From Macrostomum lignano (lineage: Eukaryota), in contig NIVC01000413.1 of the NCBI GenBank assembly GCA_002269645.1, positions 496,001 to 560,000 of the forward strand: a stretch of 64,000 nt of DNA. Reading direction: 5' to 3'. Below, one piece after another: positions 1 through 64,000 of this stretch; position 1 is the stretch's first letter, and every line of letters starts with the position of its first letter. Both the position numbers and the translations under genes were made by a program. Below the pieces are notes generated by a model, which did no database searches, was not told the DNA's origin, and worked only from the letters and a program-made list of their open reading frames with translations.

Positions 1-685
1 GTCTGCATAAGGACCTCTAAGTATAACCGCAAGGACTGGAGTTTAAAACAGTATACTGCTGTTCATTTCTTCACAACACTCCAGGCAATATAAATATTGT
101 AGAAACATTCTAACACAATGTGTACATGTAGTTTAATAAGAATTTTTGTGGTGGCTCCGGGTCCAAAAGTCGACTGATTCCCTTACACCCCTTAGCAGGC
201 CTACTAGGAGCAGGAGAGTCGCAGAATCGAGGGTAAACTGCAGGGCTTGGGTTGCAGCAGGGCGTTATAGAATATCAGTTATAGCTAGCATGGACTGCAA
301 AGAGGGGTTGGGGAGCAGAAAACGGAGGGAAAGCTATCGTTAAGCCGCGCTCACTCGCATCCATTTTCCTTTTTTGCATGGGCTCCATTTCTCGGCTTTC
401 ATTCCCAATGCCTTATCGACACCAGCTACGAGCTTCCTATAGCAGTAGTGTGTTCTGTGCGGGTGTGTATGTTTGCAAACCACAGCCTGCTGTTTCTCGG
501 GCAGTTCCGGTTGGAAAGAACATTTTCGCTCAGGAATCCGTTTCCTGATCCCGATCCCAATCTTCTAAATCTCTTTCCTTTAGCAATGGTTTGTTCGGAT
601 TTTTTGTTTGCTCTTTGTAAAACATACAGCAGTGCAATGCGAATTTGGAGACGGATATAGAAGCATATGGGGCTGAACTATTGAT

Positions 686-741
686 GAAGCCAAGCGGCAA
701 CACGTCTGACTGTCGTGCCAGAGTGCCCGGGTTCGATTCCT
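686..741 (+). mobile_element. tRNA-like SINE head (Pol III A/B boxes) running into a TCTA array
   Basis: A-box-like AAGCCAAGCGG near 687 and B-box GGTTCGATTCC at 730-740. No complete tRNA cloverleaf or acceptor stem. Confidence 0.4.
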
Positions 742-802
742 GTCTATCTATCTACATGTATCTGAGTATTTATCTATCTATCTATCTATCCATATATCTA
801 TG

Positions 803-851
<49 letters not shown>

Positions 852-964
852 GTCTATCTATCTATCTATGTATCTATTTATCTATCTATGTATCTATCTA
901 CCTATCTATCTGTCTATCTATCTATCTATCTATCTATCTATGTATCTATCTACCTATCTATCTG

Positions 965-997
<33 letters not shown>

Positions 998-1088
998 GTA
1001 TCTATGTATCTATCTACCTATCTATCTGTCTATCTATCTATCTATGTATCTATTTATCTATCTATGTATCTGTCTGTCTATCTATCTA

Positions 1089-1120
<32 letters not shown>

Positions 1121-1195
1121 TCTTATATCTATGTATCTATCTATGAATCTATCTGTCTGTCAAACTATCTATCTTCCTATCATCTATCCATCTAT
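742..1195. repeat. (TCTA)n / GATA microsatellite with TGTA/TCTG variants
   Basis: Direct reading; the source of the YLSI ORFs. Confidence 0.97.
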
Positions 1196-1867
1196 AATAA
1201 AAGTACTTCACTTTTAAGAACTAAATGTGCACGGAATCCAGCGTAAAAAGTGACCACTTTGTTTACAGTGAGTTGACACACATCTGGTGTTTTAAGGATC
1301 TGTGGTTTAAACCCAATCGGCCTTATTGGCAACTGTATACGAGTTACAGGGCAGTCTCCGCAGCAAGTGCGGAAGTTGAAGTACGCCACATATCGCAATA
1401 AACTAAAAAGAAAGATATTGCAACGTGGACAGCTACGGGGGCCATGGAACGCCGCCAAAATCCGATCAAGCTTATTAACAAAATGCCGGACGAAAAGAAT
1501 AATAGGACAGAATTGGATTGAAGTTGATTAAATCTCCCGTATATTGAGCTATTATTGAATTATAACAGCTATGGGGCGGTAACTTCCTGAGAAATCGGCA
1601 GTCCAGTCAACAGCATTGGCTCATAAATCCCTATTGAATAGCATATAAAGAGCTTAGTTAAGACTTATACATAATGCTATATTCCACTATTTACGCATAA
1701 GCAAAGTTTTCAAAGAACTTGCTGATTAAGTTTTTTCCCCAGACTAGATAGAAGCGAAATATTCTTCTATAGTTGAATTTGTAACGGTCACACACCTGGG
1801 ATTCAATATATACAGGGCTATAAAAAGTGTATAAAAATATTATTGTTATTACAACTACTAATACTAT

Positions 1868-2220
1868 AATGTAGCCTAGTGGTCAGAGCGTCGGATCATG
1901 AATTAAAGGTCGGGGGTTCGAGTACCATCACACTCGGAACAATTTGTGCCCTTGAGCAAGACACTTTGCTCTGGATTGCTTCAGTTCACCCAGCTGTAGA
2001 ATGGATGCCAGAATTAGCTGGGGTAATTGAGGGTGTGTGGCGACCCCCCAGTCCTTGGACTGAACAGCCGTACGCAGCCTTCAGATGCGCCACCACAAAA
2101 AGCAATAGCTGAGTTGTCGGTTGCACATCTGCCCAGTAGGGCAGGTGTACTCAATCGTTATATTATTACTAGTACTACTACTACTGCTGCAACTACTAGT
2201 ACTACTGCTAGTACTACTAC
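1868..2220 (+). mobile_element. tRNA-derived SINE with CORE-like central domain
   Basis: A-box TAGCCTAGTGG (1872-1882) and B-box GGTTCGAGTAC (about 1915-1925). TGTGCCCTTGAGCAAGACACTT...CTTCAGTTCACCCAGCTGTAGAATGG resembles the CORE-SINE/MIR core (TGTGACCTTGGGCAAGTCACTT...CTCAGTTTCCTCATCTGTAAAATGG). Ends in a (TTA)/(CTA)n tail. Confidence 0.7.
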
Positions 2221-3235
2221 GTGAGTTAAGTAGGCAGAAAAAACACCTTTCCTAATGCTTATAGACCAGTCGAAACGGGAACTTATCAGTGCATGTATAA
2301 ATATATTATCTTTATGCATATATATTCTCGTATATCTCTAAATCAGAGCATATTTTGTAATATTACAAAAAACAATATAATATTACAGAACGAGACAGTA
2401 GCAGGAAAAATAAAAAGAGATTAAGTTGATCAATTGTGGCAGAAGCAATACAAAATAAGTATACACCCAAGCTAATGTTTTAAGTGTTTTAAGCTTTGCT
2501 TTTATTTAGACAGAAAATTTAATTGGATCAAAAAACAAAAACAAAAATTCAAATGACATTGAATATTGACTTATTTTACGTATTAAATAAAGAAAGAGAA
2601 CAATAGAAAAAAATCTGAATAGACATTGAAAACAGGGGCAGCAGATCCTTCACTTTTTGTCAAGGATAAACTTGAATAAAAGACCGTCAATAATGTGTTT
2701 TCCATCAGTTTATCAAAGATTATACTACAATCAAGAAGCGAAAGTAAAAAACTGAGAAAAAAGTAATGACGCATACTAATAGTAGACTATATAAGCATTT
2801 AATTATTTTCTTAAACGATTTTGTTGAAATCTGAAATTTATATTTTTATTATAAGTTATATTTGATAGACAAATATCAGTGACATAGCAAAAATATACAA
2901 ACTCCACACACTACTTACTTTTCACGTTTAGTGGTAGCCACGTCAGCTTTAAAGATTAAATTAAAAACTACACGTGAAGACAAATACGCTCGTATATATT
3001 TTAAATTAACTTGTGATTATACAATCAAATAAACAAAAATATAAGAGTTTGAAACGTCAAAGACGTCAAAAAAAACCAAATATAATAGGCGTCTATAAAA
3101 ACCTTTTTTGAAATATAGTTAATTACGAAACATATCGGCAAAAATCTAATATTAGTCCATTTGTCAATGTGCTTTATGCGGTATATAGACAGAATCTTTT
3201 CTCTTCAAGACAGTCTCGAGAATATTTTGATTGAT

Positions 3236-6200
3236 TTACGACACCACGCATCCGCTAGAATTGTTGGGATCTTTCTCACTCTGATAGATGGGCTGCTCTT
3301 TGACTGGCTGAACCGGCGCTTTGTCTTCTTTCTCTTCTGCTTTTTTGCTCTCCTCACTCTCCGACTTGACGCCCATTTTTGTCAGATCAAAGCCTTTATA
3401 GGCTTCGGGCGTCCACAGCTTGTTAATCTCCGGCAGCTGGTAGTTCTCTGGAGCGGCTAAGCCGAATGTCGGCTTCAGCTCCAGCTCGGGAATCTCCGAG
3501 GGCACGTTCTGATGGTAGCTGGAGTATTGTGAGGAATAAAGAGCGGGGTTCTTAGTTCCGATGATAAAGTTTAGGGTGAAAGTGAAGCACAGGTAAAATA
3601 GGAAAGCAGCGACTCTAAACGACTCTAAAACGACGAGATGTCGCGCGGTACAGGTCGCTAAAAAGTGGTCAAAGAGTCGCCTAAGAGTCAATTTGAGCCG
3701 TTTTATTGTCTGCGACTCTGAAACCACTCTGAGGCCGTAGAGTCGTGCCTGAGGCGTGCTGGAGTCGCTGAAGAATTACTGACTTGCTTCTAAAGTGCAT
3801 CTGCGCCACTTATCGTTAGAGTCACTACTGAACTGTTTTCAATGACTCTAGCGATTCTTGTAACGGTAACGTTTTTAACGGATTAATGATAATGACATGT
3901 GGGTATAATGACTTGGGATTCTGGTCATAATGACTTGGGATACTGGTCATAATGACTTGGGATTCTGGTCATAATGACTTGGGATTCTGGTCATAATGAC
4001 TTGGGATACTGGTCGTAATGACTTGGGATTCTGGTCATAATGACTTGGGATACTGGTCATAATGACTTGGGATACTGGTCGTAATGACTTGGGATACTGG
4101 TCATAATGACTTGGGATACTGGTCGTAATGACTTGGGATTCTGGTCATAATGACTTGGGATACTGGTCATAATGACTTGGGATACTGGTCGTAATGACTT
4201 GGGATTCTGGTCATAATGACTTGGGATACTGGTCATAATGACTTGGGATACTGGTCGTAATGACTTGGGATACTGGTCATAATGACTTGGGATACTGGTC
4301 ATAATGACTTGGGATTCTGGTCATAATGACTTGGGATTCTAGTCATAATGACATGGGATTTTAGTCATAATGATTTGGGATTCTAGTCAAAATGACATGG
4401 GATTCTAGTCTTAATGACTTGGGAATTGGGATTCAGGTTATAATGGCTTAGAATTATGGTCATAATGACATGTGATTCTGTTTATAATTACATGGGATTC
4501 TGAGATGCTATAACTTGATTGGGATTATCAACAATATTTCGATCTGAAGCTTATCTAAAAAAACTCACATGAATCCATTCTCTCGTTCACACTTTTCCAG
4601 CGTCATTCTAACGTGGGGCCCCAGTTTGCGAAAGAACAGATGCTGCTCCGGGCGCACGGTCATGCCTGGCCCAGTGGTCTTGTTGTACTCGGCCGCGGCC
4701 ACCTCGGCCTTTTGATAGACTGCATGAATTGGTCATATAGAAAATCGTTTGCAAATATAAAATAAAACCAATATTCATATCGCCTACTGTAAGTAGGCAA
4801 CAATTACAAGAAAACTGCCATAAAAATACAAAAGATTGACTGAAGAGTTTTGAATTATGTGTAAATAAAAATTAAAGTAATACTCACGTCGCCTACTACT
4901 AGTAGAAACACTAGCAAACTGCCATAAAAATACAAAAGATTAACTGAAAAGTTTTGCATAAAGTGTAAATAAAAATTAAAGTAATATTCACGTCGCCTAC
5001 TACTAGTAGAAATACAAGAAAACTGCCAGAAAAATACAATAGATCAACCCAAAAGTTTCGCATAAACTCATAACGATAAACGATAAGACTCACATTTGAC
5101 AGCTTCGCGCAGACAAGCGATAGCTTCGCCACACTTGTCCACTTTGAGAAGGCCTTCGCCGTGATAGCTATAAGCGTAGGCCTGGTAGCAACAGTATTTG
5201 AATGTTAGATATTTGCGCCATTTAAGAACCTTCCTGTCGTCCATGGTGGATAGGGCCAGCTCTAAAGGGAGGAAGGTTGAAGATTCCAACATAATACCAT
5301 TAAGCATCCATATATCGGCCTAGTCTATCTACATTTATGCCTAATACATGGACAAATACTGATTTTATCTAATATCTACCTAACCCTCTGCGTCTACCTC
5401 ATCCACCCTGCAGTCTACCTTATCTACCCCTCAGTCTACTTTGACTACTTCTCAGTCTACCTTCTCGACTTCAGTCTACCTTGTCTACTTCTCAGTCCAC
5501 CTTGTCTACTTCTCAGTCTACCTTGTCTACTTCTCAGTCTACCCTATCTACCCCTCAGTCGATTCTATCTAATTCTGCGTCTACCTTATCTACCCCTCGG
5601 TCTACATATTTAACCTTCAGCCTGCTTTATCTACTTTTTTACTTCCGTCCGCCTCTATGCATCATTCCCTTTGTCTCCTACTCCAACTCAATTCTAATCT
5701 CCCTTTTTTCTCTACCCAACCCTCCGCTACCCTATCAATATATCACACACACCAGCAGTTTTAAACATCCTAGCCGTGTCCGAAGCCAGCGAGGCCACAA
5801 TACTATGCGAATGCTCCAACTCGATAGCTCTGGCCATGGTGACTTCCTGAGCCTCAGCTGAGCACTGATTCACGTAGGCGTCAACAACTCGATCGTCGAA
5901 ATCCGTGCCAATATTGTCTTTCTGGATGAGCTTCTGCAGCTGGTTCTCCTTCACCTCTTTGAATATGCCGGCCGCTATGCGCAGGCATTTGTGCACCTCT
6001 TTGGCGTCCTCCATGCCGACCTTCTCGCTGGCTGACAATTTTGCTGCATGCTTGGTGTACCAGAGAGCCAGGTTGGTGAGCATGCAGATTAGCTCGAACT
6101 GGGCGTCAGCTTGGAAACTGAAATTTTTATGCGCATGGTTTAAGAGAGATATTGTCTAGTGAAACATTATTAGACGTGTTTAGTGACGAGTTCCGAAGGG

Positions 6201-9200
6201 ATTTGAAAAAAATTTTAAAGGATTATGGGGAGGGATAAGCTGCTTTTTTTCTGTAGAAATACGGCAATGATTTCTGAGACATTGTTGCAAAAATTTCTGG
6301 CGATTTTGGAGGAATCATGCGGAAGGATAAGGGGCGATTTCTGGTAGATTATAGTAAACGATTAGGGATGATTTCTGATGGATTATGCCAAAGGATTAGG
6401 GGCGATTTCTGGTAGATTATGGCAAAGGATTAGGGGCGATTTCTGGTAGATTATGCCAAAGGATTAGGGGCGATTTCTGGTAGATTATGGCAAAGGATTA
6501 GGGGCGATTTCTGGTAGATTATGGCAAAGGATTAAGGGGCGATTTCTGGTAGATTATGGCAAAGGATTAGGGATGATTTCTGACGGATTATGCCAAAGGA
6601 TTAGGGGCGATTTCTGGTAGATTATGGCAAAGGATTAGGGGCGATTTCTGGTAGATTATGGCAAAGGATTAGGGATGATTTCTGACGGATTATGCCAAAG
6701 GATTAGGGGCGATTTCTGGTAGATTATGGCAAAGGATTAGGGATGATTTCTGACGGATTATGCCAAAGGATTAGGGGCGATTTCTGGTAGATTATGGCAA
6801 AGGATTAGGGGCGATTTCTGGTAGATTATGGCAAAGGATTAGGGATGATTTCTGACGGATTATGCCAAAGGATTAGGGGCGATTTCTGGTAGATTATGGC
6901 AAAGGATTAGGGATGATTTCTGACGGATTATGCCAAAGGATTAGGGGCGATTTCTGGTAGATTATGGCAAAGGATTAGGGGCGATTTCTGGTAGATTATG
7001 GCAAAGGATTAGGGGCGATTTCTGGTAGATTATGGCAAAGGATTAGGGATGATTTCTGACGGATTATGCCAAAGGATTAGGGGCGATTTCTGGTAGATTA
7101 TGGCAAAGGATTAGGGATGATTTCTGACGGATTATGCCAAAGGATTAGGGGCGATTTCTGGTAGATTATGGCAAAGGATTAGGGATGATTTCTGACGGAT
7201 TATGCCAAAGGATTAGGGGCGATTTCTGGTAGATTATAGTAAAGGATTAGGGATGATTTCTGACGGATTATGCCAAAGGATTAGGGGCGATTTCTGGTAG
7301 ATTATGGCAAAGGATTAGGGATGATTTCTGACGGATTATGCCAAAGGATTAGGGGCGATTTCTGGTAGATTATGGCAAAGGATTAGGGATGATTTCTGAC
7401 GGATTATGCCAAAGGATAAGGGGCGATTTCTGGTAGATTATGGCAAAGGATTAGGGATGATTTCTGACGGATTATGCCAAAGGATTAGGGGCGATTTCTG
7501 AAGGATTATGACAAAGGATTGGGGCGATTTCTGAAGGATTATGACAAAGGATTGGGGCGATTCCTGAAGGATTATGACAAAGGATTGGGGCGATTTCTGA
7601 AGGATTATGACAAAGGATTGGGGGCGATTTCTGGCGGATTATGACAAAGGATTAGGGACGACTTTTAAGGGATCATTGGAAAGGATTAGGGACGATTTCT
7701 GAGGGATTTTTGGGAAGGATTAGGAGCGATTTTTTAGTGAGTAGTGACCATTTCAGAAGGATTGTGGCTTTTTTAAGGAAAGAAAATAGAACAATATATT
7801 TAAGGATGTTGAAGACTAGCAATGCATACTGAAGCATAGTGAAATAAAATGAACAGACCAATCTAATAAGATGAATAGAAACCTAGATAACACCATAAAA
7901 AGGTCTCTTACGCAGGTTGCTCGCCTTTCAACTGCAATGAGTCAGTCCATTTGAATTTCAAAGCGTGCCGAATTTTGCTACTGTCAGTGCCAGTCTCTGG
8001 GCCATGGATGAAGCCAACTAGCAGGCTGAGGTACTGATTGGCCGCCTCTTCAACTATTGACACGCTTAGATTTGGGTCAGCCAGCATGTCCAGCAGCTTG
8101 TTGCGCTTGTTAGTGGCATCACTAAGAAAAAGTGCAAAGTTATTTTGAAAAAAAATTAATTAAAGCAAAGAATTCTGTTGCTGAAATGAAATCATAGTCT
8201 ATAAGATCTTATAAGCCTATTATGTCGGTTAAGCAGTGTTGATAAATAGTCCGTTAATAAACAATAATTGGTCCTTTCACAATAGGTTTTTGCTTGTTTC
8301 TTTAAGGAGTTTAAATTTGTCAAAAAATGATAAGATACTTGTAATTTAGATGGTATCTTGTCTAACAAGGTGGTGATTTATCTTTTTTATTTTTATTACT
8401 TTGTTCTTTTGTTCTAGGGCTATTAATTCCTGTAGCCAACACAAGAAGTTGTAATAGGGCTATCGACTATATCCTATAGTTACTATAGTCACTATTGGCT
8501 GAGTAGTCACATGACTACTATTTTGTACAATAGGGACTTACATGTGCATGGCCAATAGAAATGGCTGGGTGAATCCCTAGGTTACACCCAAACATGAGGA
8601 GCAAACTAGAGTTAATTAAATCCTCTCCTAAACCAATGCACTCCTTTGTTAGCAAGTTGGAGAGCAAATTGAAGGCCCTTTCGATTGCTGCATTGCCACA
8701 TGGCACTGTTAAAGGACTGGCAGCAAGCTTTGCTAATAGTGGATATTGCTCAATGCTATAAATATAGTGCTCACCAGAACTTGGTGAGATCTGGCTCTTT
8801 AGAATACCACTGTTGAATGCTTTGATCAATCAGAAACAAGCACCATTCTAGCAGGAGGGCATCACAATTTGAGGAAGACCACAAGAGAACCTTTGCAACA
8901 TCAGTTTGGTAGTCTTTGCTACCAGAATAATCCAGTTGCAGAAAGCCTATGTCTCTCAGAAGTGTATTGCTCAATGGCAAGGTGTCTTGCAAACTGCTGG
9001 ATAAGTAGGCAAAGAAGGCTTTCACTCTAATGAAAAATTCTTGCCTCCCTTTGTGTAGCTTACTATATGTAACACAACTTATGTTTTGAAATGTGAAATG
9101 AGGAGCTTTGAACCCATTTTATGTTTGACCGTCTTTAAAATTTAATTTTGTCATTCTTTGACTTTGTTTCCTCTTAAATATGACAAAAATGGAATAATTA

Positions 9201-11923
9201 TATAACAAAAAAATTGATGATTCCAAATATATTTTACTATTAAAATGTAAACATGACAATAGTTTGAGAAAATTTCTTGAACCATATTCCAGAACCAGAA
9301 CCATGTTCTGGAACTGATTCTGTTTTTTGAACTATCAATATGAAGAGCATCAAACTAGTTTGGAACCAGTTCCATTTTTCAAACTGGCGATATGAAGAGG
9401 CTCTAAGTATAGTCAATGTACCATTGGTCCTTTTTACTGGTATGACTTTTCAAACTTTTCCAAAGTTTGCAAAAAAGCTTTTAGGAAGCACAAATCTAGT
9501 TCAATTGCCTTTTATCATAGAGTATGTACTTTAACAATTTTTTACTTTGTAAATTGCCTGGTCTCTGCCTAGGTAGTACCTTTATAGGTTTTACTAAAAT
9601 GGAATATATTCTACAATTTTTGTATCCTGGGCAAATTTATACAAATGCAAAATTTCTGCCACACTCTGGATCATGTAGTATATGCCCAAAAATTCAGGTG
9701 TACATTGACTTTGCATGTCAAAATTAGGCATGCACAGTTGGCATGCACCACTCCTGAGAAAATAGTATGCGTGCACACCTGGTGTGAACTTTATAGAATT
9801 AAGCATAAGAGTTATAGTGAAGTAGAAAACAAAGAAAAAGTTAATTTTTAAGTGTAAATTTCAAGCTTTCTAGTTTTTCAAGCTTGTAAAATACATTTAA
9901 ATAAATTTTTGCATGTATCACTTTTCCACTGTAAATGGTATCCCTAAAAGCATAGAAATCAATGAAATTATTTGCTAATAAGGGTATTTTACACAATTTT
10001 TAAAAGGTCATTTATTGTCACAACAAAAAAGGTCATTTATTGTTGCAACACCAGCATTAATGGGTGTGCACTTAACATTTTTTTCAGCGTACATTTGTAA
10101 TTATTCAATTTTTGTTCAGGCCTGCACCCAGCATGATCCAGACTATGAAATAAGGGCCTAATAAAAATAATAAAATTTTATAACTCTATATGGTGAAATC
10201 CAAAAACGTGGGATAAAATGGTAAAACAAATATGCGGACATTTGATGGAAGGTAATGTATCTAAAAAAGCTTTTTGAAAGACAGATAGGTCTTTAAAAAT
10301 AGTTCTGGATAAAAACTATTGTTTTCATGCTTTACATTGTTGAATAAATAAGAAAAAACCACAAAAAAGCATTTTAAAAGTCCGATTTGACCAATTAGCA
10401 ATTTTTTGTTTCATTTTTTTCAATAATAAACAATTAATTTTAAAATTTGTAGGCCTTAGAGAAGGCTAATTTTTTACTACTTACAAAACAGAAAGTAATC
10501 TACGTTTTACTTTTTATTTTATTTAAAAAGATGAAGTATTTTTAAGGATTTCAAAGTTTTTCCAAAACCACATAAACTCGCAAAATTTCATACTAATTTA
10601 AAGTGCAAAGTTTGCCAGCAAATATCTTTCTCTAAAAGTAAATATACCACTAATTCCTTGTTGCAAAATAATCTTTAAGTTGTTTTCTTTCATTTATATA
10701 TCAACTTGCATAGTATTAGTGTTTGAAATATGCCTATATTTAGACTTAAAAAATTTGGGTAAAAAATGGTACCACAAAATGTGAACCCGGCATCCAAATC
10801 AAATGTTTTATAAGCAACAAATAACAATGAAATTACACTAAAACATGTATCATTGCAGCGTGTATGCAGGAAAAAAAGAACTCTCCAAATTGCTTTAGTA
10901 TAAGCTGAGTAAAATGCAATTTTCTAATCCTTATGGGAATTCTAATGTGTTACCTGGCTTCCAAATCAGATGCTTACTGTATGCTTATTAAGCGACGAAT
11001 AACAATATAATTACACTAAAACATGTATTACCGCAATGTGTATGCAGGAAAAAAAGAACTTTTCAAATTGCTTCAGTAGAAGCTGAGTAAAATGCAATTT
11101 TCCGATCCTTATGGGAATTTGTATGCTTAAATAACAAACTTACATAATACATAGAATACAATTTATTGCAAACGAACTCTACAAAATACACATTTTCAAG
11201 AGTAACGAAAGTGATAAACAAATAAAACCTTAAAAATAATGTTAAATATGTTGTAGAATTATAGAGTGTAACATTATAAGATACCTTAAGTTGATAAAAT
11301 ACATTATTATAGCTTTTCTATTATTCTTATTAGAGTCATTTTAGGTTGTAATTAAACTTACCATTTTAACAAATCATTTTAATAAAAATGAAACTATACA
11401 TAAATAATTTGTGCTTTTATGGACTTTTTTACTTTTTTAAAACTTACATAGATTTATTTTATAGCTTTATTGCTTTCAAATTGCCAAAAAACAAATTTTC
11501 ATAAAACTTGCCCCCAATTTTTTGGATTCCACCATATAGCATAAAACTTGCATTATAAATTTTTGTTACTTCAATTCTTAATGAAATCAAATATAAAAAA
11601 TTGACAATAGTAACTGTCATAAAAGGTATGCATTGTAAGTAATGTAATTTGTCAACAATAATATTACTGTATTATGCCTATACCCTATGGCTATGCTACA
11701 GTCATTCATTTTTAATGGGACTTCATTGGTATTGTAGCATTTCAAATAAAAATTGATTTTAATTTAGGATAAACAACATATAGAGGCTAAAATAAGGAAA
11801 AAATAAACTAAAGTGTACAAACCTTGTTAACTGTCGAGCTGCAGTGTTTGAAGCAACCATTTTTAAATCAAAAGAAACTTTAGCTGTAGCTTTTAGTGGA
11901 TTTCGATGAAACCAGTGCGACAT
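3236..11923 (-). CDS. BROX: BRO1 domain- and CAAX motif-containing protein (BROX), about 425 aa
   Basis: Coding exons (-): 11923-11823, 8121-7912, 6117-5753, 5261-5094, 4719-4569, 3518-3236. All introns are GT-AG with consistent phases (1278 nt). Begins MSHWFHRNPLKATA, contains FKWTDSL, FELICM..NLALWYTKHA, KWRKYL, HLFFRKLG..LEKCERENGFIYHQ, and ends with CAAX CVVS*. Confidence 0.96.
3621..3790 (+). repeat. Dispersed repeat, inverted homologue of 27108-27258
   Basis: Shared blocks CTCTAAAACGACGAGAT, AGAGTCGCCTAAGAGTCAATTTGAG and CTGAGGCGTGCT match the reverse complement of 27108-27258. Confidence 0.75.
3902..4445. repeat. 21-bp minisatellite (GGTCATAATGACTTGGGATWCT-like) in last BROX intron
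   Basis: Direct periodicity. Confidence 0.95.
4814..5040. repeat. About 104-bp tandem duplication (2+ copies) in BROX intron
   Basis: ACTGCCATAAAAATACAAAAGATT at 4814 and 4918, with a partial third copy near 5023. Confidence 0.8.
5380..5600. repeat. 21-bp degenerate minisatellite (CAGTCTACCTTGTCTACTTCT) in BROX intron
   Basis: Direct periodicity. Confidence 0.85.
6340..7660. repeat. 34-bp minisatellite (GATTATGGCAAAGGATTAGGGGCGATTTCTGGTA) in BROX intron
   Basis: Period 34, with two alternating unit variants. Confidence 0.95.
8518..9025 (-). mobile_element. Degenerate hAT transposase C-terminal fragment in the first BROX coding intron
   Basis: YPLLAKLAASPLTVPCGNAAIERAFNLL resembles the hAT dimerisation domain. 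It is split over two frames by a frameshift. Confidence 0.7.
10186..11539. mobile_element. Putative non-autonomous DNA transposon with 21-bp terminal inverted repeats
   Basis: CTATATGGTGAAATCCAAAAA (10186-10206) vs the reverse complement of 11519-11539 (20/21 match). Contains an internal duplication of about 178 bp at 10.83/11.01 kb. Confidence 0.5.
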
Positions 11924-13828
11924 AACTAAGCCTTTGATTTACTTTGTTCCAAAGTTTAGGTTCAATTAAAAATCAAGAATCAATTCTTACAGTGAATACT
12001 GTCAAAGAATTTTATTTAATTCTATAACGAGTGAATAAAGGATTGCAGAATTGTATTTACACTAGCCGTCTTGGAAAACAAAAAATTAAAAGTTCTTTGC
12101 CTTTATAACCAGTAAAACGAATATTTTTTTCAGTTACACTTTAATAGAGGTATTTTAGCACTAAAAAGACATTTTGTTTGTGAATTTAAAAAATTAAAAT
12201 TTTATAAGGCTAACAGCTACAGTTCTTTTTACGTGTCAACAATATTTAAATCTGAGTTTTCCAAGCCCCTAGTGCCCTAATCATATGACATGATCCAGGA
12301 CAGGACCGCATTGATGTGAGAATGTGTCAATGATAAATGGGATAAGGATTTAATTTCTTTTCCCTAAGATTTAATGAATAATAATTGTTCTACAGTAAAC
12401 TAAGTTTCTGTAAATATTTTTTTCTATATCAATCACTTCTGGATGGTTGCTAGTCCCAATTTTTTATTTTTAGGGTATAATAATTAAAATATAAAAAATT
12501 GAATTGGCTATGCCTGTGCCCCAACAAAGTATTGTAAATATTTAAAGGCCGGCTTTTCATTGGTTTGCTTTAACCCAATAGCAATGGTTTTTCTACTTGT
12601 TTATTTACAAGTTTTAATTACTTGTGAAGTTGTGATGATTAATGATTAGGAGTCAAGTCAAATAAAAATTATTTGTTAAGTTTGACATTTGTTAAGTTAG
12701 TATTTCTAGTCATTATTAATTAGCAATATTAATAAGCTTAGTATTGTATTTTTTGTATAAAACTTAGTAATTTTACCTATTTTTATGTATTTTTTAGCTT
12801 TGTTATAATGTACTAATGTAGGGCCTATGTTTCAATAGAGCCCCTAGGCCCTATTGAATTTAAAGTAACCTAAAGTAGGCCTTACTATTTTTTCTAATAA
12901 TATTTACTAGACCTAGTTATAAATTCATAGTTGGGTAGCTAGGCTTCATTTTAGCCGTTTAAGGTTAGGTTTAAATATAACATTTTTTTGTTTTTGTAAC
13001 TTAATTTCAATATTACTATTAGTATTATCATGGCTATCTTATATGCAATGCATATGCTTAATATAAATAGTATAAGTAGGATCAATCTTAAATAGGCTAG
13101 TATATTTATTATTTACTATAAATTATATTATAATTAATTATTATATTTTAAAGTTTAATTTTAGATCTATGTACAAAAAATGATATAATATAAATATTAT
13201 ATTATATTATTATATAGTCTTGACTTTATTATTCTAGAAATCTTGGAACAAATAAGTAATAAGTAATGTAGTGAATTAAATTCATTAAAATACTTTTTTT
13301 TAAATAAATAGCTCTAAAGTAAAATATAAGTCTATATTATAAAGAAAGAATATATATTAATAGCCTTAGCCTCAATTTGCTCTAAAATAAAAAGTTAAAA
13401 CTTGTATATATTTAGTAACAATTCTATATTATAGATAACAATGTATTATTTTTATCAACTTTTTGTATTTTTTTGTTTTTATGTCTAAGATAATTTTGAA
13501 ATTCTTTTTTATTAATTTTAGCCAATATAGTATATAGATACACCTTGTATAATTTATATAAATTTTGTGTGTATAAAATACTTTAAAGCTAAACTTGTAT
13601 TTTTGCAAATTATTATAATATTTATATTACTTTAAGTAGCAAGTAACAAAAACATTACACTTATTGTTTACATTTCCTTAAAATCACTCTGACAAAATGA
13701 CTCATCAGATAAAATGTCTATATAATTTTTTAAGCAGACGAAGTGATCTAGACAAAAGGTTTTGTATCCTATATGCACTTCATTTTCTCATTTTATGCTC
13801 TTTGCTAATTTGTTAAGAAATCCAATGC

Positions 13829-16800
13829 ATGCTTGCCCAGTCTACAAAGAGAGGAGCAGTGGCACTGTCAAGCAGTGTTGCTGACAATGATACCAATAGT
13901 CAGTCTTTGTCTTCAGCTGCTACATTTGTTGAACTTCGCAATGCCTGTCGAGAGGTCATTGTCAAACCAGATAGTCTACAAAATCTTCAGCATCTTCATC
14001 AATTAGTTGAAAAATTAACACCAGAGCAATGTCGCACCTACATAGATCTGGTATTGTTACCATTGATTCGCTGCCTCAGACAGGCTTCAGATAGATTGAC
14101 TTCAACTGAACTAGCAGAGTTGCTAGCAACTCTTGCCATCTTGTTTGGCCGCCAATTACCCTTGTCCGCTGAGCATCAACAGAAATGTCCTCCAGTTCCT
14201 CAGCTTCTGCTCATACTTAGTGAACTATCCAGCCTAATTCAACGCCAACAGAATGCCCTAACAACAGATGAGCATCTTCGTCGACCAGTCCTTTCTGCAA
14301 TATCCAGTACAGTTGAACTTTGTCCACTATCAAAAATTCCTACGCTAATGTCGAGCCAGCAGTTGCCATTGTTTGCGCATTTAGTCACATTTGCATTTGA
14401 TGCAGGCATTGCTGTAGATCCTGGTGATGCCGACGATCGTTGTGCTGGCGCTGCCTGTTTGAACAGTCTTCTTCGGCTACGATTGTGCGACATTGGCGAG
14501 CGTGAAGATAATGATAGTGATGACTTCTGTGACACGGAAGCTACAGATGCTAGTATTGTAACGTCAGGCAAGAAAGCCGTCTCAGAATTTCTGCGACCAC
14601 TACTGCCTGGATTGGTTAGTCGTCTAGGCGGCGTTCTGTCTGGCAGTATCCGTTTAAACACCCGATCTCGTTGCGCTATTATCCGGGTATTACGCCGAGT
14701 TCTTATTCTTGGCATGGCGTCTAACGATAGTATTGTAGTTGCCACGGCTAAACGCGTGGACGCCTGGCTTGAAGGCGCTATTCGACCCGACAGTGAAGCT
14801 AATTGGCGCGTCCGACTCGAAATTTGTCGGCTATGTGGTCGACTTCTTTGTCACCTGTTGCCGTCGCTCTCATCGACTGAGGCTGCCGATATTATGCGAC
14901 CAAGACTGCTCAACAGACTGCTCAGGCTGTGCGCCGATCAGCAGCCTCGGGTCAGCTCGGTTGCGATGAGTTTTCTCAATAGCGAATGCAATGAGGAGGC
15001 GAGCTGCAAGATTAATCAGGTGGCTTTGAGTATGTGCGATAGTCTCGAACAGCTTTCTTCCAGTTGTCATGGCAACAGAGACGAACTACTAGCCTGTCTT
15101 AACGGTCTGGCTGGCTGTTGCAATGTGCGTCCAAGTAGCGGCCGTCTCTGTCTTCGATCTAGTCGTCACCGGGAGCAGTTGATTCGTGGTCTCGCATATT
15201 GCCTTGCGCCCGATTCTTCTCGTCTATCTCTAGTTGAAGATGCCGACGCTTTAGACGATGATGACGCCGAAATGGACGACGGTGTTGATGCGGATGTGAC
15301 TGAGACTATACGCTTGCTGTTGACGCGTCTCTCCGGTGAGCCGGCCGATGTTGACTCTGGTGATCTGCTTGTCGACGCCACCCTGGATTGTTTAGCATCG
15401 ATTTCTCAGAATTCGACTCCATCCAACTCTGAGCGACGTCTACGTTTGGGCTATCTCGCCCTTCTAGCCTCCATTGCTAGTCGGTGCACTCGAATCGAAG
15501 CTACAAAACAGCGTCTTCTAGATTCCGCGCTGTCTATCTTGAACGCTTCCGAATCCAGCGATTTTCCAGCGACAATGTCTCTAGCTGTTGTCTCCTTGTC
15601 TGCCGGTCAACTAGGCATAGCAAACGCTCGCGATCGACGCGATTCCGCAGCTTCGCGTCGACTTGCTCTTCGTCTTGTCGGTCGACTAGGTCGGCACTTT
15701 TCCGACGATCAGACACTTCCAATGCACTGTCTCTATGCTTGTCTAGCCGCCTGTTCTCACCCGCTCACCACAGTTCGATCTGCCGCACTGCGTTGTCTTA
15801 CTTTATTGGCTCAATCGACTAAAAATAATAGCATTGGCGATTTAATCAGTGCCAATGCTGACTATGTGTTTAATCAGTGTTTAGTAAAACTGCTGGGTCC
15901 TCCGACGCCGGAGCCATTTGCTGTGCTGCACAGTGCTCTGGCGCACTGCAACGCGGACGTGTTGCCGGCTCTTGAGCCTCTAGTTGTTCGCCTATGCGAT
16001 CGCGTTGATCGGCACTACGAAAGGCTGCATCGAATGTTAGTACCACTGTTGGCTTTCCTGCTGCGATCGTTGTGTCGGTTGTTTGGCATCGATACGGAAA
16101 GGCATCTGCTAGACAATGCATTGACTATGCCTTGTAAATCGGCCGAAGACTGTCAGCCGCGGGAAACGGCAGCAGCTGTCGCTGTCCGAGAGTTGCTCGC
16201 TGGATGGCGACGTCGACACGGCGACTCTGAGTCTTCCTCCAACGACATCAACAATAGTAATAGCAATGATGACGATCCTCGGCAGCCAAAACCGCCACCG
16301 CCGTTGCACGCTCGCCTTTGTCAACAAGTGATTGATCGACTAATTCATCTCACGCATTTCGATGACGATGCTAACGTTCGTCGTTGCGCTCTAACCGGAC
16401 TTACTTACGCCGCCTACGCAATGGCCTACAATGATGGACCAGCACAGGAACGATTATTGCCAACAGTGCACAGCTTGTGGCCTGTGACAGTTAGCCGACT
16501 AACAGATATTGATAGTTCGGTATCTTTAGAAGCGGTTAACACTGTGCTAGCTGTTGCCACCCTATCTGGCGAGTTTGTACGCTCCAGAGTGGCCGACGAT
16601 GTGATTGGACCGCTGTGCCGGCGTTTATTGCCAGCGGCGTTGGCCAGGGCTCCCACTTGGATGCCCGCAGTTTGTCGGCGTAGTCAAGAATTTCGTCGAC
16701 TATGTAGTGTACTACGCAGTCTGGGACCGCTTGCTGTCAGGTGATTAGTCTTATTCGACTTTTTAAGCTGTCGTTTTTAATCTCTTACTTCTCCTTTCCA

Positions 16801-17747
16801 CAGCCCTTCAAGGGCTTCTCTCCCATACCCTAGACCTTCAGTAGTTTCTCTCCCATACCCTAGACCTTCAGTAGCTTCTCTCCCATACCCTAGACCTTCA
16901 GTAGTTTCTCTCCCATACCCTAGACCTTCAGTAGCTTCTCTCCCATACCCTAGACCTTCAGTAGCTTCTCTCCCATACCCTAGACCTTCAGTAGCTTCTC
17001 TCCCATACCCTAGACCTTCAGTAGCTTCTCTCCCATACCCTAGACCTTCAGCAGTAGCGCAACCAGAATTTTTTCAAGGGGGATTCTGAGGGTAAAGTCC
17101 CGGGAGGGGGGGGGCGGCGGAGGGGTGGCTCTGTTTTTGGCGAAAATTCGCTTGGTCCCCCCTTTGGTTTTTTTTCGGTCCCCCCCCCTGGTTGCGCCAC
17201 TGACCTTCAGTAGCTTCTCTCCCATACCCTAGACCTTAAGTAGCTTCTCTCCCATACCCTAGACCTTCAGTAGCTTCTCTCCCATACCCTAGACCTTCGG
17301 GAGTGCGTACTCCAATACCCAGCCTTACAACATTTATGCTTCTAAAAAGCCAGTCTCTCAGACCCCAGGATTTATACTAGAGTTCTAATTATGATTATAA
17401 ATTGAACTTTTAGATCTCGTTTGCAGCTAAGCAGCTTAGACCTGTTGCTATCGAACGGATTGGCGCCTTTTTTATCAAATAAACTTCCTGCCGAATTGAG
17501 ACTATCAGCTGTGGAGTCTGTACGCTGCATCTATTCAGTTGAACCGTCGCTGGTGTGGTATCGACTGTACAAATTGTGTCCGAGAATTGTTCACCTATCG
17601 CCGAGTAGTATGGTTGCTGCTTATGATTTTACTGTGCCAGCTAATCTGATTGAGCTCAGATCAAGTTTGTTAAAGTCGGCAGATCATACTCGCTACTCTA
17701 ATGGACACGAGTTTTGGGATTCTGCTGTGGCTATTTTTGAGTTTTAG
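13829..17747 (+). CDS. TTI1: TELO2-interacting protein 1 (TTT complex, HEAT-repeat), about 1081 aa
   Basis: Exons 13829-16740 (donor AG|GTGATT) and 17414-17747 (acceptor TTTAG), phase consistent. Motifs FVELRNAC, NADYVFN, LLPTVHSLWPVTVSRL, GEFVRSRV and YSVEPSLVWYRL match TTI1 hallmarks. An additional upstream exon cannot be excluded. Confidence 0.9.
16808..17300. repeat. 30-bp minisatellite (CTTCTCTCCCATACCCTAGACCTTCAGTAG) filling the TTI1 intron
   Basis: Direct periodicity, interrupted by a MITE. Confidence 0.95.
17052..17202. mobile_element. hAT-type MITE, 151 bp
   Basis: 15-bp TIRs CAGTAGCGCAACCAG / CTGGTTGCGCCACTG (14/15) and a perfect 8-bp TSD ACCTTCAG at 17044-17051 and 17203-17210. 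Confidence 0.88.
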
Positions 17748-17817
17748 ACTTAAGACTGAATTTAGACTCATTCTTTATCATTGTTGCTAGGGGGGGGTGT
17801 CTCGAAAATCGATTTAA

Positions 17818-18335
17818 CCTATAGGACTGATGCCATTTATCCTTTAGGACTGATGCCATTTATCCTTTAGGACTGATGCCATTTATCCTTTAGGACTGAT
17901 GCCATTTATCCTTTAGGGCTGATGCCATTTATCCTTTAGGACTGATGCCATTTATCCTTTAGGGCTGATGCCATTTATCCTTTAGGACTGATGCCATTTA
18001 TCCTTTAGGGCTGATGCCATTTATCCTATAGAGTTAATGCCATTTATCCTATAGGACTGATGCCATTTATCCTTTAGGACTGATGCCATTTATCCTTTAG
18101 GACTGATGCCATTTATCCTTTAGGACTGATGCCATTTATCCTATAGAGTTAATGCCATTTATCCTATAGGACTGATGCCATTTATCCTTTAGGACTGATG
18201 CCATTTATCCTATAGAGTTAATGCCATTTATCCTTTAGGACTGATGCCATTTATCCTTTAGGACTGATGCCATTTAACCTATAGGACTGATGCCATTTAT
18301 CCTATTGGACTGATGCCACTTGTCCTATAGCACTC
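17818..18335. repeat. 23-bp minisatellite (GACTGATGCCATTTATCCTTTAG) downstream of the TTI1 stop
   Basis: Direct periodicity. Confidence 0.95.
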
Positions 18336-18412
18336 ATGCCATATGTTTAAGTCTTTCCTTGATTCAGTAATGCCAATACCTTCCTCTGCTTGTACAACGC
18401 ATGTATTTTGTT

Positions 18413-18418
18413 AATAAA
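18413..18418 (+). terminator. Candidate poly(A) signal AATAAA for TTI1
   Basis: First canonical AATAAA I noticed after the TTI1 stop and the 23-bp array, followed by T-rich sequence. Confidence 0.45.
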
Positions 18419-18546
18419 CCTATTGAAAATAACTCCTGCCTTTTGACTTCATGATTTTTTAACAAAAAACTTCTGCACTACTTTCAGTAGTTTAAACGGA
18501 CGGATTTTAAATCAGGTTAATTAAATAAAAAACCGATCCCAAAAAT

Positions 18547-21500
18547 ATGCATGCAGCCGATCACATGGTAGACAACTGCAAGCACGTCAGTCGAATTAAA
18601 GGCTGCGTGGATTTGGGCCTATTGCAGCCAGAAAGGTGGAATTGTGCCGTGTGCTCAACTACAGAATCAGTTTGGGCCTGTCTGCACTGCCCCAATATTG
18701 CCTGCGGTCGCTATAATGAAGAGCACGCTTTGAAGCATCACCGGGATACTAAGCATCCCTTGTCTATTGAGGTCAATGAGAAGTTCGTCTTCTGGTGAGT
18801 TCGATTCACTAATTTGACTATTATTAATCTACCAACTCTACCATTGAATCTACCAACTCTACCATTAAATCTACCAACTCTACCATTGAATCTACCAACT
18901 CTACCATTAAATCTACCAACTCTACCATTGAATCTACCAACTCTACCATTGAATCTACCAACTCTACCATTGAATCTACCAAATCTACCATTAAATCTAC
19001 CAACTCTACCATTGAATCTACCAACTCTACCATTGAATCTACCAACTCTACCATTGAATCTACCAAATCTACCATTAAATCTACCAACTCTACCATTGAA
19101 TCTACCAACTCTACCATTGAATCTACCAAATCTACCATTAAATCTACCAACTCTACCATTGAATCTACCAACTCTACCATTGAATCTACCAACTCTACCA
19201 TTAAATCTACCAACTCTACCATTGAATCTACCAACTCTACCATTGAATCTACCAACTCTACCATTGAATCTACCAACTCTACCATTAAATCTACCAACTC
19301 TACCATTGAATCTACCAACTCTACCATTAAATCTACCAACTCTACCATTGAATCTACCAACTCTACCAATAAATCTACCATCAGTACCATTGAATCTACC
19401 AACTTTACAGTTGAATCTACCAAATCTACCATTAAATCTACCAACTCTACCATTGAATCTACCAACTCTACCATTGAATCTACCAACTCTACCATTAAAT
19501 CTACCAACTCTACCATTGAATCTACCAACTCTACCATTAAATCTACCATCAGTACCATTGAATCTACCAACTTTACAGTTGAATCTACCAAATCTACCAT
19601 TAAATCTACCAACTCTACCATTGAATCTACCAACTCTACCATTGAATCTACCAACTCTACCATTAAATCTACCAACTCTACCATTGAATCTACCAAATCT
19701 ACCATTGAATCTACTAAATCTACCATTGAATCTACTAAATCTACCATTGAATCTACCAACTCTACCATTGAATCTACCAACTCTACCATTGAATCTACCA
19801 ACTCTACCATTGAATCTACCAACTCTACCATTGAATCTACCAACTCTACCATTAAATCTACCAACTCTACCATTGAATCTACCGACTGTACCATTGAATC
19901 TAAAACTCTACCATTGAATCTACCAACTCTACCATTGAATCTACCAACTCTACCATTGAATCTACCAACTCTACCATTAAATCTACCAACTCTACCATTG
20001 AATCTGCCGCATATACTACTCTTTCCCAACAATTTTAGCTATGTCTGCGACGACTACATTCTCAACGACAACGCAGCTGGCGATATAAAAATCTTACGCA
20101 TGGCGTTAGACGCAGTCGCAGCACAGAATTTATCTATACTGACTAATTGCAGTTTGCGCTCCCGGCTGCTCAGATCTCAGGCCGCCAATCCTAGGCAGTG
20201 AGTCGACTTAATACGCTCTATATTCTGTTTTAAGTTTTCTTATGCCCCCTATGTTCTTGTGACATTCAATCAGGCCTAGTATGAGAAGTATGAGAATCGA
20301 CCCTACACTTCTCATACCTCAGAATCGCCCATATGATTCTCATACCTGAAAATCGCCCCAATAATTCTCATGCGTGAGAATCGTCTCTGCAATTCTCATG
20401 CGTTAGAATCGCCCCTATTCTCATGCGTGAGAATCGTATCTGCAATTCTCATGCGTGAGAATCGTCTCTGCAATTCTCATGCGTTAGAATCACCTTTATA
20501 ATTCTCATGCGGGAGGATCGCATCTACAATTCTCATGCTTTAGAATCGTCCCAATAATTCTCATACCTCTCAATAATTCTCAATGATTCTCAATTCTCTA
20601 TAAGAATTGCCCCTACAATTCTCATACCTGAGAATCGCCCCTACAATTATTATATCGAAGAATCGTCCCTATAATTCTCATGCGTGAGAATCGCCCCTAC
20701 AATTCTCATACCTGAGAATCGCCCCTACAATTATTATATCGAAGAATCGTCCCTATAATTCTCATGCGTGAGAATCGCCTCTACAATTCTCATGCGCTAG
20801 AATCGTCCCAATAATTCTCATCCTGAGAATCGCCCCTACAATTATTATATCGAAGAATCGTCCCTATAATTCTCATGCGTGAGAATCGCCCCTACAATTC
20901 TCATACCTGAGAATCGCCCCTACAATTATTATATCGAAGAATCGTCCCTATAATTCTCATGCGTGAGAATCGCCCCTACAATTCTCATACCTGAGAATCG
21001 CCCCTACAATTCTCATACCTGAGAATCGCCCCTACAATTCTCATACCTGAGAATCGCCCCTACAATTATTATATCGAAGAATCGTCCCTATAATTCTCAT
21101 GCGTGAGAATCGCCTCTGCAATTCTCATGCGCTAGAATCGTCCCAATAATTCTCATCCTGAGAATCGCCCCTACAATTGTCATAACTGAGAATCGCCCCT
21201 ACAATTCTCATACCTGAGAATCGCCCCTATGATTCTCATGCGTGAGATCGAATCGCCCCTACAATTCTCATAACTGAGAATCGCCCCTACAATTCTCATA
21301 CCTGAGAATCGCCCCTATGATTCTCATGCGTGAGAATCGACCTGATAATTCCCCCATTGCACCATTATGCGCAAGATCTAGTGACTTAGTTCTATTTTTA
21401 GAACTGACGTCACGCCCCGCCTTAGAGAAGGCAGGGGTTCTGAGACACGTGATTCCCTCGTAAACTCGGGCCAGTGAGTGCTGTAAATATTTTTACTGCA

Positions 21501-24500
21501 CTTTTGGACTCCAAAAAAGCAAGGCCACCGACCGTGACCTCAAAAATGAAGCAAAGCGAACCAAAGAGCAGACCAACAGCAGAGATGCCCGTGGCTGCAA
21601 ACAAGAGCACAGAGGAAACGCGGAGACAGCAACCGAGGGCGAGGGAAACTGCTGACAGTAGGGCGACGCCTAACGCTAAACTAGCGGCTGACTACAGATA
21701 GTGTATAATATAAACAACTTAAATAGGACAAACCAATGTCATCTTGAAGCTTAAAGCGTACAAACCTTTTTCTATTGTCCCTGTGTTGTGTTGTGTGTTC
21801 TATTTTTAGATTATGCTTATTATGTAGCCTTAGCAACAAAAAGACACATTGGAAAGTAAGTAAAAAAGTAATTATTTATAGTGTACTTTAGCTGCTGTTT
21901 CTATTTTTATATTTGCATCAATGTACAAATATTAATTCGTCATAAGATTGCGACATACTGTATATCATAACTTGGATTGAAAATGATTATAAGACATGGC
22001 AGAGCGTCTAGCGATAAAGAGGTTTGTTCTTCTCAATTATGGAACGATAATTTTCGAATTCGTTTTCTAAAAAAATTTTTAAAACTGACACAAACCCAAC
22101 AGGAAAGCGCAGAACCTTATGCAAGCGGACCTGACCTACACAGCCCTGATGCTGCACAGGCGCTCCCGTCTATCCTGGTCTCTAAGTCTCTGGCACAGCG
22201 CTATGCTCAGACGTCGACCAGAAACCGTTGTTAAATTGGCGTCTGCTTTAACTGCCGCGTCTTCTACTACTAGTAGTAGTCGAAGCAGTAGCGGCGCAGT
22301 TCAGAGCGGCAGATTTGGCAGAGCCAGCGGCGCAAACACCAGAGACCCGGCAAAGACTGAAAAATCGGCCATTTTAATCCTGCCGGGCACTACCGGCCTG
22401 CGCAATCTTGGCAACACCTGCTACATGAATTCGGTTGTGCAGATATTGAGCCACACGGACTCTTTGGCCGCTTATTTTATCGATCATTTAACTCTGAATG
22501 GAGACGCGGGCGCTGGTCGGGGCTCAGCAGTTGCTAGCCAGACGATTTGTAAATCGCCATCCTGCCCGGCTCATTTGGCCTGCCAATTTGGCAGCGGCAA
22601 TGGTAGGAAATCTTTGAGGCGTCTCACTTCGGTAGAGTGCTTAGAATCTGTTGAGCAACAGAAGAGGCAGAAGGCATCGAAGCAGCAACAAGCGGCATCT
22701 TCTAGTAATAGCGGCGGTCTCAGCGGAGGCAGTCATCAGGCTAATAGTGTCAGAAATTCCGAAGCCATCGCCTATGCGGCTGAAGACGGTCCAACTGGCA
22801 CGCTGGCTGAGGAGCTGCACGCTCTGTTCCGTGTGCTCTGGTCCGGCCGGCGGGCGGTTGTCTCGCCGCAGGGCCTTCTCACCTGCGTCTGGCGCCATGT
22901 GCCATTCTTTCGCGGCTATAAACAGCAGGATGCTCAAGAGTTCCTGTGCGAATTGTTGGACAGATTGCAGAAAGAGCTTAGCCAGGCTCAGAACATTGTG
23001 TCCCGTACATTCCAAGGCTCTTATTTGTCAACTGTTCGCTGTCTGCAATGCGGCAGATGCTCCCAGACTGAGGACATCTTCATGGACATATCGTTGGCCT
23101 TCCCCGAGAGCTGTCACACAGGTGAACAGACCGAGTGTCAGCTAGCCGAGCTATTGAAGCTATTCGCCAGAGAAACTGAGATTGAAGATCGAAGCTACCT
23201 ATGCGAGACTTGCAACAGGTCGCCAATGTCGCAGCGAGCCAAGCGAGTGCCGCAATATTCCAAAGCTAGGCAACAGTTGCGAATCAAGCGCTTGCCAAGG
23301 GTGCTAAGGCTGCATCTGAAACGATTCCGTTGGATTGGTAGGGCCCGAGAGAAAATCTGTGCCAGGGTGTGCTTTACTAGCCAGCTGGATGTGTCCTGCC
23401 TGCTGCCCGATGGCGAGTCCGCAGGTGAAGCAGGAGGCGGCAGCAACATCTATCACCTTACAGGTGTGGTTGTGCACCACGGCAGAGGCTTTCAGTCTGG
23501 CCACTACACGTCATTCTGCTTCAATAAGGCTACTGGTGAGACGAGCTGTATTTGATGTACGTCTGTAATTCTCAATAGAGTCGCCTCTTTAAGAATCGCC
23601 CCCTTAAGAATCGCCCCTCCCTAAGGAATCGCCCCCCTTAGAAATCGCCCCCTTAGAAATCGCCCCCTAAGCAATCGCCCCCCCCCCTGAGGAATCACCC
23701 CCCCCTAAGGAATCGCCCTGTTAAGAATCGCCTCCCTAAGGAATCGCCCCTTAAGATCGCCCCCTTCGAAATCGCCCCCTAAGAAATCGCCCCCCTAAGG
23801 AATCGCCCCCTAAGAAATCGCCCCCTAAGAAATCGCCCCCCTAAGGAATCGCCCCCTAAGAAATCGCCCCCCTAAGGAATCGCTCCTTTAAGAATCGCCC
23901 CTTAGAAATCGCCCCCCCCTAAGGAATCGCCCCCTAAGAATCGCCCCTTAGAAATCGCCCCCCTAAGGAATCGCCCCCTAAGAATCGCCCCTTCGAAATC
24001 GCCCCCCTAAGAAATCGCCCCCCCCTAAGGAATTGCCCCCTTCGAAATCGCCCCCCCCCCAAGAAATAGCCTCCCTAAGAAATCGCCCTTTTAAGAATCG
24101 CCCCCTTAAGAAATCGCCCCCTTTAGAATCGCCACTCCTTAGAATGATCATCGGCTACCTTAGCAAGTTCCAAGTTCACCTGCCAAGAATTGCCCAGCAT
24201 CTCCCAAACCCCTGCCTGTCGCTCCAACACCCGAAGGCTCCTGGCTTCACTGCAACGACGCGTTCGTCCAGCCGAGCAACCTTGACGAAGTACTGGCGTC
24301 ACAGGCTTACATTCTGTTTTATACTCAAGATGAACAGCATGACCTGCCGTCGACTCCAGCATCCACTAGTAGCGGAGCCTCATCAAGCGTCGATCGACCA
24401 ACTAAGCGAGCGTCGACGGCAGCGAGGCCGGCATCTCCGCCTCATGCAGTCGCTACCCTGAATAGCGGCAGCAACGGTCCCAAGATTACAACGCTGACTG

Positions 24501-24556
24501 TTAAACGGAGGCGAACTGGCAGTTCAACTGGCGGTTCTTCTATTGGTCGATCTTAA
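18547..24556 (+). CDS. Ubiquitin carboxyl-terminal hydrolase of the USP44/USP49 group (ZnF-UBP + USP domain), about 743 aa
   Basis: Exons 18547-18794, 20039-20197, 21402-21473, 22103-23535, 24237-24556 (2232 nt, phases consistent). ZnF-UBP CKHV..WNCAVCSTTESVWACLHC..ACGRYNEEHALKH, Cys box GLRNLGNTCYMNS, QQDAQEFL, His box VVHHGRGFQSGHY, WLHCND and AYILFYTQ. The true start may be the Met at 18565. The 72-nt exon is the least certain. Confidence 0.92.
18826..20005. repeat. 21-bp minisatellite (CTACCATTGAATCTACCAACT) filling USP intron 1
   Basis: Direct periodicity; the source of the LPTLPLN ORFs. Confidence 0.97.
20290..21345. repeat. About 28-bp compound minisatellite (GAGAATCGCCCCTACAATTCTCATACCT) in USP intron 2
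   Basis: Direct periodicity with higher-order variants. Confidence 0.92.
23588..24140. repeat. 15-18-bp AATCGCCCC-core minisatellite in USP intron 4
   Basis: Repeated AAGRAATCGCCCC(C)CT. Confidence 0.9.
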
Positions 24557-25036
24557 TCAAATCAATTATACAATTGATTGGCTTTTATTTATTCAGCAAC
24601 TCTTTAATATTCATATATCTGTGTCTGTTCAAAAATAGAATATAACACCGCGCCGATGCCAGTTTCTCCTTTTTTAAAATGCTTCTTTTGCTACTATTTT
24701 GTGCATGAAAATCTTGAATAAATTTGTATCTAAATTTATATTTGGGAAGGTTTAGCCATAGATACTTGCTGTGTCTCAGAGTTGAAGCCTAAGAGAAGTC
24801 AAACTATTGAAGACTGGCTTGTCATTGTCTATGGCGCAAATGTGTGTCTGTAGAGCAACTTATACTTATAAGTTAAGGTTTTGCCTTGTGTTCTTTGTTT
24901 GTTTTCATTGGATTTAAAGTTGTGCGCTCAAATTCCCCAATTTGTGCCATAGACAATTCAAAGCAAATCTTCAATAGCCTGATTATTTTATTGCATTTTG
25001 TCAGCCCAATTTGATAATTAAAATAGATGTTTAAGC

Positions 25037-25126
<90 letters not shown>
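25037..25126. repeat. (GA)n microsatellite
   Basis: Direct reading. Confidence 0.97.
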
Positions 25127-25128
<2 letters not shown>

Positions 25129-25974
25129 GGGGTTACTGCTGGTTCCCTTTGTGTGCAGATGTCTATGGCCAAATCATCAACTTACTTTGCCTTTTTGACT
25201 GACGAACTTGGCTGGCAAAAGCACTACAGAGGATTTATTTAGATATGGAATTAGTGGAATAGATTAACTATTATTAACTATAGTGGTATATCATATCTTG
25301 CTAAAAATTTGACTGATTAAACTTTGCTGATGCTTTGCTCTTTCCCCCTAATCCTCTCGATCGCCTGCACAGTGTAATATCCATGTAAATATTCGAATAC
25401 ATCTACATGCAGTGCTGTTTGTGTATTGAGTGAACTGTAGTGACCCATCTGTGCATAATTCTATATATTCATCCTATTTTTGCTTGTTGCCCCACCCACC
25501 AAAACTGTCCCATTATATAATTTGTTTGTTTTTTTGTTTTCATTTTGTATCAATGGGATTTTATTTTCATATTGATTGGGTCTGTCGATTCTATATTTTT
25601 GTGTCTCTGAATGCTCTCTTTTTTCTGTTTGTTTTACATGTATTATCCATTCTTTAAATTGATCTTTTTGGTGAGAAAATATAATGCCGTGTGGGTCTTT
25701 GCATTGACCTTCAAATGTTCTTTCTCCCATTTTTATATACACCAGTTTTCTCTGTCTTGCTGCATCGCACATGCATGCTTTGTTAATAAATTTAAATATG
25801 AATGTTCCAAAATTGCACACTGACCGCTTCTCCCTCTGTGCAGACCCGTGTTTTCTTGGTTATTTGAAAACCTGCTAAAGATTTTCTGGTAGCCGCTTGT
25901 TTCTCCGAGCTTCAATTGGTCTGCTGATCTTAGTTCGGGATTGTCTGTCCTCTCTGCCAATTAGCTGTTTGCCT

Positions 25975-26099
25975 GTGTCTGTCTGTCTGTCTGTCTGTCC
26001 GTCTGCCTGTCTGTCTGACTGTTTGTCTGTGTATCTTTCTGTCTGTCTGTTTGTCTGTGTATCTTTCTGTCTGTCTGTTTGTCTGTCTGTCTATCTTAG

Positions 26100-26170
<71 letters not shown>

Positions 26171-26240
26171 GTCTGTCCGTCTGTCTGCCTGTCTGTCTGT
26201 CTGTCTGTCTGTTTGTCTTAGTGTCTATCTGTGTCTGTCT
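25975..26240. repeat. (GTCT)n microsatellite
   Basis: Direct reading. Confidence 0.95.
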
Positions 26241-26871
26241 TTTTTATTTGTCTGACTTCAACTCAATCTCTGTCCCTCCTCATCTCATATCTTAGTTGTC
26301 CGGGGCATTAAAGATGGATTCATCCTGCTTACATGCACAATTTGCTTTCGATATTTATGCATTACAATTAGTTTGTTTGTTGGAAGTGTACCGCCAGCCC
26401 ACATCTTGCTAAATTAAGGATAGCTACAAAACAGTTAGCACTTGCATGGCCCCGTTTTGATTTAATTCCCGTGTCTACTACTTTACGCAAACATGAAAAC
26501 CTTTCCTGGACACTAGCTCTGTTGCCTATTTCTCTGAACCAAAAATTGTTTTTTTGTCAAATAAGTCTTTATTTTGTGCGCAAAAAATCAACTAAATGAT
26601 GATTAAAAATGAAATCATTACTTTATGTCGATGTGTTCATATATAAATAAAACTTTGTTTCGGGCTAACAGGACAGTAATAACTCATTGCTGCTGTCACT
26701 CTATGGCCCGACTGCCGTGAAAGGGAATTGTGAAAGTTATAAAAATGTTCAAGTTATAGTTACTGCTTTTATTTGTCTTCACTTGATACACTGCGTATAA
26801 CTATTGCTTTTGTCAGCCTAACTGAGAATAAAGCCACCCAAAATGAGAATCCTGCCTACGCTGACTGCGAA

Positions 26872-27076
26872 GGGCCTGGCTGCGTGTAGCCTAAGTCTAT
26901 GGGCCATAGACAATAAAGGACAAGCAAAGTGATAAAAAGCCATCCAATGTGAGAATCGATTGGTCTATGCGTCGTATTCTTTTATTTTTATACCTTCTGA
27001 GCCATATGACTAGCCAATCCTAGCTTATCCTTTATAGTCTATGGCCCATAGACTAAGGCTGCACGCAGCCAGGCCC
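26872..27076. mobile_element. MITE-like foldback element, 205 bp, with 40-bp (extendable to about 53-bp) inverted termini
   Basis: 26872-26911 matches the reverse complement of 27037-27076 at 38/40. Each terminus contains the internal palindrome GTCTATG-N3-CATAGAC. No clear TSD. Confidence 0.75.
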
Positions 27077-27107
27077 AAGTGACGCAGATGCATTATAAAC
27101 TCAACTC

Positions 27108-27258
27108 AGTGATTCTACAGCGACTGTAGCACGCCTCAGATACGACTCAACGGCCCATGCAGAGCTATTATAGAAATGCCCCAGAGTAAAACGCCTCAAA
27201 TTGACTCTTAGGCGACTCTGACGACTTGTATCGTGAAATCTCGTCGTTTTAGAGCCGT
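27108..27258 (-). repeat. Dispersed repeat, inverted homologue of 3621-3790
   Basis: See 3621-3790. Confidence 0.75.
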
Positions 27259-27952
27259 CTTGAGTCACCTCTCCTATATTTGACCTGTGTTACCTGCAAC
27301 GACTCTGATAACTACTCTGTTGCGATGAAGTGACTTCGGGACCCTTCTTGGGGCTTTGTACCATTTTATCGGGCTCTGTAGTGTACGTACGACTCGGCGC
27401 AGATGATGCCGCCTTCCGACTGCAGGATTGTCCTCGAAGAATGAAAAACGGTTTTCATAGATCTTTGCTGATGTCGGGAACGAGACCGCCAAAGGTAGAC
27501 AAACTGCATTGGCATGGCAATAAGCCCAAACGGGTTGCTTCCACAAACGCGAAATTTCACAACCGCTAAATCGCCTACTTTCATTTCACCCATAGAATGT
27601 GTTAAAATGGAAAATTAGTCATTTTGTTTCATAAAATGTGTTGTTAACGGCTTCTGTTTTATTTAAACTTAAATTTTTTTAGTATTCTTAACTTCTTCAA
27701 GAAAAAAATTGTACCGGGCTGTGTTTTAAGTAATAATATGCGGATTTAGTTGCACAGATTCAATTGTAACGAAACAGCGCAATCATTTTTTGAACGTTGA
27801 AATCTACGTTGAAACGTTGAAAGCTGAAATTTGAACGTTGAACGTTGAAAGTGGCTGCTTTGGTTTGTAAAAAAATCTACCTTTTTTGTTGGGAATGAGC
27901 AAACAAGTCGTTACTATTAAGTAACAATTTTCAAGCTAAGCTGGGCCTACAG

Positions 27953-28111
27953 CGGCACAAGTTCAGTACGGCAAAAGTTCAGTACGGCACAAGTTCAGTA
28001 CGGCAAAAGTTCAGTACGGCACAAGTTCAGTACGGCACAAGTTTAGTACGGCACAAGTTTAGTACGGCACAAGTTCAGTACGGCACAAGTTCAGTACGGC
28101 ACAAGTTCAGT
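27953..28111. repeat. 16-bp minisatellite (CGGCACAAGTTCAGTA) abutting and overlapping the lectin stop codon
   Basis: About 10 units; the last includes the TCA (28107-28109) that is the minus-strand TGA. Confidence 0.93.
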
Positions 28112-29207
28112 CGAACGGCGACAGGCACTCGCACAGCATGCCACGAGTAGAGATGACATCGGGAGCGAAGTCCCCGATTCCTGTGCCCCACATGCCGGCA
28201 AAGTTCTCAATATGGGGCATGTTGTCTCCAGGCAGTCCACAGGGAGGCATTGATGGCGATGCCGCATGGCTGCCAGCTCCAGCCTCCGGCCGGTTCCACA
28301 CTGCCAGGCGCCTGAACTCCGCCAAGGAGCATGTCTCCTATGCCGGCCATGTACGTGTTGTACAGCTGCAGCATGTGCAGCTTCTCAGCCTCACTGGTCA
28401 CGTCCGACATCATCGCCAGGCCGCCATCCGTCTCGCATTTCTCTTTTCCTTGGTTCCAAGTCATGTAGGCTGGGGAGACAACGTTGTGCACCTTGTACTT
28501 CACTCCGCACAGGTCGTCTCCGTAGCCAGCCGGACACAGCGCGCCCGCCTCGAGTCCCGGCTGCTGCTTCACAAACACCCGGCCTCTCCTGGAGCAGCCG
28601 CAGTCCCTCACCGACTTGCTGCACCTGTCGAACACGAACAGCTGGCACGGACCGTCAGCCAGGCTGAAGGCCTGACAGCGAGCGTTGTCATCACAAGCCA
28701 AGGCGCATCCGGTAGTGGGATTTCGAGTCACCAAGTTAGGAACCGTCTCCGTGAAGTCGGCCGTGATGCACAAGTAGCCGGTGATCAGGCTGTAGGTTTC
28801 CAGCGTTGCGCCTGAAAATCGATGGTAGTAAATTTTGAAATTCGGTCGCTGATGCCAATTCTGCACATTCCGCTGACCGCTGAGCATGTACATGTGCGCC
28901 AATATTGTAACGTACGGCACACACTCATGCACACACTCTCACAGGATGTACAGCGGGCCCTGACCGTCTAATCGTCAGACATGTACACTCCCTGTGCCTT
29001 GGAGTTCGGCATTCATGGCTGTGAATCGCACGGCAACCCCAAGTCGCAGCGCAAGAGTCAGACGCTGAGCTGCTCTGCCCCTGATACTCGTAGGCTAGAT
29101 CGAGTTTTTTAATAATACCAGTATTTATGGTTCTTAAGGACCCTACCTGGAATCCGCAGAGCCAGAACGATAATCGATAGCTTAGCCTGCACTTCGACTT
29201 TGGTCAT
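28107..29207 (-). pseudogene. PAN/apple-like + C-type lectin gene, copy 1, frameshifted near the 3' end
   Basis: Inferred exon 1 29207-29147 (MTKVEVQAKLSIIVLALRIPG, donor G|GTAGG) and exon 2 28811-28107 (acceptor TTTCAG). Nearly identical to 34468-35235 in the middle. An 8-nt deletion near 28231 (corresponding to 34593-34600) shifts the frame before EPGNN. This could be an allele or an assembly error. Confidence 0.7.
28905..29035 (-). mobile_element. Internal fragment of the SINE family seen at 30827-31189, inside the lectin copy 1 intron
   Basis: Shared GGCACACACTCA...CAGGA(G)TGTACAGCGG...CATGTACACT...GCCTTG...GGC..T.AATCG with 30950-31075. Confidence 0.65.
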
Positions 29208-29880
29208 TGTGCTTGTGTTTGATCAGAGCAAGATAGTTTTGAATTTTTTTGCAAACGGATTGTTTTACTCGTAGCTGCTTTGCGCACCTGCTTTTATAAT
29301 AATTTTTCCATTGGCAAGCCACCTCCTTTGTTGCCATAACAGACGTGTGTTGTACAGTCAGTATTAAGAAAAAAATTGAGTAGCTGTACATCTATCCGAC
29401 CTGCATTGAAGTAAGATGCAGCGTGAAGCTGGCGGTTGGTATGGCAACACGAGACCTGTGTTAACCCACCAACCCACGCATTTTCTCTTGCTGCCGTCCC
29501 AACCCCAACCCTTAATCAAGGACCCCATTTGTTTTAACAATTGACGCGTGGCACGCTTAGCGCTGCTTCCTGAAAGCTTTGAAGTCTGTTATAATTTTAT
29601 GATGATTCAGCGCAGGCCATTAAAGCTTCCAGTCCACATTTCTGTTAGTCCCTGCAGGAGTCCCTGTAGCGTTCCTCTAGCATGGTGATAAGCCCAGGCA
29701 GCACGAAATAATTCAGAATTTTTTTTAATGCGTTGCCTCTTCCAAAGCGGAATCAATTATTCCGGCACTCAATGTAGGAGCTTTCAATGCCTCTCATTTA
29801 AATTGGGAATAAGATCGTGGAATCAAATTTATCAGCTAGCTCTGGGAAATTTAGAGGACTGTAGTGAGTGTTGAATATAC

Positions 29881-31600
29881 CAAGGCTCAAGTGGGGAGTT
29901 GCTGAGATGCCATGGCTCAAGTGGGGAGTTGCTGAGATGCCATGGCTCAAGTGAGGAGTTGCTGAGATGCCATGGGTCAAGTGGGGAGTTGCTGAGATGC
30001 TATGCTCAAGTGGGGAGTTGCTGAGTTGCCATGGCTCAAGTAGGGAGTTGCTGAGATGCCATGGGTCAAGTGGGGAGTTGCTGAGATGCCATGGCTCAAG
30101 TAGGGAGTTGCTGAGATGCCATGGGTCAAGTGGGGATTTGCTGAGATGCTATGCTCAAGTGGGGAGTTGCTGAGATGCCATGGCTCAAGTGGGGAGTTGC
30201 TGAGATGCCATGGGTCAAGTGGGGAGTTGCTGAGATGCTATGCTCAAGTGGGGAGTTGCTGAGTTGCCATGGCTCAAGTAGGGAGTTGCTGAGATGCCAT
30301 GGGTCAAGTGGGGAGTTGCTGAGATGCCATGGCTCAAGTAGGGAGTTGCTGAGATGCCATGGGTCAAGTGGGGATTTGCTGAGATGCTATGCTCAAGTGG
30401 GGAGTTGCTGAGATGCTAATGCTCAAGTGGGGAGTTGCTGAAATGCCATGGGTCAAGTGGGGAGTTGCTGAGATGCCATGGGTCAAGTGGGGAGTTTCTG
30501 AGATGCCATGGGTCAAGTGGGGAGTTGCTGAGATGCCATGGCTCAAGTGGGGAGTTGCTGAGATGCCATGGCTCAAGTAGGGAGTTGCTGAGATGCTATG
30601 CTCAAGTGGGGAGTTGCTGAGATGCCATGGCTCAAGTGGGGAGTTGCTGAGATGCCATGGCTCAAGTGGGGAGTTGCTGAGATGCCATGGCTCAAGTGGG
30701 GAGTTGCTGAGATGCCATGGGTCAAGTAGGGAGTTGCTGAGATGCCATGGCTCAAGTGGGAAGTTTCTGAGATGCCATGGCTCAAGTGGGAAGTTTCTGA
30801 GATGCCATGGTTCAAGTGGGGAGTTTTTTATTAGAGGCAGGGGGTTGTGTGCACCCTGGCGCACTTTAAGCGACATAGGCGCACAACCGGCGAGAGGCAT
30901 TACTGCCCATTCCGCCGGCTCCCCTGAGCAGGCATACAAGCGCGCGGATACGTTACGCAGGCACACACTCACACAGGAGTGTACAGCGGCCCTAACTTTA
31001 TTTATTGTTAGGCATGTACACTTCACTGCGCCTTGTGGGGTTGGCTCTCAAGGCCGTTAATCGTACGAGCAGAGCCAAGCCGAGATTCCAATTCAGCCCC
31101 AAATTAATGTGACTGCACTTGGAATCGAGCCTGGGTCGCTGGCACACCAGAGCCTGCGCTAGACCGCAGGGCTACGCCCCCCCCCTTCATGGGGAGTTTC
31201 TAAGATGCATGGCTCAAGTGGGGAGTTGCTGAGATGCATGGCTCAAGTGGGGAGTTGCTGAGATGCCATGGCTCAAGTAGGGAGTTGCTGAGATGCCATG
31301 GCTCAAGTGGGGAGTTGCTGAGATGCCATGGCTCAAGTGGGGAGTTGCTGAGATGCTAATGCTCAAGTGGGGAGTTGCTGAGATGCCATGGGTCAAGTGG
31401 GGAGTTGCTGAGATGCCATGGGTCAAGTGGGGAGTTTCTGAGATGCCATGGCTCAAGTGGGGAGTTGCTGAGATGCCATGGCTCAAGTGGGGAGTTGCTG
31501 AGATGCCATGGCTCAAGTGGGGAGTTGCTGAGATGCCATGGGTCAAGTGGGGAGTTGCTGAGATGCCATGGCTCAAGTGGGGAGTTGCTGAGATGCTATG
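29881..31600. repeat. 30-bp minisatellite (CTCAAGTGGGGAGTTGCTGAGATGCCATGG), split by a SINE
   Basis: Direct periodicity. Confidence 0.96.
30827..31189 (-). mobile_element. Full-length tRNA-derived SINE
   Basis: Minus strand reads A-box-like TAGCCCTGCGG and B-box GGCTCGATTCC, ending CTAATAAAAAA. Flanked by a 10-bp TSD TGGGGAGTTT at 30817-30826 and 31190-31199. Confidence 0.82.
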
Positions 31601-32082
31601 TCTAGAGTATGGCTACAACACAACACAGATACCGAGTGGCCTGCCAAGGAAAAAGACCATGTTACAATATTATAAATTTCCTTGATTAACTTATTGTTGT
31701 CCAAAAAACTACTAATCAACAAATCAGACTACTATAATTAGTAGTATCGCATACTAATTGCTAGGAAAGAATTAATAACGACAGACAAGCCGATCTGGGA
31801 GCAGTTGTGGTCATGAGGACTGACTAGATTAGTCAACTGGAGCATTAATTTGACTTCGATGCCAGCCTTGATGCAGATGTGGAAACTGTGCGAGCGGTCA
31901 AGAGATCAGATCGAGATTTTTAAAAAGAAAATTCAATGGTTGCTATGAACTGTAGAAGTAGTAGCTAAGGTAAATAACAAAAGCTTGCTCTGTTACGACA
32001 GGAGCACTTGATATAATAAGCAAATAATGGTTACTATGGTTGGTAGGAGTGGTTGCTATGTTCGGTAGGACAGGTAGCTAGA

Positions 32083-32610
32083 GCACGAACACTAGCTACT
32101 ACAGCACGGACACTAGCTACTACAGCACGGACACTAGCTACTACAGCACGGACACTAGCTACTACAGCACGGACACTAGCTACTACAGCACGGACACTAG
32201 CTACTACAGCACGGACACTAGCTACTACAGCACGGACACTAGCTACTACAGCACGGACACTAGCTACTACAGCACGGATACTAGCTACTACAGCACGGAC
32301 ACTAGCTACTACAGCACGGACACTAGCTACTACAGCACGGACACTAGCTAATACAGCACGGACACTAGCTAGTACAGCACGGACACTAGCTACTACAGCA
32401 CGGACACTAGCTACTACAGCACGGACACTAGCTACTACAGCACGGACACTAGCTACTACAGCACGGACACTAGCTACTACAGCACGGACACTAGCTACTA
32501 CAGCACGGACACTAGCTACTACAGCACGGACACTAGCTAATACAGCACGGACACTAGCTACTACAGCACGGACACTAGCTACTACAGCACGGACACTAGC
32601 TACTAGAGCA
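32083..32610. repeat. 21-bp minisatellite (GACACTAGCTACTACAGCACG)
   Basis: Direct periodicity. Confidence 0.96.
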
Positions 32611-33844
32611 CGTGTTACTCGTCATTGTCGTAGCGACATACTCTTTCATACTGAACTTTGAATGCATCGTAAACTCAAAAAATTGTTTTAGCCATCTCTA
32701 TCCGTGCAGGCTCTCTCTCTCTGTTTCTCTCTCTCTCTCTCTCTCTCTCCCTCTCTCTTTCGTCTTCTTAATTGATCAGGACATCGATGGGGCGAAAAAT
32801 ATCTTCATCCAACCATGCTGAGAGGCTCCCGCTGAGCGCGTCTGAGAGAGAGGGAGGGAGAGATAAAGGGGGAGAGAGTAGTCAGTCGGTGCATCGAGCT
32901 TGGTTGCTAAACTAACTCCAGAAAGTTTATATTTAGGCTCTGGTTTTGGCCAGAGCTATTTGATAAAAAAACCTGGCACGCTCCGTCAACCATGACTCGC
33001 TTCCAGCTTTTCTGACTTTTCTTCATCCCATCTCTCCATACGCCTTGCTGCTGCATGCCAAACATACGAGCTCACTTGGGGGCAAATTTCATCAAAGCAT
33101 TTATCCATATTGAGTATATCAATCCTTATAAGCCCGCTTGTGATCACTGGGCAGATCAGTTTATCATTTTCAAAGTATATAGCTACATGCTATGGTGGAC
33201 AGTGACCGGGCCATGAAGAGATTGAGTCCCGCTTCTGATGTCGTAACGTTGCTTACTTAGCACTCTATATTTGACAGAGGTTGCTGACTGTGCTCAAACT
33301 CGATTTAGTAGGCGGCTACTTAGGATATATATAGGATCAATAGTAGTATAGCGATAGGAGTGACCTTGACTTTTCGATAGTGTTTGTTATGCTCTTGCAA
33401 CTTTGTCTCTGCACACGAAGGCCCGACTACTAAACTAGCTCTTGTGGCATTAACAATTTTCAGAACTTGCTAATGCTGAAAAACGACAGGCATAATTTTC
33501 GTATTATTTCAGCCTGTTCTTTACTACTGAATGGCTAAAATATCCAACCAAAACTTTCTATCTTTTCTAAAAGTTCAGAGGCAATGCGAGTTCTTGGACA
33601 GTTAAAAAACAAAAGCCTCTTAAAGCCTTGTCAATGTCCTTCTCTGCTCGGCACGGAAAAAATGATCTGCGATTGTTTTGTTCTGCTTTGAAAATTTAAG
33701 GAATGCATTCGTAGAAAAATATTTTAACAGTACTCAAAAGGATGGGAGGAATCCTTTCTATAACTGTAGTCGCAAAATTATAAAGAATTTCAGTATAATG
33801 ACCAATGAATTTAGTGTTTAGTGGGAGAGGACAGTCGATAGTAA

Positions 33845-34330
33845 AAGAGCGAGAGGAAAATCGATAAAACAGCAAGAGAGGAAATCGATAATAAAACAGC
33901 GAGAGAGGAAAATCGATAATAAAACAGCAAGAGAGGAAAATCGATAAAACAGCAAGAGAGGAGAATCGATAATAAAAAAGCAAGAGAGGAAATCGATAAT
34001 AAAACAGCAAGAGAGGAAATCGATAATAAAACAGCAAGAGAGGAAATTCGATAATAAAACAGCAAGAGAGGAAAATCGATAAAACAGCAAGAGAGGAAAT
34101 CGATAATAAAACAGCAAGAGAGGAAAATCGATAAAACAGCAAAAGAGGAAATCGATAATAAAACAGCAAGAGAGGAAATTCGATAATAAAACAACAAGAC
34201 GGGAAATCGATAATAAAACAACAAGACGGGAAATCGATAATAAAACAGCGGGAGAGGAAAATCGATAATAAAAAAGCAAGAGAGGAAATCGATAATAAAA
34301 CAGAGAGAAACAGAAGAAAATCGATAATGC
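33845..34330. repeat. 26-29-bp minisatellite (AAACAGCAAGAGAGGAAATCGATAATA)
   Basis: Direct periodicity. Confidence 0.92.
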
Positions 34331-34467
34331 AAGTATATCAGATCTAGGCAACTTAACACAAACTCAGAAACTTTTACACTGTATAATTCTGAACCAGTTG
34401 GCTCTAAATACTAAGTTAATTGGTGCCTCAAAATAGGTGAGGCGTTCAACTCATCTGCAGTGGCAGC

Positions 34468-35235
34468 TCAGTGGAATGGCGACAAGCACTCGCACAGCAT
34501 GCCACGAGCATTGCCTGCGGCAGGATCAAAGTCCCCGATTCCGGTGCCCCACTTGCCGGCCACATTCTCAATATGGGGCATGTTGTTTCCAGGCTCTCCG
34601 GCAGTCCACAGGGAGGCATTGATGGCGATGCCGCAGGGCTGCCAGCTCCAGCCTCCGGCCGGTTCCACACTGCCAGGCGCCTGAACTCCGCCAAGGAACA
34701 TGTCTCCTATGCCGGCCATGTACGTGTTGTACAGCTGCAGCATGTGCAGCTTCTCAGCCTCACTGGTCACGTCCGACATCATCACTAGGCCGCCATCCGT
34801 CTCGCATTTCTCTTTGCCTTGGTTCCACGTCATTGTGTCTGGCCATAGGACGTTGTGCACCTTGTACTTCACTCCGCACAGGTCGTCTCCGTAGCCAGAC
34901 GGACACAGCGCGCCCGCCTCGAGTCCCGGCTGCTGCTTCACAAACACGCGGCCTTTCCTGGAGCAGCCGCAGTCCCTCACCGACTTGCTGCACCGGTCGA
35001 ACACGAACAGCTGGCACGGACCGTCAGCCAGGCTGAAGGCCTGACAGCGCAGCCTGCGGCCGCACTGAGCAGCGCAAGTGGTGGCAGTCTTGGCACCTGG
35101 AGCAGTTTCAATAAACTCACTGTTGATGCACAGAAAGCCCTCGATCCGATGGAATTCGTCCTTGGTAAACCCGTGCCGCGAAGGAACGATTGCAGCCAGC
35201 ACAATAAGCAGTTTTGAAAATTTTATCCAAAGCAT
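34468..35235 (-). CDS. Secreted PAN/apple-like + C-type lectin protein, copy 2 (intronless, intact, about 255 aa)
   Basis: Signal-like MLWIKFSKLLIVLAAIVPSRHG from the Met at 35235 (the ORF extends to 35280). PAN-like C..QC....RCQAFSL...CQL. CTLD features: MTWNQGKEKC, LGG, WSW, W..GEPGNN, EN, GDF, LCE. Confidence 0.8.
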   Translation of the reverse strand: MLWIKFSKLLIVLAAIVPSRHGFTKDEFHRIEGFLCINSEFIETAPGAKTATTCAAQCGRRLRCQAFSLADGPCQLFVFDRCSKSVRDCGCSRKGRVFVKQQPGLEAGALCPSGYGDDLCGVKYKVHNVLWPDTMTWNQGKEKCETDGGLVMMSDVTSEAEKLHMLQLYNTYMAGIGDMFLGGVQAPGSVEPAGGWSWQPCGIAINASLWTAGEPGNNMPHIENVAGKWGTGIGDFDPAAGNARGMLCECLSPFH

Positions 35236-35659
35236 GTCGCCTTCACGGAACTGCACTGCAGCAAGCGATTTTTGTCTCAATAATTTCAGCGGCGATTAAT
35301 TCGAGAGCGCCTTCTCGCTTTCGCTTTTACCTTCCAATGATATTTCTGCTCTGTTGTAGCTGCGTTGCTATGCAGCGCGAGACGCAGTGCGCAATTTTCA
35401 TTTCAGTTCCCTTCCATTATCGCACTTTGTTAGTTGATTCAAATTGAAAGGATCAATTACGTCGTAGCTTTTCATTTTACTTAAGAGAGTCTTATATGGC
35501 AGTTCGCGTTATGGCTTTTTGCATTTGTTGAACATTTATAGATTGATCTGAATTTTGATTTTTAGTTAAGTGCTAGATTAGATTGAAGACAAATTTATTT
35601 TACGAAGCAGAACTAGCAGGTGCTACGTAAGCGCAATTTATCTAAAAGGGATTTGCGAA

Positions 35660-35985
35660 TCGGTACTCATCTATCGGTACTCATCTATCGGTACTCATCT
35701 ATCGGTACTCATCTATCGGTACTCATCTATCGGTACTCATCTATCGGTACTCATCTATCAGTACTCATCTATCAGTACTCATCTATCGGTACTCATCTAT
35801 CGGTACTCATCTATCGGTACTCATCTATCGGTACTCATCTATCGGTACTCATCTATCGGTACTCATCTATCGGTACTCATCTATCGGTACTCATCTATCG
35901 GTACTCATCTATCGGTACTCATCTATCGGTACTCATCTATCGGTACTCATCTATCGGTACTCATCTATCGGTACTCATCGGTACT
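35660..35985. repeat. 14-bp minisatellite (GGTACTCATCTATC)
   Basis: Direct periodicity. Confidence 0.95.
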
Positions 35986-36749
35986 GAGTAGGCGGAATTG
36001 GTACTCATCTAAACAACCGACATGGTAAATTGACAGTTAGAACTAGGGAATGCAATCCCCGGATCACAGTAGTCCGGGGATTCGAAAATCCCGGGATCGA
36101 CCATCGGAATCGCGATCCTGCTTTGCAATAATTCAATCATTCATTCATAAGTGGTAGTATCTGCAGCTGAGCTACTTGTCAGCTAAAAATCATAACCCAG
36201 TTGTCCTACTTTTATTTCTTAATCTTTTAAGCATGCAGGCTAGTGAGTAGAAGGCTATAGGGCTGCAGGGATACAAAGCAAGAAGCTGTTAGTTGGTCGT
36301 AAGAATATTTAAGGTGTTACATTGTAATAATGTAGAACTACTTTAAGCAGTCCCTACCTTCAAAACTCCTTGGCTGTAGTTGGGATTAGAACAGTGGGAC
36401 CTTGCTATCGGACCACAACCCAAGCTACCACCAATTCTCCATCTAGGGGGATGCCCCTGGGAGGGTGAGGTCTGATCCCATTCTACCCTGGCATCAGTTC
36501 CTCATCAGAGCCATAGCTCTGTAAGCTATCATTCCCCAGGTTACATCACAATCAAGTGTGATTTTCCTGAGCCGATACTGGCATGTAAAAAAGCACGTCT
36601 ATTACGCCAACCCGTACATCACCACTCCAATTCAAAATAATTTATTCTGTTCTACTTTATTATTATTGAAAGCCCTTTAAAATCAGGTTAGATGGCTTCG
36701 TAAACCAAAATTGCACCAACAAAAATTAGAATTTTTTGGTCCAATTTGT

Positions 36750-37050
36750 CGGGATCCCGGGATTGGCAAAGTCTGGGATATCCCGATCCCGAGAATCCCG
36801 GGATTGGCAAAGTCTGGGATATCCCGATCCCGAGAATCCCGGGATTGGCAAAGTCTGGGATATCCCGATCCCGAGAATCCCGGGATTGGCAAAGTCTGGG
36901 ATATCCCGATCCCGAGAATCCCGGGATTGGCAAAGTCTGGGATATCCCGATCCCGAGAATCCCGGGATTGGCAAAGTCTGGGATATCCCGATCCCGAGAA
37001 TCCCGGGATTGGCAAAGTCTGGGATATCCCGATCCCGAGAATCCCGGGAT
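36750..37050. repeat. 41-bp self-complementary minisatellite (GGATTGGCAAAGTCTGGGATATCCCGATCCCGAGAATCCCG)
   Basis: About 7 perfect units containing GGGATATCCC and ATCCCGGGAT palindromes. Confidence 0.95.
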
Positions 37051-38159
37051 TGGCAATTTTGGGATCCCCTTGTAAGAACGCAGTTTTCATCAAGATGCCA
37101 TAGACTATATTGAACAGGTCAAAAAGTCGAAAGCTTACTCGTAGATTAGGTCAAAGCTAATGATCTTGGACAGGTCACCTGATCAAACTTTTCGGCTTCT
37201 GTTCTTCTGTGCTACGAACTTATGTAGAGGATCTTGATCGAGAACGTCGTCAATTTTTCAATGTGTCCAACTGAGCCAGATCGTCGAGGTCACATGCCTA
37301 ATAAGGTGTGTTTAATCGCAAAGTCACATGACTTTTTTCTGCGCTAAAAATAGAAACAGGTGATGAGTCATGCTTATTCCCTCTATGCAGAAGTACGCAC
37401 TCAGAGCGCGGAAAAGCTTGTGATGAGTCATCGCGTGAACTCTCCCCGTTTATCCGAAAACACTCAATCTTAGCACAGGGAAGTCTCTGTTCTCTCCCAA
37501 TCCAAGCTAGCTGGGACAAAGACTTCATGCAGGAAACAATTGACAAAGTCTTCGTATAACAGTACTTCACAAGATAGACTAAATTACATTTTTATACTAG
37601 TTGTATATAATAGTCATACCATGGTAGATTTCGCATACTTTTAGCTTCTTGTTTGGGCAGCCCAGACTTATTTTAATTAAGTCGCAATAAAAGCTGGTCA
37701 ACGCATTCACAAGTATACTTGGCCATTATAGAGGTTTGTAAAATACGCGGAACCGTTTAAGTGTTTCTCAAGTATTCTGGCTCTTCACAGACTCTGGAAT
37801 ACAATGAGGGTCAACTACTTTTCAAGGACTGAACTTTTACTTTTAATTTTTTCACTTTCTTATTATAATTATTATAAAACGTGTTATTCTTATCTGAAGT
37901 TGAGTAGCCTTCTACTATTCAGCGTAAATGACGTTCACAGGACGCTTTCTTAGCTTACAAACTCAAAAACCGACTTGACTAGGCTAGAAATCATGTACAA
38001 ACAGGTGATTTAGATACAAATAAATACAAAAAAATAAATACAAATTCGAATATGTTCATGCATATGTTCATTGCTGATCAAGCGTACAATATAAGTAAAA
38101 AAAATCTTATTTAGATCAGCTATAGCACATTGAACTGTAGCTGGGGCGTTTTTGACGAC

Positions 38160-38385
38160 ATGTGAGTGTCGCCACGACACTCAGCCACTCTCAGGCACTC
38201 AGCCACCTACGACACTCAGCCATACTCAGACACTCAGCCACTCTCAGGCACTCGGCCACCTACGACGCTCAGCCATACTCAGACACCCAGCCACACTCAG
38301 ACACTCAGCCACACTCAGACACTCAGCCATGACACTCAGCCACGTCCACTCGGTCACACTCAGACACTCAGCCACGACACTCAGC
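38160..38385. repeat. Degenerate CACTCAG-core minisatellite
   Basis: Repeated CACTCAGCCA/CACTCAGA. Confidence 0.8.
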
Positions 38386-38920
38386 CCTCGGTGTTTGCGG
38401 TGTGGACTCGATCTGCCTAATCCATAATTTAAGAAAATTTTTATTATTAATATTCTACAATTAAAAACTGACTATATATTTATATAGCTTTTTTCCGTAG
38501 CACCTATACGTATTCAAATAAGAGCTGCTAAGCGGCTTACTGTCAATATTTACCCCCAATCGGCACTATGATGCCTCGCAGCTGTGCACGACTTGACAGA
38601 TTCCGAATTCTGATACCAGTTTGATCTCATCTCATTTTCTCTTTCTCTGCATAGCGTCTGAAAGCTGGCGCCCCGGCTGCTCTACTATTTATAAATAATT
38701 GTTTACTTGCTCAAAGTAGGGAGCAAAATCACGGGATTGGCATCATTGGCTAGCAACCAGTTAGGACAGTCACTCAGGTCACTCAGTCACAGCCACAGAT
38801 CACAGGAAGAATGGGCCAGAGCACAAGGGAAGAACTACAAAGAGCTCAAAATATTTGCTACCGTTTCACTTCCACTTTAGCAGCTGGTCATGACTAAGAT
38901 CACTAGGCGTCAAGGCCTAC

Positions 38921-39310
38921 GGGAACCTACGGGAACCTACGGGAACCTACGGGAACCTACGGGAACCTACGGGAACCTACGGGAACCTACGGGAACCTAC
39001 GGGAACCTACGGGAACCTACGGGAACCTACGGGAACCTACGGGAACCTACGGGAACCTACGGGAACCTACGGGAACCTACGGGAACCTACGGGAACCTAC
39101 GGGAACCTACGGGAACCTACGGGAACCTACGGGAACCTACGGGAACCTACGGGAACCTACGGGAACCTACGGGAACCTACGGGAACCTACGGGAACCTAC
39201 GGGAACCTACGGGAACCTACGGGAACCTACGGGAACCTACGGGAACCTACGGGAACCTACGGGAACCTACGGGAACCTACGGGAACCTACGGGAACCTAC
39301 GGGAACCTAC
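38921..39310. repeat. Perfect 10-bp array (GGGAACCTAC) x39
   Basis: Direct reading. Confidence 0.98.
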
Positions 39311-41080
39311 AGGATCTGGAATGTCTAGCTCAGAGTCTCGAGAAGGATGGATCAGCCGTAGAAATACTTTTATAATTTAGTTGACAAAAAAGTCCCACCT
39401 CTGATGGTGGTTCGACAAAACCCAGCCAGCCGGTCAGTCAGCCAACTAAGACTTTTAATAAACTTGTGAAGTGCCTCCACTGGCCCTTTAGCCTTCTTAG
39501 CTTCAGAAGTGGCCCCTTGCACGGTTGCCAAGAAAGTGAATAAGAGCGTCGCCCGATGAGGTCGCGAGGGTCCCAGCAGCAAAAATGAGATAAAAGATGA
39601 AGGAAAAGGCGTGTGTGTGTGTGTGTGTGTGTGCGTGTGTGACTATGAATTGAGTCAATGCGCGATTTCTTGAGTGCCGGCCCTGCCGGATCGATCTAAT
39701 AAATAAAGCATATTTAGGCGCAACAGACTGACGAGGGGGTAAGGTCCTATAATATGGGAGAGGCTGGAGGAGCTCGCACGGAGTCAAGCACTCCACAATT
39801 AATCATATCATGGTAGTTGGGTCTGAGGATTGGGGCGCGGCAGTGGAGAAAAAAGTTGATGGGAGAAGTTGACAGGATCGAGTTGTTTTTGTGTGCACAC
39901 TGTGGGGAAGAGAAACTCGCACAGCCTAGCGGTGTTTCATCCGTGGTGCACTTGATAACTCCTTCGCGTATCTTGAAATTGCATTTTTCTTTGCTTTTTT
40001 TTATTGCTGGCAAAATTTCGTGATTGAAGTTTTCAAAATTGGAAAGATATCTTTACAAAAACGGATGATTTGATGAGAAAGAAACATAACCTCAATTCCT
40101 TAGATCTGTCACGATCACGGCTCACTAATGGGAGCCAAAATCAACCGAATCTGCTTTAAAAAAACATTGCTTATCTTTTTTACCTTTGCAAGACGGTCCC
40201 TGTCAATTAGTGCCTGCTATGCAGCTTCTTCTCTAATTTCTAATCAGGAGAAGCAAAGGACAAAGCGCGATAGAATCAAACGACTAAGAAATGGACTTTG
40301 ACTACGGATAGCTTTAATCGAACTTTTCCGTTCATATATGCTGCTATAGGTTAGGATGCGAACTTCAATGTCCTTAGCGACTGGGGCTTGGTAAATCCCT
40401 TGCTTGAAGCTGTTGCATGCGCAAAACATGGGGCTTAGGCATCGATCGGTCAGAGAAAACCGCAGTTGCAGCTGGGCTGACATCCGGGGCCGAACAGATG
40501 CCTATAGAGAGCGAAATCAGCATTGAATATTGAATGCTGTTAGACGTTCACATGAGCTCTTCCTTGTAGTTCTCGATGACAACAGGCAAGTCAAAGCTAC
40601 GTAGGTGCACGAGCAGCAAATGGGATAACAACCCATGAGGACCAACCCCCAAGACATGAAAGCGTCCTTGTGTTGTGTTCATTACATTCCAATTTTGATA
40701 TCAAACAGAAGACTGAATTGTTAATTGAATTTTGCGCCATTTCCATTTCCATCTTAGCATCGTCGTTTTTATTTATAATTTTGCTCGGGACTTGATGCAA
40801 CTGCAGAAGCAAACGAGGGACTTACAGATGTGGAATCCTGACATTACTTTATAGTTTGCAACACAGATCGAGTTATTGGAAAATAAGTTTCGGCTATGTC
40901 AGAGAATCGAGCGCCTAATATCAGTTGCTCTGCCTTGCTTCTGTCTGCATGCTGACTACAGGAAGTTTTCATTCATATAGGTATTATTATTTCAAGTTGC
41001 TGGGCATGCAATTTTTAACGATGACTGTAGAGCCACCTGATCTTCGCACGATTCTTGTTGGTAAGTCATCCATCCGTCCT

Positions 41081-42019
41081 TTACCGTCCCCACGGTACGA
41101 CTCCGTAAGCGCGCTTGCCCCACGGTACGACTCCGTAAGCGCGCTTGCCCCACGGTACGACTCCGTAAGCGCGTTTGCCCCACGGTACGGCTCCGTAAGC
41201 GCGTTTGCCCCACGGTACGACTCCGTAAGCGCGTTTGCCCCACGGTACGACTCCGTAAGCGCGTTTGCCCCACGGTACGACTCCGTAAGCGCGTTTTTCG
41301 ACGACATCATCTTCGTCAATATCGATGGAGCTGCTGTGCGGAGCAGCTAGAGCGCAGGTTGCGCAGGCGACGGCAAGGATCAGCGCCAGCAGGGTGGCTT
41401 CGTGATTTCGAACCTGTAGAAAAAGGAGAATTTCGACCTCTTTAGAAATCAGCAAGTTGCTATTCGCTCCTAAGCTGGCTTCCTTTTCACAAAATTGACA
41501 ATTAGTAGAAATTCCGGCAACCCAAGGGCGAACAAAAAGTAAAAAAAGAGCCATCCTGCTCTGCAAAGGAAATTCAACTTGCCTAGCCAATTCCTGCTCA
41601 TTTTCCTCTTTAGGTTTCTATTAGCAAAAGTGGCGCCGCTGGGGCATGGTCCAGCCGTACTCCATCACGTCTCGAGCATTAAGTTTCTAACAGAGCCTCA
41701 ACCGCGCATGCGCAGAACAGCTATTGCCGAAATTAGTTAAAAGAAGAAAAAATTAAGAGTTGGGAATCAAATCTCCGGGCGTGCCTCTTTCGCTTTCTAG
41801 GAAACTCTGATTTCAAATTCCTTCAAGCTTGGAGGCTGCCGTCGTGCTTCAGCTCTAAATCTTATCTGTTTTTAGAGTCATCATGCAGCCGCTCAAATAG
41901 GCATTCTGTTGTTACTTTCTTCTGAGATTAAACTTATCCAACTTAAGCAAGGTAACAGCAGATGATAAAAGCGGAACTTTTTTTCTGTGAGAAGAGATGA
42001 AACTTGAGCAACTTACCAT
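41081..42019 (-). CDS. Neuropeptide precursor (PWamide type) with 6x AYGVVPW-amide and 1x AYGAVPW-amide, 111 aa
   Basis: ATG-only coding exon 42019-42017 followed by a consensus donor GTAAGT, acceptor TTTTTCTACAG, and exon 41413-41081. Encodes signal peptide MVRNHEATLLALILAVACATCALA, an acidic spacer, seven KR-flanked Gly-extended peptides and a terminal PWGR*. Units vary synonymously (AAA/AAG Lys). Confidence 0.9.
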
Positions 42020-42117
42020 TTTGTCCTGTTTGTTTAGTCAATTGGTGATTTTTTTAACTGTGGCTGCGCGCACTACAAGGAGTGGAGGAACTTCTTCGAC
42101 GGCAGCTGGGCCAGCCT

Positions 42118-42223
42118 CTTATAAGCGTCATCGCGACAGCTTCTTTGACTGGACAAATCATTTCTCTCTCTCTCAACCAGTCTCAGAAAGCCGCTCGCCA
42201 AGGAAGGCCCTGCTCACCATTGG
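42118..42223 (-). promoter_or_regulatory. Candidate core promoter of the neuropeptide gene
   Basis: Minus strand: TATAAG (42123-42118), CRE half-site TGACG (42130-42126) and CCAAT (42223-42219), about 100-200 nt upstream of the ATG. Confidence 0.5.
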
Positions 42224-42389
42224 CTGCTGCAAAGAGCCATAGGGAGAGAGACTTTGATGCAGAAACTGAGCTTCAGCAAAAACTATGTTGCAAATTCAAT
42301 AACATATTTGGTTGAGTCAACTTTTTACAAAGCTTTTATTATTTACATAAAACTTACAAGGCTCAATAAAATTCAAGAGGAAATGAGGG

Positions 42390-44730
42390 AAGACAGAGGT
42401 ATAGATCAAGAGACAGAGGTATAGATCAAGAGACAGAGGTATAGATCAAGAGACAGAGGTATAGATCAAGAGACAGAGGTATAGATCAAGAGAGACAGAG
42501 GTATAGATCAAGAGACAGAGGGATGGATCAAGAGGGACAGAGGGATAGATCAAGAGGGAAAAGGGATACATCAAGAGGGAAAAGGGATAGATCAAGAGGG
42601 AAAAGGGATACATCAAGAGGGAAAAGGGATAGATCAAGAGGGAAAAGGGATACATCAAGAGGGAAAAGGGATACATCAAGAGGGAAAAGGGATAGATCAA
42701 GAGGGAAAAGGGATACATCAAGAGGGAAAAGGGATACATCAAGAGGGAAAAGGGATAGATCAAGAGGGAAAAGGGATACATCAAGAGGGAAAAGGGATAC
42801 ATCAAGAGGGAAAAGGGATAGATCAAGAGGGAAAAGGGATACATCAAGAGGGAAAAGGGATACATCAAGAGGGAAAAGGGATACATCAAGAGAGACAGAG
42901 GTATAGATCAAGAGACAGAGGTATAGATCAAGAGACAGAGGTATAGATCAAGAGAGACAGAGGTATAGATCAAGAGACAGAGGTATAGATCAAGAGACAG
43001 AGGTATAGATCAAGAGACAGAGGTATAGATCAAGAGACAGAGGTATAGATCAAGAGACAGAGGTATAGATCAAGAGAGACAGAGGTATAGATCAAGAGAC
43101 AGAGGTATAGATCAAGAGAGACAGAGGTATAGATCAAGAGAGACAGAGGTATAGATCAAGAGACAGAGGTATAGATCAAGAGACAGAGGTATAGATCAAG
43201 AGACAGAGGTATAGATCAAGAGACAGAGGTATAGATCAAGAGACAGAGGTATAGATCAAGAGAGACAGAGGTATAGATCAAGAGACAGAGGTATAGATCA
43301 AGAGACAGAGGTATAGATCAAGAGAGACAGAGGTATAGATCAAGAGACAGAGGTATAGATCAAGAGACAGAGGTATAGATCAAGAGAGACAGAGGTATAG
43401 ATCAAGAGACAGAGGTATAGATCAAGAGACAGAGGTATAGATCAAGAGACAGAGGTATAGATCAAGAGAGACAGAGGTATAGATCAAGAGACAGAGGTAT
43501 AGATCAAGAGAGACAGAGGTATAGATCAAGAGAGACAGAGGTATAGATCAAGAGACAGAGGTATAGATCAAGAGACAGAGGTATAGATCAAGAGAGACAG
43601 AGGTATAGATCAAGAGACAGAGGTATAGATCAAGAGACAGAGGTATAGATCAAGAGAGACAGAGGTATAGATCAAGAGACAGAGGTATAGATCAAGAGAC
43701 AGAGGTATAGATCAAGAGACAGAGGTATAGATCAAGAGACAGAGGTATAGATCAAGAGGGACAGAGGTATAGATCAAGAGAGACCGAGGTATAGATCAAG
43801 AGACAGAGGTATAGATCAAGAGACAGAGGTATAGATCAAGAGAGACAGAGGTATAGATCAAGAGACAGAGGTATAGATCAAGAGAGACAGAGGTATAGAT
43901 CTAGAGAGACAGAGGTATAGATCAAGAGAGACAGAGGTATAGATCAAGAGACAGAGGTATAGATCAAGAGACAGAGGTATAGATCAAGAGACAGAGGTAT
44001 AGATCAAGAGACAGAGGTATAGATCAAGAGACAGAGGTATAGATCAAGAGAGACAGAGGTATAGATCAAGAGACAGAGGTATAGATCAAGAGAGACAGAG
44101 GTATAGATCAAGAGACAGAGGTATAGATCAAGAGACAGAGGTATAGATCAAGAGACAGAGGTATAGATCAAGAGACAGAGGTATAGATCAAGAGAGACAG
44201 AGGTATAGATCAAGAGACAGAGGTATAGATCAAGAGAGACAGAGGTATAGATCAAGAGACAGAGGTATAGATCAAGAGACAGAGGTATAGATCAAGAGAC
44301 AGAGGTATAGATCAAGAGAGACAGAGGTATAGATCAAGAGACAGAGGTATAGATCAAGAGAGACAGAGGTATAGATCAAGAGAGACAGAGGTATAGATCA
44401 AGAGAGACAGAGGTATAGATCAAGAGAGACAGAGGTATAGATCAAGAGACAGAGGTATAGATCAAGAGACAGAGGTATAGATCAAGAGAGAAAAGGGATA
44501 GATCAAGAGGGAAAAGGGATAGATCAAAAGAGAAAAGGGATAAATCAAGAGAGAAAAGGGATAGATCAAGAGGGAAAAGGGATAGATCAAGAGGGAAAAG
44601 GGATAGATCAAGAGGGAAAAGGGATAGATCAAGAGGGAAAAGGGATAGATCAAGAGAGAAAAGGGATAGATCAAGAGAGAAAAGGGATAGATCAAGAGGG
44701 AAAAGGGATAGATCAAGAGAGAATAGGGAC
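42390..44730. repeat. Compound 19/21-bp purine-rich minisatellite (GAGACAGAGGTATAGATCAA and GAGGGAAAAGGGATAGATCAA variants)
   Basis: Direct periodicity with shared GATCAAGAG core. Confidence 0.95.
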
Positions 44731-45239
44731 GGATAAAGAAGAAAAAAGGAATGTATCAAGAGAAATACAACAAAAGATAAACCAGACCATGGAGAGATGA
44801 AGCAAGTGAGCAAGAAAGAGGAGCAGTCCTGACTTACCCGGCTCTGCTGCAGGGCAGTACCGGGAGGTACAACAAAAAGGCGAGATAGCCTAAGCCGCCA
44901 ATCCCTGATGACGAGCGAGAGGAGGAGTCAGTTGCAGCTTCAACTATGATTTCTCCCGGGAAAACACTCGGTGATTGGAGACTTAGAACTCAGAGTTGCA
45001 CCTGTCAAGCAAGAAGTAGAGAAAGCAACTGGACTCCTTTTCTCATGCAGCTGATTTCCTTAAAATCTTATTAAGCTTTCTGTAAAGAGAAATTTTAACA
45101 ATAACCTTTACTGCTGAAGACAAAATACAATAGTTTACTATTTAGCCTTGAGAACACTGTAGAGGAGAAAGAAGCTTTTAAAACGACGAGAAAGAGATGC
45201 TTCTATTATCCAGATATTAGAGATCCCATTAAACAGATA

Positions 45240-45600
45240 CTCGTAATTAATCTTGAATTAGAGATCCCATTATCCTGGAAATTAATCTCTAATTAGAGAT
45301 CCCATTAACCAGGTGATTAATCCCTAATTAAAGATACCATTATGCTTGTGATTAATCCCTAATTAGAGATCCCATTAACGAGGTAATTAATCCCAAATTA
45401 GAGATCCCATTATCCTGGTGATTAATCTCTAATTAGAGATCCCATTAACAAGGTAATTAATCCATTAATACGCGTAAAGATTTCCTTGTTTATGGAATAA
45501 TCCATAATTAAAGACCCGTTATATAATTAATTGATCCCTAATTAGAAATTTCTAATTAGATCCCTAATTAGAAAGCATTAATCGTTAACTAGAAATCCCA
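45240..45600. repeat. Degenerate about 42-bp repeat (TTAATCCCTAATTAGAGATCCCATTA core)
   Basis: Recurrent ATTAGAGATCCCATT. Confidence 0.75.
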
Positions 45601-46107
45601 TCATCCAGGTCATTAACTCATAATTAGAAATCTCATTATTTATCATTAATCACTTATACCATTGCATAGAAGAGCTACAATTAAAATTAACCTGTTATTG
45701 TACTTCTCATGCTAGCCAAATAGTTGGTACATTCGTGCATGCCATGCCGTTCAAGTCTTTTAAATATCGGTTGTTAGGTTCAATTATAAATTGCATAAGC
45801 AGCGCTCAGCCCTCTGTTGTATTGCCGCTTTTAGGCTGAGCAAATAAGACTGCAACCGCTGGGGCTTCCCGCTGCAGACAGATGCGCCTGCGATCAAAGC
45901 GAGTAGCTCTCCGAAAACTCGAGTTCGGTTTGGGGGGTGGAGAGGAGGAGGGATCGAATGATTAATGAATTTATAGCTGCTGCAACAGGGAGGGGGTCGC
46001 TGAGAACTGCGCCAGACATGAAATCTCTCCTCAATCTCTAAATAAAAAACAGTACGGATGAAGAACTACATCAGTCTGATGCAGATAGCTGGATTGAAAG
46101 CATAAAT

Positions 46108-46612
<505 letters not shown>

Positions 46613-47035
46613 GAAGCCATACATCATTCTTATCCGCCCCAGACTCCATGCAGTTTAGTGCGCAGGTTGCAGTGCAGTTTCAGTCAGGAAATTGCCAGTC
46701 AACATTCGCTGAATGGCCATCTCCGACACCTGTCAATTAAATTTTTTAGCTACCTGAGCGTGGGCCTGCTTGATGCACTGCTTTGTACTGCTTGATGCAG
46801 GGCAAACCTGTAGAACGTAGCGACAGCTGTATCCTTGATCAAGATTTCATAGCTAGCTGATTGCACCCAAGTGCGCAGCTTCATATATTGCTCTTTGTAA
46901 TATACTCGTAGCATAGCAAACATCTAAAAATAGATTCCATTATCGCATTGTTACGTATATATTTATCTGTGCTGAAAGTTTATTAGATGCGTTGAAAAGT
47001 AATCAGATGAACGAATTCGATGATTGAAGACAACT

Positions 47036-47535
47036 TCAGCACCAGAGGCGCCAGCACCAGAGGCGCCAGCACCAGAGGCGCCAGCACCAGAGGCGCCAGC
47101 ACCAGAGGCGCCAGCACCAGAGGCGCCAGCACCAGAGGCGCCAGCACCAGAGGCGCCAGCACCAGAGGCGCCAGCACCAGAGGCGCCAGCACCAGAGGCG
47201 CCAGCACCAGAGGCGCCAGCACCAGAGGCGCCAGCACCAGAGGCGCCAGCACCAGAGGCGCCAGCACCAGAGGCGCCAGCACCAGAGGCGCCAGCACCAG
47301 AGGCGCCAGCACCAGAGGCGCCAGCACCAGAGGCGCCAGCACCAGAGGCGCCAGCACCAGAGGCGCCAGCACCAGAGGCGCCAGCACCAGAGGCGCCAGC
47401 ACCAGAGGCGCCAGCACCAGAGGCGCCAGCACCAGAGGCGCCAGCACCAGAGGCGCCAGCACCAGAGGCGCCAGCACCAGAGGCGCCAGCACCAGAGGCG
47501 CCAGCACCAGAGGCGCCAGCACCAGAGGCGCCAGC
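47036..47535. repeat. Perfect 15-bp array (ACCAGAGGCGCCAGC) x33
   Basis: Direct reading. Confidence 0.98.
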
Positions 47536-48249
47536 AGCCACTCTGCAAAGCAGGCAGCAGGAGCCCTCTACATTCAAAATAAATTTCACCTGACGGGGGA
47601 AGCCGGGACGCCTCGCCCAGCTTCCCGAGAATGCTGCGAGGCAGAAAAAACTCGATGATAACCCGGGTTGAAAAAAGGAAGGCGGAGAAAATTACAGGTA
47701 GCGAGCAGGAAAATAAATTGGGAGCGCTACGTGGGAGGCGATGGATGAAGAGGGAAGAAGGAAGCTGCGAGTTGCCCGACGCCAAAATCCTGTTTACTGA
47801 AGATTTTTCTGAGCATTGGAGCGGAGTAGGCTGATGGCTATCCACTGCTAACTACCAGTCTACTCCAGGAAAATGCGTAATTATCCATTCTAATGGGCCT
47901 TGGAAACATAGTCAGCTGTTTTTTTGGGAAGGGGTTTGTTCGAAACTCCGGAAGGAACTTCTGTCTTTCCTCTCCAAGGAAAGAAAAACAACCCCTTTTA
48001 GGCTGAGGATTCCGTGGAGAAATCTTATGCGTGCTCGACTAGAAAACGAAAAATTTAAGGAAAACACGATTGAGGTGAAAAAATCCCTCAATGAGCAGTG
48101 TTTTTATCGATGAGAGTTCTTACTCTCAGGGTCTGTTTTTGACTGCGTCAGCACGTACCACAGTTCGCTCACTTGGCAATCATTTATAAGGAAATTTCAG
48201 CATTCATAAATCAAATGCAACTCAACCGCAACACGGCTAAAACTTTATC

Positions 48250-48710
48250 AGCTACAAGCCGACTCACTCACCACCCTTATCAGCTACAAGCCGACTCACT
48301 CCCCACCCTTATCAGCTGCAAGCCGACTCACTCCCCACCCTTATCAGCTGCAAGCCGACTCACTCCCCACCCTTATCAGCTGCAAGCCGACTCACTCCCC
48401 ACCCTTATCAGCTGCAAGCCGACTCACTCCCCACCCTTATCAGCTGCAAGCCGACTCACTCCCCACCCTTATCAGCTGCAAGCCGACTCACTCCCCACCC
48501 TTATCAGCTGCAAGCCGACTCACTCCCCACCCTTATCAGCTGCAAGCCGACTCACTCCCCACCCTTATCAGCTGCAAGCCGACTCACTCCCCACCCTTAT
48601 CAGCTGCAAGCCGACCCACTCCCCACCCTTATCAGCTGCAAACTGTCTCACTCACCACCCTTATCAGCTGCAAACTGTCTCACTCCCCACCCTTATCAGC
48701 TGCAAACTGT
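48250..48710. repeat. 32-bp minisatellite (CAGCTGCAAGCCGACTCACTCCCCACCCTTAT)
   Basis: Direct periodicity. Confidence 0.95.
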
Positions 48711-48889
48711 CTCACGCCTAACCAGACCAGAGCTTCATTTTCATTAAACTTCAAACAACATTCTAAAACATATGTAGAACCAAATCCTGCCCTACTGGGT
48801 ATTCTGGAAATTGTATAGCATCAATTGACAATACCATAGTAACAGTGTGCCAGGTACGCAGACACACTAAATGCCTGGCAACTACTTAC

Positions 48890-48987
48890 TATATTTCTTA
48901 TAGTCAAAGAGAAGTCAGCATTGACTTTTCTTTTATCTGGCGAGCTTCTGTGTCGCAGTTCATCTTCGCTTTCGAGCGAGATACGAC
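48890..48987 (-). other. Possible orphan coding exon with an Ig E-strand-like motif
   Basis: Acceptor CCTGCAG, donor GTAAGT; encodes RISLESEDE...NADFSLTIRNI. The rest of the gene was not assembled. Confidence 0.3.
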
Positions 48988-49724
48988 CTGCAGGACGTAA
49001 ATTCAATGAACAGAAAGCATGTCACTAATTCAGAGACATTGCTCAGAGACAAAAGGCTGCAGCAAGTTATTCTCAATCGCATCTCTACCTCAGTGAGTTG
49101 GTTGCGCAGCGAGTTGCTTTGCCAATAAGTTTTTTTATGAATATGGCATGAATAGACTTACCTTCAGTGACTACTAAGGTTGGCGTCACGTTACAATCTT
49201 ATTCATATTATTGATGCTAATATCATATCCTTTTTATACAGTTTCTATTGTATATAGTTTAATACTCTATGAGTACTTTATGGCCACGAGTACCCGTGCT
49301 GACCATTGCAGGAACTCGTACTGAGTTCAGATTCTAAAAAAACAAACAAAGAAAATTAACTGATAATTTATCGACGGCACAGCGTTTTTATATAAAACTA
49401 TAATCCCCCCCTGGTTCTTGGGTTCAGTTTGTACTTTCTTTAATGCCAAAATCCAGTTGACAGCTACATGCAATCTGCCCCCCCCCCCGCCCGCCTGCCC
49501 CGACACAAGCGCGGATCAATAAGCACGAGGTGTTATGAAATTGAAGTGCGGATCGTACCGTACTGGCTGTAACACGCAAGTTATAGTCGGAATCAATTTC
49601 AGTCAATAACAGCACCATCGAGTCAGGTTGGAACTGACTGGACCAATAGTAAGTTTAGAAATAACTGTGCCCTATGGGACTGGCCTGATACTCTCTTAGC
49701 CATTGGAGTGCCCTATAGAACTGG

Positions 49725-52700
49725 TGTGATTGGTAGTGCCCTATGCCAGCTACTGGTGTGACACCATTTTAAATAATTGGTAGTGCCCTATGCCAGCTAC
49801 TGGTGTGACACCATTTTAAATAATTGGTAGTGCCCTATGCCAGCTACTGGTGTGACACCATTTTAAATAATTGGTAGGGCCCTATGCAAGCTACTGGTGT
49901 GACACCATTTTAAATAATTGGTAGGGCCCTATGCAAGCTACTAGTGTGACACTATTTCCAATAACTGAAGTGCCCTATGCAAGCTACTGGTGTGACACTA
50001 CTTTCAATAACTGGAGTGCCCTATGCAAGCTACTGGTGTGACACTACTTTCAATAATTGGTAGTGCTCTATGCCAGCTACTGGTGTGACACTATTTTCAA
50101 TAACTGGAGTGCCCTATGCAAGCTACTGGTGTGACACTATTTCAATAACTGAAGTGCCCTATGCAAGCTACTGGTGTGACACTATTTTCAATAACTGGAG
50201 TGCCCTATGCAAGCTACTGGTGTGACACTACTTTCAATAACTGGAGTGCCCTATGCAAGCTACTGGTGTGACACTACTTTCAATAACTGGAGTGCCCTAT
50301 GCAAGCTACTGGTGTGACACTATTTTCAATAACTGGAGTGCCCTATGCAAGCTACTGGTGTGACACTACTTTCAATAATTGGTAGTGCTCTATGCCAGCT
50401 ACTGGTGTGACACTACTTTCAATAATTGGTAGTGCTCTATACCAAGCTACTGGTGTGACACTATTTTCAATAACTGGAGTGCCCTATGCCAGCTACTGGT
50501 GTGACACTATTTTCAATAACTGGAGTGCCCTATGCCAGCTACTGGTGTGACACTATTTTCAATAACTGGAGTGCCCTATGCAAGCTACTGGTGTGACACT
50601 ACTTTCAATAACTGGAGTGCCCTATGCAAGCTACTGGTGTGACACTACTTTCAATAATTGGTAGTGCTCTATGCCAGCTACTGGTGTGACACTACTTTCA
50701 ATAATTGGTAGTGCTCTATACCAAGCTACTGGTGTGACACTATTTCCAATAACTGAAGTGCCCTATGCCAGCTACTGGTGTGACACTATTTTCAATAACT
50801 GGAGTGCCCTATGCCAGCTACTGGTGTGACACTATTTTCAATAACTGGAGTGCCCTATGCCAGCTACTGGTGTGACACTATTTTCAATAACTGGAGTGCC
50901 CTATGCCAGCTACTGGTGTGACACTATTTTCAATAACTGGAGTGCCCTATGCAAGCTACTGGTGTGACACTATTTTCAATAACTGGAGTGCCCTATGCAA
51001 GCTACTGGTGTGACACTACTTTCAATAACTGGAGTGCCCTATGCAAGCTACTGGTGTGACACTACTTTCAATAATTGGTAGTGCTCTATGCCAGCTACTG
51101 GTGTGACACTACTTTCAATAATTGGTAGTGCTCTATACCAAGCTACTGGTGTGACACTATTTCCAATAACTGAAGTGCCCTATGCAAGCTACTCGTGTGA
51201 CACTATTTTCAATAACTGGAGTGCCCTATGCCAGCTACTGGTGTGACACTATTTTCAATAACTGGAGTGCCCTATGCCAGCTACTGGTGTGACACTATTT
51301 TCAATAACTGGAGTGCCCTATGCAAGCTACTGGTGTGACACTATTTTCAATAACTGGAGTGCCCTATGCAAGCTACTGGTGTGACACTATTTTCAATAAC
51401 TGGAGTGCCCTATGCAAGCTACTGGTGTGACACTACTTTCAATAACTGGAGTGCCCTATGCAAGCTACTGGTGTGACACTACTTTCAATAATTGGTAGTG
51501 CTCTATGCCTGCTACTGGTGTGACACTACTTTCAATAATTGGTAGTGCTCTATGCCTGCTACTGGTGTGACACTACTTTCAATAATTGGTAGTGCTCTAT
51601 ACCAAGCTACTGGTGTGACACTATTTCCAATAACTGAAGTGCCCTATGCAAGCTACTGGTGTGACACTATTTTCAATAACTGGAGTGCCCTATGCCAGCT
51701 ACTGGTGTGACACTATTTTCAATAACTGGAGTGCCCTATGCAAGCTACTGGTGTGACACTACTTTCAATAACTGGAGTGCCCTATGCAAGCTACTGGTGT
51801 GACACTACTTTCAATAATTGGTAGTGCTCTATGCCAGCTACTGGTGTGACACTACTTTCAATAATTGGTAGTGCTCTATACCAAGCTACTGGTGTGACAC
51901 TATTTCCAATAACTGAAGTGCCCTATGCAAGCTACTGGTGTGACACTATTTTCAATAACTGGAGTGCCCTATGCAAGCTACTGGTGTGACACTATTTTCA
52001 ATAACTGGAGTGCCCTATGCAAGCTACTGGTGTGACACTATTTTCAATAACTGGAGTGCCCTATGCAAGCTACTGGTGTGACACTATTTCAATAACTGAA
52101 GTGCCCTATGCAAGCTACTGGTGTGACACTACTTTCAATAATTGGTAGTGCTCTATGCCAGCTACTGGTGTGACACTACTTTCAATAATTGGTAGTGCTC
52201 TATGCCAGCTACTGGTGTGACACTATTTTCAATAACTGGAGTGCCCTATGCAAGCTACTGGTGTGACACTATTTTCAATAACTGGAGTGCCCTATGCAAG
52301 CTACTGGTGTGACACTATTTTCAATAACTGGAGTGCCCTATGCAAGCTACTGGTGTGACACTATTTCCAATCACTGAAGTGCCCTATGCAAGCTACTGGT
52401 GTGACACTACTTTCAATAACTGGAGTGCCCTATGCCAGCTACTGGTGTGACACTACTTTCAATAATTGGTAGTGCTCTATGCCAGCTACTGGTGTGACAC
52501 TACTTTCAATAATTGGTAGTGCTCTATGCCAGCTACTGGTGTGACACTACTTTCAATAATTGCATGGTAGTGCTCTATACCAAGCTACTGGTGTGACACT
52601 ATTTTCAATAACTGGAGTGCCCTATGCCAGCTACTGGTGTGACACTATTTTCAATAACTGGAGTGCCCTATGCCAGCTACTGGTGTGACACTATTTTCAA

Positions 52701-54075
52701 TAACTGGAGTGCCCTATGCAAGCTACTGGTGTGACACTATTTTCAATAACTGGAGTGCCCTATGCAAGCTACTGGTGTGACACTATTCCCAATAACTGAA
52801 GTGCCCTATGCCAGCTACTGGTGTGACACTATTTTCAATAACTGGAGTGCCCTATGCCAGCTACTGGTGTGCCACTACTTTCAATAACTGGAGTGCCCTA
52901 TACCAGCTACTGGTGTGACACTATTTTCAATAACTGGAGTGCCCTATACCAGCTACTGGTGTGACACTATTTTCAATAACTGGAGTGCCCTATGCAAGCT
53001 ACTGGTGTGCCACTACTTTCAATAACTGGAGTGCCCTATACCAGCTACTGGTGTGACACTATTTTCAATAACTGGAGTGCCCTATGCAAGCTACTGGTGT
53101 GACACTATTTCCAATAACTAAAGTGCCCTATGCCAGCTACTGGTGTGACACTATTTCCAATCACTGAAGTGCCCTATGCCAGCTACTGGTGTGACACTAT
53201 TTCCAATAACTGGAGTGCCCTATGCCAGCTACTGGTGTGACACTACTTTCAATAACTAAAGTGCCCTATGCAAGCTACTGGTGTGACACTATTTCCAATA
53301 ACTAAAGTGCCCTATGCCAGCTACTGGTGTGACACTATTTCCAATAACTGAAGTGCCCTATGCCAGCTACTGGTGTGACACTATTTCCAATAACTGGAGT
53401 GCCCTATGCCAGCTACTGGTGTGACACTACTTTCAATAACTAAAGTGCCCTATGCCAGCTACTGGTGTGACACTACTTTCAATAACTGGAGTGCCCTATG
53501 CCAGCTACTGGTGTGACACTACTTTCAATAACTAAAGTGCCCTATGCCAGCTACTGGTGTGACACTATTTCCAATCACTGAAGTGCCCTATGCCAGCTAC
53601 TGGTGTGACACTATTTCCAATAACTGGAGTGCCCTATGCCAGCTACTGGTGTGACACTACTTTCAATAACTAAAGTGCCCTATGCAAGCTACTGGTGTGA
53701 CACTATTTCCAATAACTAAAGTGCCCTATGCCAGCTACTGGTGTGACACTATTTCCAATAACTGAAGTGCCCTATGCCAGCTACTGGTGTGACACTATTT
53801 CCAATAACTGGAGTGCCCTATGCAAGCTACTGGTGTGACACTACTTTCAATAACTAAAGTGCCCTATGCCAGCTACTGGTGTGACACTACTTTCAATAAC
53901 TGGAGTGCCCTATGCCAGCTACTGGTGTGACACTACTTTCAATAACTGGAGTGCCCTATGCCAGCTACTGGTGTGACACTACTTTCAATAACTGGAGTGC
54001 CCTATGCCAGCTACTGGTGTGACACTACTTTCAATAACTGGAGTGCCCTATGCCAGCTACTGGTGTGACACTACT
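49725..54075. repeat. 46/47-bp satellite, about 4.3 kb (GAGTGCCCTATGCAAGCTACTGGTGTGACACTATTTTCAATAACTG)
   Basis: Direct periodicity with recurring variant blocks. Confidence 0.97.
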
Positions 54076-54689
54076 GGTCTGACAGACATTTTCCCATAAA
54101 GATTCGTCTGAAATCGCAGACACACCAGGGCCTGTGCATGCCATTAGTATAAGAAATCTTTTATAGATCGGAGAGAACCGATAGGAAGGCAGAAATTCGA
54201 TTCGAAAGACCAGATTAAGCAGCAGCTGGTGAGAGTCTGAGAGTGCGGCGGCAAACATTAATAATCTGTGGGCAAGGGGAGAAGTGCTCGGGCCGTCTTA
54301 AGAACTCAATTAATGCTTTCTTGTGCAAAGCTCAAAATTCAGATTCGGAAGTCTTCGAACCATTTCGAACAAGAGAGGACCATGCCAGTTTTTTAAACAA
54401 AAAATGTTTAAAATTGTTTGCCAAATCGAACGAACGGAATCTTGATGGAAAAATGAGAACACTGCGGCTAGGGCAGCCTCTTTTCCTGCCTATGTTCGAA
54501 TTCTGGTTAATTATTAACCCACAGACTGGCTTGTTCCATAACTACACTACCCTCTCCTTCTCACTCTCCTTTATCTCCCTCTCCTTCTCCCTGTCTCCTC
54601 CCTCTCTCCTTCTCCCTCTTCTTCTTCTTCCCCATCTATGTCTCCTCTCACTCTCATTCTTCATCTCGTCTCTCTCTCTCTTTCTCTCT

Positions 54690-56650
54690 ACTCGCCCTGA
54701 CGAAGAATTTACCAAATTCGCTCCTGAGTTTGGAGGTGTCCTCCTCTCTCCCCTCTCTCTTCCTCTCTCTCTCTCTCTCCCTCTCTCTCTCCCTCCCCCT
54801 CTCTCCCTCCCCTCTCTCTCCCTCTCTCTCTCCCTCCCCCTCTCTCCCTCCCCTCTCTCTCCCTCTCTCTCTCCCTCCCCTCTCTCTCTCCATCTCTCTC
54901 TCCCTCCCCTCTCTCTCCCTCTCTCTCTCCCTCTCTCTCTCCCCCCCTCTCTCCCTCCCCTCTCTCTCTCCCTCTCTCTCTCCCTCCCCCTCTCTCCCTC
55001 CCCTCTCTCTCTCCCTCTCTCTCTCCCTCCCCTCTCTCTCCCTCTCTCTCTCCCTCTCTCTCTCCCTCCCCCTCTCTCCCTCCCCTCTCTCACTCCCTCT
55101 CTCTCTCTCTCTTTCTCATCCGAGGCGGACGTTCAAGGGTGTGGTCAAGTCCCAGCTCATCAGATACGCCCGCAGGTGCTCCTGGATGGTCAACTTCAAT
55201 GCGGCCTGCACTGAGCTGCTGTCGAATCTGGTGCAGCACCAGGGCTTGCGTTTTCTACGCAATATCAAATACGAGGTGCTGGCGGAGCTGGGCTTCTGCC
55301 CGACAAGGCGGTCAAGATCACCATCAGCCAGAGGATCGACTGCAACTCGGTCAACGCTGTCTACACCGTGTTCTGCCGCCGCTGCAGCTGCACGGTCTAC
55401 GTCGGCGAGACGGTCAACAGCATCCGGGCCCGCATGCTAGCGCACGTCGGCGACATCAGCCACGCACGCGACACTCCGGTGGCCCGCCACTTCAGCAACG
55501 ATGGCCATAGTCTCGAGGACTTCGCCTTCACCGGAGTGTGGACGCGAGACGGCTCTGGACCCAAGGCCAATGAACGACCTCAACGTCAGGAAGCCAAACT
55601 CATCGCGGTCCTGAAGACTCTGGTCTCACATGGCGCCAACGAGCTGGCTGGGGTGCTGCACAATCCGGCAATCCCACTGATTGTGCCGCACTGCGCTGGG
55701 TCGGACCCCCTGGTTGCCAAGGTGAAGGACGGCGTGGCACGGCACTGCGATGCCCCTGTACTGCCGGCCTTTGCACTAAAGGGAGGAGCCTTCGGGATCT
55801 ACTCTGCCACAGCCAGCTCGAACCAGCTTCTGCCATTTGAGCGACACATGGTGCACTTTCACTCTACGTATTAATTTATTTACTTACTTATTTACTTTTT
55901 ATTATTCTGTGTTGACTCAGTTCATTTTGTTCTTTATTATTTGTTTTCACTTATTCAACCTTTGAGGGCGATCTGGGCCCACTGTATTGCGCAATCTCGC
56001 TTTAGCCAACCGGTTCTGGAATTTAGTCTTGACTCATAGTTGATGTACATACAGTATGCACATGCGCGATCTCTCCCCCCACTTTTCGCTTATATTTATT
56101 TGTCGGCTTCTCACAATAATTATATTCATTTTTGCCCTGACGAAGAATTTCGTATTCGAAATACTCGTATCGGCAACTAACTCTTTTTAGCTTTTCTTGT
56201 TTGTCTTGTTGCTTTGCCGTGTCAGCGCCCTCGGGATTGGAGGCTCTCTCTCTCCCCCCTCTCCCCCTCTCTCTCTCCCTCTCTCTCCCCCCTCCCTCTC
56301 TCTCTCCCTCTCTCTCCCCCTCTCCCTCTCTCTCTCTCCCTCTCTCTCCCCCTCTCCTCTCTCTCTCTCCCTCTCTCTCCCCTCCCCCTCTCTCTCTCCC
56401 TCTCTCTCCCCCTCTCCCTCTCTCTCTCTCCCTCTCTCTCTCTCCCTCTCTCTCCCCCTCTCCCTCTCTCTCTCCCTCTCTCTCCCCCTCTCCCTCTCTC
56501 TCTCTCCCTCTCTCTCTCTCCCTCTCTCTCCCCCTCTCCCTCTCTCTCTCCCTCTCTCTCCCCTCTCCCTCTCTCTCTCTCCCTCTCTCCCTCTCTCTCT
56601 CTCCCTCTCTCCCTCTCTCTCTCTCTCTCCCCCTCTCTCTCTCCTTCTTT
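54690..56650 (+). mobile_element. Truncated, internally deleted Penelope-like retroelement (RT thumb + GIY-YIG remnants, pLTR-like repeats)
   Basis: From 55117: HPRRTFKGVVKSQLIRYARRCS (PLE thumb-like). After a frameshift: ITISQRIDCNSVNAVYTVFC..C..VYVGET..IRARMLAH..VARHF..QEAKLI..HGAN (PLE-type GIY-YIG), stop at 55874. Flanked by two GCCCTGACGAAGAATTT...TTGGAGG-(CT-rich tract) units. Confidence 0.85.
56132..56176 (+). ncRNA. Minimal type I hammerhead ribozyme in the Penelope pLTR
   Basis: Stem I TTGCC(56132-36)/GGCAA(56172-76); core CTGACGA(56137-43) plus A; stem II GAAT-ttcgt-ATTC; GAAA(56158-61); stem III TAC-tc-GTA; cleavage triplet ATC ending at 56171. Confidence 0.8.
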
Positions 56651-56934
56651 CCAATTTTTCGACTCAAAGCGACCGAGAATGACAATAACTAAAACACACA
56701 TAGCTAAAACAGCTGTCATATTTTAATTATTGTTTCGTGTTAAAAAGGTTGAACTTTAATTTGAAAGAATTTTGGTAGAAAAGCTGATTGTTCACAATAT
56801 TTATTTGATTTTGTATTGATGGACGATAAACAGTAGTTACGCATTTTTAATCTACAGTGCATGGAATTTGAGACTTCATACGGCAAAGTCTCTCAAAATA
56901 CCAGTACAGAAGATTTCTCTCAAAATCTCTCAAA

Positions 56935-56944
56935 AGACAGACAC

Positions 56945-57005
<61 letters not shown>

Positions 57006-57006
57006 A

Positions 57007-57057
<51 letters not shown>

Positions 57058-57102
57058 AAGACAGACAGACAGACAGAAAGACAGACAGACAGACAGACAG
57101 AA

Positions 57103-57141
<39 letters not shown>

Positions 57142-57142
57142 A

Positions 57143-57217
<75 letters not shown>

Positions 57218-57218
57218 A

Positions 57219-57265
<47 letters not shown>

Positions 57266-57266
57266 A

Positions 57267-57343
<77 letters not shown>

Positions 57344-57355
57344 TACATACATACA
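56935..57355. repeat. (GACA)n microsatellite
   Basis: Direct reading. Confidence 0.97.
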
Positions 57356-58029
57356 GAGACAGGCATACAGACAGTTATACACAAAAAATAAAAACGGCGC
57401 ATTAGAAAACCTGGCTAGGCTAACGTATATTGCAATAATCTATATCCCGTTAAGCTACTATAAGTAGATTATAAGCTTGAATCTCAAGAATTCAGACAGA
57501 CTTCCAGCTAGAGTATACTAGTAATAAAAATAGTAGGAGAGAAATATTTAAACAAAAACAATACCAAATATGGAAAGCATACTTCTTGATTGAGCATAAT
57601 TTAAAAAATACACACACAGGGATAAGGTACAATCTCAGGAGACTCTTTATTGCTTTCGCTTTACATCTCAGCTGGGACACGGAATCAACAAGTCCTTGCT
57701 GAGCAATCAGCTTAGGCTATTAAATACTTGAGAAGTGACTCGAAGTGAATGTTTGATGCGGTACAAATTGATGCTGTATGACCCATTGGCTATGTTATTA
57801 TGAGTAGTAAAGAAGTTCAGCTTATAATGATGCTAATAATAATTACAGTTTTAACAAAATCAACAAGGTCATGAAATATCAATTCTATTAGGAGATAAAA
57901 AGTTAACCATCTATATTGGAGCTCATATTACTTGAGAATTAAAAAAAGACATTCTTAAACAGCTACATGATGTTTTACTGGTTTTGATTTCTGTTTCTTT
58001 CTGATAGAAAGCATTATAGGTCTATTGGT

Positions 58030-58730
58030 ATCCTTAATTGACCTTAAATAACCCCATTGTTATATTTGTTATCCTCAATTGACCCTAAATAACCCCATTG
58101 TTATATTTCGTATCCTCAATTGACCCTAAATAACTCCATTGTTATATTTGTTATCATCAATTGACCCTAAATAACCCCATTGTTATATTTGGTATCCTCA
58201 ATTGACCCTAAATAACCCCATTGTTATATTTGTTATCATCAATTGACCCTAAATAACCCCATTGTTATATTTCGTATCCTCAATTGACCCTAAATAACTC
58301 CATTGTTATATTTGTTATCATCAATTGACCCTAAATAACCCCATTGTTATATTTGGTATCCTCAATTGACCCTAAATAACTCCATTGGTATATTTGGTAT
58401 CCTTAATTGACCTTAAATAAGCCCATTGTTATATTTGGTATCCTCAATTGACCTTAAATAAGCCCATTTTTATGTTTGGTATCCTCAATTGACCTTAAAT
58501 AAGCCCATTGTTATATTTGGTATCCTCAATTTACCCTAAACAACCCCATCAGTATAGCATCCTGAATTGACCTCAAATAACCCCATCAGTATAGCATCCT
58601 GAATTGACCTCAAATAACCCCATCAGTATAGCATCCTGAATTGACCTCAAATAACCCCATCAGTATAGCATCCTGAATTGACCTCAAATAACCCCATCAG
58701 TATAGCATCCTGAATTGACCTCAAATAACC
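58030..58730. repeat. 41-bp minisatellite grading into a related 37-bp unit
   Basis: CAATTGACCCTAAATAACCCCATTGTTATATTTGGTATCCT, then TGAATTGACCTCAAATAACCCCATCAGTATAGCATCC. Confidence 0.92.
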
Positions 58731-58782
58731 GATTTATTCGTCACATTTCAGTTTATAAAATTCGGCAAATTTGCAGTCAGTG

Positions 58783-59350
58783 CTAAGTACTCGGCAGCAG
58801 CGAGTCCCGGTCATTGGAAACGATCGCCTCGCCCTCGCCCTCGCCCTCGCACTTCCCATCGCCTTCGCCCAGAAGATCGCCAGACTCTGCCGCAACATCG
58901 GCGAGGTTCCTCCGCAGTCTAGCCGGAGCCACCAGCAGTGCCAGCAGCGCGGCAAAGCAGACAGCCGCCATGGTCCAATTGATCCACAGCATTCTACCGG
59001 CCTTGTCAACCCCGACTCCGCCTGTTACTACGCCTAGAAACGCCATAGCAACCAGATTATTACCTAGCGTTAGGAAGCCACAGATCACGGATTCTGGGGC
59101 TGGATAAGCCAGATCGGCGGCCAGCTCGAAGAAGAATGGCACCGCCGAGTAGAGGAAAACGCATCCGGCACAGGAGGTGGCGAAGATCAGGGATGGCCAG
59201 GTGGGCAGGATGCCCAGACAGGTGAGACTGCGGGATGGCAGGTGCGAAGTGCAATTGCAGCGGAACTTGGTAAGGTGGATCTTAATAGGAAAGCTTAGAA
59301 TATGCCTGAACAGCATTTGCACATGCGCGGCTTTAGTGTTATACAGGGCC

Positions 59351-59405
<55 letters not shown>

Positions 59406-59406
59406 G

Positions 59407-59437
<31 letters not shown>

Positions 59438-59466
59438 CAGATAGATAGATAGATAGATAGATAGAC

Positions 59467-59561
<95 letters not shown>

Positions 59562-59562
59562 C

Positions 59563-59621
<59 letters not shown>

Positions 59622-59650
59622 CAGATAGATAGATAGATAGATAGATAGAC

Positions 59651-59705
<55 letters not shown>

Positions 59706-59722
59706 CAGATAGATAGATAGAC

Positions 59723-59757
<35 letters not shown>

Positions 59758-59808
59758 CAGATAGATAGATAGACAGATAGATAGATAGATAGATACATAG
59801 ATAGATAC

Positions 59809-59857
<49 letters not shown>

Positions 59858-59858
59858 C

Positions 59859-59893
<35 letters not shown>

Positions 59894-60079
59894 CAGATAG
59901 ATAGATAGACAGATAGATAGATAGATAGATACATAGATAGATACATAGATACATAGATAGATAGATAGACAGATAGATTGATAGATAGATAGACAGATAG
60001 ATAGATAGACAGATAGATAGATAGATAGATACATAGATAGATACATAGATAGATAGATAGATAGATAGACAGATAGATT

Positions 60080-60116
<37 letters not shown>

Positions 60117-61576
60117 GTAGGTAGACGACCCTTTCCTCAGCTTAAACCCTTCAACCGCGCCTTTCCACACAACCCCCACCGCCCGCCCCAATTTTTATTG
60201 CCTTTCTCGGAATTCCAGTCTAAAGCTGCCATGTAAATTTTAATGGACTGGCTGATGTACATTATTGCTGAACCAATTAGCAAGTTGTTTACGACGCCTG
60301 AAAGCTTGGGCTTCAAAACTTATACGAGTAAAGTCATTCCAGCTGCCTTTATTTTTATAAAATAGCTTATGTATTCCTCTTTGCTACTGAACTGAAAGTA
60401 GAAAGCTGTTTTACCAAGCATTTATGCCTGAGTGGCCCATCTAGTTATTTTAGTATCTGCGACCGTGGCGCGACAGTCAGACGCGCACCTAAGCTAGTTT
60501 GAGAACGCTCACCTGAAGCAGAGATAGGCTACGCCAGACAGCAACAGCAGAATCAACAGACAAGGCCTCAATCGATTCCTCAACCGGCCGCTCAACAATG
60601 CCACAGGCAGGCAGACTAAACCAGCTGACAGAACCGACCAGAAACCGGCAGCGTCCGCCTGCGCAACACTGGCGCCGAGGGTTTCCACGTTCAAATTAAA
60701 TGCGGCAAGAAATCCTCCATTAACGCCAGCAACAATTGAATAGGCCAGACAGGCTGACCACAGTGCGAAACAAGTGCCCCCGTTATCGCCTCGGCCAATC
60801 AGCTGCGCGAGACTGTCTCGAAAGCTGAGTCGATTAACCTGAGCACTGGCGCTGCTAGGCAGTTTAGGCTTAGCGGGGAAGTAAGCAACGAATAATAACA
60901 GCGAGAAGAATGCTAATCCGCATTCCAGGTACAGCAGGTGGGCTACACTCTGTCGAATATCTTCCACAGTGGTATTAGTTGAATTCTTAACAAACAGATG
61001 GCCGAATTGGAATGAGAACGCGCTACCAACATAGTTACTAAGCGTAGCCACCGATGTTGATAGAATCCGTTCACCGGGTGGAAACCATACGGCCGATAGG
61101 GCGGGTGGCAACGCCATAGCAACCGGGCAGGACAGGCCGCAGAATAGGGCATCAATATGGCAAACAATTGTGAATGCTTCCGTGAAGGAAGCTGACTGGG
61201 CAAGGAAGCACGGAGCCACTGTGCCAACAGCCATTAGAGAGGCACCGGACAGACAGGCGACTTTCAAACCGCAGCGATTAACAATGATGAGGCTGGGAGC
61301 CAGCGCGATCACAAACCCGATGGGAGCCCAATTTGGCAGCATGCCAAACTCGAAATTGCCCCAGGAGTAAGCCGACTGCATTGCGTCTTTTAAAGGGCCC
61401 CAGGTGTTCCAAATCACGCCCTGATTGAATGCAAGCAAGCAATAGACTGCCAGAATGTACCAGCGACGCTTGTACACGCGGTAAGGACAAGGATTGATGA
61501 CGTCACTATGCGAGTCTCCGCGCGCTGCGCCCATAGCGTCCTCCAGCGTGTCGTAAATTTGCACCTGGGCAGCCAT
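58783..61576 (-). CDS. SLC49A4: MFS transporter of the SLC49 family, SLC49A4/DIRC2-like, about 502 aa
   Basis: Exons 61576-60513 (donor AG|GTGAG) and 59227-58783 (acceptor CCCGCAG), phase 2 consistent. Motifs [47 protein letters not shown]...YP.PE...CG and W.NW. Confidence 0.88.
59351..60120. repeat. (GATA)n/(GACA) array in the SLC49A4-like intron
   Basis: Direct reading. Confidence 0.98.
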
Positions 61577-61659
61577 GCCCGGCTGTGTTGGCTGTGGGCG
61601 TGTCTGTGCTGCTTAGCTAGTGGTGCACTAATTGGTGGACGGGTGCTGAAATGGGAATA

Positions 61660-61760
61660 TAGATAGATAGGTGATAGATACATAGATGGATAGATAGATA
61701 GATAGGATAGATAGATAGATAAATAGATAGATAGATAGATAGATAGATAGAAAGATAGGT

Positions 61761-61816
<56 letters not shown>

Positions 61817-61887
61817 GATAGATAGGCTGGATAGTTGATAGATAGATAGATAGATAGATGATAGATAGATAGATAGATGGATAGATG

Positions 61888-61930
<43 letters not shown>

Positions 61931-61988
61931 GGATAGATGGATAGATAGATAGATAGATAGGATAGATAGATAGATAGATAGATAGATG

Positions 61989-62019
<31 letters not shown>

Positions 62020-62071
62020 GGATAGATAGATAGATACATAGATAGATAGACAGATAGATAGATAGATAGAT

Positions 62072-62102
<31 letters not shown>

Positions 62103-62114
62103 GGATAGATAGAT

Positions 62115-62158
<44 letters not shown>

Positions 62159-62163
62159 GATAA

Positions 62164-62213
<50 letters not shown>

Positions 62214-62214
62214 C

Positions 62215-62253
<39 letters not shown>

Positions 62254-62279
62254 GGATAGATAGATAGATAGATGGATAA

Positions 62280-62357
<78 letters not shown>

Positions 62358-62500
62358 GGATAGATAGTTGATAGATAGATAGATAGATAGATGATAGATA
62401 GATAGATAGATGGATAGATAGATAGATAGATGGATAAATAGATAGATAGATAGATAGATGGATAGATGGATAGATAGATAGATAGATAGATGGATAGATG

Positions 62501-62551
<51 letters not shown>

Positions 62552-62675
62552 GGATAGATAGTTGATAGATAGATAGATAGATAGATGGATAGATAGATAG
62601 ATAGATGGATAAATAGATAGATAGATAGATAGATGGATAGATGGATAGATAGATAGATAGATAGATGGATAGATG

Positions 62676-62738
<63 letters not shown>

Positions 62739-62802
62739 GGATAGATAGTTGATAGATAGATAGATAGATAGATGGATAGATGGATAGATAGATGGATAGA
62801 TG

Positions 62803-62890
<88 letters not shown>

Positions 62891-62900
62891 TTCTAGATAG
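61660..62900. repeat. (GATA)n/(GATG) array upstream of the SLC49A4-like start
   Basis: Direct reading. Confidence 0.98.
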
Positions 62901-63888
62901 ATAGACGCGAGCCTCACTGTACGCGACTAAACTATAAAATATTCATACATGCAAAGAGGGCCAGTGTCAAAATTAAATTAATTAGAGTTTAGAAGGTACC
63001 ATTCCGACGAGTTATGACAGAATTAAAGTACAATTTGACGAAGGTAGCCTGAACATAATTTATTCTATGATTGATGGTCTGGAGCATTTTTAAAGCGTTT
63101 TTTCCAATAATTCAAACAGCTTGCTCTACTGACTTTTCATAGTAGTATTTATTTTAGTCTACCCATTTGAACATCAAATATGACAAAAAATTAAGACATC
63201 AAGAAAGAACACATTAAATATTTCCAATGACCAGCTTACATGATTTTAGCTAATAATGATAGTATTCATAAATTATACAACTAATTAAAAATAGAATAAA
63301 TAGAAAAAATAGACATACGCTCGTAAAAATAATGTACTAGCAGTAAACTTGCTAACTGGCCATCAACACAAAAACTTTTCACTTCCTGTGTATTTTGTTT
63401 TTCACTCAACAGAAAACAGTTCCAATGCAAAAGTATGGGGAAATGAAAAATACGGTTATTATGTAGTAATAAAAAGGAACATAATTGTAGTTAGTTCTTA
63501 TCTTCAAGTCTCAGTCCAGCTGCTATTCGATGCGTGCATGAACAATACGAGCTAATTATATATTAGTGCATATGAAATTCATAGCTATGTAAGTAAACGA
63601 AATTTTCATCAACAACAAGAGCTAGCTCGTATGCGCTAAATTTACTGTCCTCTGAAACACAGATACCAGATTAAAATAACTACAGATAGACCATTTACGC
63701 ACGTTTGCTTAGTGAAACAGTTCAGTAGCAAAGTAGAATGCATAAGCTATTTTATAAAAAAAGGTAGTTAAAACCATTTTAATAGGTTTAAATAGCGAAA
63801 GCTTCTTGAAAGAAAAACAACTTGCTATAGTTTCAGCCGTAATATAAATTGGCCCACGCCTCCGAAATGCGTACATATTAGCTTTATA

Positions 63889-64000
63889 GTAGGAGGTTTT
63901 GTACGGAGACACGCGGTCGGAGGAGTTCAGGAGGGCAATAACAATTGGGCGGCGGGCCGGGGGTAGGAGGTTTTGTGCGGAGACACGCGGTCGGAGGGGT
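63889..64000. repeat. Direct repeat of about 35 bp (GTAGGAGGTTTTGTRCGGAGACACGCGGTCGGAGG), cut by the window end
   Basis: Two copies at about 63889 and 63963. Confidence 0.7.

What the first reader, a model, noticed from the sequence alone, without database searches (positions are those of the whole stretch)
41081..42019. Hidden polypeptide neuropeptide precursor encoding AYGVVPW-amide x6 and AYGAVPW-amide x1
Seen: a 30-bp tandem repeat among dozens of non-coding minisatellites that reads as KR-AYGVVPW-G seven times. It follows a hydrophobic signal peptide and acidic spacer, ends in GR-stop, and starts from an exon contributing only ATG (ATG|GTAAGT). Known: dibasic KR cleavage plus C-terminal Gly is the canonical amidated-neuropeptide signature, and PWamide/Wamide peptides occur in flatworms and other lophotrochozoans. 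Inference: a PWamide-family hormone that repeat masking and gene finders would easily miss. I cannot tell whether this exact peptide has been described.
Basis: partly seen in the sequence, partly recalled or inferred. Interest (0 to 1): 0.78.

Follow-up and report, generated by a model that had tools for sequence, protein, structure and literature searches.

The report
Unannotated PWamide neuropeptide gene, Macrostomum
The 30-bp repeat is the coding core of a real but unannotated peptide-hormone gene of the flatworm Macrostomum lignano, predicted to yield seven copies of AYG(V/A)VPW-amide; it is a new paralogue of a known flatworm peptide family, not a new kind of signal.

Summary
On the minus strand, 41081-41413 reads signal peptide, acidic spacer, EKR, then six AYGVVPW and one AYGAVPW, each followed by G-KR, and the last by G-R-stop.

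The window comes from the flatworm Macrostomum lignano. A neighbouring gene is 100% identical to BOX15_Mlig004333g2.

The decisive evidence is a paralogue in the same genome, BOX15_Mlig029361g1. It has the same architecture but encodes AYGSMPW 20 times and also ends PWGR-stop. The two repeat units differ by five silent changes in the eight conserved codons and by amino-acid changes only at peptide positions 4 and 5. That pattern indicates purifying selection, not a neutral minisatellite.

The motif A-Y-x-x-x-P-W-amide matches the mass-spectrometry-confirmed schistosome npp-5 peptides AAYMDLPW-amide and AAYIDLPW-amide.

No protein containing AYGVVPW is in the 5.8-billion-cluster protein database or in the searchable literature. 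AYGSMPW-amide is already published.

Exon 2 has no ATG of its own. It could equally come from the M. lignano spliced leader, which ends in ATG. Both give the same protein.

Expression could not be tested. Verdict: new member of a known kind, modest interest.

The parts
42116..42123 (-). TATA-like box (TATAAGAG), about 100 nt upstream of the candidate start codon. A CCAAT motif lies at 42219-42223.
   Evidence: Read directly from the sequence. There is no other ATG between this box and ATG 42019. This is a consensus match only, not a tested promoter.
42017..42019 (-). Candidate initiator ATG. It would be the only coding triplet of exon 1. Context is ACAAAATG|G.
   Evidence: It is the best in-frame start/donor combination within 3 kb upstream of the acceptor, matching 8 of 9 donor consensus positions. 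Only 3 ATGGTRAG sites occur in the whole window on both strands, and 2 of them lie here.
42011..42016 (-). Splice donor GTAAGT.
   Evidence: It matches the M. lignano cis-donor motif GT[G/A]AG (PMC8629364).
41414..42016 (-). Intron of 603 nt in the cis model, or the 3' part of an outron in the trans-splicing model.
   Evidence: GC is 42%, against 58% in the adjoining non-repeat coding part. The unspliced in-frame reading has stop codons further upstream.
41414..41430 (-). Polypyrimidine tract and acceptor (CTCCTTTTTCTACAG|).
   Evidence: CTACAG fits the M. lignano SL trans-splice acceptor motif [T/C]TNCAG (PMC8629364).
41345..41413 (-). Signal peptide residues 2-24 (VRNHEATLLALILAVACATCALA). 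Predicted cleavage is ALA|AP.
   Evidence: Maximum Kyte-Doolittle hydropathy over a 10-residue window is 3.18, and the -3/-1 rule is satisfied after residue 24 (heuristic; SignalP was not available). The region aligns to the paralogue's leader.
41291..41344 (-). Acidic spacer APHSSSIDIDEDDVVE followed by the first KR cleavage site.
   Evidence: Translation. It aligns to the paralogue spacer SEGGEDQEFDAEKR and resembles EIDDDDVA in the M. lignano FRWamide precursor.
41084..41290 (-). Seven peptide units: six AYGVVPW and one AYGAVPW (copy 4). Each is followed by an amidation-donor Gly and KR. The last is followed by G-R.
   Evidence: The array is 73% identical in DNA to the AYGSMPW array of the paralogue.
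41081..41083 (-). Stop codon TAA directly after the terminal Gly-Arg.
   Evidence: The paralogue also ends PWGR-stop.
40986..40991 (-). AATAAT, a possible variant polyadenylation signal about 90 nt after the stop (low confidence).
   Evidence: Read only. It was not tested.

Best explanation
This is an intact prohormone gene of Macrostomum lignano that is absent from public protein sets. It encodes a 111-residue secretory precursor.

Inferred pathway, from the established prohormone route (signal peptidase, PC2-type convertase, carboxypeptidase, peptidylglycine alpha-amidating monooxygenase):
1. The signal peptide is removed after Ala24.
2. A convertase cuts at each KR and at the terminal R.
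3. The basic residues are trimmed.
4. Each C-terminal Gly is converted to an amide.

The products would be six AYGVVPW-NH2 and one AYGAVPW-NH2, with [M+H]+ of 790.42 and 762.39.

The gene is a paralogue of the M. lignano AYGSMPW-amide gene. It belongs with the flatworm npp-5/PWamide peptides. It most likely acts as a neuronal or neurosecretory signal through an unidentified receptor.

The start codon is not in exon 2. It is most likely supplied by a cis first exon whose only coding triplet is ATG. Alternatively it comes from the ATG at the 3' end of the trans-spliced leader.

Shown here: the sequence anatomy, the paralogy, the selection signature and the motif match to npp-5.
Inferred only: transcription, processing, amidation, the cell type of expression and the receptor.
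For: Anatomy: ORF, signal peptide, spacer, KR/G sites and GR-stop.

Organism: M. lignano.

Paralogue P0039 (BOX15_Mlig029361g1/g2):
- BLASTP E = 5e-37 over the whole precursor.
- The non-repeat N-terminal parts alone align at 40% identity, E = 9e-5.
- The genomic ORF in L002 is intact with 20 AYGSMPW units and the same PWGR-stop ending.

Selection signature:
- The consensus units differ by 5 silent substitutions in the 8 conserved codons (K, R, A, Y, G, P, W, G).
- Replacements occur only at peptide positions 4 and 5.
- In a simulation, the chance that 5 random substitutions in those codons are all silent is about 1.5e-4.

Exon boundary: GC falls from 58% to 42% exactly at the proposed acceptor.

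Family link:
- Sm/Sj-npp-5 peptides AAYMDLPWa and AAYIDLPWa and Smed-npp-5 peptides SAWRDMPWa and PNWKDMPWa are confirmed by mass spectrometry (PMC2953531; PMC9495596).
- A query built only from npp-5 motifs returned the M. lignano paralogue as its top hit, E = 1.5e-6 against 5.8 billion sequences.
- The window protein aligns to Sm-npp-5 as RAYxxxPWGKRA.

Literature: AYGSMPWa has been treated as a product of the M. lignano Wamide propeptide (PMC9234716).
Against: - No transcript, EST or peptide evidence could be obtained with these tools.
- No protein or fragment containing these words is present in a collection that includes assemblies of public sequencing runs. A nearly perfect 30-bp repeat may well break short-read assemblies, but that is my inference.
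- The array is homogenised (98% identity), so variation inside it carries little independent information.
- Similarity to npp-5 is confined to an 8-residue motif. The Asp that is conserved in most npp-5 peptides is absent.
- The signal peptide was judged by heuristics only.
- AYGSMPWa gave no response on three M. lignano FaNaC-related (DEG/ENaC) channels (PMC9234716), so no receptor is known.
Confidence: 0.8

Rival explanations
1. Same gene and same protein, but the initiator AUG is donated by the spliced leader, not by a cis exon. The 35-nt M. lignano SL ends in ...TTGCATG. Trans-splicing it to the acceptor at 41414/41413 gives ATG|GTT CGA AAT..., that is MVRNHEATLL...
For: - The SL sequence, its GTAAG donor and the trans-acceptor motif [T/C]TNCAG are given in PMC8629364.
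- The window acceptor CTACAG fits that motif.
- About 30% of M. lignano genes are SL trans-spliced.
- The flatworm SL 3' AUG is documented as an initiator methionine (Cheng et al. 2006, as cited in PMC9851317).
Against: - A near-consensus cis donor, ATG|GTAAGT, lies 603 nt upstream on the same strand. It is the first ATG after a TATA-like box.
- An upstream cis donor within the transcript normally favours cis-splicing (Conrad et al. 1993, as cited in PMC8629364).
- The Kozak context of the cis ATG (A at -3) is better than that of the SL ATG (T at -3).
Confidence: 0.3
2. An unspliced gene model. Translation starts at the in-frame ATG at 41554 (MALFLLFVRPWVAG...) and reads through the proposed intron end into the same ORF.
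For: The ORF is open from 41590, and this ATG is followed by a short hydrophobic stretch.
Against: - GC is 40% in that extension against 58% in the coding part.
- Hydropathy of the alternative leader is weak, at 1.88.
- The real leader would then become an internal membrane segment.
- The paralogue shows no similarity to the extension, and the alignment begins at residue 3.
- A strong polypyrimidine acceptor sits exactly at the point where homology starts.
Confidence: 0.06
3. A decaying or never-functional copy. In this reading a minisatellite derived from a duplicated AYGSMPW-type gene happens still to be open because its 30-bp period is a multiple of 3.
For: - The locus lies in a gene-poor stretch in which 38% of the sequence is tandem repeats.
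- With a 30-bp unit, copy-number change never breaks the frame.
- 5 of 6 frames of the array are open.
- There is no expression evidence and no database protein.
Against: - The unique parts (leader, spacer, EKR and the terminal GR-stop) are all intact and in frame.
- Divergence from the paralogue is 27% in DNA, yet silent in all 8 conserved codons.
- Start and splice signals are intact.
Confidence: 0.1
4. A processed secreted peptide that is not a neuropeptide, for example a gland, reproductive or pheromone-like product made by the same convertase and amidation machinery.
For: Several planarian prohormone genes are expressed outside the central nervous system, in pharynx, gut, glands and reproductive organs (PMC2953531). 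Nothing in the sequence specifies the cell type.
Against: Known relatives are neuronal or neural-associated. S. mansoni PWamide marks a neuron subcluster in miracidia (PMC11349301). PWamide antibody stains brain cells in Maritigrella larvae (PMC4124852).
Confidence: 0.15

Closest known systems
M. lignano AYGSMPW-amide precursor: BOX15_Mlig029361g1/g2 (PAA46830.1, PAA69966.1). The peptide is also reported from transcript Mlig032062.g1 in PMC9234716.
   Same: - Same species.
- Same order of parts: leader, acidic spacer, EKR, tandem 10-residue units A-Y-G-x-x-P-W-G-K-R, last unit ending G-R-stop.
- 30-bp period.
- BLASTP E = 5e-37, and the leader/spacer also aligns.
   Different: - Peptide positions 4-5 are S-M in the paralogue and V-V (or A-V) here.
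- The paralogue has 20 units and this gene has 7.
- The paralogue carries its own ATG just after an acceptor-like site, whereas the window gene has no ATG in exon 2.
- The genomic neighbours differ: LSM and ARMT1-like there, lectin-like ORFs and SLC49A4 here.
- The paralogue is annotated, though wrongly as 96 aa. The window gene is in no protein set.
Flatworm npp-5 / PWamide prohormones: S. mansoni Smp_052880 (Smp_340860), S. japonicum Sj-npp-5, and Schmidtea Smed-npp-5 (BK007015).
   Same: - Flatworm origin and a small precursor. Sm-npp-5 is also 111 aa.
- C-terminal -P-W-Gly followed by basic residues.
- Ala plus an aromatic residue exactly five positions before the terminal Trp: AAYMDLPW against AYGVVPW.
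- A hydrophobic residue before the Pro.
   Different: - npp-5 peptides have 8 residues with a conserved Asp (xDLPW or xDMPW). This one is a heptapeptide with G-V-V.
- Schistosome precursors carry 2 copies at the extreme C-terminus after a long spacer and end in Gly. This gene has 7 tandem copies.
- No detectable similarity outside the peptides.
- The Sm-npp-5 coding sequence is a single exon.
Myoinhibitory peptide / allatostatin-B 'Wamide' family of other spiralians and arthropods.
   Same: - C-terminal Trp-amide.
- Multi-copy precursor.
- Dandamudi et al. grouped the M. lignano AYGSMPWa propeptide with Wamide propeptides (PMC9234716).
   Different: - The canonical second Trp several residues upstream is replaced by Tyr at -5.
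- No receptor link is known.
- AYGSMPWa did not gate the M. lignano FaNaC-related (DEG/ENaC) channels tested.
- The relationship is a lead, not a demonstrated orthology.
Polyclad-type PWamide precursor: P0048 (ENA contig ERZ27295729:k141_803904) and Maritigrella GVWSNDPW-amide.
   Same: Tandem xxMGK(I/L)PWGKR units with 11-residue spacing and an acidic spacer before the array. BLASTP E = 2e-22 to the window protein. It also contains GVWSHDPWGKR, which links multi-copy PWamides with the W-x4-W npp-5 type.
   Different: - The source organism is unknown.
- The peptide has 8 residues, is basic (contains Lys) and lacks A-Y.
- The similarity is largely driven by the PWGKR periodicity.
M. lignano SGVFRW-amide precursor: BOX15_Mlig026077g1/g2 (P0122).
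   Same: Same species. It has a leader, an acidic EIDDDDV spacer, and tandem 10-residue units ending W-G-K-R.
   Different: - The C-terminus is FRW-amide, not PW-amide.
- Its intron lies after the signal peptide, not after the ATG.

Membership tests
Amidated multi-copy neuropeptide prohormone (generic) | N-terminal cleavable signal peptide | tested here: met
   The hydrophobic core LLALILAVAC has hydropathy 3.18, and ALA|AP satisfies the -3/-1 rule. This is heuristic only, because SignalP was not available.
Amidated multi-copy neuropeptide prohormone (generic) | Each peptide copy is flanked by basic cleavage sites and followed by Gly as amide donor | tested here: met
   There are seven units, KR-AYG(V/A)VPW-G, and the last is followed by R-stop.
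Amidated multi-copy neuropeptide prohormone (generic) | Transcribed, processed and amidated in secretory or neuronal cells | not testable with these tools
   No RNA-seq, EST or peptidomic resource was available. The protein database holds no fragment of the precursor.
M. lignano AYGxxPW-amide gene group (BOX15_Mlig029361; Mlig032062.g1) | Homology across leader, spacer, repeat unit and C-terminal GR-stop | tested here: met
   BLASTP E = 5e-37 overall and 9e-5 for the non-repeat part. Both genes end PWGR-stop.
M. lignano AYGxxPW-amide gene group (BOX15_Mlig029361; Mlig032062.g1) | Conservation of peptide core and processing residues despite DNA divergence | tested here: met
   There are 5 silent and 0 replacement differences in 8 conserved codons. 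The simulated probability is about 1.5e-4.
Flatworm npp-5 / PWamide | C-terminal Pro-Trp-amide signature (PW-G-basic) | tested here: met
   compared with AAYMDLPWa, AAYIDLPWa, SAWRDMPWa and PNWKDMPWa.
Flatworm npp-5 / PWamide | Aromatic residue (Y or W) five positions before the terminal Trp, preceded by Ala or another small residue | tested here: met
   A-Y-G-V-V-P-W aligns without gaps to A-Y-M-D-L-P-W.
Flatworm npp-5 / PWamide | Asp at position -3 from the terminal Trp (xDLPW, xDMPW) | tested here: not met
   The window peptide has Val (Ala in copy 4) and the paralogue has Ser at that position. P0048 and Maritigrella peptides also deviate, so the feature may not be universal.
Flatworm npp-5 / PWamide | Precursor homology outside the mature peptides | tested here: inconclusive
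   The BLASTP alignment to Sm-npp-5 covers only the peptide and cleavage-site region, E = 5e-5 pairwise. This is usual for short prohormones, but it leaves orthology unproven.
MIP / allatostatin-B Wamide | Two Trp residues, W(X5-8)W-amide | tested here: not met
   There is only one Trp per peptide, with Tyr at -5.
MIP / allatostatin-B Wamide | Activates a MIP/sex-peptide-type GPCR or a Wamide-gated channel | not testable with these tools
   The only related datum is that AYGSMPWa did not activate three M. lignano FaNaC-related (DEG/ENaC) channels in oocytes (PMC9234716).
Neutral non-coding minisatellite | No constraint on reading frame, flanks or codon positions | tested here: not met
   The array is joined in frame to a leader and spacer and ends in register with GR-stop. 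Divergence from the paralogue is silent-only in the conserved codons. Contrast the neighbouring array 42391-44720.

The most novel reading that the evidence does not exclude
The gene may be a case of interchangeable start-codon supply. Exon 2 has no ATG. A cis micro-exon contributes nothing to the protein except ATG, and its junction (ATG|GTAAG) is identical to the donor junction of the M. lignano spliced-leader RNA (…GCATG|GTAAG). [quoted passage not shown] If both are used, or if the micro-exon evolved to replace dependence on the SL's AUG (or the reverse), the locus would be a natural example of how flatworm genes move between SL-donated and self-encoded initiation.
Probability: 0.15. Interest if true: 0.5.

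Novelty: new member of a known kind. Interest (0 to 1): 0.36.

Why it matters
- It adds a peptide, AYGVVPW-NH2 with the minor form AYGAVPW-NH2, to the neuropeptide catalogue of a genetically tractable regeneration and reproduction model. It also shows that the M. lignano PWamide group has at least two divergent genes.
- It gives a macrostomid link (A-Y-x-x-x-P-W-amide) to the schistosome npp-5 peptides. One of those, AAYMDLPW-NH2, alters cercarial behaviour (PMC9495596).
- It is a concrete warning for annotation. In a genome where over a third of this window is tandem repeats, one tandem-repeat prohormone gene is absent from protein sets. Its paralogue is truncated by an artificial intron, from 247 codons to 96 aa.
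- A search for in-frame KR/G periodicity next to a signal peptide would probably recover more such genes.

Tried and rejected
Searches that found nothing:
- Protein database search with the 111-aa precursor. Only one candidate shared any 5-residue word, and none scored.
- Literature search for AYGVVPW and sub-strings. No relevant hit. The supplement of PMC9234716 holds no such sequence.
- Exact look-ups of neighbouring window ORFs, made to reach a duplicated copy of the locus (TTI1 and the lectin-like ORF). They are not on record, so no homeologous copy of the window gene could be compared.
- Metagenome contig scan with the exon 2 protein. 123 pattern matches, none a relative.
- Rfam and tRNA scans of the window. 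Nothing.

Papers not available: McVeigh et al. 2009 is not held. I therefore cannot say whether an M. lignano npp-5 was listed there.

Ideas rejected:
- A downstream FRW-amide exon, as implied for Mlig032062.g1. I searched the window, L001 and L002 and found none. The overlap of the stop codon with a donor-like G|GTAAAG (paralogue: G|GTGAGC) therefore stays unexplained.
- That the upstream ATG|GTAAGT is an SL RNA gene. The SL sequence is absent from the window.

Hits of limited value: most of the 388 hits in the all-against-library HMMER search are unrelated repeat proteins or other GKR-periodic prohormones (FLamide and others). They were not used as evidence of homology.
Full report
**1. The observation**

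Tandem Repeats Finder reports a 30-bp array at 41088-41296 with 7.0 copies and 98% matches. On the minus strand, the ORF ending at 41081 reads as follows:
- ...VRNHEATLLALILAVACATCALAAPHSSSIDIDEDDVVEKR
- then AYGVVPWGKR three times, AYGAVPWGKR once, AYGVVPWGKR twice
- then AYGVVPWGR-stop.

Joining ATG 42019-42017 to 41413 gives a 336-nt, 111-codon reading frame. Inside the array the only replacement is V to A in copy 4. The other variants are silent: AAA to AAG twice and GGC to GGA once.

**2. Is it more than chance?**

The window is extraordinarily repeat-rich. 46 tandem arrays cover 38% of it. Two cautions apply:
- Five of the six frames of this array are open, so an open frame means little.
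- The adjacent 20-bp minisatellite (42391-44720) reads RDxSRGKR, with up to 16 GKR sites in one open stretch. GKR periodicity alone can therefore arise by accident.

What sets this array apart is the combination of features:
- It is joined in frame to a strongly hydrophobic leader (hydropathy 3.18) with an ALA|AP cleavage site, followed by an acidic spacer.
- It ends in register with G-R-stop.
- GC content falls from 58% to 42% exactly at a polypyrimidine-CAG acceptor at the 5' edge of the leader.

**3. Organism and neighbourhood**

The MFS-transporter ORF at 60509-61576 is 100% identical to BOX15_Mlig004333g2 of Macrostomum lignano, on a 474,898-bp contig. Other genes in the window are:
- a TTI1 homologue (13829-16744)
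- a UCH-type ubiquitin hydrolase (22119-23555)
- the SLC49A4/DIRC2-like transporter.

The candidate gene sits alone in a roughly 25-kb stretch that is otherwise filled with minisatellites.

**4. The decisive comparison: a paralogue**

The precursor itself found nothing in the 5.8-billion-cluster protein database. I then searched with a query made only of published npp-5 motifs. That search returned an M. lignano protein as its best hit: P0039, BOX15_Mlig029361g1, 96 aa. Its sequence is MKPWTTAAVWGRAHLAIMLLFLAITCASGAASASEGGEDQEFDAEKR, then AYGSMPWGKR repeated, ending AYGSMPWGR.

The genomic loci show an uninterrupted 247-codon ORF with 20 units in L002. L001 has the same 20 units with a 1-bp deletion in an A-run, and its flanks are 100% identical to L002. 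The NCBI 96-aa product therefore rests on an artificial intron.

How the window protein compares with P0039:
- The whole precursors align at E = 5e-37.
- The non-repeat N-terminal parts alone align at 40% identity, E = 9e-5, starting at residue 3 of the window protein. That is right at the proposed exon boundary.
- The arrays are 73% identical in DNA.
- The consensus units are AAA CGC GCT TAC GGA GTC GTA CCG TGG GGC here and AAG CGA GCC TAC GGA AGC ATG CCA TGG GGA in the paralogue.
- All five differences in the eight codons for K, R, A, Y, G, P, W and G are silent. The only replacements are at peptide positions 4 and 5.
- In a simulation, five random substitutions in those codons were all silent with probability about 1.5e-4.

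This is the expected signature of two functional prohormone genes that keep their cleavage sites, amide donor and peptide core while varying two inner residues. It argues strongly against a neutral minisatellite.

**5. Family placement**

Flatworm PWamides are a described family (npp-5):
- Sm/Sj-npp-5 give AAYMDLPWa and AAYIDLPWa. Smed-npp-5 gives PNWKDMPWa and SAWRDMPWa. These are confirmed by mass spectrometry (PMC2953531; PMC9495596).
- The S. mansoni gene marks a neuron subcluster in miracidia (PMC11349301).
- AAYMDLPW-NH2 alters cercarial behaviour.
- A polyclad has GVWSNDPWamide in brain cells (PMC4124852).

AYGVVPW aligns without gaps to the last seven residues of AAYMDLPW. Ala-Tyr, a hydrophobic residue before Pro, and Pro-Trp-Gly-Lys-Arg are shared. 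The conserved Asp is not shared, the peptide is one residue shorter, and nothing outside the peptides aligns. I therefore treat npp-5 membership as likely but not proven.

The all-against-library HMMER search added three relevant hits:
- an ENA contig protein with eleven xxMGK(I/L)PWGKR units (counting a first, PWSKR-ended one) plus GVWSHDPWGKR (P0048)
- a second M. lignano Wamide precursor, SGVFRW-amide (BOX15_Mlig026077g1/g2, P0122)
- the Trichoplax PWN precursor (P0137).

Most other hits are unrelated repeat proteins or other GKR-periodic prohormones.

In the literature, AYGSMPWa is already recorded. It is listed together with GRTNNKNVFRWa as coming from propeptide Mlig032062.g1, among peptides drawn from RFamide, FVRIamide and Wamide propeptides. 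It was tested, without response, on M. lignano FaNaC-related (DEG/ENaC) channels (PMC9234716). AYGVVPW was not found in any searchable paper.

**6. How the start codon is supplied**

Exon 2 has no ATG between the acceptor and the leader. I enumerated every ATG within 3 kb upstream that can be joined in frame through a GT. The best by far is ATG|GTAAGT at 42019-42011, matching 8 of 9 donor consensus positions. Points in its favour:
- It has A at -3 and G at +4.
- It is the first ATG after a TATAAGAG box at 42123-42116.
- Only three ATGGTRAG sites exist in the whole window on both strands. Two of them lie within 210 nt here. The second, at 42220, overlaps a CCAAT motif and may be coincidental.

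However, the M. lignano spliced leader is CGGTCTCTTACTGCGAAGACTCAATTTATTGCATG. It ends in ATG and is followed by GTAAG in the SL RNA gene, and the trans-acceptor motif is [T/C]TNCAG (PMC8629364). The window acceptor is CTACAG. Trans-splicing would therefore produce exactly the same ORF. Flatworm SL AUGs are documented initiators (Cheng et al. 2006, cited in PMC9851317).

An upstream cis donor normally favours cis-splicing, so I rate the three models as follows:
- cis ATG exon: about 0.55
- SL-donated AUG: about 0.3
- unspliced start at 41554: about 0.06. It is disfavoured by composition, weak hydropathy and lack of homology.

Only transcript data can decide.

**7. Mechanism**

The following steps are inferred from the established prohormone pathway, not shown here:
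1. Co-translational entry into the ER and signal cleavage after Ala24.
2. Convertase cleavage after each KR and at the terminal R.
3. Carboxypeptidase trimming of the basic residues.
4. Amidation using the exposed Gly.

The result would be six AYGVVPW-NH2 and one AYGAVPW-NH2 per precursor, with [M+H]+ of 790.4246 and 762.3933. The receptor is unknown.

**8. What could not be done**

- No expression or peptidomic data were accessible.
- No homeologous copy of this locus could be reached.
- No orthologue turned up in metagenome contigs.
- McVeigh et al. 2009 could not be read.

**9. Verdict**

This is a genuine-looking paralogue of a known flatworm PWamide gene that is absent from public protein sets. 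It is a new member of a known kind and of modest interest. Its practical value is as an annotation lesson. The small open question is whether the ATG comes from a micro-exon or from the spliced leader.

Noticed in passing
L001 10001-10740 and L002 7126-7866 (NIVC01001276.1 and NIVC01004687.1): The NCBI model of the paralogue BOX15_Mlig029361g1/g2 is 96 aa with 5 peptide copies. The genomic ORF in L002 is 247 codons with 20 AYGSMPW units. L001 differs by a 1-bp deletion in an A-run and by silent GGA/GGC variants, and its flanks are 100% identical to L002. The annotation apparently placed an artificial intron across the repeat.
   Followed up: yes
window 42391-44720 (+ strand reading, e.g. 42523-42906): The 20/42-bp minisatellite immediately upstream of the gene translates in stretches as RDRSRGKRDTSRGKR, with up to 16 G-K-R sites in one open stretch. 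It has no leader or start. It is a useful false-positive control for scans that look for neuropeptide-like periodicity.
   Followed up: partly
window 41081-41086, and L002 7858-7866: In both paralogues the stop codon overlaps a donor-like site: CG|GTAAAG here and AG|GTGAGC in the paralogue. A published transcript (Mlig032062.g1) is said to encode both AYGSMPWa and GRTNNKNVFRWa. No such downstream exon was found in the window, L001 or L002. The possibility of 3' alternative splicing remains unexplained.
   Followed up: partly
window 28207-28932 (-) and 34468-35280 (-): Two near-identical Cys-rich ORFs of 241 and 270 aa share the stretch ...CQAFSLADGPCQLFVFDRCSKSVRDCGCSR.... One has a leader-like N-terminus. 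They are separated by long minisatellites. They have no Pfam hit, and the one looked up (34468-35235) has no exact match on record. They look like a tandemly duplicated secreted-protein gene.
   Followed up: partly
window 42211-42220 and 42011-42019 (-): Two ATG|GTRAG junctions lie 200 nt apart upstream of the same acceptor, out of only three in the whole 64-kb window on both strands. The distal one overlaps a CCAAT motif. They may be alternative ATG-only first exons or a coincidence.
   Followed up: partly
L005 3001-3560 (NIVC01001908.1), protein P0122: BOX15_Mlig026077g1/g2 is annotated as a hypothetical protein. It is a clear multi-copy SGVFRW-amide prohormone with a leader, an acidic EIDDDDV spacer, and an intron after the signal peptide.
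   Followed up: partly
L003 410-1153 (ENA ERZ27295729:k141_803904), protein P0048: An unnamed assembly contig encodes a PWamide precursor with eleven xxMGK(I/L)PWGKR units (the first ending PWSKR) plus one GVWSHDPWGKR. The last is nearly the Maritigrella peptide GVWSNDPWamide. It is probably from a polyclad-like flatworm.
   Followed up: no
window 1-64000: 46 tandem-repeat arrays make up 38% of the window. Several have periods that are multiples of 3 and long open frames, for example 18826-20005, 32078-32612 and 47037-47536. These generate many spurious long ORFs.
   Followed up: partly
window 13829-16744 (+), 22119-23555 (+), 58783-61576 (-): The flanking genes have very long exons: a TTI1 homologue (971-codon ORF), a UCH-type ubiquitin hydrolase, and an SLC49A4/DIRC2-like MFS transporter interrupted by an AGAT-type microsatellite intron.
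   Followed up: partly
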